Translations under genes and position numbers: made by a program
Part shown: piece after piece, positions 1-64,000 of the stretch
Position numbering within the stretch: position 1 is the first letter of the stretch
Layout of the letters: each line of letters starts with the position of its first letter
IMG/VR virus record: IMGVR_UViG_3300043399_000272
Coordinates: 62,001-126,000 of that record
Strand: one strand, 5' to 3'
DNA length: 64,000 nucleotides
The notes under the pieces: generated by a model
What the model was told of the DNA's origin: nothing
Seen by the model: the letters and a program-made list of their open reading frames with translations, nothing else
Databases searched by the model: none

Positions 1-456
1 GGTCCAATCACACGTGAACAGTTTGAAAAAGAAGATCACATTTACTGGGAACGTAGATTTGCGAACCAAGCGTTTGACGAAATGGTATCTCACAAGACTG
101 GTATCAGCATCGGTAACATTCACAGTATGCGCCGTGGCACTGCACCTACATTAGTGTCTGATGATGTTAATAGAATTAAAAACGGATATCCTGACCTAGG
201 CAAAGCTCTGTTGGGTGATCCATCTGAGTTACTACTAGGACTACAGGAAAAAGTAATGCAAGGTATTGAAGAAGTTACTGGAACTAGTCTTGCTCTAGGC
301 AATGAATCTATCACACAACGATTAGATAATATGCATTCAGATCAAGTAAAACCTTCATTTGGTTCTGATGGTCAGCAATCAACTATGTCACCTAAAACTG
401 TTCAGCAGTCTATTCCATCACCCAAAAAATTGTTTAACTCTGAATACAAAAAATAA
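1..456 (+). CDS. 3' part of a hypothetical phage protein (begins before the window)
   Basis: The frame is open from base 1 (GPITREQFEKEDHIYWERRFANQAFDEM...) and continues into track ORF 82..456; no recognisable catalytic motif. Confidence 0.7.
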   Translation, partial: GPITREQFEKEDHIYWERRFANQAFDEMVSHKTGISIGNIHSMRRGTAPTLVSDDVNRIKNGYPDLGKALLGDPSELLLGLQEKVMQGIEEVTGTSLALGNESITQRLDNMHSDQVKPSFGSDGQQSTMSPKTVQQSIPSPKKLFNSEYKK

Positions 457-470
457 TTTGAAAGACTTTG

Positions 471-1130
471 ATGAAAGATAACTTACTATCCAATATTTTA
501 ATTAAGCCCAATGTCATTTCTAAAGAGGGTCTTGCCTTTATCACAGATTATGTTAGACAACAAAACAAAATTGATCTGTCTGTGTTTGATCCTGAAGAAA
601 CTAACAAGTCAGGGAAGACTTCGTTCACGGTTGACAAAAAAGTACGTGATACACAAATGATAGATATTTCTGGCATCATGGATACTATCGTAGACTTATA
701 TAGAGACATTGTTTTTAATATCATCAATCCAGCATATGATTTTGAGATTAGGGATTCTGAAGCTCCGCAGTTATTATCTTATTCAGTAGGCGGACATTAC
801 TTGCCGCACGTAGACGGTCAATCATTATGGAAAGCTCCTGACGGAGAAGTATTATGGAGGAAATCAACAGATCGTGACTTGAGTACTGTTCTTTTTCTAA
901 ACGATGATTTTGAAGGGGGTGATTTTGTATTCCCAGAACTTAGAGTCAGAATTCGTCCTGAGCCTGGTATGCTAGTATGCTTCCCTTCAACTTTTAGTTA
1001 TTTACATGGTGTAGAACCAGTAACTAAAGGACATCGTTTATCTATGGTAAATTGGATGACTGTCAAGGGTTTCACGACACTAGATGAAGAAACTAAGATT
1101 ATTAACGATAAATATAATATCAAAGGATAA
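471..1130 (+). CDS. 2OG-Fe(II) oxygenase, prolyl-4-hydroxylase-like
   Basis: HxD (PHVDG), STVLFLNDDFEGGDF, distal His and Arg (YLHGVEPVTKGHR); ATG at 471 (track starts at TTG 468). Confidence 0.9.
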   Translation: MKDNLLSNILIKPNVISKEGLAFITDYVRQQNKIDLSVFDPEETNKSGKTSFTVDKKVRDTQMIDISGIMDTIVDLYRDIVFNIINPAYDFEIRDSEAPQLLSYSVGGHYLPHVDGQSLWKAPDGEVLWRKSTDRDLSTVLFLNDDFEGGDFVFPELRVRIRPEPGMLVCFPSTFSYLHGVEPVTKGHRLSMVNWMTVKGFTTLDEETKIINDKYNIKG

Positions 1131-1135
1131 TAATT

Positions 1136-1501
1136 ATGCAATATTTAAAACACTACTACGTTGACAGCAGCAATCCATCAATATATTTAACTGAGAGCAA
1201 CATAGCACCGAACGGAAAAACACATCCGTTGATAGATGGGTTAGATGTAAAGATTTGGATCAATGAGCCACAATCAACAGTAGATTACTGTTTATCTGTA
1301 TGTCCAGATACTACTACTGTTACAGTAGTAACAGGCATTGAAGTATTAACATTTGATCAATGGGCAGATCAAGCAGAATCTCACTTCAATGAAGTCAAAG
1401 GTGATAGTTCCATAGTAATGAATAAGTCTAGTTTAGAAACAGTCATGCAGGCTTACTATGATTTAGCTGTTGAAAACGCTCCAGATATACCGCAACCATA
1501 A
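1136..1501 (+). CDS. hypothetical protein
   Basis: 121-aa ORF tightly packed between co-oriented genes. Confidence 0.7.
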   Translation: MQYLKHYYVDSSNPSIYLTESNIAPNGKTHPLIDGLDVKIWINEPQSTVDYCLSVCPDTTTVTVVTGIEVLTFDQWADQAESHFNEVKGDSSIVMNKSSLETVMQAYYDLAVENAPDIPQP

Positions 1502-1506
1502 AAAAT

Positions 1507-2124
1507 ATGAAGTTCAAGTATGCAGTTGTAGATGATTTCTACAATAATCCATATGATATAAGAAAATACGCACTGTCATTAGATTACCCCGAACCTTTTG
1601 AGGGATATACATATCCGGGAAGGAACTCTACGAAAAGTGTATATGACCAATCACTGCATAACGAGATAGAAAAAATTTGCGGTAGTAAACTTAGATATCC
1701 TAAATCTGATACGGAGGCGGGATATTTTAGACTTTCAACAGAAAACGACACGTTTGAACAATATATTCACGTTGATCCTGGTTGGGATATTGCTGGGGTA
1801 TTGTATTTAAATCCACCAAATCAGTGCGAAATTGAAGGTGGTACTAGTTTTTGGATGCACAAAAAATTAGGAATTGAGCATTGTCCTAGAAACCCTGAAG
1901 AAGCCGCACTATTAGGTTATGATACGTATCATAGTATTCGTGAAAACTTAATTTACGGGGACGGATTAGATGACACTAAATGGTTAAAGTACTTAATGGT
2001 TCCCATGAAGTTCAATCGTTTAGTGTTGTTCGATTCTCTTTTATGGCATAGTCACAATGCAAACTTTGGTGATAAAAAAGAAAACGCACGTTTAGTGCAG
2101 TTGTTCTTCTTAAAATACGCATAA
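1507..2124 (+). CDS. 2OG-Fe(II) oxygenase-like protein (DUF6445-like)
   Basis: HxD (YIHVDP), AGVLYLNP, GGTSFW, KFNRLVLFDSLLWHS. Confidence 0.8.
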   Translation: MKFKYAVVDDFYNNPYDIRKYALSLDYPEPFEGYTYPGRNSTKSVYDQSLHNEIEKICGSKLRYPKSDTEAGYFRLSTENDTFEQYIHVDPGWDIAGVLYLNPPNQCEIEGGTSFWMHKKLGIEHCPRNPEEAALLGYDTYHSIRENLIYGDGLDDTKWLKYLMVPMKFNRLVLFDSLLWHSHNANFGDKKENARLVQLFFLKYA

Positions 2125-2127
2125 ATA
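2120..2127 (+). promoter_or_regulatory. T4-type late promoter-like motif (CATAAATA)
   Basis: Close match to the TATAAATA late -10 element; about 50 nt upstream of ATG 2176; gp55-like sigma is encoded in the window. Confidence 0.55.
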
Positions 2128-2175
2128 CTATATTCATTAGTCGTTCTTAGTGCGGCTACCTCAGGATATAGATAT

Positions 2176-3121
2176 ATGAGTCAAATAACAGATGTTTTCA
2201 CATTAAATGAAGTATATGAATTAATGTTAGATGGGGTATGGCCTACTACGTATTATCAAGTAGTATGGTGATAGGGGTACTTTTGGTGGCGGTGATACAG
2301 GGTCAAAAACAAACGGTATTGACTACATAACAATTTCTACAACTGGTAATGCTACTAGTTTTGGTACTTTGACTAGTTCTAGAGATGGTGTTCGTGCGTG
2401 TTCTAATGGAACACGAGGTGTGTTTGCAGGAGGCTGGATTACATCAGCTCAAAACACAATAGATTATATAACTATTGCTACAACAGGTAATGCTACTAAT
2501 TTTGGCACTCTAGTTACAGCTAGGCAATCGGTCGGTGCCTGCTCTAACGGAATTAGGGGTGTATTTGGGGGCGGTTCTACAGCTACTAAAACTAGTGCAA
2601 TAGATTATATAACAATTGCTACAACTGGTAATGCTACTAGTTTTGGTACTTTAACAGTTGCTAGAACTAGTTTAGCTTCTTGTGCTAATAGTACCCGTGG
2701 TATATTTGCTGGTGGAGACCTTCAAGGAGCCTATAGTGATGTTATCGATTATATAACTATTGACACTACGGGTAATGCTACTAACTTTGGTACTTTAACT
2801 GTAAGTAGAGGTTGGATTAACGGCTGCTCGGATACAACACGAGGTGTATTTGCGGGTGGTTACGCTGGAAGTTTTAGTAATGTTATTGACTATATAACAA
2901 TTGCTACAACTGGTAATGCTACGTATTTCGGCGATTTAAGTTCTACTAATCATGATCTTGGTGCATGCTCAAATGGTACTAGGGGAGTATTTGCTGGCGG
3001 TAGTAATGGAACTAGATTTAATAAAATAGAATATATCGTTATACAGACATTAGGCAATGCTGTAAATTTTGGCACATTAACAGTAGCCAAATCAAATTTT
3101 GGTGCGTGTTCAGGAACCTAA
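2176..3121 (+). CDS. six-repeat beta-propeller-like virion protein split by a +1 frameshift near 2260-2271 (programmed frameshift, pseudogene or assembly error)
   Basis: SD-like AGGA plus ATG 2176 gives MSQITDVFTLNEVYELMLDGVWPTTYYQVVW* (stop 2269-2271). The next frame is open from 2264 (YGDRGTFGGG...) and holds six ~47-aa repeats (RGxFxGG...IDYITIxTTGNATxFGxL). The track start at 2369 cuts the first repeat. Confidence 0.75.
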
Positions 3122-3138
3122 AAATAATTTTTCATCTT

Positions 3139-3176
3139 AATAAAGGATTGATATATAAAAGTATCAATCCTTTATT
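3139..3176 (+). terminator. 15-bp perfect hairpin, probable intrinsic terminator or regulatory stem
   Basis: AATAAAGGATTGATA / TATCAATCCTTTATT with an 8-nt loop (TATAAAAG), ending in a T-rich tract. Confidence 0.6.
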
Positions 3177-3182
3177 TTATCC

Positions 3183-3827
3183 ATGAAAAAAATTTTAATA
3201 GCCACGCCCTGCCTAGATCAAAAAGTTGACGCATACTTTGTACACAGCTTATGTGAATCCATCAAGTTAGGTTTAAAACACGACCTAGATATTAAATGTG
3301 TGTTTCTAGCTAATGAGAGTATTCTACCGATGGCTAGGAATGAACTTTTTGCATTAGCTTACAATGAAAAATATGACACAGTTGTGTTCATTGACGATGA
3401 CGAATATTGGAATCCACAGGTTCTTATAGACATAATTCAATCTGATAAGGATGTAATTTCAGTACCTGTCGTTAATAAATCTGACAACAAACCAACTACA
3501 TTTAACGTTTGGATAGATCCTCAAATTGTAATAGATACTGACGGATACGTAAAAATTAACAAATGTGGCACAGGATTTTTAAAACTTTCTCAAAAAGTAC
3601 TTAATGATCTTTGGGATTCTAATACAGAGTTAGTGTTTAGAAACAAGAAGTTAAAAAACATTTGCGAGTATACATACGTCAACGGCGACTTTGTTGGTGA
3701 AGACATTACGTTATCCAACAAAATTAAAGAACTAGGTTATGACATTTGGCTTAACCCAAATCATACAGTATCCCACATTGGTAATAAAATGTATGTCGGT
3801 GACTTTAAACAGCAACATAAACTATGA
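3183..3827 (+). CDS. glycosyltransferase, GT-A fold (GT2-like)
   Basis: KILIATP N-terminal strand, ILPMARN, DxD-like FIDDD, GTGFL, GEDI and VSHIG motifs. Confidence 0.75.
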   Translation: MKKILIATPCLDQKVDAYFVHSLCESIKLGLKHDLDIKCVFLANESILPMARNELFALAYNEKYDTVVFIDDDEYWNPQVLIDIIQSDKDVISVPVVNKSDNKPTTFNVWIDPQIVIDTDGYVKINKCGTGFLKLSQKVLNDLWDSNTELVFRNKKLKNICEYTYVNGDFVGEDITLSNKIKELGYDIWLNPNHTVSHIGNKMYVGDFKQQHKL

Positions 3828-5107
3828 TCGACATAATCATTCCAACATTATGGATGTCCAGTGACTTTGAAAAGTCGTTAGAAATGTATGTTGAGCAAGC
3901 ACTAGTTAACAAAGTCATTATCATAGACAATGCTATTAATAACAGACCTGACTTCAACGTATTGAAGAATCCTAAAATAGAGTTGATATCATATGGAAGA
4001 AACATCTACGTAAATCCTGCATGGAATGAAGGTGTTTTAAGAGCTACATCAAAAATCATTGGAATAATAAATGATGATATCAAAGTAGACAGTACTGTTT
4101 TTCAGTTAATCACAGATTTCAATTTGTCTCAGGGTGATATCATAGGTGTGAATCTTAGAGGATATCAAAACAATTACAAAATCGATGATTACATCGATAC
4201 CAAAGAAGAAATAGTAAAACTAAACTACAACGAGAATCAACCAATCGGCGGTCAAGCATGGGCGTTTGGTATTTGTATGTTTATGTTGCGTGAATCTTAT
4301 ACCCCTATACCTTCACTATATCAAGTATGGTACGGTGATGATTACTTAGCTCAACGTGCAAAAACTGTATATGCATTGAACTCTAACAAGATAAAAGGTA
4401 AGATTTCTGAAACGCTTACTAAGTTCAATGATCCAAATAGTGATGTGTCAAAAAGAATTGAATTAGACTCAAAAAACCTAATCAAATTCAATCATTTTAA
4501 GAACAGTAATAATTGGGACATTCCCCATAATATGATTAAGATGTATGCCCAACAGCGTAATCAAACACATAACTCTATATTTGAGATGGAATACCAAAAC
4601 GCAAGAAATACACCAAGTGACATTAATGAAAACGTTCACGAACTATATGAACTGGCTAAAGAATGTAAAACAGTAGTAGAAATGGGCGTTAGAACAGGTG
4701 TCAGTACAAGAGCATTCTTGAATACTGATGTTTCATTGATTTCATATGATATAGTTTTGAATTCAAACGTGCAAAGACTGTTTAATGAAGCTAAAAGAGT
4801 GGGCAAACAGGTTCAATACATAAAAGCCAATGTATTAGAGATTGAAATAGGTAACGTTGATTTGTTGTTTATTGACACATTGCACACTTACGATCAATTA
4901 AAACAAGAATTAAAACTACACGGGAACAAAGCCAATAAATATATTGCATTTCACGATACCCACACGTTTGGATTGCGGGATGAAGTCGGTAACGACAACA
5001 AAGGGCTTCTATCAGCTATTATAGAATTTTTGATGGAAAATTCTCATTGGACTTTCTACAAATACAAAACAAATAACAATGGATTAACTATCCTTAAAAG
5101 GACATAA
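3824..5107 (+). CDS. fusion of a GT2-like glycosyltransferase and a class I SAM methyltransferase (Methyltransf_24-like)
   Basis: N-terminal IIIPT, IIIDN, VNPAWN, INDD; C-terminal VVEMGVRTGVST and DLLFIDTLHTYDQL...IAFHDT. Confidence 0.75.
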   Translation: MIDIIIPTLWMSSDFEKSLEMYVEQALVNKVIIIDNAINNRPDFNVLKNPKIELISYGRNIYVNPAWNEGVLRATSKIIGIINDDIKVDSTVFQLITDFNLSQGDIIGVNLRGYQNNYKIDDYIDTKEEIVKLNYNENQPIGGQAWAFGICMFMLRESYTPIPSLYQVWYGDDYLAQRAKTVYALNSNKIKGKISETLTKFNDPNSDVSKRIELDSKNLIKFNHFKNSNNWDIPHNMIKMYAQQRNQTHNSIFEMEYQNARNTPSDINENVHELYELAKECKTVVEMGVRTGVSTRAFLNTDVSLISYDIVLNSNVQRLFNEAKRVGKQVQYIKANVLEIEIGNVDLLFIDTLHTYDQLKQELKLHGNKANKYIAFHDTHTFGLRDEVGNDNKGLLSAIIEFLMENSHWTFYKYKTNNNGLTILKRT

Positions 5108-5110
5108 TAA

Positions 5111-6010
5111 ATGAAATATAGTATTTTTCATCTACAAGGTGGAATTGGGAAACACATCGCAGCAACGGCTGTTGCCAAAGTTATTAAAAACAATCACCCT
5201 GATCGAAAACTCATAGTTGTATGTGCATATCCTGATATTTTTAACAACTTAGATTTTGTAGATAGAGTGTACCAGTTAGGTAATACCAGTTATTTTTACC
5301 AAAACTACGTACAAGACAAAGATTCTTTACTATTTCATCACGAGCCATATTACACTACAGACCATATTCACAAGAAACTACCGTTGATCCAAAACTGGTG
5401 TAAGATGTACGGTCTTACTTATAACGGTGAGAAACCTGTAATCAAGTTTAACAAACTTCAATATGATCTTTCTAAAAGATATTGGGTCAAAGGTAGTAAA
5501 CCTATCATGGTTATTCACACTAATGGTGGCATGATGACTACTGATGCGAAACCTTATGCATGGACTCGTGACATGCCGGAATCAATTGCACAAGAATTAG
5601 TTAATCACTACAAAGCAGATTACATGATCTATCAAGTTACAAAAATTAACTCACCTAAATTAAAAGGTGCTAATCATGTTTTTGCTACACAACAACAAGC
5701 ATTATCGTTGATGGAATTCTTCAGTTTAATGCTACACAGTGAAAAAAGAATTCTAATAGATTCTTCGCTTCAACACGCTGCTGCTGCATTAAATAAACCT
5801 TCAACTGTATTATGGAATGGCACAAGTCCAACTGTTTTTGGTTATGACTTACATGACAACATAACTACAAAGATTCCATACAACTTTAAACTTCCAGGAA
5901 GTTACTTGTTTGACTTTGATTTTAATGGTAATGAAATTGAATATCCATTTACTGAAGATCAAAATCTTTTTGATATAAACGAAATCATTGCGTCGGTAGA
6001 CAAACAATAA
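5111..6010 (+). CDS. glycosyltransferase, GT-B fold (GT9/heptosyltransferase-like)
   Basis: GGIGKHI, LIVV..YPDIF, ILIDSSLQHAAAAL.KPSTVLW, typical of GT9-like proteins. Confidence 0.75.
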   Translation: MKYSIFHLQGGIGKHIAATAVAKVIKNNHPDRKLIVVCAYPDIFNNLDFVDRVYQLGNTSYFYQNYVQDKDSLLFHHEPYYTTDHIHKKLPLIQNWCKMYGLTYNGEKPVIKFNKLQYDLSKRYWVKGSKPIMVIHTNGGMMTTDAKPYAWTRDMPESIAQELVNHYKADYMIYQVTKINSPKLKGANHVFATQQQALSLMEFFSLMLHSEKRILIDSSLQHAAAALNKPSTVLWNGTSPTVFGYDLHDNITTKIPYNFKLPGSYLFDFDFNGNEIEYPFTEDQNLFDINEIIASVDKQ

Positions 6011-6020
6011 GGAACAAATT

Positions 6021-6941
6021 ATGACTAAGAAAAAATATTATTTTATGGCTGGACTACCTAGAAGCGGTAGTACTATGCTATCAGCTATTTTAAATCAAAA
6101 CCCTAGATTTTATTCAGGACCTAGTTCTCCTGTAATACCTACAATGCTAGCGATAGAGAATTCTTTAAGCAATGATGAATTGTTCTTGGCTTATCCTAAA
6201 ATAGACTTTGGGAAGAATCTGATAGCTTCTGTTATGGATCATTACTACGCAGATGTAGATAAGCCAATTGTATTTGAGAAGAACCGTAGCTGGGTTAATA
6301 GAATGGAGTATATCAAAGGTTATTTTGGAATTGAACACCCTAAAGTATTGTACCCAGTACGAGATGTTTCTGAAATCTTAGCTTCATTTATATCTATGAT
6401 TAATAGAAACCCGCATATTATTAACGACCGCATCAACTTCATTGACCAGGCACTTGTTCAACAAGGCATACCAATCAATGATGTTACTCGCTGCCAAGCT
6501 ATTGCCGGTCCCGGTATCTTGGGTCAATCGTTTGATGGACTAAAGAAGGCGTTAGCTGAAGGATATAGAGCAAATATTCATTTCATTGAGTACAAAGACT
6601 TAGTTAATAATCCACGTGAAACAATGAAGAAAGTGTATGAATTCTTAGGTGAACCGGAATATCATCACGATTTTAAGAATCTAAAGAACTTGCACAGAGA
6701 AGACGATGTAAAAATCTATGGTTTTATTGACATGCACGAAGTCAGACCCGAAGTCAAATCAACAGCACTTTATCCAGAAGATGTATTACCTGCTAGTGTA
6801 TTAGACAGTGTACGTGGTGCAGAATTCTGGCGTGAAATAGATGATGTACCACTTAGTGATAGCACTGATACTGAAATTAAGCCACAACAGAGCTTTTTTG
6901 GACAAGTAATCAATGATGATAGTGATACTAAGCTAATCTAA
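6021..6941 (+). CDS. PAPS-dependent sulfotransferase family protein
   Basis: 5'-PSB loop GLPRSGSTML; 3'-PB motif VRDVSEILASF; IEYKDLV.NP. Confidence 0.85.
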   Translation: MTKKKYYFMAGLPRSGSTMLSAILNQNPRFYSGPSSPVIPTMLAIENSLSNDELFLAYPKIDFGKNLIASVMDHYYADVDKPIVFEKNRSWVNRMEYIKGYFGIEHPKVLYPVRDVSEILASFISMINRNPHIINDRINFIDQALVQQGIPINDVTRCQAIAGPGILGQSFDGLKKALAEGYRANIHFIEYKDLVNNPRETMKKVYEFLGEPEYHHDFKNLKNLHREDDVKIYGFIDMHEVRPEVKSTALYPEDVLPASVLDSVRGAEFWREIDDVPLSDSTDTEIKPQQSFFGQVINDDSDTKLI

Positions 6942-6943
6942 AC

Positions 6944-6975
6944 ATAAAGGTCTCTAAACGAGGCCTTTATTTTTT
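6944..6975 (+). terminator. intrinsic terminator
   Basis: ATAAAGGTCTC-TAAAC-GAGGCCTTTAT stem (one G-U pair) followed by a T run. Confidence 0.75.
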
Positions 6976-7041
6976 CCTACCTTTTTTTGTACATTCTTTG
7001 TTTAGGCATAAATTATAATATACATTTTATAAAGGTAAACC

Positions 7042-7266
7042 ATGGAACATCCAATTTTCAACATTCAACTTACACTTGATCAAGTAAACCTAATTCTAGC
7101 TACTGTAGGTAAATTACCATACGAGTCAATTGCCCCATTGATGAATTCTATTCAAGTTCAAGCTAGTACACAAATGCAGCAGTATAATGCTGCCACCGCA
7201 CAACAAGCAGAAGCAGAATCACAAGCATCACAAGCATCAGAAGATACAGGCAATATTATTCAATAA
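7042..7266 (+). CDS. small hypothetical protein
   Basis: 74 aa, AAAGG SD upstream, helical sequence. Confidence 0.7.
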   Translation: MEHPIFNIQLTLDQVNLILATVGKLPYESIAPLMNSIQVQASTQMQQYNAATAQQAEAESQASQASEDTGNIIQ

Positions 7267-7275
7267 GGAATAAAG

Positions 7276-8070
7276 ATGGTACAGCGTATACTAGTTATGG
7301 GTTTACCTGGTGCAGGCAAAACTTACCTGTCTCAACACATCTTAGAGCATTTACAGATCAACGGTAAAAAAGTAGGTTGGTTAAATGCGGATGATGTTCG
7401 CAAGAAGTATAACGACTGGGATTTCAGCAAGGAAGGACGTATCCGTCAAAGTTTACGCATGCGTGAACTTGCTGATTCTATGGTTGATATGGACTTTGTA
7501 ATCTGTGATTTTGTTGCACCATTGATTGAAATGCGTAACAACTTTAAAGCAGATTGGACTATTTGGGTCGACACCATAGATAAAGGTCGTTTTGAAGATA
7601 CAAACAAAGTTTTTATACCACCTGAAGTCTATGATTTCAGAATCACTGAACAAAAATCAGAATGGTGGGGTGAATTTATTGCTGCACATATGATTGATAA
7701 TCGTAGACGCCCTACTTTTGACTGGAAAAAAGAAACAGTTCAAATGTTAGGTCGTTGGCAACCATGGCACGAAGGGCATCGTGCATTGTTTGATCGTGCA
7801 ATTGCTAAAACTGGGCAAGTTGTGATTCAAATTCGTGACTGTCAAGGTTGGCAAGGTTCTAATCCTTTTGCGATTGAACAAGTCAAACACTATATCAAGC
7901 GTGATTTAGATCCTCTATATCAAGGTCAATATGAAATTCAAGTTGTTCCTAACATCGTAAACATTACATATGGGCGTGATGTTGGTTACAAGATTGAACA
8001 AGAAGTTTTTGATGATGCCATTCATTCTATTAGCGCAACGAAGATTCGTAAATCATTGGGCCTAAAGTGA
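7276..8070 (+). CDS. cysC: adenylylsulfate kinase-like domain fused to an HxGH nucleotidyltransferase domain
   Basis: P-loop GLPGAGKT, LNADDVR, DWDFSKEGRIRQ; C-terminal GRWQPWHEGH and ISATKIR. Confidence 0.75.
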   Translation: MVQRILVMGLPGAGKTYLSQHILEHLQINGKKVGWLNADDVRKKYNDWDFSKEGRIRQSLRMRELADSMVDMDFVICDFVAPLIEMRNNFKADWTIWVDTIDKGRFEDTNKVFIPPEVYDFRITEQKSEWWGEFIAAHMIDNRRRPTFDWKKETVQMLGRWQPWHEGHRALFDRAIAKTGQVVIQIRDCQGWQGSNPFAIEQVKHYIKRDLDPLYQGQYEIQVVPNIVNITYGRDVGYKIEQEVFDDAIHSISATKIRKSLGLK

Positions 8071-8291
8071 ATAAGTATCATGTTCGTTTCAATACTAAAC
8101 ACAACGGTAGTGATTTAGTTTGGAGAATTTTTGAAAATGGTGTAGAACATTTAGCAACAGATGTTCGCATCATTGGAGAAACTTACACCGAATGCACACA
8201 CGAACACGGTGAAACCAAATGGAACATAGCCTGCAATGGGCGTATAATTTGGGTTGACAAAGTTGCCGTTATAGTAACTGGGAAAGATTGA
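8067..8291 (+). CDS. small hypothetical protein
   Basis: 74 aa; overlaps both neighbours (translational coupling). Confidence 0.65.
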   Translation: MNKYHVRFNTKHNGSDLVWRIFENGVEHLATDVRIIGETYTECTHEHGETKWNIACNGRIIWVDKVAVIVTGKD

Positions 8292-8497
8292 TGAAAGAAA
8301 CATCGCTACGTAGCTTAGCGAAAACTATTAGTTGGCGCTTGACTGGTTCTAGCGCCACTTTTCTTATTAGTTACCTTATATCACACAATCTTAGTGTAGC
8401 AGGTACTATTGCAATAGTACAGTTGACCGCTAATACGATTCTATACTACATTCATGAAAGAGTATGGAATCGTATTAAGTGGGGTTCCTATAGATAG
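8291..8497 (+). CDS. DUF2061-like small membrane protein
   Basis: RSLAKTISWR and YYIHERVWNRIKWG with hydrophobic helices; TGATG overlap with the previous gene. Confidence 0.8.
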   Translation: MKETSLRSLAKTISWRLTGSSATFLISYLISHNLSVAGTIAIVQLTANTILYYIHERVWNRIKWGSYR

Positions 8498-8499
8498 TA

Positions 8500-9600
8500 T
8501 TACAAGCTGGGTAACGCCTCATAATCGATTGCATCACTCATAACACCAATAACATAGTTAGTAGATTCATTCTCTTGTAACGCAGTTTGCTTTTTACTAG
8601 TATCAGAATGTTTGTTAAACCAAGGAATAGGTGTTGTCTTTGGGTGAGGTTCTGTGTACTTAATACCGATTTCTTTCAATGCACTAACCGCAGTGTAATC
8701 AACAAAATCTTTAAGAACAGTCGCATTTAGACCAATAACTGGTCCTTTTTGAAACAAGTAATCTGCCCATTCTTTTTCTTCACGAATTACATCTAAGTAA
8801 ATTTTATAAACTTCGTCTTTAGTTTCTTCTGCAATTTTAGCAAAACGTGAGTCTTCTTTAACAACTTGGTTAATTAAGAAAGCAGTCCAACCTTTGTGTA
8901 ATAGTTCGTCTTGTAGAATCAAACTGATGATGTTGCCATTACCAATAAAGATTTTGTTTTCTACCATTGCTAGACTTGTCGCAAAAGAAACCATAAATCT
9001 AAATGCTTCTAATGCATAACTAGCGTGTAGTGCTAGATAGATTGCTTTAATGTGTTCATCTTCAGTAACAGTTTCACCTAGTTCTTTGCGACAGTTAATT
9101 TGGTGTAGTGCTTCATAGTAATTACCGACGCTAGAAGCCATACTAACAATTTCTTGTGTATCATGAATAGTGTTGAATACTTCTTTAGGAACATTGTAGA
9201 TGTTACGAATAATATGGCTGTAACTACGACTATGAATGTTTGTTTCAAAGAATGTCCAGTTATAAACTAGTGCTTCTAGTTCAGGTAAACTGATTACAGG
9301 TGTAAAAATCTGACTAGGACCTCTTCCCTGTAAACTATCTAGTGCAGTCTGACGCAATAAATTACTCGTAAAAATATGACGAACAGTTTCACTAGCATCT
9401 TTGAAATCACTAGCATCTTTAGTTAAACTGATTTCTTCCGGGACCCAAAAGAATCCACGTGCAGTTTGTTCAAAATCTGCAATCTTTTTATATTTTACTT
9501 CTTCGAATCGTTGAATAGTTACCGGGCCTTCTGGGTCTAGAAACATTTTGCGACTAAGATAATCTGTTTTTGTGTTTAAGTTATATTGTGCTTGGCTCAT
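8500..9600 (-). CDS. nrdB: ribonucleotide reductase class Ia beta subunit
   Basis: LDSLQGR, ETNIHSRSY, LEAFRF, DELLH iron ligands and radical Tyr; C-terminal NYVIG. Confidence 0.97.
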   Translation of the reverse strand: MSQAQYNLNTKTDYLSRKMFLDPEGPVTIQRFEEVKYKKIADFEQTARGFFWVPEEISLTKDASDFKDASETVRHIFTSNLLRQTALDSLQGRGPSQIFTPVISLPELEALVYNWTFFETNIHSRSYSHIIRNIYNVPKEVFNTIHDTQEIVSMASSVGNYYEALHQINCRKELGETVTEDEHIKAIYLALHASYALEAFRFMVSFATSLAMVENKIFIGNGNIISLILQDELLHKGWTAFLINQVVKEDSRFAKIAEETKDEVYKIYLDVIREEKEWADYLFQKGPVIGLNATVLKDFVDYTAVSALKEIGIKYTEPHPKTTPIPWFNKHSDTSKKQTALQENESTNYVIGVMSDAIDYEALPSL

Positions 9601-10184
9601 TTTTTCTTTACATTTAAAATTATATCAGCGAATGGATCAGGTGCAGCTACTGGGTGCTTAGCACATGCTTTGGGATCTCCTTGACCTGCTTCTGTTAAGA
9701 ATTCAATTCCTTTAGCAATCTGTCCAATTGGGCAGCTACAGTCTGCAACAGTAGTACCGTTAATGGGATCTTTTTTGTATCTACACATCATACCCCAGCA
9801 ATTAGCAGACCCTTGTGCTACGTCTCCTGAGCAAGATTGAACTTTCGCTCTTGTAGCACTCTTTGGAGTTTGTACAAAGTTATTTGCTTCTTGTGGATAA
9901 TGAATGCGAGGAGCAAATAGACTCCATACTTGCGTAGTAGGATCATCTACATTACATGACCCTTTCATTACACCAGCACTTAAATCTGCAATACTAGGAC
10001 CCTCTAGTACTGGACATTTACAAACAACTTCTGGGTATGAAACACCGTTATTAGTTGTAATAGTTTTTCCAGTCTTAGTACAAGTGCTAGCCGCACACAA
10101 TGCATACTTACCATTACAAATAGTAAGATCACCGGCAAATACGGACGTTGCAAAGAATAGAAATAATAGAATAATTTTTTTCAT
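9597..10184 (-). CDS. secreted cysteine-rich hypothetical protein
   Basis: Sec-type signal peptide MKKIILLFLFFATSVFA; 12 Cys in the mature part. Confidence 0.7.
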   Translation of the reverse strand: MKKIILLFLFFATSVFAGDLTICNGKYALCAASTCTKTGKTITTNNGVSYPEVVCKCPVLEGPSIADLSAGVMKGSCNVDDPTTQVWSLFAPRIHYPQEANNFVQTPKSATRAKVQSCSGDVAQGSANCWGMMCRYKKDPINGTTVADCSCPIGQIAKGIEFLTEAGQGDPKACAKHPVAAPDPFADIILNVKKK

Positions 10185-10194
10185 AATTTTTCAC

Positions 10195-11400
10195 TTAAAA
10201 TTGATCTTCTTCAGTTGAATGTTTATTAGCAACTGTAGACTTTGCTCCAACTGCTTCACTAATTAGGTCGAAATATCCAACACCTACTTCACGTTGATGT
10301 TTGACTGTGGTAAAGCCACGGTCTTGTGCAGCAAACTCTCGTTGTTGCATTTCACTGTAACCTGCCATGCCTCTTGCCTTGTAAGCCTCTGCTAGTTCGA
10401 ATGTAGCTAAGTTTACACTATGAAAGCCTGCAAGTGTAATGAATTGGAACTTATAACCCAATTCTCCTAGTTCTCTTTGGAATGTTTCACATTCGTCTTC
10501 ACTCAAAAACTTACGCCAATTAAAACTAGGACTGCAATTATAGGCAAGCATTTGGTCAGGATACTGTGCATGGATGGCGTCAGCGAACTTTCTAGCTTGT
10601 GCGATATCAGGCGTTGAAGTTTCGAACCATAAGAGATCAGCGTAAGGGGCATAAGCAAGACCTCTGCTAATACAAGCATCAATACCGTTTTTAAATTTGT
10701 AAAAACCTTCTTCAGTTCTTTCATTGATTACAAAGTCCTTGTCTAATGGGTCGTGGTCACTAGTAATAAGTGTAGCTGCTTCGGCATCTGTTCGTGCCAT
10801 AATAACAGTATCAACACCTGCAACATCTGCTGCTAGTCGTGCAGCATTCAATGTACGAATCATTTGGCTTGTGGGTACTAGAACTTTACCACCCAAGTGA
10901 CCACATTTCTTTTCACTAGCTAATTGGTCTTCAAAGTGTACACCAGCGGCGCCTGCTTCAATCATTGCTGCCATTAGCTCATATGCATTCAATGCACCAC
11001 CGAACCCAGCTTCTGCATCTGCAACGATAGGCAAGAAATAGTCTGTTTCAACTTTGCCTTCGCTGTGTTCAATTTGGTCTGCACGACGGAAAGCGTTGTT
11101 AATACCTTTAACAACACGAGGTACAGAATCAACAGGATAGAGTGATTGATCCGGGTATGTTTGATTTGAGGTATTGTTTGCACCGGCAACTTGCCATCCT
11201 GACAAGTAAATTGCTTTTAAGCCAGCTTTAGCATGTTGTACTGCCATTTGTCCATTATATGCACCTAGTGTATTGATGTATGGTTCTGTTGCTAGCAATT
11301 CACGTAGTTTTGTCGCTCCGCGTTTCGCTAGTGTGTGTTCAATCTGTACGCTACCTTGTAGCTTTTTAACTGTGTCTTGTGTGTAGTTTCTCTTTTTCAT
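10195..11400 (-). CDS. aceA: isocitrate lyase
   Basis: [25 protein letters not shown], catalytic [27 protein letters not shown]. Confidence 0.97.
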
Positions 11401-11409
11401 TTAGTTTCC

Positions 11410-11733
11410 TTATACTCTAAAACTTTCTCCGCACCCGCATCTATCACGTTCATTCGGGTTCTTAAATTCAAATCCTTCATTCAATCCATTACGTACATAA
11501 TCAATTACGGTGCCATACAAATAAGGTCGATATTTTGGATCCATAAATACTTTGACTCCGTTGCTCTCGTGATGTTCTATGCAATGCGGGTTTTCGTTAT
11601 CTAAAAATTCAAGCACGTAAGCTAGACCACTGCAACCAGTAGTTTTAACACCTATTAGAACACCCAATCCTTTTCCGCGCTTACTGATTTGTTGTTTGAT
11701 TTTTTTAGCAGCAATATCAGTGACTGTTATCAT
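11410..11733 (-). CDS. iscA: A-type Fe-S carrier IscA
   Basis: GVKTTGCSGLAY and C-terminal CGCGESF. Confidence 0.93.
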   Translation of the reverse strand: MITVTDIAAKKIKQQISKRGKGLGVLIGVKTTGCSGLAYVLEFLDNENPHCIEHHESNGVKVFMDPKYRPYLYGTVIDYVRNGLNEGFEFKNPNERDRCGCGESFRV

Positions 11734-12103
11734 GCTTCTTCCTGTAATCTTCTACTGCGGCTTTAATAGCGTCTTCGGCTAAGATTGAACAATGAATTTT
11801 AACAGGGGGCAATGCAAGTTCTTCTGCGATTTGACTATTCTTTAATGCTGCTGCTTCGTCCAACGTTTTGCCTTTGACCCACTCAGTAACAAGACTACTG
11901 GATGCGATGGCAGAGCCACAGCCGTATGTTTTAAACTTTGCATCAGTAATAATACCATCTTCTACTTTTATCTGTAGTTTCATCACATCACCGCAAGCTG
12001 GGGCACCGACCATACCAGTACCTACATCAACGTCATCTTTTGAAAACGATCCTACATTTCTAGGATTTTCATAATGATCTATAACTGCTTCGCTATATGC
12101 CAT
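11717..12103 (-). CDS. iscU: Fe-S scaffold IscU
   Basis: YSEAVIDHYENPRNVG, APACGD, YGCGSAIASSS, LPPVKIHCS; all three Cys intact. Confidence 0.97.
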   Translation of the reverse strand: MAYSEAVIDHYENPRNVGSFSKDDVDVGTGMVGAPACGDVMKLQIKVEDGIITDAKFKTYGCGSAIASSSLVTEWVKGKTLDEAAALKNSQIAEELALPPVKIHCSILAEDAIKAAVEDYRKKHDNSH

Positions 12104-12116
12104 ATCCGTCTCCTAT

Positions 12117-12443
12117 TTAAATTGAAAAGCTACTACCACATCCACATGTAGTTTCTGCATTAGGGTTACTGATACTGAAACTACTGCCCATTAAATCTTC
12201 TTTGTAGTCAATTACTGCACCTGTCAAATATTGCATACTCATTGCATCAACTACAACTTTATATTTCTCGTCAACTGGAAATTCAAAATCATCTTCGTTT
12301 TGTTCAGGGTCAAACGTAAAACCGTACTGAAAACCTGAACACCCGCCACCTTGAACGAATGTCCTAAGTTTTAAATTTGCATCATTTTCTTCATTAAGAA
12401 GGTCAACGATTTTGAACTTTGCTGATTCTGTTATGGTAATCAT
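12117..12443 (-). CDS. erpA: A-type Fe-S carrier ErpA-like
   Basis: [16 protein letters not shown] and CGCGSSF. Confidence 0.9.
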
Positions 12444-14755
12444 AATTTACATGCTTCACAATCTTCTTCTATCAGTTCGATGTTGTTAGGTAAATCTAAA
12501 ACTGCCTCGTCTTTTTGTTTACTTCCTTGTTTATTAATCAATGAGTAATAGAATGTCTTAATACCCCACATCTGAGATTGCATTAGATTCTTAGCAATCA
12601 ATGTTGTCGGTACTTTACGACCTTCAAAATGTGCAGGATTATAGAAAGTATTTGTTGAAATAGATTGGTCAACATATGCTTGCAATACAGCGGCTGTTTT
12701 TAGATACGCATCGCAATCTTTCTGTTCCCACATTAACTGATATTTATTCTTTAACTTATGGTATTCAGGTACAACTTGAGTAAACGATCCTGCTTTACTT
12801 TCTTTGACAGTAATCAAACTCATTGGCATTTCGATACCGTTAGTTGAGTTAATAACAACGCTAGAACTTTCAACAGGTGCAATAGCCATTTGAGTAGCGT
12901 TTCGTACTCCATAAGCTCTCATTTGGGCACGAAGGCCTTCCCAATTTAACTCTGGCGTAAAGTCTGCTAATTCATTGACACCTGGTGCTCTGCGCTCCCA
13001 AGGGAAGATACCTTGACCATAATATGTCTTATCGCTATCAACACATCTACCTCTTTCCTGTGCTAACTCAACACTAGCTTCAGTCAAGTAGAATGCTTGA
13101 TGTTCCATAAAAGATTTTACTTCCTTCAGTGCTTCTTCTGTACCATACTTTAGTCCACGTTTGGCATGCCAGTAAGCTAAGTTAGTAACACCGATACCCA
13201 ATGGGCGGATCTCGTCATTGCTTAATTTACTTTGTATACTCAAGAAATCTTGGTAATCAAGTATATTGTTAAGGCTACGGTGCAAAATACGGCAAGCACG
13301 GCGCATGTCTTCTGGATTACGGAAGGCGCCCCAGTTGATTGATCCGAGTGTGCAAAGAGCGATACGACCAGAATCATCATCCAGACGTTTAAAGGGTTTA
13401 GTAGGAAGAAGTATTTCACAGCAAAGATTACTCTGGTAAATTGTATGATAATCAGGATCAAAAGGACCTTGATTCATTACGTTATCGATAAAAACTAGAT
13501 AGATACGTCCAGTGTCTGTACGCTCTTTAAGGATACCGCCCTTGAAGACTTCCTCAGCACTCATTACTTTCTTTCGAAGGCTCTTATTTTTTTCATACTT
13601 GACATATAATTCTTCAAATAATTCGGTGCTCGAATAGAAAGCCTCATAGAGGTCGGGTACCTCGTTAGGGTCGAAAAATGTGATATTTTCCTTGTTCTTA
13701 AATCTACGCCAAAAGAATGCTGATAGTACCACCCCGTAATCCATGTGTCGTACTCGTGTTTCTTCTGTTCCTTGATTGTTTTTGAGAACAATAAGGTCAT
13801 CAAATTGGTGATGCCATATGGGATAGAAAACTGTAGCACTAGCATTACGAATGCCTCCTTGTGAACAACTACGCAAATCACCGAACCACTTCTTTAAAAA
13901 AGGTATCATCCCAGTGTGCATGATTTCCCCTCCACGAATGGGAGAACCTAATGAACGTAGACGACCAATCTCTAAACCGATGCCAGCACGTTTACTAGCA
14001 TACTTTGCCATCATTTCGCCACTAGCAAAAATGGAGTCTAAATCATCATCACTGCGAATGAGTACACAACTTGAAAACTGCTTGGTAGGAGTACCAAGAC
14101 CAGCTAATACAGGTGTTGCTAATGTAAATAGCCCATCACTAGCAGCATTGTAATATTCTTTGATATAGCGCATTCTTGCGCTGTTAGGTTCTTCTTTATG
14201 AAAAACAGTAGCCGCAGCAATCATGTAACGAACTTGCGGCGTTTCATATGTTTGTTTAGTAGAACGATTGCGAACTAGGTATTTTTCAATCAATTGTTCG
14301 ATTGCAGCATACGAATACTGTTCATCTTTTGAATGGTCTAGCATGTCATCCATCTTGTCCCATTCTTCTTCTGTATACCACTCTAATAGTTCAGGTGTGT
14401 ATAAACCTGTAGCAATATTAGTTTTAACTATTTCGTACAGTCTGGGAGGTGTATAGTCGCCATAGACATCCTTACGTAGCATACTTACACGTTGTTTACC
14501 AGCAACGTATTGGTAGTTTGTGTGACCGATTTCTGGATTTGACTCTACATCGATTAAATCTACGATAGCACGTAGAGTAATTTCATCGATTTCTTTAGTA
14601 GTGATTCCATCATAAAAATGTAACTGCGATTTAATCTCAATCATACTTGAGCTAACATCTGCGATCCCTTTACAAACTTTTGCTACTTGCGCTTGCCATT
14701 TTTCTAGGTTAAGTGGTTCTTTTTTTCCAGAACGCTTAGTTACGTTTATAATCAT
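12440..14755 (-). CDS. nrdA: ribonucleotide reductase class Ia alpha subunit with N-terminal ATP cone
   Basis: VTKRSG ATP cone, QFSSC, SNLCCEI, CTLGSIN, TFYY, C-terminal CEAC. Confidence 0.97.
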
Positions 14756-14873
14756 GTGTTGCCTGTTGTGTTTTTATATTAAATTGTACTGCTTTAAAAA
14801 ATGTTTTAGATTATTACTTATCACGGATCGGACTAGTAATTCAATATATATTTTACGCTGTAGGTATGACTAA

Positions 14874-15027
14874 TAGTATATCATATACTACTCTAGGTAA
14901 CAATAGTAGTTAGAACTGTTTGGATAATCAGACATTGACTAGCTATTAGTTTGGGTAGTCAAATGTAGGAAAGGTTACAAAATTTTGTAACCTTTTTATG
15001 GTATAATATGAATAGTTCATATTATAC
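14874..15027. repeat. cluster of inverted repeats upstream of nrdA
   Basis: 17-bp palindrome 14874-14890; stem 14932-14966; perfect 26-bp palindrome 14970-14995; 12-bp stem with 3-nt loop 15001-15027. Confidence 0.85.
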
Positions 15028-15037
15028 TTATCAACAA

Positions 15038-15682
15038 TCAATCAATGTGTTTAGAAATGTCTTGTTTGATTTTGTCAATTTCCAAATACAAATCTTTGAT
15101 AGCTTCGACTAAAAATGCTGTGATGGCTGCGTAGTTAACGGTTTTCTTTTCGCCATCAGTAACTGCATTTGGCATTACTTTTTCAACTTCTTGAGCAATA
15201 ACACCGTAACTACTACCGGAACCATCTGTCCAATCGAAACTATATCCCGATATTTGTTCTAAGATTTGTCTTACTTTTTCTAACTTGACTAAGTTTGTTT
15301 TAAAGTTTCCGTCAGACAATGAGTTAAAGTCAGTAGCTGCTAGGGCGCCTGTACTTGGATTAAAATACAGTTTAGAACTTGATACGTTTGCTGAGGAAAT
15401 TGTACCTGAAGTTGCAGTAGTTAACGTTGGGTAATAGTTAGCATTAGTAGAGGTGTCATCTGTGATTGAAGTACCAGCTGACACGGTTGACCAACTCAGA
15501 ACCCCTGATCCGTTCGTAGTTAGAACTTGCCCGTTACTTCCTCCGGTGATAGTTACGTTACTGGCAGAACCAAAAATTACATTACCTGTGTTTGCAACTA
15601 CGTTACTTGTAACAGTAACTTTATTAAATGTGAAGTCGCTTGTTTCATCGACTATGTATGGTTTAATTTTTACTAATGCCAT
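15038..15682 (-). CDS. short fibre protein with C-terminal intramolecular chaperone (peptidase S74-like)
   Basis: SDGNFKTN...GYSFDW...GVIAQEVEKVMP...VNY...LVEAIKDL; one ITGGxxGQVLxTxGxGxLSW module. Confidence 0.85.
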   Translation of the reverse strand: MALVKIKPYIVDETSDFTFNKVTVTSNVVANTGNVIFGSASNVTITGGSNGQVLTTNGSGVLSWSTVSAGTSITDDTSTNANYYPTLTTATSGTISSANVSSSKLYFNPSTGALAATDFNSLSDGNFKTNLVKLEKVRQILEQISGYSFDWTDGSGSSYGVIAQEVEKVMPNAVTDGEKKTVNYAAITAFLVEAIKDLYLEIDKIKQDISKHID

Positions 15683-15702
15683 ATTTTTTACCTTTTATTA
15701 TG

Positions 15703-15710
15703 TATTTATT
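15703..15710 (-). promoter_or_regulatory. late promoter-like motif (AATAAATA)
   Basis: About 20 nt upstream of the 15682 start. Confidence 0.5.
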
Positions 15711-17481
15711 ATCCTGGATATCCACCCGCTGCTGCACGGAATCCTTTATCTGCGGTAGACCCTCTTACCGCCATTGTAGTAGTATCTGATGAGTATGTAA
15801 TACGATCTATAACTGTACCAGCAGATGGCCCCCAAACAACCCCTCCCATGAACCACCCGTAATCGATACTACCGGTTGCTCCTATGTATCGTCTACCGCG
15901 AGATATTGGACCACGTGTTGCAGCAGTTCCTGTGTCAGATGCGAAAGTAATTCTATCAACATAAGTCCATACTGTCGGGTATTGACCAAGTCCACCAGCA
16001 AACCATCCATAGTTACTATTTCCAGCAGCACCTATACCGTATCTAGCTGATGATAATGGGCCCCTAGCACTGGCAGTAGTATTATCATTAGCATAGTCAA
16101 CACGGCTGACTCTTGATAACTTGTTCGGGTTAGCACCGCCGCCCCACCATCCGAAGTCACTGTTTCCAGTTGCGGCAACAAAGTATGTAGAGGCTGCTAG
16201 AGGACCTCTAGTCTCACTTGTGTTTAAATCACTAGCATAGGTTATCCTAGTTACAACTGAAACACCAGTAGAAGTTCCGCCGCCGCCACCAAAGTAACCA
16301 TAATTTTGATTACCAGTTGCATATCCTTGATATCTTCCGAACGATAACGGGCCTCGATCTGTAGCGGCAGCATTGTCATTAGAGTAATCTAATCTACATA
16401 TTAATGTCGTATTACTACCGTTTCCAAACCAACCATAACTGCTATTACCGGTAGCCGACATGTATTGGGTGTTGATTGTAGATCCACGTAATGTTGTTGC
16501 AACGTTGTCATTGCTATAATCAATGCGGTCTGATTGAGAAGTAGATGGGCTACTAGTACCTGATGCAAACCAACCATAATTAGCATCAACTGGCAAGGCA
16601 GCTACTGCCCAATTCAATGTTATATTTGCTGTTTTGCTAGTGTTAGTTGCGGTAGCAGTAATTAAACTAGAACTATTACCTGCAGTAGTAAATGTACCAA
16701 ATATATTAGCGGTACCTACACTTAACCCTGCCGGTAGTACATTTGCACTGTATGTTACTGGACTTCCTATTGCACTACTAGCACTTAGTGATACCGAAAA
16801 TACATCATTTACAACATTGCTATAACTTGCACCATTAGCAGGTGTACTCCAAGTAACTACGTCTGGGTTAACTGTAACGCTAAACGATCTACGTGTATCT
16901 TGTAGTTCTGTATCAATTGCATCTACCCCAAATGTGTATGTAGTAGAACTTGATACTGATCCCGCTGTACCTGTAATTGCACCCGTAGAAGAATTTAATG
17001 AACCACCTGACACTAATGTCCCTGTACCAACACTATATGTAATAGTACTATCACTTGTTGCAGACAGAGTATAATTCAATGTTTGTGTTTCGTATAACGT
17101 ACCTAAGCTGCCTGCAGCAGTATTCCAAGTAGGAGTACCACTATATTGCATTCCAGGAATATATATACCAGTACCACCGTCAGAATTAATTACATACAAA
17201 TTATATGATCCGGAAGCTTTTGCAGGACTTATGAACGTGATTGTATTAGAATCTACTACTGAGACAACTCCTATAGTAGAACCGTCAACAGTAACTATTG
17301 CACCAGTTTGAAATCCAGAACCATTAATTGTAATAGTTTGGCCTCCTGCAGTTGACGCTGCGGTATCATCACCTGGATAAGTAATCGAGTTAATTTTTGG
17401 TGATGCAATAGCATCTAACGTAGGTGCTAGAACTTCAGTAAGTGCTTGATTTTGTAATGTAGAGTATGATTGTGTAGTCAT
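15709..17481 (-). CDS. virion protein with IPT/TIG and Ig-like domains plus a C-terminal six-repeat propeller
   Basis: GGQTITINGSGF...ITFISPA (IPT); LPAGLSV (Ig-like); six xGNxxYGWFxGG...DRIxYxxD...RGPL repeats; ATG 17481 overlaps the upstream stop (TAATG). Confidence 0.75.
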   Translation of the reverse strand: MTTQSYSTLQNQALTEVLAPTLDAIASPKINSITYPGDDTAASTAGGQTITINGSGFQTGAIVTVDGSTIGVVSVVDSNTITFISPAKASGSYNLYVINSDGGTGIYIPGMQYSGTPTWNTAAGSLGTLYETQTLNYTLSATSDSTITYSVGTGTLVSGGSLNSSTGAITGTAGSVSSSTTYTFGVDAIDTELQDTRRSFSVTVNPDVVTWSTPANGASYSNVVNDVFSVSLSASSAIGSPVTYSANVLPAGLSVGTANIFGTFTTAGNSSSLITATATNTSKTANITLNWAVAALPVDANYGWFASGTSSPSTSQSDRIDYSNDNVATTLRGSTINTQYMSATGNSSYGWFGNGSNTTLICRLDYSNDNAAATDRGPLSFGRYQGYATGNQNYGYFGGGGGTSTGVSVVTRITYASDLNTSETRGPLAASTYFVAATGNSDFGWWGGGANPNKLSRVSRVDYANDNTTASARGPLSSARYGIGAAGNSNYGWFAGGLGQYPTVWTYVDRITFASDTGTAATRGPISRGRRYIGATGSIDYGWFMGGVVWGPSAGTVIDRITYSSDTTTMAVRGSTADKGFRAAAGGYPG

Positions 17482-19301
17482 TATAGTCCAATTGCCTTCC
17501 ATCCATACGTTACGTTACTGTATATCAACTCTACTGTAGCATTGTCATAATCTACTAGCAAATCTGAAGCAGCTCCTTGAATATTATGCCCATTTCGTAA
17601 TACAGTAATATTATTAGCTGCCGCAGTTCCTGCAAGATCACTTACTTTAACAGTGTCACCTAATGTAGCAACACTAGGTAATGTCACAGAAAGTGCGCCT
17701 GCTGATGTATCAACAAAATATCCATTAAACACTGTCATAGTGACGTTTGAATTAGTCAAGTTCCATGTCAATCCTGTAGGGGGATTAATATTACCAACTG
17801 ATGCAAAACTAGTAACTTCAATAGGTGCTTGATTTGGTGGTGCAGAAGAAAATGTTAATGTATTGCCAGATAATGAATATGTAGTCTTAGGTTGTAATGT
17901 TCCAGCTACACCAACGATTGTATAATTTTCAGAACTAGGTGTTACTGATAAAGTAAAGTTAACGGTAGTACCGTCACCGGTAAATGAATCGACTGCAAGT
18001 TGTGTTGGACCACCGCCTCCTTGTGCCCATGATAAGTTACCTGCACCGTCAGTACTTAATACATAATTAGCTGTTCCACCTGGGATATGTAAGTTAGCTA
18101 TATTGCCTAAACTAACGTTGCTTGCACCAGTAAAGTCTATAGTTCCAGTTGCGGTTAAACCAGTTCCACTAACCACAACAACGTTGGCATTTCCTGCAGC
18201 CTGGAATGTGATGTTACCGTTTTCGATAACATTCATTATGCTATTACCGTTAGTAACGTTTGACACACTAGTAATAATACCAGTTAGTTGGCTACCATTA
18301 CCTTTGAAGTAATCAGCACGAATGTTACCGTAACTAGTAAAAGTTACAACTTCAGAATTAATTGATACTACATCACCGAAACCAAATTCAGCATTACTTA
18401 CATCCCAACCCATAAAAGCCACACGAGCTTGTGTGTCATAATAGTTAAGTGCAGTACCTACATCTTTACCTGAGTTACTTGTAGGAGCAGCAGCGTTTGG
18501 TCCTGTTTGTAATTGAATAATCGGGTCTTCAACTGATAAATCTGAAACATTTACGTAAACCAAATTACCATCTACTGTTAAGTCTCCGCCGACAACTAAG
18601 TTTCCTGAAACACCTAAACTTGTTAAAGTACCAACACTAGTAATATTAGGTTGTGCTGCTGTAGTGACTGTCCCTGCTGTACCGGCAGATGTTGCATTAG
18701 CTACAGTTCCAGTTACATTAGAACCGTTGATCCCAGTCAATGCTTGACCGTTACCGATGATATTTCCTACTTGCACATTACCAGTTGTGGTAATTGTATT
18801 AGATCCAAAACTTGCTAAGAAGGTTGCTACGTTACTGTTATTATATGTTACAGGGGCAGATGCAAATGCACCATTGCCATATAATATGTTACTTGCATTA
18901 CCATCTAAGTTAACAGTAGCAATATTTCCTATTCCACTTACATTTCCAACTGCTACTGAGTTGGCAGTTGTTGCGTATGCTACTGCACCTGTTACGTTAC
19001 CGCCGGGTATACTAGTTAAACCTGCTCCTGAACCATTGAATGTGTTAGCTGTTACGTTACCAGTAACTGACAAAGCGTTAGTAGTATTGTTGAACGTTAA
19101 TGCATTACTACCATCAAGTGACCCATTGTTACTATAATAAATTGCAGTATTAGCGACATTAGGTATAGTTGGGAAAACCGTTACATTTCCGTCAGATTGT
19201 TTTACTACTAGGTCATCGTTAGTATTTAAAAATATAGTACCTTTACCACTACCTGGGGTGGGTACTGCATTTGCGTTTTCCTGTTTTAAAATTAATGACA
19301 T
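17481..19301 (-). CDS. fibre-like virion protein
   Basis: G/N/T/S-rich; one QPNITSVGTL module; FTGDGTTVNFTL domain; C-terminal YFVDTSAG..VTLP...NITV..NG domain. Confidence 0.75.
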   Translation of the reverse strand: MSLILKQENANAVPTPGSGKGTIFLNTNDDLVVKQSDGNVTVFPTIPNVANTAIYYSNNGSLDGSNALTFNNTTNALSVTGNVTANTFNGSGAGLTSIPGGNVTGAVAYATTANSVAVGNVSGIGNIATVNLDGNASNILYGNGAFASAPVTYNNSNVATFLASFGSNTITTTGNVQVGNIIGNGQALTGINGSNVTGTVANATSAGTAGTVTTAAQPNITSVGTLTSLGVSGNLVVGGDLTVDGNLVYVNVSDLSVEDPIIQLQTGPNAAAPTSNSGKDVGTALNYYDTQARVAFMGWDVSNAEFGFGDVVSINSEVVTFTSYGNIRADYFKGNGSQLTGIITSVSNVTNGNSIMNVIENGNITFQAAGNANVVVVSGTGLTATGTIDFTGASNVSLGNIANLHIPGGTANYVLSTDGAGNLSWAQGGGGPTQLAVDSFTGDGTTVNFTLSVTPSSENYTIVGVAGTLQPKTTYSLSGNTLTFSSAPPNQAPIEVTSFASVGNINPPTGLTWNLTNSNVTMTVFNGYFVDTSAGALSVTLPSVATLGDTVKVSDLAGTAAANNITVLRNGHNIQGAASDLLVDYDNATVELIYSNVTYGWKAIGL

Positions 19302-19313
19302 TATTTTTCCTCG

Positions 19314-19928
19314 TTATACTTCTACTAAGATACCTTCAATTTCTAATGTTCCGTCTCCTATATCGATAGGTAAACTGAAAAGACCTTGTCTGTTTGCAGG
19401 AATCAAGTAATGCTCTGACGTATTTATTTGAAACGGCATGTACGCAGCAGTGATTATAGTAGATGATCCTTGTTCGACCCAAGATAAGTTTCCGGCTCCG
19501 TCTGTTGCTAAAACATAACCGTCAATACCACCAGATATGTGTAAATTTTCAACAGCACCTAAATTAGCACTAGATGTAGCTACAAAATTATTTGCGGTAA
19601 GAGTAGTTGTAGTTTTGTCGAAGGTTAGCCCAGCATTTCCGGCAAAAGATCCGCCGTCATTGAATTGAACTTGAGTGTTTGATCCACCAGGTGATCCTGA
19701 ACCGCCTGACTGCGGAACCCAAGACAATGAACCTGATCCGTTAGTGCTAAGTACGTAGTTAGCAGAACCACCGGTTATAGTAACATTTGATACTGAACCA
19801 AGATTTGCAGAACCTGTGACTTGTATATTACCCGAATATGTATTGGCCGTAATACTACTATTACTAGCATTCAATATAATATTACCGGTCGTTAAGCCGT
19901 TCTTAACGTTAAAATATTTTTGTGTCAC
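19314..19928 (-). CDS. short fibre-like virion protein
   Basis: GTG start; KYFNVKxG N-terminus; two TxGxGxLSW modules. Confidence 0.7.
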   Translation of the reverse strand: MTQKYFNVKNGLTTGNIILNASNSSITANTYSGNIQVTGSANLGSVSNVTITGGSANYVLSTNGSGSLSWVPQSGGSGSPGGSNTQVQFNDGGSFAGNAGLTFDKTTTTLTANNFVATSSANLGAVENLHISGGIDGYVLATDGAGNLSWVEQGSSTIITAAYMPFQINTSEHYLIPANRQGLFSLPIDIGDGTLEIEGILVEV

Positions 19929-19981
19929 AGTTCCATATTCCCTGTTGTAAGCAAATTGTAATGTAGAAACCTATATTGCTA

Positions 19982-22981
19982 TTAGATAGCAATGTAAGTA
20001 GCTACTAGTTTAACCTTTGTGTTAGCTCCTGATGCAGTTGCATACAATGCAACGTTTCCTGATACTCCGCTAACATTACTAGAAATTTCAATAATATCAG
20101 CAGTATTATTACTACAGATACTACCGTAAATTGTTACGTATGAATTAACTCCGTCATGTATTAGCAATGTTTCAACAGATTGGTATCCGTCATCACCTTC
20201 AGCACTGATAACATATTTAGCAGTTCTAAAACTAGCGGGAGCAAATTGGTCGATAACAGTGTTAGTTGTTACAGCTACGTTAGCTCTTCCTGAAGTAAAC
20301 GCAGTATTTGCTGCGGAATAGTTAGCCGCTAAATTACCAGAAACATTTAGACTTGTTAGTGTACCTACACTAGTAATATTTGGTTGTGCAGCAGTTGTTA
20401 CTGTACCTGCAGTAGTTGCCGTATTAGCAGTGCCCCATAGATTACCGATGAAGTAATTAGCTGTTGCAGCATTGCCCAAATCAGCATTAGATGCAGTAAT
20501 ATTACCAGTTACTCCTAAGTAGCCAGTTACGTTTGATCCAGTAGCAGTAACAACCATTGTTGTATTACCACCCGCAACAAGATTTACGTTACCATTAGAT
20601 ACTGGGATACTTACATTACTTGTGCCGTTAGATATAGAACTAGAGCTGAGTGTCGCCCACGATAACGTTCCGGTACCATCTGTTTGTAGATATTGACCTG
20701 AAGTACCACCAGTAATACGAACATTACCGACTGGTCCTAAACTTACGTTGCTTGCACCTGTTAGATTTACAGTACCGGTGCTTGTTAAACCAGTTAATGT
20801 ACCAACTGATGTAATATTAGGTTGTGCTGCTGTAGTTACTGTACCCGCAGTAGTTGCTGTGTTAGCAGTACCCCAGAAGTTACCGATGAAGTAATTTGCA
20901 GTTGCTGCATTACCTAAGTTTGCATTATTTGTTACAATATTACCGTTTAGTGTGACAATGTTAGTAGTATCATCAAACGTAAAGTCAGAACTTGCACCAG
21001 CATTACCAGAATTGTTAAACAGTATAGATGTATTTGTACCGGGTACAACAATGTTACCACTGATGTTACCTTGTACGTTACCGATGAAGTACGGTGCAGT
21101 AATGTTACCAGTAGATGTTAATGTACCGTTTGCTCCGCCTACTGTGATAGTGACGTTAGCAGTTGAATTACCGACAACCAATGAAGATAGAGTACCAACA
21201 CTAGTAATATTTGGTTGTGCTGCTGTTGTTAATGTACCAGTTAATAAACTTGCACCGATAGTACCTGAGTTAGCATATACATTACCTGCTGTTACGTTAG
21301 CAGTAACAGATAAACTCGATAGAGTACCAACACTAGTAATATTTGGTTGTGCCGCTGTTGTTAATGTACCAGTTAATAAACTTGCACCGATAGTACCTGA
21401 GTTAGCATAGATATTTGCAGCAGTCACGTTGCCCGTAAATACACCAATATTTGCGCCAATATTACCTACGTTTGCATTACCTGTAATATTTAATGTACCT
21501 GTACCAGTGATGCTTCCTGATTTGAACGGAGCATATGTAGCGTTAGCCCAGTCAATTACCGTAGTTGGCTCTGTAGCAACGCCGTCAAATAGTTTCCAAA
21601 CACCATCTGTGTGGTCACGAACAATACCAGTATGCTCATATGTACCATCGTTATAGCTTGCAACGATACCTAAATCTACGATATTTGCAGTATTATTAGC
21701 ACCAATATAAATTAATGGGTCACCGACTACTAAGTCAGTAACGTTTTGATAATTCAAGTTTCCAGTAACTGTTAAATTGCCTGTAATACCGACATTACCT
21801 GTAAAAGATGCGCCGCCAGCAGCAACAGTCATGCCATTAGAAATATATGCTGAACCATTAGATGATAAATTACCTACTGTTGCATTACCAGTAACACCTA
21901 AACTTGCTAGATCTCCGACACTAGTAATATTAGGTTGTGCTGCTGTTGTTAACGTACCTGTTACGAAATTCGCACTTACTAAATTAGCACCACTCAACTG
22001 AGAGCCTGAGCCACTCATTGTGATGTCACCGTCTGCTACTAAAGTCAAACTTGATAGTGTACCAACACTAGTAATATTTGGTTGTGCCGCTGTTGTTAAT
22101 GTACCAGTTAATAAACTTGCACCAATTGTACCACTATTAGCGTAAACATTACCTGATGTTACGTTACCAGTAACTGATAGTGATGATAATGTACCAACAC
22201 TAGTAATATTTGGTTGAGCCGCAGTTGTTAATGTACCAGTTACAAAGTTTGCGCTTACTAAATTTCCGCCTGATAAAGTTCCTGCACCTTCCATTGTAAC
22301 GTTCTTAACGCCCAATGTATCAGTTGTTTTATCGTATGTAAAGTTTGCATCAGCACCAAATGAACCACCGTCATTAAACTGAACTTGTGTGTTTGAACCT
22401 GCAGTACCTAAACTATTAGGAGAAGCCCAACTTAGAGTACCGGATCCATTTGTACTTAGGACATATCCTGATGTACCACCTGTAATGTGTACATTGCCTA
22501 CAGCACCTAATGCAACATTGCTTGTGCCAGTGAAGTCTACTATTCCAGTGCTGGTTAATCCAGTTAAAGTACCTAAACTAGTAATATTTGGTTGAGCAGC
22601 AGTGACAACATTTCCTGCATATGCAGCATAGTTTGCATTAGCAGTAGTGCCCGTAATATTAGCACCGTTAATACTAGATAATAATGAACCATTACCGCTG
22701 AAGAAATTCGCTGTTACTAAGTTACCTAAGTTAGCGTTTCCTGCAGTTAAATTACCTGTTACGTCTACACTAGATAGTGTACCGACACTGGTAATATTGG
22801 GTTGTGAAGAAGTTGTTAATGTACCAGTAACAAAGTTTGCGGTTGCTAAATTACCTAAGTTAGCAACTCCGCCGGCTTTAACACTAATATTACCTACATT
22901 AGCAATGTTGCCTGAGGCCGCATCTAAAGTAATATTTCCTGTTACAATACCTTGCTTAACGTTAAAATATTTTGTTGTCAT
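19982..22981 (-). CDS. long fibre-like virion protein (999 aa)
   Basis: Nine QPNITSxGxL modules; C-terminal FRTAKY...LLIHDG domain. Confidence 0.8.
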   Translation of the reverse strand: MTTKYFNVKQGIVTGNITLDAASGNIANVGNISVKAGGVANLGNLATANFVTGTLTTSSQPNITSVGTLSSVDVTGNLTAGNANLGNLVTANFFSGNGSLLSSINGANITGTTANANYAAYAGNVVTAAQPNITSLGTLTGLTSTGIVDFTGTSNVALGAVGNVHITGGTSGYVLSTNGSGTLSWASPNSLGTAGSNTQVQFNDGGSFGADANFTYDKTTDTLGVKNVTMEGAGTLSGGNLVSANFVTGTLTTAAQPNITSVGTLSSLSVTGNVTSGNVYANSGTIGASLLTGTLTTAAQPNITSVGTLSSLTLVADGDITMSGSGSQLSGANLVSANFVTGTLTTAAQPNITSVGDLASLGVTGNATVGNLSSNGSAYISNGMTVAAGGASFTGNVGITGNLTVTGNLNYQNVTDLVVGDPLIYIGANNTANIVDLGIVASYNDGTYEHTGIVRDHTDGVWKLFDGVATEPTTVIDWANATYAPFKSGSITGTGTLNITGNANVGNIGANIGVFTGNVTAANIYANSGTIGASLLTGTLTTAAQPNITSVGTLSSLSVTANVTAGNVYANSGTIGASLLTGTLTTAAQPNITSVGTLSSLVVGNSTANVTITVGGANGTLTSTGNITAPYFIGNVQGNISGNIVVPGTNTSILFNNSGNAGASSDFTFDDTTNIVTLNGNIVTNNANLGNAATANYFIGNFWGTANTATTAGTVTTAAQPNITSVGTLTGLTSTGTVNLTGASNVSLGPVGNVRITGGTSGQYLQTDGTGTLSWATLSSSSISNGTSNVSIPVSNGNVNLVAGGNTTMVVTATGSNVTGYLGVTGNITASNADLGNAATANYFIGNLWGTANTATTAGTVTTAAQPNITSVGTLTSLNVSGNLAANYSAANTAFTSGRANVAVTTNTVIDQFAPASFRTAKYVISAEGDDGYQSVETLLIHDGVNSYVTIYGSICSNNTADIIEISSNVSGVSGNVALYATASGANTKVKLVATYIAI
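21186..21409. repeat. near-perfect coding direct repeat (92 nt, period 132 nt; third partial copy at 22053-22123)
   Basis: 21186-21277 vs 21318-21409 match at 91/92 positions; 22053-22123 matches 70/71. Confidence 0.9.
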
Positions 22982-22992
22982 TTTTTATTTCC

Positions 22993-25590
22993 TTATCCTG
23001 TCACATATGTACCAAGTAAATTGATTGTTGTATTCGTTGATGTGGTTGTTGCCAACAATCTTACATTCCCAGAAGTAATATCAGTACTCAAATACACTAT
23101 ATCAGATCCTATAGTTGATAAACTACCATATACAGTAACGTAGCTAGCTGATCCATCGTGTATCAACAAGACTTCAATTGCTTGATAACCGTCATCACTG
23201 TTTGCCCTTATAGTGTATTTAGCTGATCTGTACTTATTTATCGGGAATGAGTCTATTACGGTGCTAGTAGTTACTACCACCGGTGTTCTATTGCTATAAA
23301 AGTCATTAACTTTTAAGTTAGTTATTGTCGCAGTCCCTGAACTAGTTAAGTTGCCAACCGTTGTATTCCCTCGTAAAGTAATATCACCTGTAGTACTTCC
23401 TACAGTCACGTTAGCTGACAATCCGATGTTTACGTTTCCTATAACTGATGTAAAAATACCAGCATCAGTTCCGGTAACTGCAATTAAACCTGAACCCAAA
23501 TTCAAACTGCCTGTAGTTACATTAGCTCCGGTACTAGTAACTACCAATATATTTGCGTTTCCACCAGCACTCAAATTCACATTACCGTTAGCTACTGGAA
23601 TAGATACGTTACTTGTACCGTTTGCTACAGCACTTGTATTAATTGTTTCCCAAGATAAATTACCTGATCCATCTGTTTGTAAATATTGGCCTGCTGCGCC
23701 GCCTGAGATGTGTACATTACCAACTGCGCCTAATGTTACATTAGATGCTGTAGACAAGTTTAATGTACCTGTGCTAGTAATATTAGTTACGCTTAGTACG
23801 TTTGTCGTATCATTAAATGTAAATGCAGCAGAACCTACATAATATGATCCATTGCTGTATGGTATTTGTGAGCTGGTTATAGCAGGTATTACACCATAAA
23901 CAGTTACTTCAATAATAGATCCACTTAGCGGGGCAGTACTAAAGGTAATTTGGTTACTAGATACTGAGTATGTATTAGAAAACTGAGTAATACCATTTAT
24001 GTTTACTGAAACAGCGTCAAGCCCCGAAGGTGTTGTAGTTAATGTAAATGTTGTCTGAGAGCCGTTACCAGTTAATGTATTCTTTACAATATTAACAAAT
24101 CCGCCTGAAGTTCCACCTGCGGGACCCCAAGATAAGTTGCCTGTACCATCGGTAATCAACGCATACCCAGAAGAGCCTCCTGTAATGTGAACGTTACCGA
24201 CAGGACCTAATGCAACATTACTACTACTAGTAAAGTTAACTACTCCGGTACTAGTAACTCCAGAGAGTGTACCAACACTTGTAATGTTAGGTTGTGCGTT
24301 TGTGTATACAGTACCAGCTACCAATGCATTTGATACTTGTCCAGTTACATTGGCTCCATTTAAGCCAGTTAATGCTTGACCATTACCAATGATATTACCA
24401 ACAGTTACATTACCAGTCGTAGTTATTGTGTTTGATCCAAATGATGCTAATAACGAAGTAACATTACTGTTGCTATAATCCGTAACGTCTGCTGCCCAAC
24501 TTAAATTACCTGCACCATCTGTTTTAAGTACATAACCTGCAGAACCACCAGTAATACGAACATTACCGATTGGTCCTAAACTTACGTTGCTTGCATTAGT
24601 TAAGTTAACAGTACCGGTACTAGTAAGACTTGATAAAGTGCCTACACTAGTAATATTAGGTTGAGATGCAGTAGTTAAAGTACCGCTTACAAAATTAGCA
24701 GAAGCTAAGTTACCTAAATTAGCATTTCCAGAAGTAATGTTTCCACTTACATTTAGGTTTGATAATGTACCAACTGATGTGATATTTGGTTGCGCTGCTG
24801 TATAGACAGTCCCGGCTACTAATGCATTTGATACTTGCCCAGTAACGTTAGAACCATTTAGTCCAGTTAATGATTGACCATTACCAATGATATTACCCGC
24901 AGTAATATTACCAGTAGTTGTTATGGTATTAGATCCAAAAGATGCTAGAAGTGAAGTGACGTTAGCGTTACTATAGTCAGTAGTATCTGCTGACCAACTA
25001 AGATTACCTAATCCATCTGTTTTAAGAACTTGTCCTGCGCTGCCACCAGTAATACGAACATTACCGACAGGACCTAAACTTACATTGCTTGCGCCAGTTA
25101 AATTGATTACCCCGGTGCTTGTTAAACCAGTAAGTGTGCCAACTGATGTGATATTTGGTTGCGCTGCTGTATAGACAGTACCTGCAATCAATGCGTTAGC
25201 TACTTGACCGGCTACGTTAGCACCGGTTATGTAGGTAATGCCAGCACCGTTAGCAGTTACGTTGTCAACTGTTAATGTTTTAGAACTATCATTGTATGTT
25301 AAATTTGCACTAGCAGCAAATGATCCACTACCATTATATTGAATCTGTGTATTAGATCCTGCTGGTGAGGCTGTGTCAGTAGCCCAACTTAAATTACCTG
25401 CACCATCAGTTTTTAATACTTGGCCCGATGAGCCACCGGTAATTTTAACATTAGCATTACTACCTAGTTGGCTAGTACCAGTAACAGATAGGTTATTAGC
25501 ATTAACGTTGGCAACATTGTCGATGACTTCAAAAACTACATCGCCACCGACAGAGAACCCAGCCACTGCGTTAAATTTTTTAATTGCCAT
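22993..25590 (-). CDS. long fibre-like virion protein (865 aa)
   Basis: Four QPNITSVGTL modules, five TDGxGNLSW modules, a large internal duplication, C-terminal YRSAKY...LLIHDG domain. Confidence 0.8.
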   Translation of the reverse strand: MAIKKFNAVAGFSVGGDVVFEVIDNVANVNANNLSVTGTSQLGSNANVKITGGSSGQVLKTDGAGNLSWATDTASPAGSNTQIQYNGSGSFAASANLTYNDSSKTLTVDNVTANGAGITYITGANVAGQVANALIAGTVYTAAQPNITSVGTLTGLTSTGVINLTGASNVSLGPVGNVRITGGSAGQVLKTDGLGNLSWSADTTDYSNANVTSLLASFGSNTITTTGNITAGNIIGNGQSLTGLNGSNVTGQVSNALVAGTVYTAAQPNITSVGTLSNLNVSGNITSGNANLGNLASANFVSGTLTTASQPNITSVGTLSSLTSTGTVNLTNASNVSLGPIGNVRITGGSAGYVLKTDGAGNLSWAADVTDYSNSNVTSLLASFGSNTITTTGNVTVGNIIGNGQALTGLNGANVTGQVSNALVAGTVYTNAQPNITSVGTLSGVTSTGVVNFTSSSNVALGPVGNVHITGGSSGYALITDGTGNLSWGPAGGTSGGFVNIVKNTLTGNGSQTTFTLTTTPSGLDAVSVNINGITQFSNTYSVSSNQITFSTAPLSGSIIEVTVYGVIPAITSSQIPYSNGSYYVGSAAFTFNDTTNVLSVTNITSTGTLNLSTASNVTLGAVGNVHISGGAAGQYLQTDGSGNLSWETINTSAVANGTSNVSIPVANGNVNLSAGGNANILVVTSTGANVTTGSLNLGSGLIAVTGTDAGIFTSVIGNVNIGLSANVTVGSTTGDITLRGNTTVGNLTSSGTATITNLKVNDFYSNRTPVVVTTSTVIDSFPINKYRSAKYTIRANSDDGYQAIEVLLIHDGSASYVTVYGSLSTIGSDIVYLSTDITSGNVRLLATTTSTNTTINLLGTYVTG

Positions 25591-25614
25591 AATATATCCT
25601 GTGTTACGGTCTTA

Positions 25615-27795
25615 TTATATTGTTCTATATTGTGTGGTCCAAACAGTTGACGCACTTGTTGCAGGGGTGACTCCTAGTAAAATTTGATTTAATGATATAT
25701 TCACTGCTAATGTTCCAGTTGCTCCACCTAATAATACAGTGCCAGAAACAGAGTAATCTACATTACCAGATCCGTCGTGTACGCAATATACTGTTGCTAC
25801 ACTATATTTTCCGCCAGTTTGATTTTCACCTTTGACATCGAATATAACACCTCTAACACCGGTAGTAGAAACTGCTGCAATAGTTTGATTAGCACCAATA
25901 CTTGAAGTTGTGATAGTTTCGCTGCGTACAGTTGAATTTCCAATCAACAAATTAGCAACAGTAGTGTTGCCTGCTGTTAGTGTATTAGAAATATTTGCGC
26001 TGCCAGTGATTATGACTTGTGGGTTAGCACTTACACCATCTACATTAAGTATATTTGCAACACCATTGCTGCTGACAGTAACGTTTCCGTTTTGATAAAC
26101 AGATATATTGCTATTTCCATTAGCAAGACTACTTGTACTTACTGTAGTCCAAGTTAATGTTCCTGAACCATTTGTTTGTAATACTTGTCCAGCACTACCG
26201 TCGGTTACTGGATAAGACAATCCACTTGCAATCAGAGAATTTAAGTTAGCGGTATTGTTAACTCTTAAATTACCACCAATTGTCAAATTACTCAAAGTAC
26301 CGACTGAGGTAATATTAGGCTGACTTGCTTGTAAAACTGTGCCGTTTAAGTTACCTAAGAATGCTTCACCTCTTATGTTACCGTATGCACTGGCAGTAAC
26401 TACTTCATTAGTGATTGAGCCAACTTGAGAAATTGCCTGGAATTCGTTAGAACCGGTTTTCCAAATGAACGCTTCGTTAATCGGTCCGCTTCCGTTAGCA
26501 TAGTAGTTATGAAGAATCATACCACGGTCTTTACCGTCATATGCTGTTGCATTTGCTCCGTTACCAGAACCACCCATACTAATTAAAGGGTCAGAAATAT
26601 CTAAGTTAGTTACGTTAATATATGTTGTATTTCCACTAACTGTTAGATTTCCTGCAATAGTTGCGTTACCTTGAAACGCTGCATCACCGCGTGAAGTAAA
26701 TGTACCAGTTGATAAATTATTAGCTATATTAGCAGCATCCATCAAAATTACATTAGCACTAGATTTAATGTAAGCTGTTCCAAGGTTAATGTTAGAAACG
26801 TATAAATCTTTCCACTGATTGCTTGAGCTACCTAAATCAAAGTTATTGTTAATACTAGGAATCATTGAGGAAATAACTCTAGCAGTGACATTCAAGTTTG
26901 CGGCGTTAACATTACCACTTACGTTAGCATTTCCAGTAACGTTTAAGCTAGATAATGTACCGATACTAGTAATATTAGGTTGAGCACCAGTAGTTAATGT
27001 ACCACTTACAAAGTTAGCAGATGCTAAGTTACCTAAATTAGCATTTCCAGAAGTAATATTTCCTAAAACGCTTAGTGAACCCAATGTGCCAACTTGTGTT
27101 ATGTTGGGTTGCAATGCAGTAGTTAACGTACCTGAAACATAATTAGCACTTACTACGTTGGCCCCAGAGATACTACCTGCACCGTCTACTACCAAGTTAG
27201 TAAGTGTGCCTACGCTGGTGATGTTAGGTTGCGCTGCTGTTGTTAACGTACCGCTTACAAAATTAGCAGAAGCTAAGTTACCTAAATTAGCATTTCCAGT
27301 AGTAAGGTTACCAACTAGTGCAAGTGAGTTAGCTGAGGCGTTGAACGTTAACCCAGAAGAAACAGTTAATATACCGTTGTTATTGTATGTAACGCCGTTA
27401 GCAGTACCTGATAGTACAGTATTGGCATATATGTTTCCATAGATATTACCATCAATGCGGTTAGCAGTAACATTAGCAGCACTTAATGTGTCTGATATAT
27501 TTGCATTTCCAGTTACTGTTAATAAATTTGTAGATGGGGTGAATTGGAAATTAGCACTAGCACCAAAAGAGCCATCATTATTATATTGAACATAATTATT
27601 TGAACCTGCGGGTAATTGAAAGTCCCACGGCGATCCATTAGCATAAAGTAAGTTATTGGTTAATACGTTACCTGCAGCTACGTTACCAGTAAATGTTGCA
27701 TTTGCGGTAGTAATATCACCGTTAGCCAATATAATCGTGGTTGGGTTTTCTCCTACTGAAAAGCCACCGACTGAGTTAAAGGTTCTAATTGCCAT
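25615..27795 (-). CDS. long fibre-like virion protein (726 aa)
   Basis: FNSVGGFSVG N-terminus; four QPNIT modules; related C-terminal VHDG domain. Confidence 0.8.
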   Translation of the reverse strand: MAIRTFNSVGGFSVGENPTTIILANGDITTANATFTGNVAAGNVLTNNLLYANGSPWDFQLPAGSNNYVQYNNDGSFGASANFQFTPSTNLLTVTGNANISDTLSAANVTANRIDGNIYGNIYANTVLSGTANGVTYNNNGILTVSSGLTFNASANSLALVGNLTTGNANLGNLASANFVSGTLTTAAQPNITSVGTLTNLVVDGAGSISGANVVSANYVSGTLTTALQPNITQVGTLGSLSVLGNITSGNANLGNLASANFVSGTLTTGAQPNITSIGTLSSLNVTGNANVSGNVNAANLNVTARVISSMIPSINNNFDLGSSSNQWKDLYVSNINLGTAYIKSSANVILMDAANIANNLSTGTFTSRGDAAFQGNATIAGNLTVSGNTTYINVTNLDISDPLISMGGSGNGANATAYDGKDRGMILHNYYANGSGPINEAFIWKTGSNEFQAISQVGSITNEVVTASAYGNIRGEAFLGNLNGTVLQASQPNITSVGTLSNLTIGGNLRVNNTANLNSLIASGLSYPVTDGSAGQVLQTNGSGTLTWTTVSTSSLANGNSNISVYQNGNVTVSSNGVANILNVDGVSANPQVIITGSANISNTLTAGNTTVANLLIGNSTVRSETITTSSIGANQTIAAVSTTGVRGVIFDVKGENQTGGKYSVATVYCVHDGSGNVDYSVSGTVLLGGATGTLAVNISLNQILLGVTPATSASTVWTTQYRTI

Positions 27796-27807
27796 TTTTT
27801 ATTTTCC

Positions 27808-28497
27808 TTATTCTTTGTAAGTTGTTATACTCATTTTATATTCAGTTAGATTACTAGTGAGTGGTGTTACTGTTAACTGTAAATTACCTGAATTGTACGA
27901 GAAAGTAAAATCTGCTACACCAGGACTTGAATTGGGTACATCAATGGTACCGTACTCACTGTAGTCAACTTGGTTGTCTAAAATTCCTGCAAACAGCTTA
28001 CTAATCTGTCTATAATTTAATGTGTTATCCGTCGCAATGATCGTAACATCAACTGAAGATATTCCTTCTATAGGAGTAGCATATAATACTTGATTTGATG
28101 CTGTGCTTGCTGTAGTTGCAAATATCACATTAGTACTAGAAAATTCAGATGTGCCTGATCCCAATGCATACGTATTTGCAATAACTTTGTCGGTTACTTG
28201 CAACACACCGGAATTAAAATCAAACTTTAATTTTTCACTAGCATCAGCAAGTCCATTATTGTTAAACAATACCCAAGTATTTTGTCCAGGTACTACAATA
28301 TTTGCTTCAACGTTTCCTTGAAAGGTACCTAAAAACAATTCAGCAGATATAGTACCAGAAGATACTGTATTTCCAGTAATACTTACATTACCTAGTTCTG
28401 CATAACTTGTATAAATGTTGCCGTTGTTATCCGCAAATGGGCGCGGAGGTATACCTATTGTGTACCCGCTTTTACTGTTAAATGGATCTGCAGCCAT
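27808..28497 (-). CDS. short virion protein, first gene of the fibre array
   Basis: FNSKSGYTIG N-terminus; divergent copy of the shared C-terminal domain. Confidence 0.7.
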   Translation of the reverse strand: MAADPFNSKSGYTIGIPPRPFADNNGNIYTSYAELGNVSITGNTVSSGTISAELFLGTFQGNVEANIVVPGQNTWVLFNNNGLADASEKLKFDFNSGVLQVTDKVIANTYALGSGTSEFSSTNVIFATTASTASNQVLYATPIEGISSVDVTIIATDNTLNYRQISKLFAGILDNQVDYSEYGTIDVPNSSPGVADFTFSYNSGNLQLTVTPLTSNLTEYKMSITTYKE

Positions 28498-28525
28498 GAA
28501 TGGTTCCGAATATCATCTTATTACT

Positions 28526-28533
28526 TATTTATC
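28526..28533 (-). promoter_or_regulatory. late promoter-like motif (GATAAATA) for the fibre array
   Basis: Lies between the capsid terminator and the 28497 start. Confidence 0.6.
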
Positions 28534-28562
28534 ATTTTTTCATAATCTTACTCATAGCCAAC

Positions 28563-28586
28563 AAAAAAGCACACCGAAGTGTGCTT
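28563..28586 (-). terminator. intrinsic terminator after the major capsid gene
   Basis: AAGCACAC-TTCG-GTGTGCTT followed by a T run on the - strand (cUUCGg tetraloop). Confidence 0.9.
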
Positions 28587-28617
28587 AATTGTCTTCCCAT
28601 CCCGAAGAAAGATTTGA

Positions 28618-29814
28618 TTATTGGAATGTCAAGTTACTTACAGCGATAGCGCCTAAGTAGTCAGCAGCATTACCGAAGCTGGATGCTGTGTTTGTCAACT
28701 CTACGTAACCATAACGTGTCATGAATGATACGACTGGTTCGAATGTTGTAGGATCTAGAACAACACCAGAACTCATCAATGGGATGTATGGGCAATAGAA
28801 TGCCGCTGCATCAGTCTCAGATGAACCCTTGTAGCCGACTAGAACGTTAGCTGTGTCAGAAGCATATGTGTTAACGAACACACGCATTGCACCGTTCAAT
28901 GTACCAACGAACTTAGTGTTAGTTGGAGCTTCGAATGTACCTTCTGTAGTACGTGCGAATGCAGATGTTGTAGCAGACTGTAGAACAGTCAATGCTGCTG
29001 GAGATACAACTGCCCAGTTACCAGCACCACGGCGTGTGCGTTGTGCGATCAAGTTAGCTGTACGGTTGATTAGAACTGCTAGAGCAGCGTGTTCGTCACC
29101 AACGAATGTAGCTGTACCAGAAACGGTAGCTTGGTTGTATGTGAACTCAGTTGTAGCTAATGTGTTTAGAGACAATAGAATTTCTTGGTCGATTTCAGCA
29201 GTAATTTCTTGTGCTAGAGCGGCCATGATTTCTGCTTCAACGTCAATACCATGCTGGCTTTGTGCGTCTTGAGCAGCTTCGAATGTCCAACGTGCTTGCA
29301 ACTTACGGCTCTTAGCTTCAACAGCTTGACGTAGAATCTGTACAGAAATCTGCTTACCGCCATTACCTTCTAAAGATGCTGTAGGTGCTGCAGTATATGC
29401 GCTAGCTGAAGTAGCAGCGTTAGGTACTGTAGAATAAGCCTGAGCAATCTTGAATGGTGATAGAGCTTCTTCACCTGCTGTTACGCTAGTTTGTGCTGCG
29501 CTGTTGTCTGTTAAAGACTGAGCATAACGTACACGTAGAGTATGGATCTGACCAACTGGGCCAGTCATTGGCTGAACACCAACTAACTCGTTAGCGATAA
29601 CTGTCGGCATTACACGACGGATAACTGGAAGAATAACGCGGTTTAGAGTAGCGATATTACCAGCTGTAGTTGTTCCGGCTGAACTTTCAGACAACAACTG
29701 CTTTTTGGTGTTTTCTAAAATAACACCCATTGTTGAGCGGCGAGTACCTTTAAGACCTTCAAGTAGGGCTTCTTTGGTCTCGTCCCAACGGCTTTCTAAT
29801 AGAACTTGTGACAT
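28618..29814 (-). CDS. gp23: major capsid protein (T4 gp23-like)
   Basis: VGVQPMTGPVGQI, AKSRKLQARWTFEAAQD, EITAEIDQEIL, FYCPYIPL, FMTRYG. Confidence 0.95.
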   Translation of the reverse strand: MSQVLLESRWDETKEALLEGLKGTRRSTMGVILENTKKQLLSESSAGTTTAGNIATLNRVILPVIRRVMPTVIANELVGVQPMTGPVGQIHTLRVRYAQSLTDNSAAQTSVTAGEEALSPFKIAQAYSTVPNAATSASAYTAAPTASLEGNGGKQISVQILRQAVEAKSRKLQARWTFEAAQDAQSQHGIDVEAEIMAALAQEITAEIDQEILLSLNTLATTEFTYNQATVSGTATFVGDEHAALAVLINRTANLIAQRTRRGAGNWAVVSPAALTVLQSATTSAFARTTEGTFEAPTNTKFVGTLNGAMRVFVNTYASDTANVLVGYKGSSETDAAAFYCPYIPLMSSGVVLDPTTFEPVVSFMTRYGYVELTNTASSFGNAADYLGAIAVSNLTFQ

Positions 29815-29846
29815 GTTTATTTTCTCCTAAAATTATGTCTTTATTT

Positions 29847-30956
29847 TTAAAGCCCTGCCAAACGCTTAAAGTCGATTAGGTTATCACCTTCTCCTACTTC
29901 AACATTTTGTTTCACGGCAGTTTTATCCCCAGTTACTGCTTTAACACTTTCTGAAATTACAGTCTTGCTCTTTGGAGCTTCCTTCTTTTCAGTAATATTA
30001 TTCAATACTGCTGGTAGATACTTGTCGAAAGCGGCCTGTAGACGAGGGGTTTGGACGCTTTCTAGTAAGTCTCTCATCACTGTTGCTTTTTCTGCATTTA
30101 ATGTAGATAACAACTCACCCATGACCTTTGTACGTTCATTGGATTCTTTGATGATGCGAACTTCACGTTCTTTGCTTTCAATCAACATCTTAGCGTTGTT
30201 GATTGTTTTAATGGATTCAGATAATTGCTTATCTTTCTCGGCTAATTGTTGCATTAGCTTACGTGCTTCTGCCTTATCATTTAAGTAAGTACCAGAATAT
30301 TCACTTGCGAAAGATTCAAAGATACGGCGACCAAAATCGTTTTCACGAGCAATCTTGATATCTTCTTTCAATTGTCCGATTTCACCCTTTAGATGTTTAG
30401 CTACAGATTCGTTCAATCTCTTAGCACTTTCAGCAACAAAACGTGCCTTTAGTGTTTCAAGTTGTTTACGACCTTCAGCAACTAACTTAACCTTAGCTTC
30501 AACTACAGCCTGTTTGTCTTGTGCAAATTCTTTGATTTCACGAGCAAGAGCAGAAACAACGAATTGTTCTAGCTTTTGTTGGCTTTCTTGTTGTAGCTTG
30601 CGCTCTGAGCGTAGCTCTTTAATTTCTTCACTTAGTTTTTCAACCATGAATTGATTAAATTTAGCTGCACTTTCTTGCAACTTTGCTTTAGCTTTTACGC
30701 GGTCTTCGTTCATTGCTTGACGCTCTTGATTGAATTCTTCAATCTCAGCAGCAAGGCTTTCTGTAACCATTTTATCTAGGGCTTCAACCATTATGTCTTT
30801 GTCATGTTCATAACGTTGTGCGAATTCTTCTCTTAATTCTGCACGAACTTGTTCTCTAGCTTCATTTAACTTGATTTCCCATGCTTCGTTTAAAGCAGTG
30901 GATGTTTCTTCGTTAATAAGTCCAGATTCAAGTAATGGCTTGATTGCGTCTAGCAT
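29847..30956 (-). CDS. prohead core scaffold protein (gp22-like)
   Basis: Long E/K/A-rich coiled coil, GRRIFESF; located between protease and capsid genes. Confidence 0.75.
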   Translation of the reverse strand: MLDAIKPLLESGLINEETSTALNEAWEIKLNEAREQVRAELREEFAQRYEHDKDIMVEALDKMVTESLAAEIEEFNQERQAMNEDRVKAKAKLQESAAKFNQFMVEKLSEEIKELRSERKLQQESQQKLEQFVVSALAREIKEFAQDKQAVVEAKVKLVAEGRKQLETLKARFVAESAKRLNESVAKHLKGEIGQLKEDIKIARENDFGRRIFESFASEYSGTYLNDKAEARKLMQQLAEKDKQLSESIKTINNAKMLIESKEREVRIIKESNERTKVMGELLSTLNAEKATVMRDLLESVQTPRLQAAFDKYLPAVLNNITEKKEAPKSKTVISESVKAVTGDKTAVKQNVEVGEGDNLIDFKRLAGL

Positions 30957-30966
30957 ATCGGTTCCC

Positions 30967-31602
30967 TTATTTTAACTTGAGGTCCTTGATGAGGCGCATT
31001 ACTTCCTCTTTCAAGTATCTCTGTACTTTCATGTCGTTTTGTGCATCTTTTGCAATGTCCAAAGTTCTATGACCATGACGCATATTCATCATCCCTTCAT
31101 AGATTGCTTTAGGATATGCATTAGGCGCACTAGGCTGTGCGACAATATCCACAGTGACTATTTCAAAGTCACTAACCTTTCCTGATGCATCGTCAACGTT
31201 GCCGCTGCCTCTGCTAGAAACTCCTAACTTCACACCACTCTCTAACATAGTAGAAACTAGTTGACCCATCGGTGTTGGAAGTATTTTTAATTTACCAAAA
31301 CCATTTGCACCATCCATCCACATGTTAGTAATCATATGTGATACACGATCCAAATTAATTTTTAAATCATCTGGGTGATCTACTTCACCTAATACAGATA
31401 AACCGTCTGATATTTGCTCATTCAAAGTCTGTACAGCATTTTCAATTTCAGATACAGGATACACACGCTCGTTAGCGTTGCGTACCCCGCCCTGAATGAA
31501 GATCCCTTTCATATAAAGAGACTTCTTGCTACCTTCACCTTCACTTTCAACAACCATTCCTGCGCGGTCGAAAGTAAGATTTTCTTTGAGATACAAAGCC
31601 AT
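30967..31602 (-). CDS. gp21: prohead protease (T4 gp21-like)
   Basis: GIFIQG..RNANERVYP, LGEVDHP, RVSH, GVSSRGSG, DIVAQPSAPNA. Confidence 0.93.
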   Translation of the reverse strand: MALYLKENLTFDRAGMVVESEGEGSKKSLYMKGIFIQGGVRNANERVYPVSEIENAVQTLNEQISDGLSVLGEVDHPDDLKINLDRVSHMITNMWMDGANGFGKLKILPTPMGQLVSTMLESGVKLGVSSRGSGNVDDASGKVSDFEIVTVDIVAQPSAPNAYPKAIYEGMMNMRHGHRTLDIAKDAQNDMKVQRYLKEEVMRLIKDLKLK

Positions 31603-31616
31603 TATCTCAGGTTTCC

Positions 31617-32441
31617 TTATTTAACAATCTTCTTAGCAGACTTTTTAGATTCTGCTACTGGGCTTTTGCTATCAGCGCCATCATCACCATGCTTTGGCTT
31701 TGGTGCTGCTTCGCCCTTTTCGCTAAACTTTGATCCAGGTGCATTCTTGTAGTTACCAGGAATGTCTTTTGGTGTTGGGTTCAATAAACCACCTTGTGTG
31801 CCACCTTTAGTAGCGTCACCGCCTTGACTAAAGTTGATTGGCTTAGCGCCGTTACCAGAAACTTTATTGTTTGCACCTAACGTAGGGCTCTTGGTATTCT
31901 GACCATCGTCACCCATCTTTGCTGTAGGTACTTTCTGTAGTTGAACAGATTCTTCTAGAGTCTCTTCACCTTCTTCTTCGTCATCTTCTTCTGAAGATTC
32001 CATCATTTCTTCGTCTTCGCCGCCAAAGTCTTCGTCGCCTTCTTCATCAGAAGCGCCGCCTTCGTCAGCCATCAATTCTTCAAATTCGGCCATTAATTGA
32101 TCTAGTTTATCTTCTAGATCAACAACACGGTCTTCTAATTCTTCTTCACCTTCTTCGCCGCCCATTTCGTCAGCGTCTAATTCAACTTCTCCGTCGATTT
32201 CTTCGCCGTCGTCTGCAACGTCAATGTCAGCTAATTCTTCTTCTTCGGTCATGCCTTCTTCTTCAGCAGAAATCTCATCTAAAAGACCTTCTACTGGACT
32301 GTCGGTCATTTCCTCGTCCATCATTGATTCATAAATTTCACGGCTTTTTTCAACCACGATATCGTGGAATAAAGCACGTGCTTGTTCCTCGCTCTCATTG
32401 ATAATTAGGTCAATGAGTTGTTCAAACTTTTTGTTATCCAT
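31617..32441 (-). CDS. highly acidic prohead core/scaffold-like protein
   Basis: D/E-rich N-terminal two-thirds and a K/G/P-rich tail; located between portal and protease. Confidence 0.6.
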   Translation of the reverse strand: MDNKKFEQLIDLIINESEEQARALFHDIVVEKSREIYESMMDEEMTDSPVEGLLDEISAEEEGMTEEEELADIDVADDGEEIDGEVELDADEMGGEEGEEELEDRVVDLEDKLDQLMAEFEELMADEGGASDEEGDEDFGGEDEEMMESSEEDDEEEGEETLEESVQLQKVPTAKMGDDGQNTKSPTLGANNKVSGNGAKPINFSQGGDATKGGTQGGLLNPTPKDIPGNYKNAPGSKFSEKGEAAPKPKHGDDGADSKSPVAESKKSAKKIVK

Positions 32442-32480
32442 TATTGTGTTCTCCTGAAATAGAAATGGCTTGTGTAGAAA

Positions 32481-32487
32481 TATTTAG
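32481..32487 (-). promoter_or_regulatory. late promoter-like motif (CTAAATA)
   Basis: About 40 nt upstream of the 32441 start, which has an AGGAG SD. Confidence 0.55.
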
Positions 32488-32548
32488 TGAGTAGCTGTGA
32501 AAAGTACTCAATAAGTGCATATTTTTTGCACTTTTAGCAATGATATGC

Positions 32549-32773
32549 TTATAAAGCTGGAGTTTCTTGTGAAACTGGTTCGTATTGCTTGCGAACCTTC
32601 TTTAAATTTTTACTGTACTCATAGTTACGAACATCCAGCATTTTTCTTAACTTTCGTATTTGACGTAAAGTTAATTTTGTTTTTCTGGTCTCAGTCCACT
32701 TGTAGCGGCTGTTATCATCAGCAGGATCCTGGTATCCTTTGACTGGTTGATCGTACATTTCGTAGAGCTTCAT
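32549..32773 (-). CDS. small conserved-looking head-module protein
   Basis: 74 aa, RKTKLTLRQIRKLRKM; GATAAATA at 32779-32786 just upstream. Confidence 0.65.
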   Translation of the reverse strand: MKLYEMYDQPVKGYQDPADDNSRYKWTETRKTKLTLRQIRKLRKMLDVRNYEYSKNLKKVRKQYEPVSQETPAL

Positions 32774-32787
32774 ATTTTTATTTATCT

Positions 32788-34563
32788 TTAAACTGGTGCC
32801 GCGCCGCCTGGCGCTGGGGCGCCTGCTGCAGGTAATGCTTCAGGTCCTGCAACTGCTGGTCCTATTTCAGGTGGCATTTGTTCAGCAGCTTGATTTTCGT
32901 CCGGTAAGTTTTCTGCTGTCTCTGCATCCTGATCGATATCACCTGGACTTATACCGATACTACGTAAGTCATTACCTTTAGATTCGGATTTTTCAGGCTC
33001 TTCTCTTTCTTCAAACCAAAGTTTACTGTTTTCTTCGATTTCTTCTTCTGTTAAGCCCAAGAAACGTTGCATAGCAAAACGCTTACTTATATACGGGAAT
33101 GCTTCCATAGTTTGGAATACCGTAACTCTAGCAGTATCCAATTCACTTTGACGATATGCTGCAAAGTTTTGTGGGCTATTGAACTTAATGTCAAACAAGC
33201 TACTATCGATATTCAAGCCTCTCCAACGCATGAATAACTTGAATTCATCATTCAACTTTTGACTTACATAATTCTGCAATCTCATGCAGTATTGGTTAAA
33301 TCTAAATTCCTGAATCATAGCAGTACCAACTCGTCCATCGCTCAATGGTGTTGGGTTATCTTCTGGTCCTGTAGGTAAGTAACTACTTGGTACACGCAAT
33401 CCCCTTGCTAATCTGTTGTTGAAGTACCGTAAGTCATCAATCTCGCCTAAGTTTTGTCCGCCCTGTAATGTAGTAACGTCACTACCTCGACCATCAGCAG
33501 TGACAGGGAAAAAATAATCCTCGTTGATACTTAATGGGTTATAAGTAGCGTCCAATACTGACTGTCCGCCTTGTACACTTGGAATTCTGCGTTGGTGAAT
33601 TTCGTTTTTAATTCTATCCACAAACGCCATTGCCATGTGACTTGGCATATTACCTACATCAATTTTGAATATTCTACGCTCTGGTGCACGGCTAATACGA
33701 TAAATCAAAATTGCATCTTCTAACAATTCTTTTTGTTTGTAGACTTTGAAGATGTTTTCCAAAATACTTTGACCGAAGGGCCAATATCTGTCAAGACCTT
33801 CGGTTAGACTAAGATGCACGATATGTTTAGCGTCTATCGCAGATTCATTCAAACCCAAACTAAAACGTGATCCTGTAGTACCGTAAGGTTCATTAGGAAC
33901 AGTATATGAATATGGTGCTGAATAACCCGCTGTAGGCGGTTGTGCTTGAAAATCTGTAGTTGTTTTTTCTGCTATGCTTAAGTTTTGTAAGTTAGGGTTA
34001 ATGTCTTTAACAACATATTGTTCAGGTTTCTTACCTTCACTTTCATTAACAATAACTTTACTTACTTTAGTCATATCTACCCAGTATAACTTAAAGTTCT
34101 CTGGGTCTCGTATGAATACTTGATCACCGTACTTTATAGAATTTCTAAAAATCTTAAAAATTCTAGTCTCGAATTCATTTAGTTTGCACCATTGCTGTAA
34201 TTGCTTTTTAACAATCTCAACTTCGTGTGGAGTTGGTTCCTCATGGAATGTAATTTCAAAAGGAGTATTGTTGTGTTCGTTCTTTTGTGTGCTGAATTCT
34301 GCAATAATATCTAAACATGCATTGATTTCAGCATCCACATCCATCATTTCATATTGATTGTAACGTTCAATACGGTTTGGGTGTCCTGTATAGACTTCTG
34401 GTAATCTACTTTGATAATTTTTATATCCAAAATCGGTGTTATTCCAACCGCCTGTGGGGCCATTGTTCATACCCGGGCCATTCCATGCGCCAGTGTTTTG
34501 GTTGAATCCAGATATAGGACTCATCTGACCTGTTAAGTTGGAGAAACGCTTTTTATAAGACAT
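32788..34563 (-). CDS. gp20: portal protein (T4 gp20-like)
   Basis: YKQKELLEDAILIYRISRAPERRIFKIDVGNMP, EDYFFP, FNNRLARGLRVP; ATG at 34563 lies 5 nt after GATAAATA (34569-34576). Confidence 0.95.
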   Translation of the reverse strand: MSYKKRFSNLTGQMSPISGFNQNTGAWNGPGMNNGPTGGWNNTDFGYKNYQSRLPEVYTGHPNRIERYNQYEMMDVDAEINACLDIIAEFSTQKNEHNNTPFEITFHEEPTPHEVEIVKKQLQQWCKLNEFETRIFKIFRNSIKYGDQVFIRDPENFKLYWVDMTKVSKVIVNESEGKKPEQYVVKDINPNLQNLSIAEKTTTDFQAQPPTAGYSAPYSYTVPNEPYGTTGSRFSLGLNESAIDAKHIVHLSLTEGLDRYWPFGQSILENIFKVYKQKELLEDAILIYRISRAPERRIFKIDVGNMPSHMAMAFVDRIKNEIHQRRIPSVQGGQSVLDATYNPLSINEDYFFPVTADGRGSDVTTLQGGQNLGEIDDLRYFNNRLARGLRVPSSYLPTGPEDNPTPLSDGRVGTAMIQEFRFNQYCMRLQNYVSQKLNDEFKLFMRWRGLNIDSSLFDIKFNSPQNFAAYRQSELDTARVTVFQTMEAFPYISKRFAMQRFLGLTEEEIEENSKLWFEEREEPEKSESKGNDLRSIGISPGDIDQDAETAENLPDENQAAEQMPPEIGPAVAGPEALPAAGAPAPGGAAPV

Positions 34564-34596
34564 AGTGATATTTATCAATCATTGGCGAGTTGTTAG

Positions 34597-37380
34597 TTAA
34601 TTTGTACGCAGTGCAACAAGCATTTCTTCTTGCAGCAACCTAGACTTATACAACTCATTTAGCATCAATCGGCTGTTATCGTCGGTCATAGAGATTAAGT
34701 CAGCTAGTAATTTACCAGCATTTGGTTGCGAACTTAACGGGTTTATAGATGAAATGGGCTGTTTAGAAACTTCATTTCTATAGTTAGTTAAGCTGTTTGC
34801 TGCATCTGATAACAATGCTTGATATGACGCAGCACTTGTAGCTACTTCGTTTTTATGAAGCATTACAGGGTATCCTGAATTAGGACCACTGAATACTCCA
34901 CCGTATCTTGCTTCTTCAAAATGCACAGGGTCTCTAGGTACTGTTTGCTTCAAGCCCTGTGCGTTAAACGCCGTTACTAATTTTGGATCAGTATAGTTTT
35001 GGACATCGATTGCTTTGCCCATTTCATGCTTACTGGAACCAGGAGGAGCTACAGGCATTCCTGTTTTGCCTCTAGCTAAGTAGTCAGCATAAAGTTGTCT
35101 TTGTTTTTCACTATCCCTAAAAGAACTGTTAACTTGTACTTTCTTACCAGTTAATGCGAAATAATCAGTAGCAGCAGAAACAACTTTCTCCTTAAAAGCA
35201 GGATTTAAGTTATCAAAATTAGTTCTTGATCCTGAAGCTCCACCAAAGGATAAAATCTTATCTACTTGTCCAGGTGCTGCGGGCGCAGCTGGGGCTTCAA
35301 CTGAAGGGACTGAAGGTCTTTTACCTCCTACTGCTTTACTGAATTCATCTACTGCCTTTTTAAATGTGTCAGTTGCCCCTTTGTGAATATTAGTCGAAAT
35401 GTTAAATGCTTTAACAACACCATCCATTAACATTGCGGCACCTTGCTGCTTTCGACCAGCATCGATCATATTTTCAGTGTCTTTGTCTCCGCGTTGTGCC
35501 ATTTCAGCTAGTCTACGAGCGACTGCTTGTTGTAGGTCTAAACCTTCAACTAAATTTGAATTTAATTTTTGTTGGGTGTCTAACAATCCTGCAAACTTAC
35601 CTGGTATAATACCCTGAACAGCTTCTGAACCACCAAATCTAACAGTAGGTGCTACTCTTAATAACGCCTCCCTCAAATCAACTGCTATGCTTCCTAATAA
35701 TTGATTAGCTTTTTGACCACTTTCTAATCCTTGTATAAGTCTAGGCATTGACTGCAATACTGCTGCGGCTTCTGCTGATGCTGGACCTCCAGCACCGTAT
35801 TGTGCAATACCTTTAGCTAATTGAGACTGACCCATAGCTTGCATACTAACCGCAGCTTCATAGTATTGTCTTAATCTTTCTAATTCAGCTTGCGGTGCTC
35901 CTCTAGCTTCTGCTTCTAAAATAGATGCTCTTAGCTCGTCTACAGCCATTATAGCTTCACGTGCTTCTTCTTGTTCTTTTCTAGTAGCACCAGTTAATTC
36001 TTGAAGTAGAACCAACTCTTTGATATATGCTTCTGACCCTTTAATTAACTGACTTTCAGTTTTGAGCCTTGACATCCCAAGTCTAGTTTCTTGGGCCATG
36101 TATTTTAAGGTAAGTTCTCGTTGCTCGTTTGCAACAATACCCAATGCTTCTAATTCTTTTCCGGCGCCGCTTTTGAATAGTTCTCCAGCAACTCGAATAT
36201 ACTGTCTAGCTCCTTCGCTAGTTGTAGCCCCAAAATACTTTAAATCTTTTGCACTTTGGGCTAGAATTCTATTGAATTCTTCAATCTCAGCTACAGTCAT
36301 CCCCAATGTCTGCATCTGTTCAAAAACATCAGACATGCCACCGGATAACAAAATACCCGAACGGGATAGATCGTTGAATGACTTAAATAATTTGTCTGAC
36401 TGTATAGCAGCTACTTCGTTTGCTTCACCTGCTTTCTTTATAGCAGTACCACCGATTGCAAGTGCGGCCCCAAATCCCCTTAGTACCCAACGTAATGCGC
36501 CCATTCCAGGTATTAACATCATTGCAATACCTATTGCTTGGGTTGCTGTTCCCAATTCATCAGTAAACTCTTTGACTGCTCTAGCAGAAACAGCGGCACC
36601 CCTAGCACCGTTGTATACTTCTTTAGTCATCTTAGCAGTTGCATTGTATAATCCTGTACCAACAGCAGTTAGTAGAATCCAACCTGCGCTAAGTGTTGCG
36701 CTCTTTCCAATTAAATCAAAGACTTTATTGTTTAAATCTGCTAGGAATGAACCACCTGTTTTATATTTGTCAGTAAGTTCTTTGAGTACGTTCCCGCTTT
36801 CTTCTTTCATTCGGTCACGTAAATCTTCTTTTTTATCTTCAACTGCTTTGCGCTTGTTTTCTTTCTCGATAAGTTTTAAATTTTCTTTTTGCTCTTTTGA
36901 TAAGATATTAACAATGTTTCCATAAGTGTCAATTTTCTTACCTAAGGATTGAAGTCTTATTTCATATTCACTCTGCTTAAAAGTACCACCAGCTTCGCCG
37001 GTTCCGGCTACTTTTACTTTTGTTAACTTGCTTAATGTTTTACCTAACTCGTTGAATTGAGTTATCAATCCCTGAGTTGCTTTTGACAGACTCTTAAAGT
37101 CTTTACCTAATGACTTGCTAGAATCAGATACGGCTCCAAACCCTCGGGTTGCATTATCGCTAGTTTTCTTAGCAGCAGAAGTAGTGGTATTGAGTTCAGT
37201 TGTTTTCTTTAACAACTTATCCAATTCTTTGTTCAACTTAGCTACAGTTGACTTTGTAGTATCAGTAGTAGTATTGAATTTACCAAACCCAGAATCCAAT
37301 CCAGTGGTAGAGTCTGTTAATTCTCGGATACTCTCCGACAATCTTCTAATTTCTTCTGGGTCTATATTATTGTCAGCCAT
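34597..37380 (-). CDS. tape-measure-like protein with a C-terminal M15 (D,D-peptidase-like) domain
   Basis: Long amphipathic helical body with a hydrophobic segment; VNSSFRD..KQRQLY, APPGSSKHEMGKAIDV, DPVHF zinc-peptidase motifs. Confidence 0.75.
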   Translation of the reverse strand: MADNNIDPEEIRRLSESIRELTDSTTGLDSGFGKFNTTTDTTKSTVAKLNKELDKLLKKTTELNTTTSAAKKTSDNATRGFGAVSDSSKSLGKDFKSLSKATQGLITQFNELGKTLSKLTKVKVAGTGEAGGTFKQSEYEIRLQSLGKKIDTYGNIVNILSKEQKENLKLIEKENKRKAVEDKKEDLRDRMKEESGNVLKELTDKYKTGGSFLADLNNKVFDLIGKSATLSAGWILLTAVGTGLYNATAKMTKEVYNGARGAAVSARAVKEFTDELGTATQAIGIAMMLIPGMGALRWVLRGFGAALAIGGTAIKKAGEANEVAAIQSDKLFKSFNDLSRSGILLSGGMSDVFEQMQTLGMTVAEIEEFNRILAQSAKDLKYFGATTSEGARQYIRVAGELFKSGAGKELEALGIVANEQRELTLKYMAQETRLGMSRLKTESQLIKGSEAYIKELVLLQELTGATRKEQEEAREAIMAVDELRASILEAEARGAPQAELERLRQYYEAAVSMQAMGQSQLAKGIAQYGAGGPASAEAAAVLQSMPRLIQGLESGQKANQLLGSIAVDLREALLRVAPTVRFGGSEAVQGIIPGKFAGLLDTQQKLNSNLVEGLDLQQAVARRLAEMAQRGDKDTENMIDAGRKQQGAAMLMDGVVKAFNISTNIHKGATDTFKKAVDEFSKAVGGKRPSVPSVEAPAAPAAPGQVDKILSFGGASGSRTNFDNLNPAFKEKVVSAATDYFALTGKKVQVNSSFRDSEKQRQLYADYLARGKTGMPVAPPGSSKHEMGKAIDVQNYTDPKLVTAFNAQGLKQTVPRDPVHFEEARYGGVFSGPNSGYPVMLHKNEVATSAASYQALLSDAANSLTNYRNEVSKQPISSINPLSSQPNAGKLLADLISMTDDNSRLMLNELYKSRLLQEEMLVALRTN

Positions 37381-37390
37381 TTTTTAGTGA

Positions 37391-37414
37391 TTAAATAATT
37401 CTAATGTATTTATG
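37391..37414. promoter_or_regulatory. pair of opposed late promoter-like motifs
   Basis: TTAAATA at 37391-37397 (+) and CATAAATA at 37407-37414 (-), between divergent genes. Confidence 0.55.
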
Positions 37415-38464
37415 ACCGAAAAAACTGTGTCTACACCAGCCTTCAGAAAACCTGCATTATACTTTAAACTTCCCAGCAACGGTAAATTTTACCCAGAAAA
37501 TAGTTTAAAGTTGCCACCTAACAACGAGTTACCGGTGTATCCCACTACGGGTTTAGATGAAATCACTATAAAAACAGTAGACGCATTGTTTAACGGTTCG
37601 GCAATAGTTGAAGTTATCAGAAGCTGTGTACCCGATATTCCTGATCCTTGGGAAATACCCGTAGTAGATTTAGACCCACTATTGGTTGCAATCAAGTTAG
37701 CATCATTCGGAAACGGCATGGACATTGATTCAACTTGTCCTGAATGCAACGAATCTAGTAAGTACGGGTTAAATTTAACTAACATATTGAATAACTTAAA
37801 ATTAGGTGATTACGACTCTGAATTAGAAGTTGACGGTATCTACGTTAAGTTTCGTCCATTAAAGTACAAAGATTACAACAGATTCAATATCCAAGAGTTT
37901 GAGTTTCAAAAGATTATCAATTCAATTGATATGATAAAAGATGAAAAACTAAAAGAAAAGAAGAATATAGATGCCATCATGGCTTCGCTTGAGATGCACA
38001 TAGAACGCATAACTGCAAGTATAGAATACATTAAAACTTCGGATAACTTAGTTAACAACGCAGACTTTATAAGAGAGTTCCTAGAAAACTGTAATGTTGA
38101 TTATTACCGAAAAATCAGAGAGCGTTATACAACTCTTAAAGAGTCTACACAAACCAAACCACTGGTTATAAAATGCACTCACTGTTCACATGAGTATGAG
38201 CAACTACTAATGCTAAACTATTGCGAATATTTTCGGGTTAGACTATTGTATATGCAACCGGAAGAAATTCAAGAATGGTTAACTAGTATGGAAAAGGATG
38301 CATTAGAAATTAAGAATAGTGCATTGAAAATGTCCTGGTATATGCGTGGAGGTATATCATTCAATGAAATACTGCATTTGTCAGACAGAGAACGAGAAAC
38401 GATTAACGAAATCATTAAAGAAAACTTAGAGACAACTAAAAAGACGCAGTTACCATTCTTCTAA
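37412..38464 (+). CDS. gp26: baseplate hub assembly protein (gp26-like), long form with a C-terminal ~75-aa extension
   Basis: RKPAL..KLPS, DEI..KT...L.NG, SC.PDI.DPW, two CxxC pairs; extension ...SWYMRGG...KENLETTKKTQLPFF. Confidence 0.75.
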   Translation: MTEKTVSTPAFRKPALYFKLPSNGKFYPENSLKLPPNNELPVYPTTGLDEITIKTVDALFNGSAIVEVIRSCVPDIPDPWEIPVVDLDPLLVAIKLASFGNGMDIDSTCPECNESSKYGLNLTNILNNLKLGDYDSELEVDGIYVKFRPLKYKDYNRFNIQEFEFQKIINSIDMIKDEKLKEKKNIDAIMASLEMHIERITASIEYIKTSDNLVNNADFIREFLENCNVDYYRKIRERYTTLKESTQTKPLVIKCTHCSHEYEQLLMLNYCEYFRVRLLYMQPEEIQEWLTSMEKDALEIKNSALKMSWYMRGGISFNEILHLSDRERETINEIIKENLETTKKTQLPFF

Positions 38465-38488
38465 AAAGTACAACTCGTTTTTTTGGTC

Positions 38489-38496
38489 TATAAATA
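38489..38496 (+). promoter_or_regulatory. perfect T4 late promoter TATAAATA
   Basis: Exact consensus, followed by a GGAG SD (38507-38510) and ATG 38516. Confidence 0.8.
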
Positions 38497-38515
38497 CACG
38501 AATATTGGAGATATC

Positions 38516-39334
38516 ATGTCAAACAACCCATTGAAAAATTATTTTCGCAAGCCTGCATTAACAATAAAACTACCTAGCGGTGGTCAAGGTTACAAAGAAG
38601 GTGCATTACAATTGCCTGAATCAGGTGAGTTGTCTATATACCCAATGACGGCAATGGATGAGATCAATGTAAAGACTCCTGAAAATCTAACGAACGGAAA
38701 TGCAGTTGTTGGTTTAGTTCGTAGTTGTATCCCTGATATCAAAGACCCTTGGGAAATTTTAAGTACTGATTTAGATACCCTATTATTGGGTATTAGAATT
38801 GCTACTACTGGTAAGATGCTAAAAGTCGAAACCGAATGCCCAAACTGTAGCGCAGAAAACAAACATGATATTAACGTATATGATATGCTTGCAGCTATTG
38901 GTAATAGCGGCTACGACCAATTGTTATCTTTGAATGGATTGTCAATCAAGTTCAAACCACTGAACTATAGACAAATCATGAAGGCAAATGAATCCCAAAC
39001 ACAGATTCAACGAAAGATTGATTCAATTGATGAACAAACATCAGAAGAAGCAAAACTTAAAATTTCAGCAGAAGTTATTAAAGAACTGAACAACATGTCA
39101 TTTGTATTAGTCGGGGAAGCAGTTGAATATATAAAGACCCCTGACAATGTAGTGTTTGAAAAGGAATTTATTCGTGAATTCCTAGAAAATTGCGACAAAG
39201 ATACATTCGATAAAATCAAGCAAACAAATTTGGATTTACGTGCTGCCACCGATATTAAACCAGTGAATCTCACTTGCACATCATGTAATCATGAATATGA
39301 GTTCTCTTTGGATATCAATGTGAACTCAATCTAA
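38516..39334 (+). CDS. gp26: baseplate hub assembly protein (gp26-like), short paralogue
   Basis: 48 of the first 87 aligned residues are identical to 37412..38464 (by-eye alignment); two CxxC pairs; no extension. Confidence 0.75.
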   Translation: MSNNPLKNYFRKPALTIKLPSGGQGYKEGALQLPESGELSIYPMTAMDEINVKTPENLTNGNAVVGLVRSCIPDIKDPWEILSTDLDTLLLGIRIATTGKMLKVETECPNCSAENKHDINVYDMLAAIGNSGYDQLLSLNGLSIKFKPLNYRQIMKANESQTQIQRKIDSIDEQTSEEAKLKISAEVIKELNNMSFVLVGEAVEYIKTPDNVVFEKEFIREFLENCDKDTFDKIKQTNLDLRAATDIKPVNLTCTSCNHEYEFSLDINVNSI

Positions 39335-39387
39335 GTCCATAGTTACTCATTTATCCTAAACTACACTATCTTACTTTTATCTTTAGT

Positions 39388-39437
39388 AGATGACCTTCGG
39401 TCATCTTACCTTCACAATGTTCACTTCGTTCACATTG
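39388..39437. terminator. two hairpins at the convergence of + and - transcription units
   Basis: AGATGACC-TTC-GGTCATCT (39388-39406); CAATGT...ACATTG (39415-39437). Confidence 0.5.
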
Positions 39438-39499
39438 CTTGGTATACTGATTTATTCTAATTAATTCTTTTTGATTCTAATACTAATCTTTATTAGGGG

Positions 39500-39870
39500 G
39501 ATATATACTGCCGCTTTGAAGCCATGGTAGTGCTATTTTAGCACTACCAATGGATAAACTATGCCATGCCCGTCATCCTTTGCCGTCTGTTCCCCAGCTA
39601 GACGCCCTGTACTGACTCTAGCTGCGATCGGTTGCCCTGTAAATTGTTATGGGACTGTAGTGAGCCTATTGTACTTAGAAACATTCATACAACGACTCGG
39701 CAACGCATGTTACATATCCGCAAGACAGAATTAGATATGTACTCATTGAGGGTTCCCTAATAGATTGCCCTCTCGATCTCCCAAGCAGTATCACTACTAC
39801 TTGCATACTCCAGATCCATCAGCTATCTTTCAAGCATCTTCAAGGAGGTCCTACAAACTAGGACGACTAA
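39500..39870 (-). ncRNA. candidate large structured non-coding RNA (family not recognised; ends approximate)
   Basis: No ORF of 60 aa or more; about 46% GC (137/300 over 39541-39840) in an AT-rich context; at least five stems; GUGA tetraloop and G-U pairs read correctly on the - strand. Confidence 0.55.
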
Positions 39871-39886
39871 TTTTTATGTTAATAAA

Positions 39887-40438
39887 TTAAGTTTGTGATT
39901 TTAAATTTGACGTGGTGTCTGTTGTTGAACCTGAATATAATTTTACTAAGTCTTTGTTATGTTTGAAAAAGCTGTCAAACTCTGTGATCAACCAATCACC
40001 GTATGTTTTACTAGAATAAAAAGTATAACTGTCTATTCTCCAAGTTAGTTTTGGTTGAACTGCAACGAATTGTCCGATACGATTAAACTTCATAAAAAGA
40101 ATGTTTAAATCACCTTCGTCCTCAACGTCTAAAAGTTGATCCAGCCACGAATCAAGTTGTTTGCAGCTTCCGGTAAGCAGTAAGTGAAACGGGAAGTCTT
40201 TATAGAATTTGCATTCTGCATTCATTTTACTGAAGGAGTGCCCCGGAACAATGTCGCCCTTAAAAGAACGAATTTGTCCCTCATGAAGCACTTCTTTACG
40301 GACTTGATTCTTGCCACCTACATATGCGCCGGATCCAGGTGCACGAATGAATGATTCATTGTACAACTCTGATAAAAATTTAGCGACTGTGCGCTCGTAT
40401 CCTGATCCTTTTGCTTTTTGCGGTGATGGCATATTCAT
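39887..40438 (-). CDS. PD-(D/E)xK nuclease, Holliday-junction-resolvase-like
   Basis: KAKGSGYER.VA..L, RAPGSGA, GDIVP, ECKFY; start may be 40432. Confidence 0.75.
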   Translation of the reverse strand: MNMPSPQKAKGSGYERTVAKFLSELYNESFIRAPGSGAYVGGKNQVRKEVLHEGQIRSFKGDIVPGHSFSKMNAECKFYKDFPFHLLLTGSCKQLDSWLDQLLDVEDEGDLNILFMKFNRIGQFVAVQPKLTWRIDSYTFYSSKTYGDWLITEFDSFFKHNKDLVKLYSGSTTDTTSNLKSQT

Positions 40439-40459
40439 ACTTATGTCCGTGTAAACAAA

Positions 40460-40936
40460 TTACAAATTTTTTAGTCTAAAAATGGTATTTTCATACAAAT
40501 CGTGCAATATTCCAATACCGCCGACTCTATTCCACTCATCAATATTCTGTATTCTATCATCAATGAGTATGTCTCCTTGTTTACAATGAAACTGTTTATC
40601 TTTACTAAAAGGACCGAAATGTACAGGAACATCAGGGAAATACGTTTGTCCCCACATGACCTTGTCATAAAATGCCCAATGAAGTTTGTTTGATTTTGGA
40701 ACTGCTGTTAAAAAGTAAAGTTCCATGTTTCTATCTTTAGCAAATGTTCTGCAAAAATTTACCAAATCATCCGCATACGGTGTTTTCTTTAAATCTCTGT
40801 ATAGTCTAGGGTTTCGTGCAATTTGATTCCATAAATTATCGGGATACTCAACTTCCGAACCAAACCCATGCACACGAAATGCATATTCATTGAAGTCTGC
40901 TACGACTCCATCCATATCTAGGTATATCGTATTCAT
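40460..40936 (-). CDS. HAD-family 5'(3')-deoxyribonucleotidase-like protein
   Basis: IYLDMDGVVADF, FLTA.P, K..W, ILIDDR..NIDEW...GG.GILH. Confidence 0.85.
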   Translation of the reverse strand: MNTIYLDMDGVVADFNEYAFRVHGFGSEVEYPDNLWNQIARNPRLYRDLKKTPYADDLVNFCRTFAKDRNMELYFLTAVPKSNKLHWAFYDKVMWGQTYFPDVPVHFGPFSKDKQFHCKQGDILIDDRIQNIDEWNRVGGIGILHDLYENTIFRLKNL

Positions 40937-43005
40937 TCTACTTCTACTGATGTATTATATGACGTAAATCCGCCTTCTTTAATAACTTTCAAAACGTTAG
41001 GTACACGTCCTGCAAGTTCCTCGCGGTGAGACACAAGCCAAATAGATTTGTGTCGCCGGCGACTCATATCTTTTAGAATCGCTAGACTATTCTCTACACC
41101 CATAGTGTCAAGACCACTATCGATTAATTCGTCAATGAATAATGTATTGACTGGAGCATACAAGTTCTCCCATACATCACGGAAAGCAAAACTCAAACCA
41201 AGAATCAGTCTGTTGCGTTCACCACGACTTAAGTTATCAAAGTCAAGTTCACGACCCAACTCAGTTATTTCAACTGAGAGATCGTTTTTAAAGATAACAC
41301 TGTGGGGAAGTCCGATTTTATCTAAGTAGTGAGTTAGTCGTGCGTTTAGATAACTCAAGTTTTGATCGATGATCTTTTTACGAACAAAACTGTCCTTGCT
41401 AGTCAATAAGTCAAGCAAGAACTTTTGGTGTTCCATTGCTTTTGTAATTTCGTTTATCTTGTCAAACTTTACCTCTTGAAGTGCTTGGGCCTCCATGTCT
41501 TGAATTTGGTCTTGATACGGATCCATTTCCGCCGCCTTTGCCTCAATCTGTGATAATAGAGATGATACCTTTGTTCTATGTTCAACGGCTTGTGACTCTG
41601 TATCATAATGAGTAGATGGACATGGGCCAAGAGTGACGCTAGGCGTATCAAAAAGTTGTTCACTAAAGGGGTTATTCTCGCTGGATTTTTCGTCAATCTG
41701 CTTTTTGATGTTATCAATTTCCGTTGACTGACGAACTGCCTCAGCCTCTGTCTTATAATGTGTTGAAGGTTTTTCATTTACAATTATTGGGTTAGCAACT
41801 AACTCATCCAGCTGGAACTTTAAATCATCTAAATGACTTTTGCTAGCATTCCACAAATCAATCTTGTTATTCAAAACCGTAGTATGCTGGTCATCATGGA
41901 AGTCTTGCCCACACGCATAACACTTGTGTTCTTGTAATGTTTTAACTTCTTGCTCTAGCTTTTTGTGGTTTTTATCTTCTTTTACAAATTCTTTACGCAG
42001 ACTTTCAACTTTACCTTCATACGCAGCTTTTAACTGAACCTGTTGATTGTATGTAATCAAGTCTTTATGGGACTGTAGCTCTACTGCAAAATCAATATGA
42101 CTCAACACATCCATTTTGTCTTGGAGTAACTTAATGTCTTTGTCGTGCTTTTGTTGCCAAGCAATTTGCCGCGCAACTAACGCATCATGGGCTTCTTGCT
42201 GACGCTTCTTCTCATTCCAAATTACTAATTCTTTGTGCGCTAGTAATTCATTGTCAATGTCAATTTTACTTAATTCATCATACGTGGACACAAGTGAAGC
42301 GAGGTCTTCGTCATGTTTTTTTTGCCAAAGCATTTGTCTACGTTTAATAGCATCAATTTGTTCTTTGACACGCTTGTTAGCTTCTTCAACTGCTTTAATT
42401 CTAAATTCTTCTTGTTGAATATCATCTTTACTTTGCCGAATCAAATCTTTAACAACTTCTGCTTTCTCAGATAGTAACGTAATACCCAGTAGCTGTTCAA
42501 TGATTTCTCGTTGTTCATTGTTTTTCAAAGCAAGGAATGGTTCGGAATATGTATTCAACACAACAATGTGTTTAAACATTTCCGGAGTCATATTCAACAC
42601 ACGCTCAATTGCAACTTGTGTTTCTTTGTTTTCACCTTGTTGATCTTCAGTTGCCTTTTGCTGGACATCGTTAACATAAAATTTAAGGATGTTGGGTTTA
42701 CGACCACGCTCAATCTTGTAATCAGTACCATTGACTGTAAACTCAAGCGTAACCATCATACCTTTTCCATTAGTACGATTAACTAAGTTATCTTTGCGAA
42801 TTGAGTTGATGGGTTGACCAAACAATGCATATGACAAGCCCTGAATCAGCGTGGTTTTGCCGGTACCATTACGAGCACCGTCACCGCCTAAGTCTAAGTT
42901 CTCACCTAGAATTAGCGTGATATCCTTCTTGTCAAAGTCAACTGCTTGAGTTACGTTACCGATACTTAAAAAATTCCGAAGAGTGATATTTTTAATTGTT
43001 ATCAT
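40933..43005 (-). CDS. gp46: recombination endonuclease ATPase subunit (T4 gp46/Rad50-like)
   Basis: NFLSIGN, Walker A NGTGKT, zinc hook CYAC, signature LSRGE, Walker B FIDELIDSGLD, SHR. Confidence 0.95.
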   Translation of the reverse strand: MITIKNITLRNFLSIGNVTQAVDFDKKDITLILGENLDLGGDGARNGTGKTTLIQGLSYALFGQPINSIRKDNLVNRTNGKGMMVTLEFTVNGTDYKIERGRKPNILKFYVNDVQQKATEDQQGENKETQVAIERVLNMTPEMFKHIVVLNTYSEPFLALKNNEQREIIEQLLGITLLSEKAEVVKDLIRQSKDDIQQEEFRIKAVEEANKRVKEQIDAIKRRQMLWQKKHDEDLASLVSTYDELSKIDIDNELLAHKELVIWNEKKRQQEAHDALVARQIAWQQKHDKDIKLLQDKMDVLSHIDFAVELQSHKDLITYNQQVQLKAAYEGKVESLRKEFVKEDKNHKKLEQEVKTLQEHKCYACGQDFHDDQHTTVLNNKIDLWNASKSHLDDLKFQLDELVANPIIVNEKPSTHYKTEAEAVRQSTEIDNIKKQIDEKSSENNPFSEQLFDTPSVTLGPCPSTHYDTESQAVEHRTKVSSLLSQIEAKAAEMDPYQDQIQDMEAQALQEVKFDKINEITKAMEHQKFLLDLLTSKDSFVRKKIIDQNLSYLNARLTHYLDKIGLPHSVIFKNDLSVEITELGRELDFDNLSRGERNRLILGLSFAFRDVWENLYAPVNTLFIDELIDSGLDTMGVENSLAILKDMSRRRHKSIWLVSHREELAGRVPNVLKVIKEGGFTSYNTSVEVE

Positions 43006-44018
43006 AGATTGTTATAGATGTCCAAAAGAATTTTCTTGTCGAAGTTTTTGCTTTCGATTGCGTTGATTTGGTCAATTACGATTTGATCAACCGACTCAAA
43101 CTTGAGTCCATCTGCGTTTTGTCCTTGCTCAATGCCCTCACCTTTGATAGGAATAAGAGTCATTTCACGTAATTTGTATTCTGGGATAAAAGTTTCTCTC
43201 AAAAAGTTAGCCTCTTCATAGCTAATTTCAATGTCTAAATGAACACGTACATGACTGTCAATTAATAGATGACCTTCAGGGTTTTCTAAAATTTCTGACA
43301 ATTTGTATACACGATAAATCGGTTGTCTTGGCCAAGATTTGAAAACAGGTTCTTGACCCCATTCTAAAATCATCATACCACGAGCATCGTCACCGGCATC
43401 TGCATAGTTATGAGGGAAAGCATTACCAACATACCATACGTTACCTTTAGCCTGACGTTTGTGAAAATGTCCGCTGAATACTTTATCAAATCCAGTCATG
43501 TGTGTAACGTTTAGTTCACCGTGATCTGGCATTTCTACCATGGCATTCATGAAAAAGTTGGGTAGTTCAAAATGACCAAACAAGTACTTACCCGACATTT
43601 TTTGAAGTTTTTTATAGTCTTCACCTACTAACCACGGCGCAATAACGACTTGTCCTTCATTGAAGAAATCATTAATAATTTTAACGTTGGTGAGATGTTT
43701 CGCCCATTCAACGCTATGAATGTCGCGGCGGTCACGATAGTACAAATCGTGATTGCCAGGGATAAAGTAGACAGTATCGAATGCAGCATTTAATTTCTCC
43801 AGTGCTTGTAGACCAAATTGAAGTGTTTGTATATTGATACTTGATCGGTGATGATTCCAATCACCCAAAAAGAAACAAGTTTCACAACCTTCTTTCTTTG
43901 CGGTTGTGATAAACCAATCTACAAAATTAGCACAATCTTGGTTATGTTGTATGCTGTTGCTTTTAAGGCCAAAGTGAATGTCAGTCATCACTGCTGCCTT
44001 TTTAAATAAATTACTCAT
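43002..44018 (-). CDS. gp47: recombination endonuclease nuclease subunit (T4 gp47/Mre11-like)
   Basis: TDIHFG, FLGDWNH, PGNHD, GHFE, FSGHFH. Confidence 0.95.
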   Translation of the reverse strand: MSNLFKKAAVMTDIHFGLKSNSIQHNQDCANFVDWFITTAKKEGCETCFFLGDWNHHRSSINIQTLQFGLQALEKLNAAFDTVYFIPGNHDLYYRDRRDIHSVEWAKHLTNVKIINDFFNEGQVVIAPWLVGEDYKKLQKMSGKYLFGHFELPNFFMNAMVEMPDHGELNVTHMTGFDKVFSGHFHKRQAKGNVWYVGNAFPHNYADAGDDARGMMILEWGQEPVFKSWPRQPIYRVYKLSEILENPEGHLLIDSHVRVHLDIEISYEEANFLRETFIPEYKLREMTLIPIKGEGIEQGQNADGLKFESVDQIVIDQINAIESKNFDKKILLDIYNNL

Positions 44019-44024
44019 CTATGT

Positions 44025-44054
44025 AGTATATGAAAATATTAGTGGGTGACGCAA
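44025..44054 (-). promoter_or_regulatory. sigma70-type promoter upstream of gp47 (probably leaderless)
   Basis: TTGCGT-N18-TATACT; only 6 nt between the -10 box and the ATG. Confidence 0.6.
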
Positions 44055-44068
44055 TGCTGTTGGTTAAA

Positions 44069-44968
44069 TTATTCTTCGTAAGATCCTGAACTGATACCTT
44101 GTCTGGACCAACTAGGATTCAACCCGTTCAATTCTAAAATGTCATCACGTATGTTTTGGTTACGTTTCTCAGTGTTTAAAACACGACAGAAACTATTAGT
44201 AATCGCAGCCGTATAATAAGCAAATGGGTTGGCTGACTTGGCTTCGTTGAATCGTAAACCAACATATGTTAATTGTAGAATAGCTGAGTTACGCATTTCA
44301 TCGTTGTAGGTGTAGCCTCGCCAATTGTACTTCATTGCATATTTTTCACACATCATAATATACATTTTGGCTAATTTGTTCGTGATTTGACCATGATCTT
44401 TGCTGAACTCCCCGTCAATCAGATCACCTTTCCAATGACTCTTGCCCACACAAATTAAAGATCCATTATTATCTATTTTGTAATGTTGGAAAGGGGGGAA
44501 ATTAACTTTGACATGAACCATATCATCAATTTCTTTCGCAGTAGTTGGGTCTTCCAAGTCTTCAAAAATTTCGTCAATGTCGTCTTCAAATTCAAATATA
44601 TCTTTGGCAGTTTTCTTTTTATCTACTTTTCTAGGTTGTTTGGGTGCTACTGGAACATGCTCCCAAGTCATAACTCTAAAAACAAGATCGGTTATTGGAA
44701 TAGACAATGGCTCAATCGAACCCTTGGACAAACCCTGCTCAGCTTCTAACCTAGCTGCTTGGTTTTCTCTGGCTTCCTGTAAAATTTCTGGTTTAAGAAT
44801 GTATTCAAACGATTTTTCTAATGATTCTTCTGGCATGTCTACGATGAAATCGTATCTATGATCTTCAGGGGTTCTATATTTACAATATGTGTTTTTACTA
44901 GAATGTATCTCTTTAAGAATATCTTTGTTATTTAAATAATTGACTGGTTTTTTAGAAGGTAGGCTCAT
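44069..44968 (-). CDS. gp55: late-transcription sigma factor (T4 gp55-like) with an insertion
   Basis: VNYLNNKDILKEI; KYNWRGYTYNDEM; RFNEAKSANPFAYYT..I.NSF.R. Confidence 0.85.
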   Translation of the reverse strand: MSLPSKKPVNYLNNKDILKEIHSSKNTYCKYRTPEDHRYDFIVDMPEESLEKSFEYILKPEILQEARENQAARLEAEQGLSKGSIEPLSIPITDLVFRVMTWEHVPVAPKQPRKVDKKKTAKDIFEFEDDIDEIFEDLEDPTTAKEIDDMVHVKVNFPPFQHYKIDNNGSLICVGKSHWKGDLIDGEFSKDHGQITNKLAKMYIMMCEKYAMKYNWRGYTYNDEMRNSAILQLTYVGLRFNEAKSANPFAYYTAAITNSFCRVLNTEKRNQNIRDDILELNGLNPSWSRQGISSGSYEE

Positions 44969-44993
44969 AATTTTCCGTAGTTATGTTGTGATT

Positions 44994-45023
44994 ATTGTAA
45001 TACTTTTATGTGCAGAATTGCAA
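44994..45023 (-). promoter_or_regulatory. sigma70-type promoter upstream of gp55
   Basis: TTGCAA-N18-TACAAT. Confidence 0.6.
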
Positions 45024-45055
45024 GTATTGTGGTAAAAAACGGGTGTTTTTGATAC

Positions 45056-45063
45056 GATAAATA
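45056..45063 (+). promoter_or_regulatory. late promoter-like motif (GATAAATA) for the baseplate cluster
   Basis: 20 nt upstream of ATG 45084; preceded by an AAAAAC-N4-GTTTTT inverted repeat. Confidence 0.65.
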
Positions 45064-45083
45064 TATTTAGTAAAGGTACATTT

Positions 45084-46133
45084 ATGGCAGAACCATTAAC
45101 AAATCCACCAGAAGTAACTAATGACCCGGAGTATGGGAACCTAGACCAAGCCATAGAAGAACAACAAGAGTTAAATGCTATAGCTGAAACTAGAAAGACA
45201 CCACGAGAAATTGACAACGAAATTGAAGCAGTCACCGCATTTGACGAAGAATCGAGGTTAGCAGCAGAAGCTGCTTTTAACGAAACAGATGGTCCCACAA
45301 TAAGTGACGGCATAACGTCTGTGAATCAAGTAAGATCCCGAGGTGGTGAATCACAAGCTAGCAATACTAGAGCCCAAGAAGACTGGAGACTAAGACTGAA
45401 ACTGGCAAAAAATGCAAATTATTTTTATGCTAATGCTACGAGTACCGACTTACTATGGCCACTAAGAAACACCGACGGTGTTGTGTTTCCCTATACGCCT
45501 AGTATATCTTTGAACTACCGATCTAATTATGAAGTTAGTGATCTAGTCCATACAAACTATAAACAATATTTCTATAAAAATAGTTCAGTTGAAGAAATTT
45601 CTATAACTGCTGACTTTACCGCACAAGACACCGCCGAAGCCAATTATTTGCTTGCGGTAATCCACTTCTTCAAAACAGTTACTAAAATGTTTTATGGGAA
45701 AGACACTAACCCACTCAATGGCACTCCTCCCCCACTTTGTTATTTGCTAGGATATGGTCAGTTTCAATTCAGTGACCACCCTGTTTTAATATCAGGGTTT
45801 CAATACACATTACCCAATGATGTTGATTATATACGAGCCGGAAGTGTTGCTACAATTCAGGGTACTAACTTATCACCATTCAAGCAAAAGCCTTCATTTC
45901 TATCTACATTGGCACCTAGTTTAAATAGGTTATTTGGTAGCAACTTATCTAAGGGAGGTGGACCAACTACACCCGCCTTCAATCCATTGAGTAATCCTGC
46001 AGCAACATATGTACCCACAAAGATTCAGTTGATTATAAATGCTATACCGATAGTAACTAGAGGTGATATTGCAGATAACTTTAGTCTGTCTGAATATGCT
46101 AAAGGTAATTTAGTTAAGAAAGGTTATTGGTAA
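45084..46133 (+). CDS. baseplate/tail-tube initiator-like protein
   Basis: DGVVFPYTP, ISITADFTAQ, HFFKTVTKMFYG, GTPPP; first gene of the baseplate cluster. Confidence 0.6.
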   Translation: MAEPLTNPPEVTNDPEYGNLDQAIEEQQELNAIAETRKTPREIDNEIEAVTAFDEESRLAAEAAFNETDGPTISDGITSVNQVRSRGGESQASNTRAQEDWRLRLKLAKNANYFYANATSTDLLWPLRNTDGVVFPYTPSISLNYRSNYEVSDLVHTNYKQYFYKNSSVEEISITADFTAQDTAEANYLLAVIHFFKTVTKMFYGKDTNPLNGTPPPLCYLLGYGQFQFSDHPVLISGFQYTLPNDVDYIRAGSVATIQGTNLSPFKQKPSFLSTLAPSLNRLFGSNLSKGGGPTTPAFNPLSNPAATYVPTKIQLIINAIPIVTRGDIADNFSLSEYAKGNLVKKGYW

Positions 46134-46432
46134 TGGAATACCCTGCAACTAGTCCGTATTATTTTACAGAAACTTTTAGAAATCAATTTCTGGATATAAT
46201 GATAAATCGTCCTATCACAATGAATCCATTAGATGAATTATGGGTCATAACTAGCACATATAATTTAAGACCTGATCTGCTGGCCTATGACTTATATGAT
46301 GATAGTAAATTATGGTGGGTTTTCGCACAGAGAAATCCAAATACATTAGTCGATCCTTTGTTCGACTTTGTGACCGGGAAACAAATTTATATTCCGCAGA
46401 TACAAACATTGCGTACTGATTTAGGATTCTAA
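46133..46432 (+). CDS. gp53: baseplate wedge protein (gp53/LysM-like)
   Basis: RPDLLAYDLY.D..LWWVF..N; TAATG overlap with the previous gene. Confidence 0.75.
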   Translation: MEYPATSPYYFTETFRNQFLDIMINRPITMNPLDELWVITSTYNLRPDLLAYDLYDDSKLWWVFAQRNPNTLVDPLFDFVTGKQIYIPQIQTLRTDLGF

Positions 46433-46433
46433 T

Positions 46434-48704
46434 ATGGCACAGGCTGATAATAAAGTTTCCGACGACTCAGGTATAGACAAAAGAAATCAATCTGCATCCA
46501 ATGATTTAGGAGAAGTAGTAGTTACGGCTTCACGTATTAAACCCCCACGACAGATTGATAGTGAGGCTGCTAATAGGAGATCATTTAACCCACTTAGAAA
46601 TTATAGTAGCGTTACGTACATCGTTAGTTTATATGCATTGCCACCAAAAGCTCTTGCTGACTTTAACAGAATGGGTAAGTGGGATACTTCTAAAATGGAA
46701 TTATTGATACAAACTGGCGGTATAAATCCTGAAAAAGGTCAAGTCAGAAACAGATTTTTTAATTATGATTTTACGATTGATGATTTAGAGATACACACTC
46801 TAATCAACACAAAAGAAACACAATACGCCTCTAATGCCATCGACTTTAAATTTAAAGTGTATGAACCATATTCTATGACTTTTGTTACACGTTTAGCTGA
46901 AGTTCAGAAACAACTTAGTGCAGAATTAGGATTGCAAATTGAACAACCAACCAAGGCGCTAGCGGCACCGTTGTTACTAGTTGTGAAATTTTACGGGTAT
47001 GATAAAGATGGTAACATAGTTAACACATCCGGAACTACATCGGCTCCACTTGCTACTAATTCTGGCAACGGTGCATTTGAAAGAGCGTTCCCAATTTTTA
47101 TAAACAAACTAACATTTAAACTAGAAAACAGAACTACAGTATACGATATCAATGCTAAAAGTGTTAATATGCAAACAGCGTTTGGTTTAAAGCGCGGTAT
47201 TATAGACGGTGATACTGATATAAACGCCGAGACGGTTGAAGATGCAGTTAAACAATTACTTGAAACTTTTAATAAAAAACAACAAGAACTTAGTTCAGGC
47301 CCAAACAGAAAACAAGAAATACCCGACGAATACAGTTATAAAATTTTGAGTCCATTGATTGCTGAAGCATTTGTTACGGATCAAGGAGAAGTTAAATCAA
47401 GAACTGGTATGCTACCTGTAAAAAGTTCCGTAGACTCAAATGTTAAAAACAGTGCTAAATCATATCCTGTTAATCGTGCTAAACGAAACATACACTTTGC
47501 CTCCGGTACACCTATATTAAAAGCGTTAGATGCGATTATTGCACAAAGTACTTTTATTGGGGATAGTTTAGTTGTGATTGACGAAGAAGCAGATCCTGCA
47601 CAAGAAGGTGACAAAACTGCGTATACCAATCCTAATCCAAAACAACTATACTGGTATAACATCACACCTCAAGTTATTATGAAGGAACAACATGATAACA
47701 TCAGAAATGATTACGCATACAAAGTTGAGTACATTATCCAACCATATAGAATCCCATATGTAAAAACAGTCAGTGCAAATAATTTCACAAGTTATCCAGG
47801 ACCACACAAAGAATATAATTATTTCTACACAGGAGAAAACACTGAAATTATAAACTATGAGCAACAGTATAATTTGTTATATTATTTGGCTGCAAGTAGT
47901 ACAACTGATGCTCCTATAAAAAATAATGATCCTGCAGTTAGCTCTGCTGCTAAACCAGTAACCGGTGCATCTCCGTTAGCTAAAGAATCTAATAAGAATG
48001 AAGTTGTAGGTAATATTATGACCTTCTTGTACAGCCCAGGAGATCAGATAAAAGCACAAATAAGAATTTTAGGTGACCCTGATTATTTGATGCCATCTAT
48101 TGCTACGCCCTCTATTATCACTGAAGCTGACAGATTTTACGGACCCGATTTCACAATCAATCCTAATTCAGGGCAAGTTTTTATAGAGATCGAATTTAAT
48201 CAAGTGGAAGATTACGGGTCTATTCCTGATGGTAGATTAGGTAGAGAAAAAATTAATGATGGATTATTGAATCCAAACGGTGATATACAGTTTTGGGATT
48301 ATCCCAGAGATGTTAAATCACTGGCTCAAAATAAAGTAATTTATATTGTTACTCAAGTAATTAGTAAATTTAGTAGGGGCACTTTCACACAGGATTTAAA
48401 AACTATTTTACCTAGTTTCCCGTCACTCAATTCTAGTCCCAATAAAGTTGATACCCAACGAGAAGTGACTGCGAGTGCCACCGCTAGACCTATAACCAGT
48501 GCAGAATTTCAAAGAACTGATAAAGATACTAGACCTGTACCATTACCCGGCAAATTATTAAGTGGTAAACCTAATTTAGCTCCGGCATCTCCCGATGACC
48601 CTGGGCAGAGAAGGCTAGTGGATATAGTAAATAACGAGGGAAGACCTGTATTGTTTAACCCAAATGATGTGGACCCGAGAACGTTGTTACCGAGAAGAAG
48701 ATAA
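46434..48704 (+). CDS. baseplate hub-like protein (gp27-like position)
   Basis: Located between gp53-like and gp5-like genes; QIRILGDP and VISKFSRGTFTQDL resemble hub C-termini. Confidence 0.55.
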   Translation: MAQADNKVSDDSGIDKRNQSASNDLGEVVVTASRIKPPRQIDSEAANRRSFNPLRNYSSVTYIVSLYALPPKALADFNRMGKWDTSKMELLIQTGGINPEKGQVRNRFFNYDFTIDDLEIHTLINTKETQYASNAIDFKFKVYEPYSMTFVTRLAEVQKQLSAELGLQIEQPTKALAAPLLLVVKFYGYDKDGNIVNTSGTTSAPLATNSGNGAFERAFPIFINKLTFKLENRTTVYDINAKSVNMQTAFGLKRGIIDGDTDINAETVEDAVKQLLETFNKKQQELSSGPNRKQEIPDEYSYKILSPLIAEAFVTDQGEVKSRTGMLPVKSSVDSNVKNSAKSYPVNRAKRNIHFASGTPILKALDAIIAQSTFIGDSLVVIDEEADPAQEGDKTAYTNPNPKQLYWYNITPQVIMKEQHDNIRNDYAYKVEYIIQPYRIPYVKTVSANNFTSYPGPHKEYNYFYTGENTEIINYEQQYNLLYYLAASSTTDAPIKNNDPAVSSAAKPVTGASPLAKESNKNEVVGNIMTFLYSPGDQIKAQIRILGDPDYLMPSIATPSIITEADRFYGPDFTINPNSGQVFIEIEFNQVEDYGSIPDGRLGREKINDGLLNPNGDIQFWDYPRDVKSLAQNKVIYIVTQVISKFSRGTFTQDLKTILPSFPSLNSSPNKVDTQREVTASATARPITSAEFQRTDKDTRPVPLPGKLLSGKPNLAPASPDDPGQRRLVDIVNNEGRPVLFNPNDVDPRTLLPRRR

Positions 48705-48718
48705 ACTGAGTAGATACA

Positions 48719-51661
48719 ATGAGTGAAGACTATATTAATCAAAGTGGAAAAGTAAAAACTTATGCAGATGACCGCGGTGGTTCGACTCTGTATTCCAATC
48801 CTATAATAGGCATAGTTAAAAACAATATTGACTTATTGAAGTCAGGTAAGATTCAAGTTTATCTAAAACGTCAAAACTTACCCAATCAAGACAATCCGTC
48901 GTATTGGACTACTGTTAGCTACATGAGCCCTTTCTTTGGATATACCCCAAATACAGGTAGTCCTAATGCGCCAGGTGATTACGTAGGCAACCCGAACAGT
49001 TATGGCTTTTGGGCCACCCCGCCTGATATTGGAACTGAAGTTGTATGTATTTTTATTAACGGTGACCCTAACTTTGGTTATTATATCGGGTGCATTCCGC
49101 AACCTGCATTAACTCATATGGTTCCTGCTACTGCTCCCGGAAGTAAAAATGTCATACCCAATGAAGGCGAATCAGTGGGTTACGGTGGCGCCAGTGTATT
49201 ACCAGTAACTGAGTTTAATAACGCAAATGCAGAACAAGACAACAGTCCGGTAGTAACACAATCGCCTAGACCAATACACAGTTACCAAGCAGCTATATTA
49301 AATGCGCAGGGCTTAATTCGTGACACTGATCGAGGAGTAATCAGTAGTTCTAGCATGAGAGAAAGTCCAAGTAGAGTTTTTGGTATGAGCACTCCAGGAA
49401 GACCCATTTATGAAGGTGGTTATTCTGACGAAACTATTTCTAATGCTGTTTCCGCAGAAGGTCAAGCACAAAATTATAAAGTAATAGGTAGACGAGGCGG
49501 CCATAGTATTGTTTTAGATGATGGTGATTTAGAAGGAAGAGATCAGTTAACAAGGATAAGAACAGCGGGCGGTCATATGATAATGATGAACGATTATGCA
49601 CAAACGTTGTTCATCATTCATGCTAACGGTTCTAGCTATATTGAATTAGGTAAAGAGGGTACGATTGACATGTACTCAACTAACTCAGTTAATATTCGCA
49701 CACAAGGTGACTTGAACCTACATGCAGACAACAATATCAATATCAACGCAGCAAAAGATTTAAACATATCTGGAAAGAACGTTCATATTGAAAGTTTAGA
49801 AGAAACAACACAATATGTGGGTAAAGATTTTAAACAAAACACTCAAGGTAATCATGGAGTTAAAGTTGACGGCAAAATGTCATTTGCTAGCGCAGGCGAT
49901 AGCATGATTAAGAGTGGTGGTTCAAACTATTTAAAAGGTGGCCCGAACATTTATCTCAATACAGGGGAAAGCTCACTGCAACCCGAAAAAGTAAAACAGC
50001 TTCCGATAGTAGCTCATACCGACACACTACGAGATCAAGAAAAGGGATATATACCCGCACCTGGTAAATTACCAAGTATTGTGACGAGAGCTCCTGCACA
50101 TATGCCATGGTTAAATGCAAATCAGGGTGTAGATGTTAAAACTAATTTAAGTGCAGATGCAAATTTACCCGCAGCTCCATCTAGAAATCTACAACAGACA
50201 AATAATTCTGTTAGTACAACTAACATCACACCTACAACCCCTGCACTAACAGCAACTGTACCACAAAGTGTTAACTCTGATAGTGAGAGTGGAACAAGTG
50301 CGTTAGTTTCTCAAGCTGCTGTAGCTGCATCTGTGGGACCGGCTGCTACAGCAGTCGCTTCAGGAGCAGGCATTGTGTCAGTAAATGGCATTAATACTGC
50401 ATCTATAGGTTCTTTGGGTTTGAATCCAGCCCAACTAGAAAAAGCAGGCATAATCAAAGCAGGAAGTTCTGTTGCAGTAAATGCGTTGATTCAACAAGGT
50501 AAACCGTTATCAGCAGCTTTACCAAACAATGTGTTTACTGGTAAGGATGGCATCAGAACATTAAGTCAATTTGTTGGTAGTTCAGATGCACAAGCAAAAA
50601 CTATGGAATCGTTGTTAGACCAGGGAAAAACTGACTTAGTTAATGCTAACTTAATTTCCGGAAAAGAAAGTTTAACACAAACAGGCGGAGTTATTTTAGC
50701 CTCTGCAATGAAAGGTACTGCAGCAGTAGCAGAGTTTATGAAACAAACATCATCTGGTGCAGTTAATGTTCCAAATGTGACGACAGCCGCAGCTAATTTA
50801 AACAATACAATAAGCGGGTCGATAGAATCGTTAGTCAAGTCCGGTAACTTTGCAGCAAATCTATCTGATAAAGCAACCGGAACTTTAGGTGGTGTTGATG
50901 TAGGTGATAGCCTTAAAGGCGCCGCTGCAGGAGCATTTGCGAAAATTAAAGACACTTATAAAAACCTCAAAGCAAATGTACCTCAAATACTTTCAGGTCC
51001 TGCTACTTCGTCTGATGTTGCACAAGAATCTGATTCTAGGCTTCCGATACCCGGCGGTGAAGGTGCAGTTTCTAATATAGTAAAAGCAGGCGGGGAAAGC
51101 ATTTCAGGTGCGTTGGGTTCTAAGACTCTTTCTGACAGTATTAAGAATATTGCTTCAGGCATCAGCGCAGGACTCAATGGAATAAAATCTAAACTAACAG
51201 CAATTACGCCATCATTAACTAGTAAAGGAGATCTTACTAGTTCAGTAACTTCGGGGCTACCTAAGAATATTTCTTCTGATTTACAGGGTGCAATTGCTTC
51301 TTTAGGCTCAGGTGGAAATATTAAAGCACCTACTGTTGCGTTAGATACAAATGATATCGGTGGCCTAATAGAGCAAAGTAAAAATCTATTAGGAAATCCA
51401 AAGATTCCACCGTTGAACTTCGGTAAATCAAGTGTAGTGAGTGCAAACAGTGCTACCGCACAAGAATATGATACTTTAAGTAGACAATTGGCTGAGTTAG
51501 ACGATGCTAAATTTGATGAAAGAAGAAAATATCTAGATGCAATTCGAGAATTTGGCAAAGACGCTGGAGAAACACTGACAGCAAAGGCCACTTACGAAAA
51601 TACGCTAAAAGAAATAGAAATTTTACGTGAGAAGTTGGCTACATTAGCAACAAGTAGCTAA
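48719..51661 (+). CDS. gp5: central spike protein (gp5/VgrG-like) with a long low-complexity C-terminal extension
   Basis: GIVKNNID...G.IQVY, PPDIGTEVVC.F (OB fold); GGHSIVLDD, RIRTAGGH.I.M.D, IELGKEG.ID beta-helix entry; no lysozyme motif recognised. Confidence 0.75.
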   Translation: MSEDYINQSGKVKTYADDRGGSTLYSNPIIGIVKNNIDLLKSGKIQVYLKRQNLPNQDNPSYWTTVSYMSPFFGYTPNTGSPNAPGDYVGNPNSYGFWATPPDIGTEVVCIFINGDPNFGYYIGCIPQPALTHMVPATAPGSKNVIPNEGESVGYGGASVLPVTEFNNANAEQDNSPVVTQSPRPIHSYQAAILNAQGLIRDTDRGVISSSSMRESPSRVFGMSTPGRPIYEGGYSDETISNAVSAEGQAQNYKVIGRRGGHSIVLDDGDLEGRDQLTRIRTAGGHMIMMNDYAQTLFIIHANGSSYIELGKEGTIDMYSTNSVNIRTQGDLNLHADNNININAAKDLNISGKNVHIESLEETTQYVGKDFKQNTQGNHGVKVDGKMSFASAGDSMIKSGGSNYLKGGPNIYLNTGESSLQPEKVKQLPIVAHTDTLRDQEKGYIPAPGKLPSIVTRAPAHMPWLNANQGVDVKTNLSADANLPAAPSRNLQQTNNSVSTTNITPTTPALTATVPQSVNSDSESGTSALVSQAAVAASVGPAATAVASGAGIVSVNGINTASIGSLGLNPAQLEKAGIIKAGSSVAVNALIQQGKPLSAALPNNVFTGKDGIRTLSQFVGSSDAQAKTMESLLDQGKTDLVNANLISGKESLTQTGGVILASAMKGTAAVAEFMKQTSSGAVNVPNVTTAAANLNNTISGSIESLVKSGNFAANLSDKATGTLGGVDVGDSLKGAAAGAFAKIKDTYKNLKANVPQILSGPATSSDVAQESDSRLPIPGGEGAVSNIVKAGGESISGALGSKTLSDSIKNIASGISAGLNGIKSKLTAITPSLTSKGDLTSSVTSGLPKNISSDLQGAIASLGSGGNIKAPTVALDTNDIGGLIEQSKNLLGNPKIPPLNFGKSSVVSANSATAQEYDTLSRQLAELDDAKFDERRKYLDAIREFGKDAGETLTAKATYENTLKEIEILREKLATLATSS

Positions 51662-51664
51662 ATA
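51658..51664 (+). promoter_or_regulatory. late promoter-like motif (CTAAATA)
   Basis: Overlaps the gp5 stop; AGGTG SD and ATG 51680 follow. Confidence 0.5.
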
Positions 51665-51679
51665 TTATTAGGTGAACTT

Positions 51680-52129
51680 ATGGCAAAATATATTGGTTTT
51701 AGTACACAAGGGTTAGATGAAGTACGTAGGACTCAGACTACCTCGGGTGTTGATGGCGGAGCAGGTTCTATCACAAATCCTGTAAATCCTACGAGAAAGT
51801 TCAGATTACTAGACCAAGAACTAGTTATACGTGACCTTCTAAATGCATTGAACACCCCACAAGGGCAGTTACCTGGAAAACCTGAATATGGTACTAACAT
51901 TTGGAACTTTATATTCGAACCAAACGTTTTTGACGTTCAAACACAATTAGAAGAAGAACTCAAAAGAGTAATAAGTTTAGATCCTAGATTGATATTAAAC
52001 TATGTCACTTGTTACCCTACAGAAAATGGAATTCTAATCGAATTAGAAATTGCTGTGTCATTGTTCAACGATCCTATACAACTTTCAATACTGTTTGATA
52101 AGACAACTTCAACCGCACTCTCATCTTAA
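51680..52129 (+). CDS. gp25: baseplate wedge subunit (gp25-like)
   Basis: DLLNALNTPQGQLPGKPEYGTNIWNFIFEP...DPR. Confidence 0.85.
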   Translation: MAKYIGFSTQGLDEVRRTQTTSGVDGGAGSITNPVNPTRKFRLLDQELVIRDLLNALNTPQGQLPGKPEYGTNIWNFIFEPNVFDVQTQLEEELKRVISLDPRLILNYVTCYPTENGILIELEIAVSLFNDPIQLSILFDKTTSTALSS

Positions 52130-52148
52130 AAACACGGTTTTTTCTTGT

Positions 52149-52156
52149 GATAAATA
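52149..52156 (+). promoter_or_regulatory. late promoter-like motif (GATAAATA)
   Basis: Preceded by AAAAAC-N3-GTTTTT; ATG 52177 downstream. Confidence 0.65.
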
Positions 52157-52176
52157 CATTATTGAGAGATAATAGT

Positions 52177-55100
52177 ATGGCCACAAGTTCAAGACAAACA
52201 AATATTTTTGGTGTAAACGATTGGAAAACAATCTACAAAAACTATAGTCAAGCTGACTTTCAGAGTTATGATTTTGAAACTATCAGAAAAACTTTTGTAG
52301 ATTACCTTCGAACCTACTATCCAGAAACGTTTAACGATTATATCGAGTCTAGCGAATATGTAGCACTCTTAGACGTAATTGCCTATATGGGGCAAGCGTT
52401 AGCGTTCCGCGGAGACTTAAACACCCGTGAAAATTTCATCGATACTGCTGAGCGTAGAGATTCTGTTATCAAGTTAGCTAATTTAGTTGGTTATACCCCT
52501 AAAAGAAATATTGCAGGCCAAGGATATTTGAAAGTATCTAGCATCTCTACAACTGAACAAATTAGAGACATTAACAATCTCAATTTAAGTAATCTTACTA
52601 TTCTCTGGAATGATCCTGCAAATCCAAATTGGCAACAGCAATTCAACACCATTATTAATGCAGCATTAATCGACTCTCAAAAATTCGGTAGTCCCGGCAA
52701 CACTAAGACAGTATTAGGTGTAAAGACTGACGAATATAGCATTGCTTTACCTGCAGGAGCTTCTCCTACAGTTCCATTTACTGCGACTGTTGACAATATT
52801 CCCATGTCATTTGAGGGAGTCAGTGTAACTACGGTTGACAGCGAAGATGTTCGTGAAGTAAGTCCAGGTATCGCTACTACGTTTAATTTATTATATAGAA
52901 ATGATAAGTTGGGGTTTGGAAGTCCAAATACAGGATTTTTTATGTACTTTAAACAAGGTACATTACAAACTTTTGATTTCTTACTAGAAGAACAAATATC
53001 AAATCAATCGGTCGCTATCAATATTGAAGGTATCAACAACACAGATACTTGGTTATATCAAACTAATAGCACAACCGGTGAGTTTATTGAATGGATAAAA
53101 GTTGACAGTGTTTATGCTAGCTCTAACTTACAAAGACTAACATCAAACAAAAAATTATTCAGCGTCAATTCAAGATCCAACGATCAAGTAAGTTATATTT
53201 TTGGTGACGGTGTTTTTAGTGAAATTCCTGTAGGAAGCTTCACATCGTATGTACGCTCTAGTAACGGGCTATCATATGTAATTGACCCTAGTGAATTCCA
53301 AAATCTAATAGTTAATCTAAACTATGTTAGCAGAAGAGGCAGAGTAGAAACATTAACTATGGCATTAACACTAGAATTACCTGTTTCAACAGCACAGGCA
53401 CGAGAAAGTTTAGCTGATATTAAACTTCGTGCTCCGCAAAGATATTACACACAAAACAGAATGGTCAACGGTGAAGACTATAATAACTTCCCGTTTACTT
53501 TGTATAGTTCTATTATAAAATCTAAAGCAATAAATCGCACTAGTATAGGAGTAAGTCGCAATTATGATTTACTTGATCCCAGCGGAAAGTATTCTAGTAC
53601 AAATGATTTTGCAGACGATGGTGCCTTATACCAAGAGTTGAATGATGGTTTCACGTTTTTTGTAGCAAATACGACAAATGATATTATTAACTTTTTAAGT
53701 GAATATCTACCAAACGTGTTGGGCGACAACCGCTCATATCAATACTATACTCAATTTTATTCTAGAAAATTAATAAATGACGCAAGCGGCGACGGCACAA
53801 TCACGTGGAATCAATCTACGAATGACGGTGGACAAAGTACTGGTTATTTTTATAACACATCAAACATTCCAGTAAACATTGGTATTTATGGTTCTAATAA
53901 CTTGAGATATGTAACAGTTGGTTCTATGATTTCGTTTACAGCGCCACCTGGGTATTACTTTGATCCAGTTGATAATCGTCTTATTGCAGGCTTACCTACA
54001 TCTAGTGATGTAACATCAATATGGACAACTGTGTCTGAAGTTATAGGCGATGGGTCTAATTCAGGTGAGGGCAATTTAAGTAACGACTCTGGTCCTGTTA
54101 TTTTAAACAATACTATACCTGACGGTGCAATTCTAACCGTAGTGATTCCTAGTTTTAGTAATACTCTAAGCAACGCATTAGTACAAGAATGCACAACTAA
54201 AATAAGACTAAATCAAAATTTCTCTTTGGTCTACAATAATTCTTTACTGATTAATCAAGAACGTTGGTCAACCAGTTCGTATTCTGATCTACAATATTTT
54301 GTAAAATTTCAAAGTGTAGGCATAGGCAGGTACTTAGTATCTTGGAGAAAGCTAACATATTACTTTGGTAGTGTAAGTGACGTTAGATTCTCATTTGATA
54401 GAGACAAAATCATTTATGATCCAGCATCCGGTAAGTTGATGCAAGATTATATTTCTGTATTGAAATCAAACTCACAACCTTCTAGTAATAGTCCATTGCC
54501 TAAAGACTTTAGGCTAAGTGTAGTTGGGCAGCTATTAGAATCTGATGGATATGTTGATGACTATTCTGTTGAGGTAAGTAATGGATACATAACCGATGTA
54601 GGAACTTTCAAAGATCCTGATTTCTTTTTAAATTTAGTTGGTTATGTAAACAATACTCGAAACACCAAATATTTTACTTTCTTTAGAAAATTAACAGACG
54701 CTAATTTATTGACTCGTTTCGAAATTGTTCCTACGAATGACATTGTGTATGGATACGGGACTCAAGCAGATATTGCGTTAGTAAAATACGAATATAGAGT
54801 AGGTCAGGTATTTTATGCAGTGCTTGAAAATAATTTCTATAGATCAGTTAATGATGCTACATCTGCAAATATAGTAAATTTAGAATTGTTAAATAACTAT
54901 GTAGCTAGAACAGGTAGACAAGGGTTCTATTTCCAGTACAAACATATTTCAAGCGAAACAACTCGTATTGATCCTGGAACTACAAACATTATTGATTTAT
55001 ATATTTTGACATCTGCATATTATACTCAATATACTAACTGGTTACGTGACGCAACCGGTACAGTTGCGGAACCTGCAAAACCAACTATTAATGAATTAAC

Positions 55101-55542
55101 GCAAACATATTATAAAGTCAATGAGTATAAAATGTTGAGCGATAGTTTAGTTGTCAATAGCGCAAAGTTCAAACCGTTATTTGGTGATAAAGCGCCACCT
55201 GAGCTACAAGCAACGATTAAGGTAATCAAATCAAGTACTACCACTGCTAGCGACAATGAAATACGTAGCGCAGTGTTAACAGAAATTAACAATTACTTTA
55301 GTATAGATAATTGGGATTTTGGTGACACGTTCTATTTTAGTGAATTAGCAGCATATCTTCACAATCAAATCGGAGATTTGATTAGCTCTGCTGTTTTAGT
55401 ACCCAACGATCCTCAACTATCTTTCGGTGATTTATACGAAATACATTCTACCCCTTATGAAATTTTTGCAAGTGCAGCACAAGGGTCAGACATTGTAGTA
55501 ATCGCAGCATTGACTCCCGCAGAGTTACAACCAAACAGTTAA
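52177..55542 (+). CDS. gp6: baseplate wedge protein (gp6-like), extended
   Basis: DFETIRKTFVDYLR, FNDY.ESSE, DTAERRDSV.KLA..VGY.P, QNRMV..EDY. Confidence 0.85.
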   Translation: MATSSRQTNIFGVNDWKTIYKNYSQADFQSYDFETIRKTFVDYLRTYYPETFNDYIESSEYVALLDVIAYMGQALAFRGDLNTRENFIDTAERRDSVIKLANLVGYTPKRNIAGQGYLKVSSISTTEQIRDINNLNLSNLTILWNDPANPNWQQQFNTIINAALIDSQKFGSPGNTKTVLGVKTDEYSIALPAGASPTVPFTATVDNIPMSFEGVSVTTVDSEDVREVSPGIATTFNLLYRNDKLGFGSPNTGFFMYFKQGTLQTFDFLLEEQISNQSVAINIEGINNTDTWLYQTNSTTGEFIEWIKVDSVYASSNLQRLTSNKKLFSVNSRSNDQVSYIFGDGVFSEIPVGSFTSYVRSSNGLSYVIDPSEFQNLIVNLNYVSRRGRVETLTMALTLELPVSTAQARESLADIKLRAPQRYYTQNRMVNGEDYNNFPFTLYSSIIKSKAINRTSIGVSRNYDLLDPSGKYSSTNDFADDGALYQELNDGFTFFVANTTNDIINFLSEYLPNVLGDNRSYQYYTQFYSRKLINDASGDGTITWNQSTNDGGQSTGYFYNTSNIPVNIGIYGSNNLRYVTVGSMISFTAPPGYYFDPVDNRLIAGLPTSSDVTSIWTTVSEVIGDGSNSGEGNLSNDSGPVILNNTIPDGAILTVVIPSFSNTLSNALVQECTTKIRLNQNFSLVYNNSLLINQERWSTSSYSDLQYFVKFQSVGIGRYLVSWRKLTYYFGSVSDVRFSFDRDKIIYDPASGKLMQDYISVLKSNSQPSSNSPLPKDFRLSVVGQLLESDGYVDDYSVEVSNGYITDVGTFKDPDFFLNLVGYVNNTRNTKYFTFFRKLTDANLLTRFEIVPTNDIVYGYGTQADIALVKYEYRVGQVFYAVLENNFYRSVNDATSANIVNLELLNNYVARTGRQGFYFQYKHISSETTRIDPGTTNIIDLYILTSAYYTQYTNWLRDATGTVAEPAKPTINELTQTYYKVNEYKMLSDSLVVNSAKFKPLFGDKAPPELQATIKVIKSSTTTASDNEIRSAVLTEINNYFSIDNWDFGDTFYFSELAAYLHNQIGDLISSAVLVPNDPQLSFGDLYEIHSTPYEIFASAAQGSDIVVIAALTPAELQPNS

Positions 55543-55558
55543 ATTATAGGCATAACAA

Positions 55559-58500
55559 ATGGTAACAAGAGTTCGAACAATTGATTTTCTTCCAGAAGTT
55601 TTTAAGACAAAATCAAACAGTCAATTTTTAAAGGGGTCGCTAGATCAACTAGTTCAGCAGCCTGACTTTAAAAGAATTCAAGGATACATAGGCAGTAAAT
55701 TCGGTTATGGAATTAATGCACGTGACAAATATCTAGTTGAACCTACGAAAGTGCGTTCAGATTATCAACTAGAACCTGCAGTAATATTTAAAAAGACCAA
55801 TACAAATACTGCTGTAGATTTACTAACTTATCCTGGATTGACAGATACTCTAACATTGCAGGGTTCAAATGTAACAAATGATTCAGAATTGTTTAATAAT
55901 GAATTTTATTCTTGGGATAGTTTTGTAAATCTAGATACATTGGTTAACTACGCACAGTATTATTGGTTACCAAACGGACCTGATGCAGTTCAAGTTACTA
56001 ATACTAGTTTCTTTGATAGATTAAGTCTTATAGTGACGCAAGGTTCTGCGGGATATGTAATTACTAGTCCTACGACAGTAATTGAAGGTGTCAACCCTAC
56101 TCTTACTTTAATTAGAGGTGGCACATATACATTTGCAGTTAATCAAACTGATGATTTTTGGATTCAATCAGAACCCGGCACGTCTGGCAAAAACATAACA
56201 CGATCTAATTTTAGTACAAGAGAAGTTTTAGGAGTTGAAAACAATGGCATCTCTGAAGGAACAATTACTTTTACAGTTCCAATGTCAACAGCTCAAGATA
56301 CTTGGTTGTTCCCTAATTCAATTGATATCGACTTAGCAACTACTTTAAAATGGGAAGAATTACAGGGCCTTCCTATAACCAGTAATACAAAAATCGACGG
56401 GTTAGCAGTTCAATCACTAATCGGTAAAACTGTTATATTTTACGGCACAACACCTGGTACATTAGGTGCATATAATGATTTCTACGGTGATAGTTATGAT
56501 GATGACGATTACTCAGAAACAACTTACACCGATATTACAAAACATTATTATACTATCACTGCTGCAGGTAACGTTGATTCACCTGTACTGAACCTAACAG
56601 AAACAGGTTTAATACCAGACAACACTTCTTTAAATATATTGTATGGCACAGAATACAGTGGTAGACAGTTTGTAAAAAACTCATATGCAGAAATAGTTTT
56701 AATACCTTACTTAACTGCACCATTAGATGTATTGTGGTATCAAAGTAGTAATAATCCTAACCTAGTAGGTAGAATTGAATTAGTTGATCCTATAACATTG
56801 CCTATTATTAATATCTTAGACATTTTAGGTAAAAAAACATACGTTAGCCCTAATAATGTAACATTTACTAATGGGCTAAAAGTCACATTTGTCGGTAACA
56901 TTGTTCCCGTAGAATATGCAACAGGTAGCTATTATGTTGAGGGAGTGGGATCTGCTATTGAGTTAATACCTACTGAATTCTTCGATAATCCTCCTATTAC
57001 AGAAGCTACAACACCGGACTACATCACTATTGCACGAAATAGTTTTGATAAAAATGAATGGTCACGTAGCAATCGTTGGTTCCATATCGATGTATTGAAT
57101 GCAACAATTGCATATAATGTTACTAGTCCTATTGCTTTAGAGGCTTTGGGTAATGTAAACAATCGTGCCAAGAGACCTATAATTGAATTTTATCCAAATT
57201 TAAAACTTTACAATTCTGGAACACTAAATCGTGAAAACGTGAAGTACATTAATTTTACTGTAACTGATGCATTTACGCAAGTAGCAGGAACTACAAGTTT
57301 TTATCCTGACGGTAGCACTGCACTAGTCAGTGGAGACACTATTATTTTTGCAGGTGACAATTCTGTTGATGTAAGAAATAAAATTTATGTAGCGCAAGTA
57401 TCAACAGTATCACCATCTACTCCTCCAGTGATCACCTTGAGTGAGTCACCTAACGGACAAGTTCAATTCGATCAACAAGTAACTGTTACGTCTGGTACAA
57501 CATACAAACAAAAATCATTTTATTTTGATGGGTTGAATTGGAAGCAAAGTCAAACAAAAGAAAGAAAAAATCAACCGCCTTTGTTTGATGTTTTCGACAA
57601 AAACAATAACAGTTTTGGAGATACTGAGTATTATCCTAGTACAACATTCAATGGATGTACACTGTTTGAGTATGCAACGGGATCAGGTGCAGATGATGCC
57701 GTTTTGGGATTCCCTATTAAGTACACATCAGGCAATCAGTTTGGTGACATTGTTTTCAATGCGTCACTCAATACACAAACTTTTGAATATTTAGATAACT
57801 TTACTGATACTACTTTAAATGTTGGTTCTGGTTTTGTTTTCAAATATGAAACTAGAGATAAGTTCACACGCAACATCGGATGGCAAACAACAGTTGATGA
57901 AAGTTTTCAATATCAAGTTTTCAACAAAGTTTCTACAGAGATTTCTAACTCACGATTTATTTGTGATGTTAAAGTAAATGATCCACAATCTACTGCTTGG
58001 CCAACTATTGTAGTTTATGCAAATAATTCTAGATTAGATTCATCTAAGTATACCGTTTCTACATCTACTAATAGTACAACTATAACTCTCGTGGATGACA
58101 TTGTTCTTGGATCACCTGTTGATATTTTAATTTATAGTGATCAAGTAAGCTCTGAGGGTTATTACCAAGTACCGTTTAACCTAGATCGCAACCCATTCAA
58201 TGGTGAAATCGAACAAATTCCTTTAGGTGACATTCGTGGTCATTACAAGAGTATTTTAAACAATGCTCCTGGTGTAACTGGTATAGCGTTTGGAGCCAAC
58301 AATTATAGAGATTTAGGTAATCTAATTCCTTATGGTACAAAAATAATTCAAAATAGTGCAAGCATCGTAAGTTCTGGTATGTTCTTACGAAACATATACA
58401 ATTTCTTTGATAGCTTGGCTTATAATTCTGTTCAATATACACAGTTTAAAACATTATTAGTAGACTTAGTTGTCACCAATGATTATACAAGTATGGATAG

Positions 58501-61500
58501 TACAGAGTTTGTACTAGACGACATTTTAGAAAAAGTAGCTAGTGTCAAATCAGATACAAATCCGTTTTTCTGGAGTGACATGATTCCTAATAAGGATTCA
58601 TTCTCTACAAAAAGTTACGTATTCAAATCATCAATTGATAATAGTAGATTTACACTTTCTCGTGTATATGATTTTACATCAGCAAACTACTACGGAGTGT
58701 TAGTTTACTTAACCCGCCGCGTGAATGGCCTCATGCAGCAGACACAGTTATTGAAGGATATAGATTATACTATTTCATCTACTGAAAATATTCTTACAGT
58801 CACAAAAGATTTACAATCCGGTGATTTAATTACGATTAAAGAATATGATCAAACGTATGGAAGCTATGTTCCAAATACCCCAACTAAATTAGGTTTATAT
58901 CCCAAGTATATTCCTGAAGTGATCTATGATGATTCTTATAGATATCCTACATACTTCATTCAAGGACACGATGGCTCCTTTAATAAATTATACGGTACTT
59001 ATGAAAATGGAGTACTAAATGATTTACGTGATCGTGTTTTGTTAGAGTTTGAGAAACGAGTATTCAACAACTTGAAAACTAGTAATGCGATTCCTTTAAC
59101 TTATGACGAAATCGTTCCTGGTCAATTTAGAAACGTTGGGTACACATTAGAGGAATACAACACAATGTATTCTAGTATGTTCTTAAATTGGGCTGGCGCT
59201 AACCGTATCGATTATCAAGAACATGACTATCAATCTACTAATCCATATACATTTAACTACAGGGGAGCTTCCTACAAATTCAACTCCAAAAAAATAGCTC
59301 AAGGTAGCTGGAGAGGAATATACTTGTGGCTATATGACACTATATATCCAGACACAAAACCATGGGAAATGTTAGGGTTCACTATTAAACCAGAATGGTG
59401 GGATACAAGATATGGTGTTGCTCCTTATACTAGTGGTAACACGTTCATGTGGCAAGACATTGAGAATGGATACGTTTGGAACAACGGTAACCCTTATATT
59501 AACACTCAAAGAACAAGACCGGGTTTATTGTCGATATTGCCAGTAGATAGTAACGGAGATTTAAAGTCACCGTTCGATTTTCTAATAGGAAGTTATGATG
59601 CTGATAACTTCGGTAATCCATGGATTTTGGGCGATGACGGTCCAGCCGAATACAGTTATTTAAAGAGTAGTACATGGCCATTTGATTTGATGCGCCTTGC
59701 TGCTTTAACTAATCCAGCTAAGTTTTTTGCTTTGGGAATCGATGTAGACAAATACAAATATGACAGTGAGTTCGGACAATATTTGTTTAATGGTCGATAC
59801 AGAGATTACTTGTCACTAACATCTATCTACGGTAACGGTGTCGCTGCACATAGTTACATGAATTGGTTCATTGATTACGTAAATCAGTATGAAGTAAATG
59901 GCACTGACTATGTTACTAATTTAATTGGAAACTTAGATGTTAGATTAACATATCGTCTAGCTGGATTTAGTGATAAAGATTTATTAGATTTCTTTGTTGA
60001 GAAGGGAAGTACATTAAGTAGCAATAATTCTCTATTGATTCCAGAAGATAATTACTCGATACTATTGTATGATAACCAGCCTACCGATACTATCATTTAT
60101 AGTTCTATAATAGTTCAAAAAACAACTAATGGCTATCGTGTATACGGCAACAGCCAAACAAAAACTTACTTCAAATCCTTTATTCCAAGCAGTAACGGGA
60201 TGACAACTGAGTTTACAGTAAACAATAATACAATTTATGTACCTAAGAATTACGTTGATAAAAGTGTTATTATTCCTTATGGTCACGAATTCAGTAATGT
60301 TACTGAGTTAGCTACTTTTATTAGAGGGTATGGTTTATACTTAGCGTCACAAGGACTTAAATTCACTGATATTGAAAACGGTATAGAATTATCATGGGAT
60401 CAAATGATCTATGAAACGTATTATTGGACATTAACAGGATGGGAAGTAGGAAGTACAATAAATGTCAACCCATCAGCTAGAAATATTATTATTGACAAAG
60501 AAAGTCACGTTGTTCAACCATTAACGATTGCAAAAGACAATTTTGTACTAAATCAAAACTTGTTACCAATCAACTTAAATGATCTTTATGTTTATCGTGA
60601 CGGTACTTACTTCAACGTTAAATCGTTGAATCAAGGTGATAGTCTATCATTTATCACTGCAAACACTAGTACCATTGAACACGTTGTCGTATTTGACAAT
60701 GAAACTATTTTCAATGACGTAATTTATAACCTTACCACCGGTCTAAGACAACAGCGTATGTATGTTAAAGGATCTAAAACCGCTGAATGGAATGGTACAG
60801 TTAATGCTGCAGGTTTTATCATTAACCAAGATAACATCCAAGAATGGCAACAAAATACAAAATACACTAAAGGTACTATTGTTAAATTCAAGAATGATTA
60901 CTATATCGCTAACGAAGTGGTAATTATCCCTAGTCCTACTTTTGATTATACTAAGTGGTTAAAAACTTCTTACGACATGATTCAAAAGGGCTTATTGCCT
61001 AATCCAAGTACACGTGCATATGAAAGCACATTGTACTATGACACAACTAACCCCAATTTAGAATCAGATGCTGATTTATTAGCATTTTCTTTGATTGGTT
61101 TTAGACCTAGACAATATTTTGCTCAAGCTAACCTAGACGATGCAACACAGGTAAACTTGTACAAGAATATGATTGAGGTTAAAGGAACTGTTAGCGGAGT
61201 AACGCAGCTTGAAGGAATTAATCTACAAGAAAATACATTAAATTATGATGTACACGAAAACTGGGCTATTAAAGTTACTGAGTTTGGCGGTATATTGAAT
61301 CAAAACTTCATAGAAATCACACTTGATGAAACTGCATTAACTGGCAACCCTAGTATTGCTTCTATAGTTGATAGAAATACAGTAGAAGGAACACAACAAG
61401 CTATACCATTATATAATATCAAAAATTATGGCAGACCAGTAACATCAGTAGATATCCTTCCTACTATCCCACAAGGACGTAATACTAGATTACCCTCAGC

Positions 61501-64000
61501 AGGTTATGTGAACCTAAACGATATTACTCAATATGGATACAATGTAAGTAATTTACCAGATGCATTAATTAACGAAGTATATAGAAATGATTACTTGTAT
61601 GTTGCCGACAAAGGCAGTACCTGGCAAGTCTATACTCCGGTATCAACTAACGCACAAGTAATCAGTGTAGTTAATAATTTGAATGGCACTGTTACTGTTG
61701 AGTTTGATAAAAACCATAACTTATACAAAAATCAAGTTATGGGTATACTAGGATTCGATAGTCGAATTGATGGATATCATACTGTTATAGATGTAATTGG
61801 TTTACAGTCATTGACTGTTTCATTGACACTTGATCCGGGCGTTACTGTTATAAACGGTGCAGGTATAAGTTTCTTGTTACAAAGTCAGAGAGTTGTTACA
61901 GCTAGAGATATTCCTAGTCTACCGCTTTTAAATTCAGAGTATTCTACAAATAAAGTATGGGTAGATAGTAACGTTGACGGTAATTGGACAGTTTATGAAA
62001 AAACTAACAATTACGCAAATGTGCCATTTGCTAAATCAGGAGGAATGATAACAGAAACATTTGGAACAAGTGTTGCGTATATTCCTGACTTTGGATATCT
62101 AGTAGGTGATAGTGCTGCTGGAAAAGTTTATGTGTTTGTACAGGCTGATAACGGAAGTTTCTTCTTAAAAGATACTATGTCATATCCTGGTACTACATTT
62201 GGCACAGTAATTGCATACAGTGAACAATTGGTTGTAATTACTGCACCGGGTCCAGCCCTAGGGATCAGTCAAATTTATATTTACAGAATACCAACTACCA
62301 ACAGTATCAATGGTTTGACACTACAACAAGTAATTACATTTGGTGGCACTATAGGTAAGAGTGTAACTATCTCACAAGATAGTAACTTATTGTATTTAGG
62401 AAGTGAAGATAACAACCTAGTTGTAATATTCCAATTAGATCGTGTTCCAACTCACACTGGTTCAGGACTTAGTTTAGCGGCGGCTACTCAGGTCAGAAGC
62501 AAACAGTTTATATGTTCCGGTAATGTAGGTAACTTAATAACTGAAGGACAGCGTGTAAGTTTCTCAACAGCTTATACTAATTTAGGAGTAACAACTTATT
62601 ACCCTATAACTGAATTCATGAATGAATTTAAAGTCTTGGGTAACCAAACAGGATTATTATCCTATGGTGATCAAGTGACGTTTAATACATCTGGAACCGG
62701 TAGCACAATTGCATACACAATTGGTTCTTTCTATGTTGATGAAGGTCTAACATTAAATATCACCGGCGCTGCAGGCAATGGCACCTTTGCTGCGGTATCT
62801 TATGCAGCACAAGCAGTTGCACCTTTCCAAATAGGAGAGAAAATTATAATCTCCGGTATGACACCGGCAGCGTACAATGGAACTCATACCGTAGTAGCTT
62901 GTACTACAACTCAAGTCACCTTTGCATCAACTGCGACTGGACCAATGACAGTTGCAGGCACGGTGTCAGCACCTACAATAACTGTATTCAGTACTATAGA
63001 AAACTTTGCTACAGGAACTAATATTAATGTAGGTAACCCAATTTACAAGATTACTTTTAGCCAAGATGATGTGCATACTGTTGTAACGAGCACCTATAAT
63101 TCGTCTACAAATAAAACTACTTTCTTGTTGCAAGATGAAATTAGTTATTCTACTCCATCTGGATCTAATATCTTTATAGTGTCAGATGCATTTAGTATTG
63201 GTGGTATACTATCATCAGTATTAGCCGCAGAAGACGACAAGTATGGTTTTAGCCTAACTACCAATTACGATGGTAGTAAATTGTTTGTTGGAGCACCGTA
63301 CACTGATTTTAGCGAAAGTCTAACAGATACAGGTGTCGTGTTCGCATATGACAGATTGATCATAAATGTAGAAGTACAGTATGATCAAAAAGAAGGTCAA
63401 CCATTCGTTATTCGTCCTCCATTCACACCTACAGACCAAACTAGAGTACTGTTAAACGGTGTATTGTTACAGAGTAATCAATATATTGTTATATTTGGTG
63501 TAATATTTATTGATGATATTGGAATGGTTGCAGGAGATATCTTAACAGTTAACAGCATTAATTTTGTGCTAACATCACAATTGTTCAGCCAAGACAATTT
63601 AAGTGATTTGCGTCAAGGTGAGTTGTTCGGGTACAGTCTTTCTTCTAACAAGTATGGTAGTGAGTTATTAGTGGGTGTACCGTTCGATGTGTCGAATAAT
63701 ACACAAAAAGAGGGTTCTGTAATACGTTTTACAAATGCAGGAAAGCGTTTTGGAAGAATACAAGGTGTAATAGAATGCAACCTATATGAACCGACTTACT
63801 TATTACTAAACGGTCAGATTGTTAATGCATTCTCTGAAACACCATTGCTAGCTACTATAAGTACAGGTGCAACAACATGTACTATTAGTGCATTAGCAGC
63901 CTCATACTTACCTAACTCAGGTGTTATCTCGTTTACGAATACGTTAACTGGTAGCATACAGTCAATTGCTTATACTAGTGTAAACGCTACAACAGGTGTA
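55559..64000 (+). CDS. giant virion structural protein, at least 2,814 aa, truncated by the window end (absent from the ORF track)
   Basis: ATG 55559 (MVTRVRTIDFLPEVFKT...); same frame is open wherever checked (60002, 62042, 63242, 63602, 63962); FG-GAP-like repeats near 62050-62420 and 63230-63720. Confidence 0.85.
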   Translation, partial: MVTRVRTIDFLPEVFKTKSNSQFLKGSLDQLVQQPDFKRIQGYIGSKFGYGINARDKYLVEPTKVRSDYQLEPAVIFKKTNTNTAVDLLTYPGLTDTLTLQGSNVTNDSELFNNEFYSWDSFVNLDTLVNYAQYYWLPNGPDAVQVTNTSFFDRLSLIVTQGSAGYVITSPTTVIEGVNPTLTLIRGGTYTFAVNQTDDFWIQSEPGTSGKNITRSNFSTREVLGVENNGISEGTITFTVPMSTAQDTWLFPNSIDIDLATTLKWEELQGLPITSNTKIDGLAVQSLIGKTVIFYGTTPGTLGAYNDFYGDSYDDDDYSETTYTDITKHYYTITAAGNVDSPVLNLTETGLIPDNTSLNILYGTEYSGRQFVKNSYAEIVLIPYLTAPLDVLWYQSSNNPNLVGRIELVDPITLPIINILDILGKKTYVSPNNVTFTNGLKVTFVGNIVPVEYATGSYYVEGVGSAIELIPTEFFDNPPITEATTPDYITIARNSFDKNEWSRSNRWFHIDVLNATIAYNVTSPIALEALGNVNNRAKRPIIEFYPNLKLYNSGTLNRENVKYINFTVTDAFTQVAGTTSFYPDGSTALVSGDTIIFAGDNSVDVRNKIYVAQVSTVSPSTPPVITLSESPNGQVQFDQQVTVTSGTTYKQKSFYFDGLNWKQSQTKERKNQPPLFDVFDKNNNSFGDTEYYPSTTFNGCTLFEYATGSGADDAVLGFPIKYTSGNQFGDIVFNASLNTQTFEYLDNFTDTTLNVGSGFVFKYETRDKFTRNIGWQTTVDESFQYQVFNKVSTEISNSRFICDVKVNDPQSTAWPTIVVYANNSRLDSSKYTVSTSTNSTTITLVDDIVLGSPVDILIYSDQVSSEGYYQVPFNLDRNPFNGEIEQIPLGDIRGHYKSILNNAPGVTGIAFGANNYRDLGNLIPYGTKIIQNSASIVSSGMFLRNIYNFFDSLAYNSVQYTQFKTLLVDLVVTNDYTSMDSTEFVLDDILEKVASVKSDTNPFFWSDMIPNKDSFSTKSYVFKSSIDNSRFTLSRVYDFTSANYYGVLVYLTRRVNGLMQQTQLLKDIDYTISSTENILTVTKDLQSGDLITIKEYDQTYGSYVPNTPTKLGLYPKYIPEVIYDDSYRYPTYFIQGHDGSFNKLYGTYENGVLNDLRDRVLLEFEKRVFNNLKTSNAIPLTYDEIVPGQFRNVGYTLEEYNTMYSSMFLNWAGANRIDYQEHDYQSTNPYTFNYRGASYKFNSKKIAQGSWRGIYLWLYDTIYPDTKPWEMLGFTIKPEWWDTRYGVAPYTSGNTFMWQDIENGYVWNNGNPYINTQRTRPGLLSILPVDSNGDLKSPFDFLIGSYDADNFGNPWILGDDGPAEYSYLKSSTWPFDLMRLAALTNPAKFFALGIDVDKYKYDSEFGQYLFNGRYRDYLSLTSIYGNGVAAHSYMNWFIDYVNQYEVNGTDYVTNLIGNLDVRLTYRLAGFSDKDLLDFFVEKGSTLSSNNSLLIPEDNYSILLYDNQPTDTIIYSSIIVQKTTNGYRVYGNSQTKTYFKSFIPSSNGMTTEFTVNNNTIYVPKNYVDKSVIIPYGHEFSNVTELATFIRGYGLYLASQGLKFTDIENGIELSWDQMIYETYYWTLTGWEVGSTINVNPSARNIIIDKESHVVQPLTIAKDNFVLNQNLLPINLNDLYVYRDGTYFNVKSLNQGDSLSFITANTSTIEHVVVFDNETIFNDVIYNLTTGLRQQRMYVKGSKTAEWNGTVNAAGFIINQDNIQEWQQNTKYTKGTIVKFKNDYYIANEVVIIPSPTFDYTKWLKTSYDMIQKGLLPNPSTRAYESTLYYDTTNPNLESDADLLAFSLIGFRPRQYFAQANLDDATQVNLYKNMIEVKGTVSGVTQLEGINLQENTLNYDVHENWAIKVTEFGGILNQNFIEITLDETALTGNPSIASIVDRNTVEGTQQAIPLYNIKNYGRPVTSVDILPTIPQGRNTRLPSAGYVNLNDITQYGYNVSNLPDALINEVYRNDYLYVADKGSTWQVYTPVSTNAQVISVVNNLNGTVTVEFDKNHNLYKNQVMGILGFDSRIDGYHTVIDVIGLQSLTVSLTLDPGVTVINGAGISFLLQSQRVVTARDIPSLPLLNSEYSTNKVWVDSNVDGNWTVYEKTNNYANVPFAKSGGMITETFGTSVAYIPDFGYLVGDSAAGKVYVFVQADNGSFFLKDTMSYPGTTFGTVIAYSEQLVVITAPGPALGISQIYIYRIPTTNSINGLTLQQVITFGGTIGKSVTISQDSNLLYLGSEDNNLVVIFQLDRVPTHTGSGLSLAAATQVRSKQFICSGNVGNLITEGQRVSFSTAYTNLGVTTYYPITEFMNEFKVLGNQTGLLSYGDQVTFNTSGTGSTIAYTIGSFYVDEGLTLNITGAAGNGTFAAVSYAAQAVAPFQIGEKIIISGMTPAAYNGTHTVVACTTTQVTFASTATGPMTVAGTVSAPTITVFSTIENFATGTNINVGNPIYKITFSQDDVHTVVTSTYNSSTNKTTFLLQDEISYSTPSGSNIFIVSDAFSIGGILSSVLAAEDDKYGFSLTTNYDGSKLFVGAPYTDFSESLTDTGVVFAYDRLIINVEVQYDQKEGQPFVIRPPFTPTDQTRVLLNGVLLQSNQYIVIFGVIFIDDIGMVAGDILTVNSINFVLTSQLFSQDNLSDLRQGELFGYSLSSNKYGSELLVGVPFDVSNNTQKEGSVIRFTNAGKRFGRIQGVIECNLYEPTYLLLNGQIVNAFSETPLLATISTGATTCTISALAASYLPNSGVISFTNTLTGSIQSIAYTSVNATTGV

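What the first reader, a model, noticed from the sequence alone, without database searches (positions are those of the whole stretch)
37412..39334. Long and short gp26-like paralogues may hard-wire a G/GT-style chaperone pair by duplication instead of frameshifting
Seen: two tandem paralogues next to the tape-measure-like gene. The first continues in frame through GAA TAT TTT CGG GTT AGA (38225-38242) into a ~75-aa extension ending LPFF; the second stops right after its last CxxC. The short copy has a perfect TATAAATA and a GGAG SD; the long copy has a degenerate promoter and no SD. Established: lambda-type tail chaperones make abundant G and scarce GT by -1 frameshifting next to the tape-measure gene. 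Inference (my unverified recollection is that relatives carry the extension in another frame after a T-rich ...FFG* end): this phage fixed both products as separate genes and sets their ratio by expression signals.
Basis: partly seen in the sequence, partly recalled or inferred. Interest (0 to 1): 0.65.

Follow-up and report, generated by a model that had tools for sequence, protein, structure and literature searches.

The report
Frameshift replaced by duplicated chaperone genes
In this uncultured giant phage, the short and long forms of the T4-type tail assembly chaperone (gp26/gp51 family), which its relatives make from one gene by slipping back one base at TTTTTTC, are encoded by two tandem genes; phage T4 is already reported to do the same, and here it arose independently.

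Summary
Window 37412-38464 (350 aa) and 38516-39334 (272 aa) are tandem PF12322 (T4 gp26/gp51) paralogues, 42% identical. Only the first carries a 76-aa helical extension.

More than 90 distinct related genes hold a single copy: metagenomic jumbo phages, 121Q, RaK2, PA5oct, Atu_ph07, cyanophages, a pelagiphage and KVP40. Nearly all carry an invariant T_TTT_TTC; two isolates have a T8 or T9 run. The homologous extension sits in the -1 frame, often with no start codon of its own.

The window's long gene is an exact in-frame mimic of that trans-frame product, and its slippery run is destroyed. The short gene ends where the zero frame would end.

Four lineages, diverged to synonymous saturation, keep the pair:
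- short: ATG, GGAG and ATAAATA;
- long: no Shine-Dalgarno, GTG start in three of four, ATTAAATA.

The principle is not new. Vladimirov et al. (2022), as cited by two papers I could read, identified gp26/gp51 as the T4 tail assembly chaperones, with separate short and fused long genes. My profile comparison confirms that the gp51 tail is homologous to the extension. The window pair nests inside a frameshifting clade, so it is a second, independent origin.

Separately, a well-supported unknown structured RNA of about 500 nt lies just downstream.

The parts
37412..38464 (+). Long gp26/gp51-family gene (350 aa). It is the in-frame equivalent of the trans-frame (N-domain plus extension) chaperone isoform.
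   Evidence: PF12322 match at E 3e-15. Collinear with the zero-frame plus -1-frame products of relatives. AF2 model has pLDDT 92 and pTM 0.85. BFVD fold matches to 'baseplate hub (assembly)' proteins reach E 1e-21.
38228..38236 (+). Former slip site, now TAT TTT CGG (Y F R). The frames are fused and the T-run is broken.
   Evidence: Relatives have NNT TTT TTC G at this point, in 33/33 and 60/60 unique genes. The other three long genes read TAC TTT AGA or TAT TTT CGG, which shows free synonymous drift.
38234..38461 (+). C-terminal extension (residues 275-350), helical. It is homologous to the -1-frame ORF of relatives and to the C-terminal tail of T4 gp51.
   Evidence: tblastn finds the extension in the -1 frame in every relative. 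hhalign of the extension profile against the gp51 tail scores 26.4 (P 4e-5); none of 300 column shuffles exceeds 18.6. Helices span 270-345 in the model.
37390..37397 (+). ATTAAATA, a degenerate late-promoter-like motif upstream of the long gene. No Shine-Dalgarno follows it.
   Evidence: Conserved in all four lineages with the pair and in relative L018. SD duplex energy is +0.9 to -1.7 kcal/mol, and the start codon is GTG in three of four lineages.
38489..38496 (+). TATAAATA, a T4-late-type promoter motif upstream of the short gene.
   Evidence: It is the only copy in 64 kb, where 9.4 are expected. The core ATAAATA sits 5-28 nt upstream of about ten ORF starts in the window, including the portal and the 927-aa gene. 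Relatives carry TATAAATA upstream of their single gene.
38507..38510 (+). GGAG Shine-Dalgarno of the short gene, 5 nt before ATG 38516.
   Evidence: Read directly from the sequence. Duplex energy is -6.4 to -6.6 kcal/mol in all four lineages; single-gene relatives have a median of -5.6 and all start with ATG.
38516..39334 (+). Short gp26/gp51-family gene (272 aa), the equivalent of the zero-frame (N-domain only) isoform. The FF slip motif is lost (…INVNSI*) and no remnant of the extension remains.
   Evidence: PF12322 match at E 1e-18. It aligns end to end with residues 2-273 of the long-form profile. No extension hit lies downstream.
34597..37380 (-). Divergent 927-aa tape-measure-like virion protein with a VanY peptidase domain, the presumed client of the chaperones.
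   Evidence: VanY match at E 9.5e-9, plus coiled-coil-type weak hits. The RaK2 homologue is annotated as similar to a tail tape measure protein. The PA5oct homologue was detected in virions by MS. There is no detectable similarity to T4 gp29.
37407..37413 (-). ATAAATA late-promoter-like motif for the divergent 927-aa gene. It overlaps the start codon of the long gene on the other strand.
   Evidence: Its reverse complement, TGTATTTA, is the motif conserved upstream of the chaperone gene in relatives.

Best explanation
The two genes are the short and long isoforms of the T4-type tail assembly chaperone (gp26/gp51 family, PF12322). They are encoded separately instead of being made from one gene by -1 recoding.

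In the ancestral state, kept by nearly all relatives, ribosomes translating a single gene mostly stop one to five codons after a T_TTT_TTC heptamer, giving the short form. Occasionally they slip back one base there and read about 75 further codons, giving the long form.

In the lineage of this window a second copy arose. In one copy a one-base change fused the frames and the T-run was then broken, so it makes only the long form. The other copy lost the slip motif and the extension, so it makes only the short form.

The short gene keeps the ancestral strong signals: ATAAATA-type late promoter, GGAG and ATG. The long gene has a variant promoter motif, no Shine-Dalgarno and mostly a GTG start. 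The low long:short ratio once set by slip frequency would therefore now be set by initiation.

By analogy with lambda G/GT and the published assignment for T4, the shared N-domain would hold the tape-measure-like protein encoded next door, and the extension would link it to the growing tube or hub.

Shown here: the paralogy, the recoding signature in relatives, the exact correspondence of the two genes to the two products, their maintenance under purifying selection, and the conserved difference in signals.

Inferred: the ratio, the chaperone activity and the binding partners.
For: - Paralogy and family.
- In 40 of 40 related loci there is a single gene, an invariant TTTTTTCG, the extension in the -1 frame, and homology that starts at FFR right at the heptamer. 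In many of them the -1 ORF opens only 13 nt before the zero-frame stop and has no start codon.
- In 33 and then 60 unique genes the heptamer is TTTTTTC every time. In the 33-gene set, where background usage was measured, the preceding codon ends in T in 33/33 against a background of 0.55-0.65.
- The same signature occurs in PA5oct, RaK2 and RsoM2USA and in P-SSM2, S-PM2, HTVC008M and KVP40. In the four latter phages the -1 ORF is, where I read the annotation (S-PM2, KVP40, HTVC008M), the annotated mini 'gp51'.
- T4 gp26 and gp51 are both PF12322. The gp51 tail is homologous to the extension.
- Four lineages carry the long+short pair in the same synteny. dN is 0.09-0.34 with dS saturated in the N-domain, the extension and the short gene.
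- LONG and SHORT are each monophyletic at 100/100 and nest inside a 99/98-supported clade of frameshifting genes, far from the T4 pair.
- The signals differ consistently between the two genes.
- Gene order is tube - gp26 - mini-gp51 - tape measure in KVP40 and HTVC008M.
- In PA5oct the gp26-like protein is not flagged as found in virions, while its neighbour is.
- Published T4 precedent: PMC10885494 and PMC12846349, both citing Vladimirov et al. 2022.
Against: - There are no expression or protein data for this uncultured phage.
- LONG and SHORT are not sisters in the ML tree. SHORT groups with frameshifting genes L018/L019 at 95/90, and the AU test of LONG+SHORT monophyly gives p = 0.0745. Tandem duplication is therefore not demonstrated, and acquisition of a second copy remains possible.
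- The two N-domains are only 42% identical, so they may have diverged in function beyond a simple G/GT relation.
- The tape-measure identity of the neighbour rests on annotation of homologues and general features. It has no detectable similarity to T4 gp29.
- The fold has no solved relative, so no similarity to solved lambda-type chaperones could be shown.
- No conserved downstream stimulatory RNA structure was found at the slip site of relatives.
Confidence: 0.8

Rival explanations
1. The second copy was not made by tandem duplication. It was acquired by recombination from a related frameshifting phage (xenologous gene), and the two copies were specialised afterwards.
For: In the ML tree SHORT nests with frameshifting genes L018/L019 (95/90) inside a 97/85 clade, while LONG branches outside it. 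Each copy is as similar to single-gene relatives (45-50%) as the copies are to each other (42%).
Against: The AU test does not reject LONG+SHORT as one clade (p = 0.0745). Both stems are long (0.64 and 0.68), so the placement may be a rate artefact. The arrangement is strictly tandem, with a 51-59 nt spacer in all four lineages. Either route leads to the same present-day system.
Confidence: 0.3
2. The two genes are sub- or neo-functionalised paralogues with distinct jobs in hub assembly, as T4 gp26 and gp51 are separately essential. They are not simply an abundant and a scarce isoform of one chaperone.
For: The N-domains are only 42% identical. T4 gp26 and gp51 are 20% identical and are listed as separate hub assembly chaperones. 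Both clades have long stem branches after the split.
Against: In more than 90 relatives one N-domain serves both products, so the ancestral function needs only one N-domain sequence. The conserved weak initiation signals on the long gene fit a ratio constraint. The two readings are not exclusive.
Confidence: 0.2
3. In the relatives the long form is made by transcriptional slippage (an extra U added at the T-run) rather than by ribosomal frameshifting. The window pair would then replace RNA-polymerase slippage.
For: The signal is a pure T-run. It reaches T8 in HTVC008M and T9 in RsoM2USA. No conserved downstream stimulatory structure was found.
Against: Most genes have only T6 followed by C, which is short for polymerase slippage (general knowledge). 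The run is always phased as X_XXY_YYZ, with tRNA-Phe able to re-pair in both sites, like the T_TTT_TTG site of P2 E/E' (general knowledge). The phase is, however, also fixed by the conserved FF/FFR residues, so sequence alone cannot decide.
Confidence: 0.2
4. Relatives do not recode. The small downstream ORF is a separate gene translated by termination-reinitiation, and the window's long gene is a plain gene fusion.
For: In 121Q and Atu_ph07 an ATG overlaps the stop codon (TAATG, ATGA). GenBank records annotate the ORF as a separate gene.
Against: In most loci there is no ATG, GTG or TTG before the conserved FFR..LL..EEI segment, and the -1 ORF opens at the heptamer directly after a stop. Homology to the window's in-frame protein and to T4 gp51 begins at the slip site, upstream of the annotated ATGs. 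Synonymous positions of the heptamer are invariant.
Confidence: 0.04
5. Assembly or sequencing artefact: a homopolymer miscall fused the frames, and a chimeric assembly duplicated the gene.
For: None beyond the fact that the source is a metagenome assembly.
Against: An independent contig is 100% identical over 9 kb. Three other lineages at about 70% nucleotide identity, from ENA, Logan and NCBI assemblies, have the same pair. The junction differs by substitutions, not by run length. The copies are 42% identical, not repeats.
Confidence: 0.01

Closest known systems
Phage T4 gp26 and gp51, reported as the T4 tail assembly chaperones encoded as one short gene and one longer fused gene instead of by frameshifting (Vladimirov, Gautam & Davidson, Virology 2022; known to me only through PMC10885494 and PMC12846349)
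   Same: Both belong to the same protein family: all four proteins match PF12322. The short member ends just after the FF motif (T4 gp26 ...EFFELL*). The long member carries a homologous C-terminal tail in frame. Neither has a slippery run left. Both pairs lie beside hub and tape-measure genes.
   Different: The window pair is tandem and co-directional, while T4 genes 26 and 51 are divergent. The window copies are 42% identical against 20% in T4. The window pair nests inside a clade that still frameshifts, separate from the T4 pair, so it is a younger, independent origin. Its extension is 76 aa against about 48 aa in gp51.
gp26 plus mini-'gp51' of KVP40, cyanophages S-PM2 and P-SSM2, pelagiphage HTVC008M, and the single gp26-like genes of jumbo phages 121Q, RaK2, PA5oct and Atu_ph07
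   Same: Same family and same extension. They show the ancestral one-gene state with T_TTT_TTC (or a T8/T9 run) and the extension in the -1 frame.
   Different: They need recoding to make the long form; the window phage does not. In the records I read, the extension is either annotated as a separate small gene starting at an internal ATG or not annotated at all.
Lambda G/GT and P2 E/E+E' tail assembly chaperones (Xu, Hendrix & Duda 2004; Christie et al. 2002; from general knowledge)
   Same: Two products share an N-terminus, with the long one scarce. They are made by a -1 slip just upstream of the tape measure gene. P2 uses a T-run (T_TTT_TTG). In KVP40 and HTVC008M the gene order is tube - chaperone - tape measure.
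   Different: No sequence or fold similarity could be shown. The N-domain here is about 270 aa with two CxxC pairs, much larger than lambda G, and has no solved relative. In the window the two products are separate genes, and the tape-measure-like gene is divergent.

Membership tests
T4 gp26/gp51 family (Pfam PF12322 T4_baseplate; phrog_150) | Sequence match to the family profile above the curated cut-off | tested here: met
   Long copy 56.8 bits and short copy 68.0 bits against a cut-off of 24.5. phrog_150 E 2e-16 and 3e-23. T4 gp26 and gp51 score 216 and 178 bits on the same model.
T4 gp26/gp51 family (Pfam PF12322 T4_baseplate; phrog_150) | Shared fold with other family members | tested here: met
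   The AF2 model (pLDDT 92) has 74 BFVD matches at E<=1e-3. These include proteins named baseplate hub, hub assembly protein, hub assembly chaperone and Aeromonas phage 25 gp26. No solved structure exists to compare with.
T4 gp26/gp51 family (Pfam PF12322 T4_baseplate; phrog_150) | Two CxxC pairs flanking the helical middle | tested here: met
   Long copy has CPEC and CTHC; short copy has CPNC and CTSC. T4 gp26 has CPEC near the end.
T4 gp26/gp51 family (Pfam PF12322 T4_baseplate; phrog_150) | Long member carries the gp51-type C-terminal tail | tested here: met
   The profile of the extension aligns with gp51 residues 222-248 at score 26.4, P 4e-5, with 0/300 shuffles reaching it. The full-length profile aligns to the last residue of gp51. 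The newer Pfam model PF28602, which marks the gp51 homologues, is not assigned to the long forms.
Tail assembly chaperone pair of the G/GT type | Two products sharing the N-terminal domain, one with a C-terminal extension | tested here: met
   The two genes correspond residue for residue to the zero-frame and trans-frame products of relatives.
Tail assembly chaperone pair of the G/GT type | Long product made by programmed -1 frameshift at a slippery heptamer | tested here: not met
   The window has no slippery run in either gene (TAT TTT CGG...AAC TCA ATC TAA) and the extension is in frame. The feature is present, by sequence signature only, in all relatives examined. This is the point of the finding: the pair would work like G/GT without the recoding.
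Tail assembly chaperone pair of the G/GT type | Encoded next to the tape measure gene, typically between the tube and tape measure genes | tested here: inconclusive
   The pair is adjacent to a 927-aa tape-measure-like gene, but divergent from it. Canonical co-directional tube - gp26 - mini-gp51 - tape measure order is seen in KVP40 and HTVC008M. The tape-measure identity is inferred. No gp19-type tube gene was found in the 74%-complete record.
Tail assembly chaperone pair of the G/GT type | Long form much scarcer than short form | not testable with these tools
   Only the signals could be read. Short: ATG, GGAG (-6.4 to -6.6 kcal/mol) and ATAAATA. Long: no SD (+0.9 to -1.7), GTG in 3 of 4 lineages, and ATTAAATA.
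Tail assembly chaperone pair of the G/GT type | Binds the tape measure protein and is absent from the finished virion | not testable with these tools
   There is only indirect support. The PA5oct record flags the neighbour, but not the gp26-like protein, as found by virion MS. T4 gp26/gp51 are listed as hub assembly chaperones, and gp51 is absent from the particle (PMC3004832).

The most novel reading that the evidence does not exclude
The pair is a second, evolutionarily independent replacement of programmed -1 recoding by gene duplication in the gp26/gp51 chaperone family, convergent with T4. The scarce isoform is now throttled by a conserved weak start (GTG or no Shine-Dalgarno, variant late promoter). 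It would be a natural experiment showing that what selection preserves is the two-isoform stoichiometry, not the frameshift itself. It would also provide a young pair (42% identity) in which the first steps after hard-wiring can still be read.
Probability: 0.6. Interest if true: 0.55.

Novelty: new member of a known kind. Interest (0 to 1): 0.45.

Why it matters
Programmed -1 frameshifting in tail assembly chaperone genes is one of the most conserved recoding events in phages. Why it is kept, rather than replaced by two genes, is a standing question.

T4 was the one described exception. This window adds an independent and much younger case, nested among close relatives that still frameshift, so the two solutions can be compared within one lineage:
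- the slippery run decays as soon as it is not needed;
- the short copy sheds the extension;
- the long copy acquires weak initiation signals.

The comparison also has a practical use. It shows that the T_TTT_TTC recoding signature runs through the whole family: Rak2/121Q/PA5oct-type jumbo phages, Atu_ph07, cyanophages, a pelagiphage and KVP40. In the GenBank records I read, the extension is annotated as a separate 'hypothetical protein' or mini 'gp51', or is not annotated at all. Those annotations could be corrected.

Tried and rejected
- Downstream frameshift-stimulating RNA structure: RNAalifold on 28 slip-site regions gave no consensus pairs.
- Solved-structure relatives: phmmer against PDB sequences gave only weak helical chance hits to primase large subunit. 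Foldseek against PDB found nothing at E<=0.001. VIA-align wide gave a best Z of 8.2 on a generic helical hairpin. No comparison with solved lambda-type chaperones was therefore possible.
- Complex prediction of the short protein with residues 200-700 of the 927-aa neighbour returned 'no answer'. This is neither evidence for nor against binding.
I did not try another route.
- Similarity of the 927-aa protein to T4 gp29: none by BLASTP. NCBIfam gave only coiled-coil noise.
- T4 gp19 tube family in the phage record: no match.
- Rfam and tRNA scans of 37000-40200: nothing.
- Megablast of the locus against GenBank phages: no near relative.
- Literature: no held paper combines gp26/gp51 with frameshifting in jumbo phages. 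The key paper, Vladimirov et al. 2022, is not held. I know its content only from two citing papers, and cannot say whether it covered Rak2-type jumbo phages.
- A first global hhalign run against single T4 gp51 misaligned. It was replaced by local profile-profile runs.
Full report
**What is there.**
Window 37412-38464 (+) encodes a 350-aa protein. Window 38516-39334 (+) encodes a 272-aa protein; its true start is ATG 38516, not the TTG 38483 of the ORF list. Both match Pfam PF12322 (T4_baseplate) above the curated cut-off, and both match phrog_150 'baseplate hub'. They are 42% identical over 259 residues without a gap.

The long protein continues in frame through GAA TAT TTT CGG into 76 more residues ending LPFF. 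The short one stops at ...DINVNSI*. The whole phage record is an IMG/VR contig of 260 kb, about 74% complete, and holds only these two family members.

The neighbours are:
- upstream and divergent, a 927-aa coiled-coil, hydrophobic protein with a VanY peptidase domain, and then a T4 gp20-type portal;
- downstream, gp46/gp47-type recombination nuclease genes.

**Relatives make the two products from one gene.**
tblastn against GenBank phages found 94 records, all below 60% identity, almost all jumbo myophages of the Rak2/121Q/PBECO4/PA5oct/Atu_ph07 kind. In nearly all of them the match splits into two pieces.

In 121Q the annotated 'baseplate hub' gene ends CAT TTT TTC GAG TAA. The next small 'hypothetical protein' lies in the -1 frame. 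Atu_ph07 is the same, with CAT TTT TTC GCA TGA.

A scan of IMG/VR gave 42 loci. Every locus other than a twin of the window itself has the following:
- one gp26-like gene;
- the extension homologue in the -1 frame;
- the invariant string TTTTTTCG, phased as T_TTT_TTC G;
- a -1 reading FFR-x-[RK]-LL..., homologous to the window's in-frame YFRVRLLYMQPEEIQ.

In many loci a TGA sits immediately before TTT TTT in the -1 frame. The overlap is then only 13 nt, and there is no ATG, GTG or TTG before the conserved part. That argues against independent initiation.

Among 33 unique genes the heptamer is TTTTTTC in all 33. The wobble base of the preceding codon is T in all 33, against a background T usage of 0.55-0.65. 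Sixty further unique genes, found through an unrelated neighbouring motif, all have TTTTTTCG.

The same signature is seen in other isolates:
- PA5oct (agT TTT TTC AGA), RaK2 and RsoM2USA (a T9 run);
- much further away, the cyanophages P-SSM2 and S-PM2, pelagiphage HTVC008M (a T8 run) and Vibrio phage KVP40. Each of these has a single PF12322 gene.

In S-PM2, KVP40 and HTVC008M the -1 ORF is the annotated mini 'gp51 baseplate hub assembly catalyst'. In KVP40 and HTVC008M the gene order is tail tube - gp26 - mini-gp51 - large tape-measure-type protein, which is the canonical chaperone position.

No conserved downstream RNA structure was found. Sequence alone cannot separate ribosomal slippage from polymerase slippage on the T-run. 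I favour the ribosome because most runs are only T6.

**The window pair is the hard-wired version.**
The long gene equals the trans-frame product with the frames fused. Its former slip site is TAT TTT CGG. The short gene equals the zero-frame product with the FF motif gone, and no remnant of the extension follows it.

A protein search found five more in-frame long forms at 64-75% identity. All other hits are 272-288 aa. Contigs carrying three of these long forms show the same tandem long (345 aa) + short (272 aa) pair, next to the VanY/tape-measure-like gene and, where the contig reaches that far, the portal gene.

At the junction these lineages read TAC TTT AGA or TAT TTT CGG. The positions that are invariant in frameshifting relatives drift freely once the frames are fused.

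Between the four lineages dS is saturated while dN is 0.09-0.34, in the long N-domain, the extension and the short gene alike. All parts are therefore under purifying selection. An independently assembled contig is 100% identical to the window over 9 kb.

**Origin.**
In trees of the N-domain, the four long genes and the four short genes each form a 100/100 clade. Both lie inside a strongly supported (99/98) clade of frameshifting genes, itself inside the jumbo-phage clade. T4 gp26 and the gp51 family sit together elsewhere. So this is an origin separate from T4's.

LONG and SHORT are not sisters in the best tree: SHORT groups with L018/L019. The AU test of their monophyly gives p = 0.0745. Tandem duplication with rate acceleration and acquisition of a second copy both remain possible.

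**Expression signals.**
The core ATAAATA lies 5-28 nt upstream of about ten ORF starts in the window. These include the portal and the 927-aa gene, whose motif lies on the minus strand across the long gene's start codon. The full TATAAATA occurs once in 64 kb, against 9.4 expected, in front of the short gene. Single-gene relatives carry TATAAATA plus a Shine-Dalgarno and an ATG start.

| Signal (all four hard-wired lineages) | Short gene | Long gene |
|---|---|---|
| Late-promoter-like motif | [T/A]ATAAATA | ATTAAATA |
| Shine-Dalgarno | GGAG (-6.4 to -6.6 kcal/mol) | none (+0.9 to -1.7 kcal/mol) |
| Start codon | ATG | GTG in three of four |

This fits a scarce long form, but nothing was measured.

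**Relation to T4 and to the literature.**
T4 gp26 (208 aa) ends ...KEFFELL* on GAG TTC TTT GAG, which is not slippery. T4 gp51 (249 aa) is also a PF12322 member. The two are adjacent, divergent genes and are 20% identical.

A profile of the long forms aligns with a 90-member gp51 family profile right to gp51's last residue. The extension alone aligns with the gp51 tail at score 26.4, while the best of 300 column shuffles reaches 18.6. T4 therefore has the same short/long solution.

This is published. PMC10885494 summarises Vladimirov, Gautam & Davidson (Virology 2022) as showing that some T4-like phages carry one short chaperone gene and one longer fused gene instead of frameshifting. PMC12846349 cites the same paper for poly-T slip signals in T4-like chaperone genes. 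I could not read the paper itself.

The review PMC3004832 lists gp26 and gp51 as hub assembly chaperones, and says gp51 is absent from the particle.

**Structure.**
AlphaFold2 with an 80-row alignment gives pLDDT 92 and pTM 0.85. The extension forms helices over residues 270-345. The model matches 74 predicted viral structures at E<=1e-3, mostly named baseplate hub or hub assembly proteins, among them Aeromonas phage 25 gp26. It matches no solved structure.

**Verdict.**
The kind of solution is already known from T4. What is new here:
- an independent, younger, tandem instance inside a frameshifting clade;
- the breadth of the T_TTT_TTC signature across jumbo phages, whose records I found unannotated for it;
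- the conserved contrast in initiation signals.

**Seen in passing.**
Directly after the chaperone gene(s) lies a conserved, structured, + strand RNA of about 450-550 nt (window 39336-39881). It has no Rfam family. It is present at the same place in relatives and in at least 120 IMG/VR contigs.

A covariance model of its 3' 169 nt found 72 distinct sequences. On that alignment 98.8% of cells are paired, against 36-47% when partners are slid. 24 of 31 pairs show double-sided changes, and there are 420 compensatory cells against 17-61 in the slid controls. Its function is unknown.

Noticed in passing
window 39336-39881 (+); also L049 5917-6453, L051 4350-4870, L018 5026-5588 and about 80 further loci (L068-L147): A conserved structured RNA candidate of about 450-550 nt lies directly downstream of the chaperone gene(s). 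Its nucleotide conservation is far above that of the flanking genes. It has a 5' hairpin, a core of about 380 nt closed by a helix, and a 3' hairpin followed by a T-run (terminator-like, 39848-39864). There is no Rfam, tRNA or tmRNA hit. An exact 22-nt motif from it occurs in at least 120 IMG/VR contigs, always after a gp26-like gene where the contig allows this to be seen. A covariance model of the 3' 169 nt found 72 distinct sequences: 98.8% of cells paired (36-47% when partners are slid), 24/31 pairs with double-sided changes, and 0/500 shuffles reaching the observed score. It was not found in 121Q, RaK2, PA5oct, Atu_ph07 or the L020-L040 group. Function unknown.
   Followed up: yes
window-wide; for example 34575 (-), 37413 (-), 38490 (+), 45057 (+), 52150 (+), 1108 (+), 15709 (-): ATAAATA (often GATAAATA) occurs 17 times on both strands. 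About ten of these lie 5-28 nt upstream of ORF starts, so it looks like this phage's late-promoter core. GATAAATA is 26-fold enriched within 90 nt upstream of ORFs. The full T4 consensus TATAAATA is depleted (1 found, 9.4 expected).
   Followed up: partly
window 34597-37380 (-): The tape-measure-like 927-aa protein carries a VanY D-Ala-D-Ala carboxypeptidase domain (residues 744-808). [quoted passage not shown] The tape measure may therefore double as the cell-wall-cutting enzyme.
   Followed up: partly
L053 4283-4513 (RaK2); L052 4304-4540 (PA5oct); L001 4771-4995 (121Q); L065 3691-3864 (S-PM2 gp51); L066 3613-3780 (KVP40.0327): Public annotations miss the recoding. The -1 extension ORF is unannotated in RaK2 and PA5oct, is a 'hypothetical protein' in 121Q and Atu_ph07, and is a mini 'gp51 baseplate hub assembly catalyst' starting at an internal ATG in S-PM2, KVP40 and HTVC008M. 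Homology nevertheless runs upstream to the T-run.
   Followed up: partly
L054 4282-4290 (RsoM2USA); L062 (HTVC008M gp26 end): Two relatives have longer T-runs at the slip site: T9 in RsoM2USA and T8 followed directly by TAA in HTVC008M. In these, transcriptional slippage is a more serious alternative to ribosomal frameshifting.
   Followed up: no
P0002-P0093 (gp51 homologues): The precomputed Pfam column assigns a newer family, PF28602, to the tail of gp51 homologues. It is absent from the local Pfam copy and is not assigned to the window's long forms, although profile comparison shows the two tails are homologous.
   Followed up: no
window 39887-40438 (-) and 40460-40936 (-): Between the RNA element and gp46 lie a 183-aa protein, whose homologues in sister contigs carry PF24608 (PDDEXK_15), and a 158-aa protein without family hits. 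Sister contigs have sugar-nucleotide genes (epimerase, cupin, PfkB) at this place instead, so it is a variable island.
   Followed up: no

Follow-up and report, generated by a model that had tools for sequence, protein, structure and literature searches.

We report a large, intricately folded RNA of about 360 nt that matches no described RNA family, recurs among uncultivated T4-related jumbo phages, and has an unknown function. One copy lies on the minus strand at 39504-39865 of the window, the stretch of 64,000 nucleotides of a T4-related jumbo phage from IMG/VR that was analysed here, in the gap between a nuclease gene and a baseplate hub gene. Its fold of eleven helices and two pseudoknots is supported by compensatory changes in more than 80 distinct relatives. 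An initial annotation of the sequence had proposed an undescribed structured phage RNA on the minus strand downstream of the nuclease, and this core inference is supported by covariation, strand asymmetry, the lack of a coding signal, and absence from Rfam. The two pseudoknots, the P2 helix, the 3′ module, and the wider family described below had not been noticed there.

The window encodes a T4-type major head protein, prohead protease, portal, and baseplate hub and wedge proteins, as well as a gp55-like late sigma factor, SbcD/gp47, SbcC/gp46, a 5′-nucleotidase (NT5C), and a PDDEXK_15 nuclease. By protein, the closest cultured relatives are SCTP-2, PA5oct, Phosso, Atu_ph07, and RaK2-like phages, at 28-44% identity. 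The gap, 39335-39886 (552 nt), lies between the stop codons of two convergent genes, the hub gene (38483-39334, plus strand) and the nuclease gene (39887-40438, minus strand), and it is the largest ORF-free stretch in the window, as the initial annotation had stated; the other gaps are at most about 430 nt, and a giant ORF fills 55.5-64 kb. The GC content is 0.40-0.51 in 39500-39850, against 0.27-0.35 in the flanks. The elements of the locus, in the order in which they are read, are as follows.

39887..40438, minus strand: the upstream PDDEXK_15 nuclease gene, the last protein gene of the gp55-gp47-gp46-NT5C-nuclease operon.
39869..39877, minus strand: a conserved A/T-rich motif (ATAAAAATT; consensus nTAAAAATTnG in relatives), 5-7 nt before P1, a candidate late-type promoter or RNase E-type processing site by inference.
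39504..39865, minus strand: the core of the structured RNA (about 362 nt).
39849..39864, minus strand: P1, the 5′ hairpin, whose sequence varies but whose pairing is kept.
39808..39847, minus strand: the P2 domain, in which CUCC (39844-39847) pairs with GGAG (39808-39811) and encloses P2a/P2b.
39782..39803, minus strand: the P3 hairpin, capped by a GNRA tetraloop (GUGA here).
39626..39778, minus strand: the junction domain closed by P4 (39774-39778 with 39626-39630), containing P5, P6, P7, and P8.
39748..39772, minus strand: the P5/P5a hairpin, with conserved internal loops.
39707..39746, minus strand: the P6/P6a hairpin (P6a, 39711-39741), whose loop forms pseudoknot PK-A.
39631..39704, minus strand: the P7 long-range helix (39699-39704 with 39631-39636), enclosing the variable P8 hairpin (about 39663-39696) and a conserved single strand.
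39596..39623, minus strand: the P9 hairpin.
39583..39594, minus strand: the 3′ strands of two pseudoknots, 39591-39594 pairing with 39651-39654 (PK-B) and 39583-39588 pairing with the P6 loop at 39723-39728 (PK-A).
39526..39548, minus strand: the P13 hairpin, nearly invariant in sequence.
39504..39525, minus strand: the conserved 3′ tail of the core (AUGGCUUCAAAGCGGCA...), for which no partner was established.
39408..39443, minus strand: the first part of a 3′ module, a hairpin of the form stem-GA-(2 bp)-GAA-(2 bp)-GA-stem.
39388..39406, minus strand: the second part of the 3′ module, a terminator-like hairpin (AGAUGACC-GAA-GGUCAUCU) and the probable 3′ end of the transcription unit.

The gap is conserved far beyond its neighbours. 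The nuclease has 294 relatives in IMG/VR, and in nearly all of the 80 loci that we retrieved the gap is free of ORFs of 80 aa or more, measuring 650-830 nt from the nuclease stop to the hub stop, where the extra length in relatives is a conserved 58-aa ORF next to the hub gene. The gap aligns to the window at 67-77% nucleotide identity while the hub protein is only 40-49% identical, and the RNA scores 367-372 bits where the nuclease has fallen to about 60% identity. The conserved block corresponds to window positions of about 39500-39850. A 25-nt pattern from the 3′ end was found in more than 120 viral contigs, but the exact pattern was found in none of 185,579 bacterial and archaeal genomes, and blastn of the gap against GenBank phages gave no match.

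To test for a conserved fold, 60 distinct relatives were aligned with MAFFT without regard to structure, and the RNAalifold consensus gave 63 pairs, 38 of them with compensatory double changes and many with no broken pairs. A covariance model built from 53 sequences found exactly one copy in the window, at 39504-39865 on the minus strand, with 308.5 bits (E 1.7e-89) over model positions 1-358 of 358. On 86 distinct model-aligned sequences, 98.7% of pair cells are canonical, against 28-43% when the 3′ partners are slid by 1-3 columns; 41 of 66 pairs show double changes, and 0 of 500 shuffles reach the observed values. This second alignment, which gives the strongest statistics, was fitted to the model, but the structure-blind alignment tells the same story. 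The minimum-free-energy z-score is -2.5 on the minus strand and -1.1 on the plus strand. In the supported helices there are 238 G.U cells and 15 A.C cells, and the transcribed strand is therefore the minus strand of the window, the same as that of the nuclease gene, which upholds the strand argument of the initial annotation. Because of this asymmetry, which includes P1 (42 G.U cells against 3 A.C cells), promoter-like and terminator-like sites on the plus strand were set aside as the transcription unit.

A decayed protein-coding gene, or a DNA-level site such as a pac site, an origin, or a recombination site, is the least likely reading and already close to refuted. Although there are short ORFs of 41-57 aa in the region, no ORF of 80 aa or more is kept across relatives, and the column-entropy autocorrelation in the core falls smoothly (0.48, 0.34, 0.28 at lags 1-3), without the 3-base periodicity seen in the nuclease gene (0.01, -0.06, and 0.34). 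A 24-aa ORF at 39390-39464 on the plus strand is unrelated to the 58-aa ORF of relatives, and its apparent conservation is that of the terminator-like hairpin. The compensatory changes, together with the strong excess of G.U over A.C, point instead to a single-stranded transcript of one strand.

All six structural elements listed in the initial annotation are real and covary in relatives: its stems at 39525-39549, 39596-39623, 39711-39741, 39748-39772, and 39782-39803 are P13, P9, P6a, P5, and P3, respectively, and its possible long-range GTTGCC/GGCAAC pairing (39631-39636 with 39699-39704) is P7, where pair counts are GC63/AU13/UG6 and CG69/UA13 with none broken. P1 has covarying pairs with 4-5 pair types, and in some relatives the nuclease stop codon lies inside it. 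In P3 all 8 pairs show double changes and 99.1% of cells are paired, and the loop, a GUGA tetraloop in the window as noted initially, is GNRA in most relatives (GCAA, GUAA, GUGA, and GCGA). P4 is UA48/CG24 and 99.8% paired. The two helices of P5/P5a are 100% and 99.2% paired, with one pair that is AU in 43 sequences and GC in 37. In P6/P6a, 10 of 11 pairs show double changes, and one pair takes four Watson-Crick types. The P8 pairing was read from the sequence and from covarying columns. In P9 all 7 pairs show double changes, and the helix is extended by two further covarying pairs. P13 is 99.6% paired, and its loop-closing pair is UA62/AU21. In the 3′ tail, which has invariant columns, one position covaries G:G with U:U with a distant base, 55 to 20.

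P2 and the two pseudoknots were found independently by mutual information. After P9, the strand 39583-39594 forms two consecutive pseudoknot helices, with APC-corrected mutual-information z-scores of about 10. All six PK-A pairs covary (for example UA49/CG22 and AU44/GC25), as do three of the four PK-B pairs (UA53/AU12/CG4), and the window's own bases pair and carry compensated changes relative to the consensus. The two long-range 5′-3′ closing helices proposed by RNAalifold were rejected, since they do not covary, and one is contradicted: the P2 pair is CG in 72 sequences and UA in 3 with none broken, so that a C-to-U change in CCUCC is matched by a G-to-A change in GGAG in three distinct sequences, which preserves P2 and breaks the rival pair in the same three.

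Five to seven nucleotides before P1, most of 60 relatives keep the A/T-rich motif, ATAAAAATT in the window, within an otherwise variable spacer. It resembles TATAAAA/ATAAATA motifs that lie 23-35 nt upstream of four genes in the window. However, the motif itself is not enriched in the window (4 found, 3.3 expected), and the exact T4 late-promoter word TATAAATA is depleted, with 1 found against 9.4 expected, so it is only a candidate late-type promoter or A/U-rich processing site. Downstream of the core, a variable A-rich linker is followed by the GA-motif hairpin, which is kept with covarying stems and inner pairs (AC/GU here, GC/GC in relatives), and then by the terminator-like hairpin, whose conservation is 0.90. 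In relatives the latter is followed by UUUAA or UUUUAA, where the window has CUACUAAAG, and a simple scan did not call it as a terminator on the minus strand.

A hint of expression comes from one wastewater library labelled RNA-Seq, which holds 82% of the sampled words of 39387-39880 but only 35% of those of 39300-40500, so almost all the words it holds come from the RNA stretch. Its contigs, identical to the window over 39387-39687, cover 39387-39911; they do not cover the hub genes at all, and cover most of the rest of the operon only as short pieces from relatives. One contig ends at 39387, one base beyond the terminal hairpin, while one runs 46 nt into the nuclease gene. This evidence is suggestive only, since the contigs are low-depth and carry no strand information, and the RNA label of the library is a guess.

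Walking outward with diverged nucleases, the second of which has 515 relatives, revealed other clades with 450-800-nt ORF-free gaps at the same place (clades are labelled C1, C2, C4, C5, and L291/L294 below). Clade C1 has an RNA of about 330 nt whose alignment has 59 pairs, 24 of them with double changes, and clade C2 has an RNA of about 450 nt. Both have the same layout of P1, P2, a P5-like hairpin, the UGCGUU...AACCG helices, and PK-A kept with unrelated sequence. Profile searches link them: the C1 profile hits C2 members over their full length at E down to 3e-9, and the C1 and C2 profiles hit the 5′ 65 nt of a member of the window's family at about E 3e-4. Clades C4, C5, and L291/L294 share the 3′ GA-hairpin and terminal hairpin (the latter less clear in C5), and C5 also shares the P1-P2 domain, but their central parts were not matched by the profiles. 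In other clades P2 reads CACC:GGUG, CAUC:GAUG, CCCA:UGGG, or CGUC:GACG. The anti-Shine-Dalgarno look of CCUCC in the window is therefore a consequence of a helix, not a conserved free sequence, and a role as an anti-Shine-Dalgarno mimic or ribosome-binding-site sponge was rejected. A search for antisense targets of the conserved single strands found only a 14-nt same-sense repeat in sbcC, probably chance.

No known family accounts for the RNA. Among the 4227 models of Rfam 15, including RNase P, group I and II introns, tmRNA, 6S, GOLLD, ROOL, HEARO, OLE, and riboswitches, none reaches its gathering score in the whole window, only chance hits at E>2 appear in 39250-39950, and homologues from two other clades gave the same result. 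ARAGORN finds no tRNA or tmRNA in the window, blastn of C1 and C2 homologues against GenBank phages gave no match, and our full-text literature searches found no description; within those limits it is an undescribed RNA class. In kind it is closest to the large ornate RNAs GOLLD and ROOL (RF01998, RF03087), which are likewise large, often phage- or prophage-encoded, multi-helix RNAs with pseudoknots, found by comparative genomics, of no known function, and probably acting through their three-dimensional structure. However, there is no match to their covariance models even at E up to 10, this RNA is smaller (about 360 nt, against probably about 580-800 nt), and it sits at a fixed place at the end of a recombination-nuclease operon in lytic-type T4-related jumbo phages. 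RNase P RNA and group I introns, ribozymes of 300-400 nt, are similar in size and have a multi-domain fold, long-range helices, pseudoknots, GNRA loops, and invariant junction nucleotides, but neither matches, the helix order shows no P3/P7-type knot, and the position between convergent genes means that it is not an intron. The phi29 pRNA and ColE1 RNA II are phage- or plasmid-encoded structured RNAs that work as machines or primers in DNA packaging or replication, and the RNA described here lies among structural and recombination genes, yet there is no sequence or structural similarity to them, and T4-type packaging would not be expected to need an RNA.

The RNA always lies on the strand of the SbcD-SbcC-nuclease genes, and it lies directly after or overlapping the nuclease stop codon in 84 of 84 family loci with enough flank. 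This arrangement raises the possibility of a cofactor or guide RNA of the adjacent PD-(D/E)xK nuclease, resembling the OMEGA RNAs of TnpB, IscB, and IsrB, in which a structured RNA with a pseudoknot is encoded on the same strand at, or overlapping, the end of a nuclease gene. The RNA also stays with the nuclease side when the other neighbour changes in clades C1 and C4. Nevertheless, we consider this reading possible but weakened, and rather unlikely. The neighbour is not a RuvC-type nuclease but a small single-domain PDDEXK_15 protein (PHROG 'RusA-like resolvase'), in which the Pfam match covers residues 7-162 of 183, leaving no extra domain; there is no transposon context, and no variable guide-like end was identified, although the variable 3′ linker was not analysed for targets. 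Homologues of the nuclease at about 43% identity in PA5oct, SCTP-2, and Phosso have no detectable RNA nearby, the covariance model giving only noise on the syntenic 12 kb of these phages. Moreover, in three loci (L293, L295, and L297) a gene of 267-320 aa separates nuclease and RNA, in one clade (loci L257-L265) an RNA-like segment lies upstream of the nuclease, and a few clades (loci L274-L277) have none within 2.5 kb. The other partners or roles suggested in the initial annotation (gp46/47, packaging, or replication priming) remain hypotheses.

A cis-acting 3′ untranslated element of the operon mRNA, stabilising the transcript end or insulating the convergent recombination and baseplate transcription units with no trans function, is also unlikely in our view. 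It would fit the position at the end of an operon between convergent genes, the invariant synteny within the family, the overlap of P1 with the stop codon in some relatives, the terminator-like hairpin, and the contig extending into the nuclease gene. However, about 80 invariant positions, many of them in junctions and single strands, two pseudoknots, a GNRA loop, and a multi-helix junction go far beyond what a 3′ stabiliser or terminator needs, conservation exceeds that of the flanking proteins, and the architecture is kept across clades while the sequence changes. Less likely still is a structured pre-primer or origin transcript, as ColE1 RNA II is, feeding recombination-dependent replication. 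The context of gp46/gp47 and a resolvase-like nuclease, and the iteron-like direct repeats just upstream of P1 in clades C1 and C2, would agree with it, and ColE1 would offer a precedent for a structured primer RNA; but the window's own family has no repeats upstream, and T4-type origin transcripts are not known to need elaborate folds.

Taken as a whole, this is a gene for a large structured non-coding RNA, read from the minus strand as the terminal element of the gp55-gp47-gp46-NT5C-nuclease operon. We infer, with moderate confidence, that the RNA acts in trans through its folded three-dimensional shape, as the RNA part of a ribonucleoprotein or as a ribozyme, and not as a coding sequence, an antisense regulator, or a mere mRNA end, and that it is made either from its own A/T-rich late-type promoter just before P1 or by processing of the operon transcript at that A/U-rich site. 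Its constant place at the end of the recombination-nuclease operon suggests a role tied to DNA end processing or recombination-dependent replication, although no partner is identified. More tentatively, this could be a new class of large phage RNA that is a working part of the recombination and replication machinery of T4-related jumbo phages, either a ribozyme or the RNA subunit of a ribonucleoprotein acting with gp46/gp47 or the resolvase-like nuclease. It would be built modularly, with a conserved 5′ P1-P2 domain and a conserved 3′ GA-hairpin plus terminator-like module flanking a central domain that differs between clades (F1/C1/C2 versus C4/C5 versus the L291 type).

Large RNAs with elaborate, strongly conserved folds are rare, and those understood so far are central machines such as the ribosome, RNase P, self-splicing introns, and guide-RNA scaffolds. 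The RNA described here is abundant in environmental jumbo phages, with more than 120 IMG/VR contigs carrying this family and several hundred more carrying diverged relatives, from freshwater, wastewater, soil, lagoon, and estuary samples, and it is under stronger constraint than its neighbouring proteins. Its fixed place in the gp46/gp47-nuclease operon gives a concrete place to look for a function, and the covariation-supported model with two pseudoknots makes structural work and biochemistry directly feasible. It also shows that well-supported RNA classes remain undescribed in uncultivated phages.

Besides the RNA itself, the window contains other features, which are given here with their coordinates and strands:

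34597-37380, minus strand, a 927-aa protein with a VanY-type D-Ala-D-Ala carboxypeptidase domain, between the portal and hub genes.
37412-38464, plus strand, the first, 350-aa hub-like protein.
42065-42078, minus strand, inside the SbcC/gp46 gene, a 14-nt stretch shared with the RNA.
55555-64000, plus strand, a giant open reading frame of at least 2815 aa that runs off the end of the window.

The arrangement around the 927-aa protein is syntenic with large structural proteins of PA5oct and Phosso. In these two cultured relatives, unannotated gaps lie between the hub and resolvase genes, of 664 nt in PA5oct (4478-5142 of its locus, L207) and of 1015 nt in Phosso (4989-6004 of its locus, L206), and in Phosso the gap is next to an RNase HI gene; the covariance model does not match either of them. 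In relatives such as the one at locus L011, a conserved 58-aa ORF (ME.EC..IK...SWYMRGG.SY.D.LNMS..ER...NLETTKKS..PFF) is found between the hub gene and the RNA. In the window, this sequence is instead the C-terminus of the first, 350-aa hub-like protein, which ends ...NLETTKKTQLPFF, and a second hub paralogue follows it.

Over the whole window, the T4 late-promoter word TATAAATA occurs once, where 9.4 occurrences are expected, while looser TATAAAA/ATAAATA motifs sit 23-35 nt upstream of four genes (3183, 14755, 28497, and 45084), which hints at a variant late promoter. The 14-nt stretch inside the SbcC/gp46 gene is identical and same-sense to the conserved single strand of the RNA (CTACAGTCCCATAA, located in the RNA at about 39646-39659), although this is probably due to chance.

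A second, distinct phage carrying the same RNA family (loci L218/L219, from IMG samples 3300047548 and 3300043399) occurs in the same two samples as the window's own contigs. In the diverged clades C1 and C2, iteron-like direct repeats lie just upstream of the RNA, between the nuclease stop and the 5' hairpin P1, and consist of two or three copies of TAGGCATACAAAGGCACAC or CTAACACA; they were seen at L224 (3016-3075), L255, and other loci of these two clades, and are absent in the window's family. Further clades (loci L240-L250, L291, and L294) have long ORF-free gaps of 430-850 nt downstream of the nuclease. They share the 3' GA-hairpin and the terminal hairpin, although the terminal hairpin is less clear in clade C5, and in C5 they also share the P1-P2 domain, but the central part differs; perhaps these clades represent additional subfamilies, or they may carry a swapped central domain.
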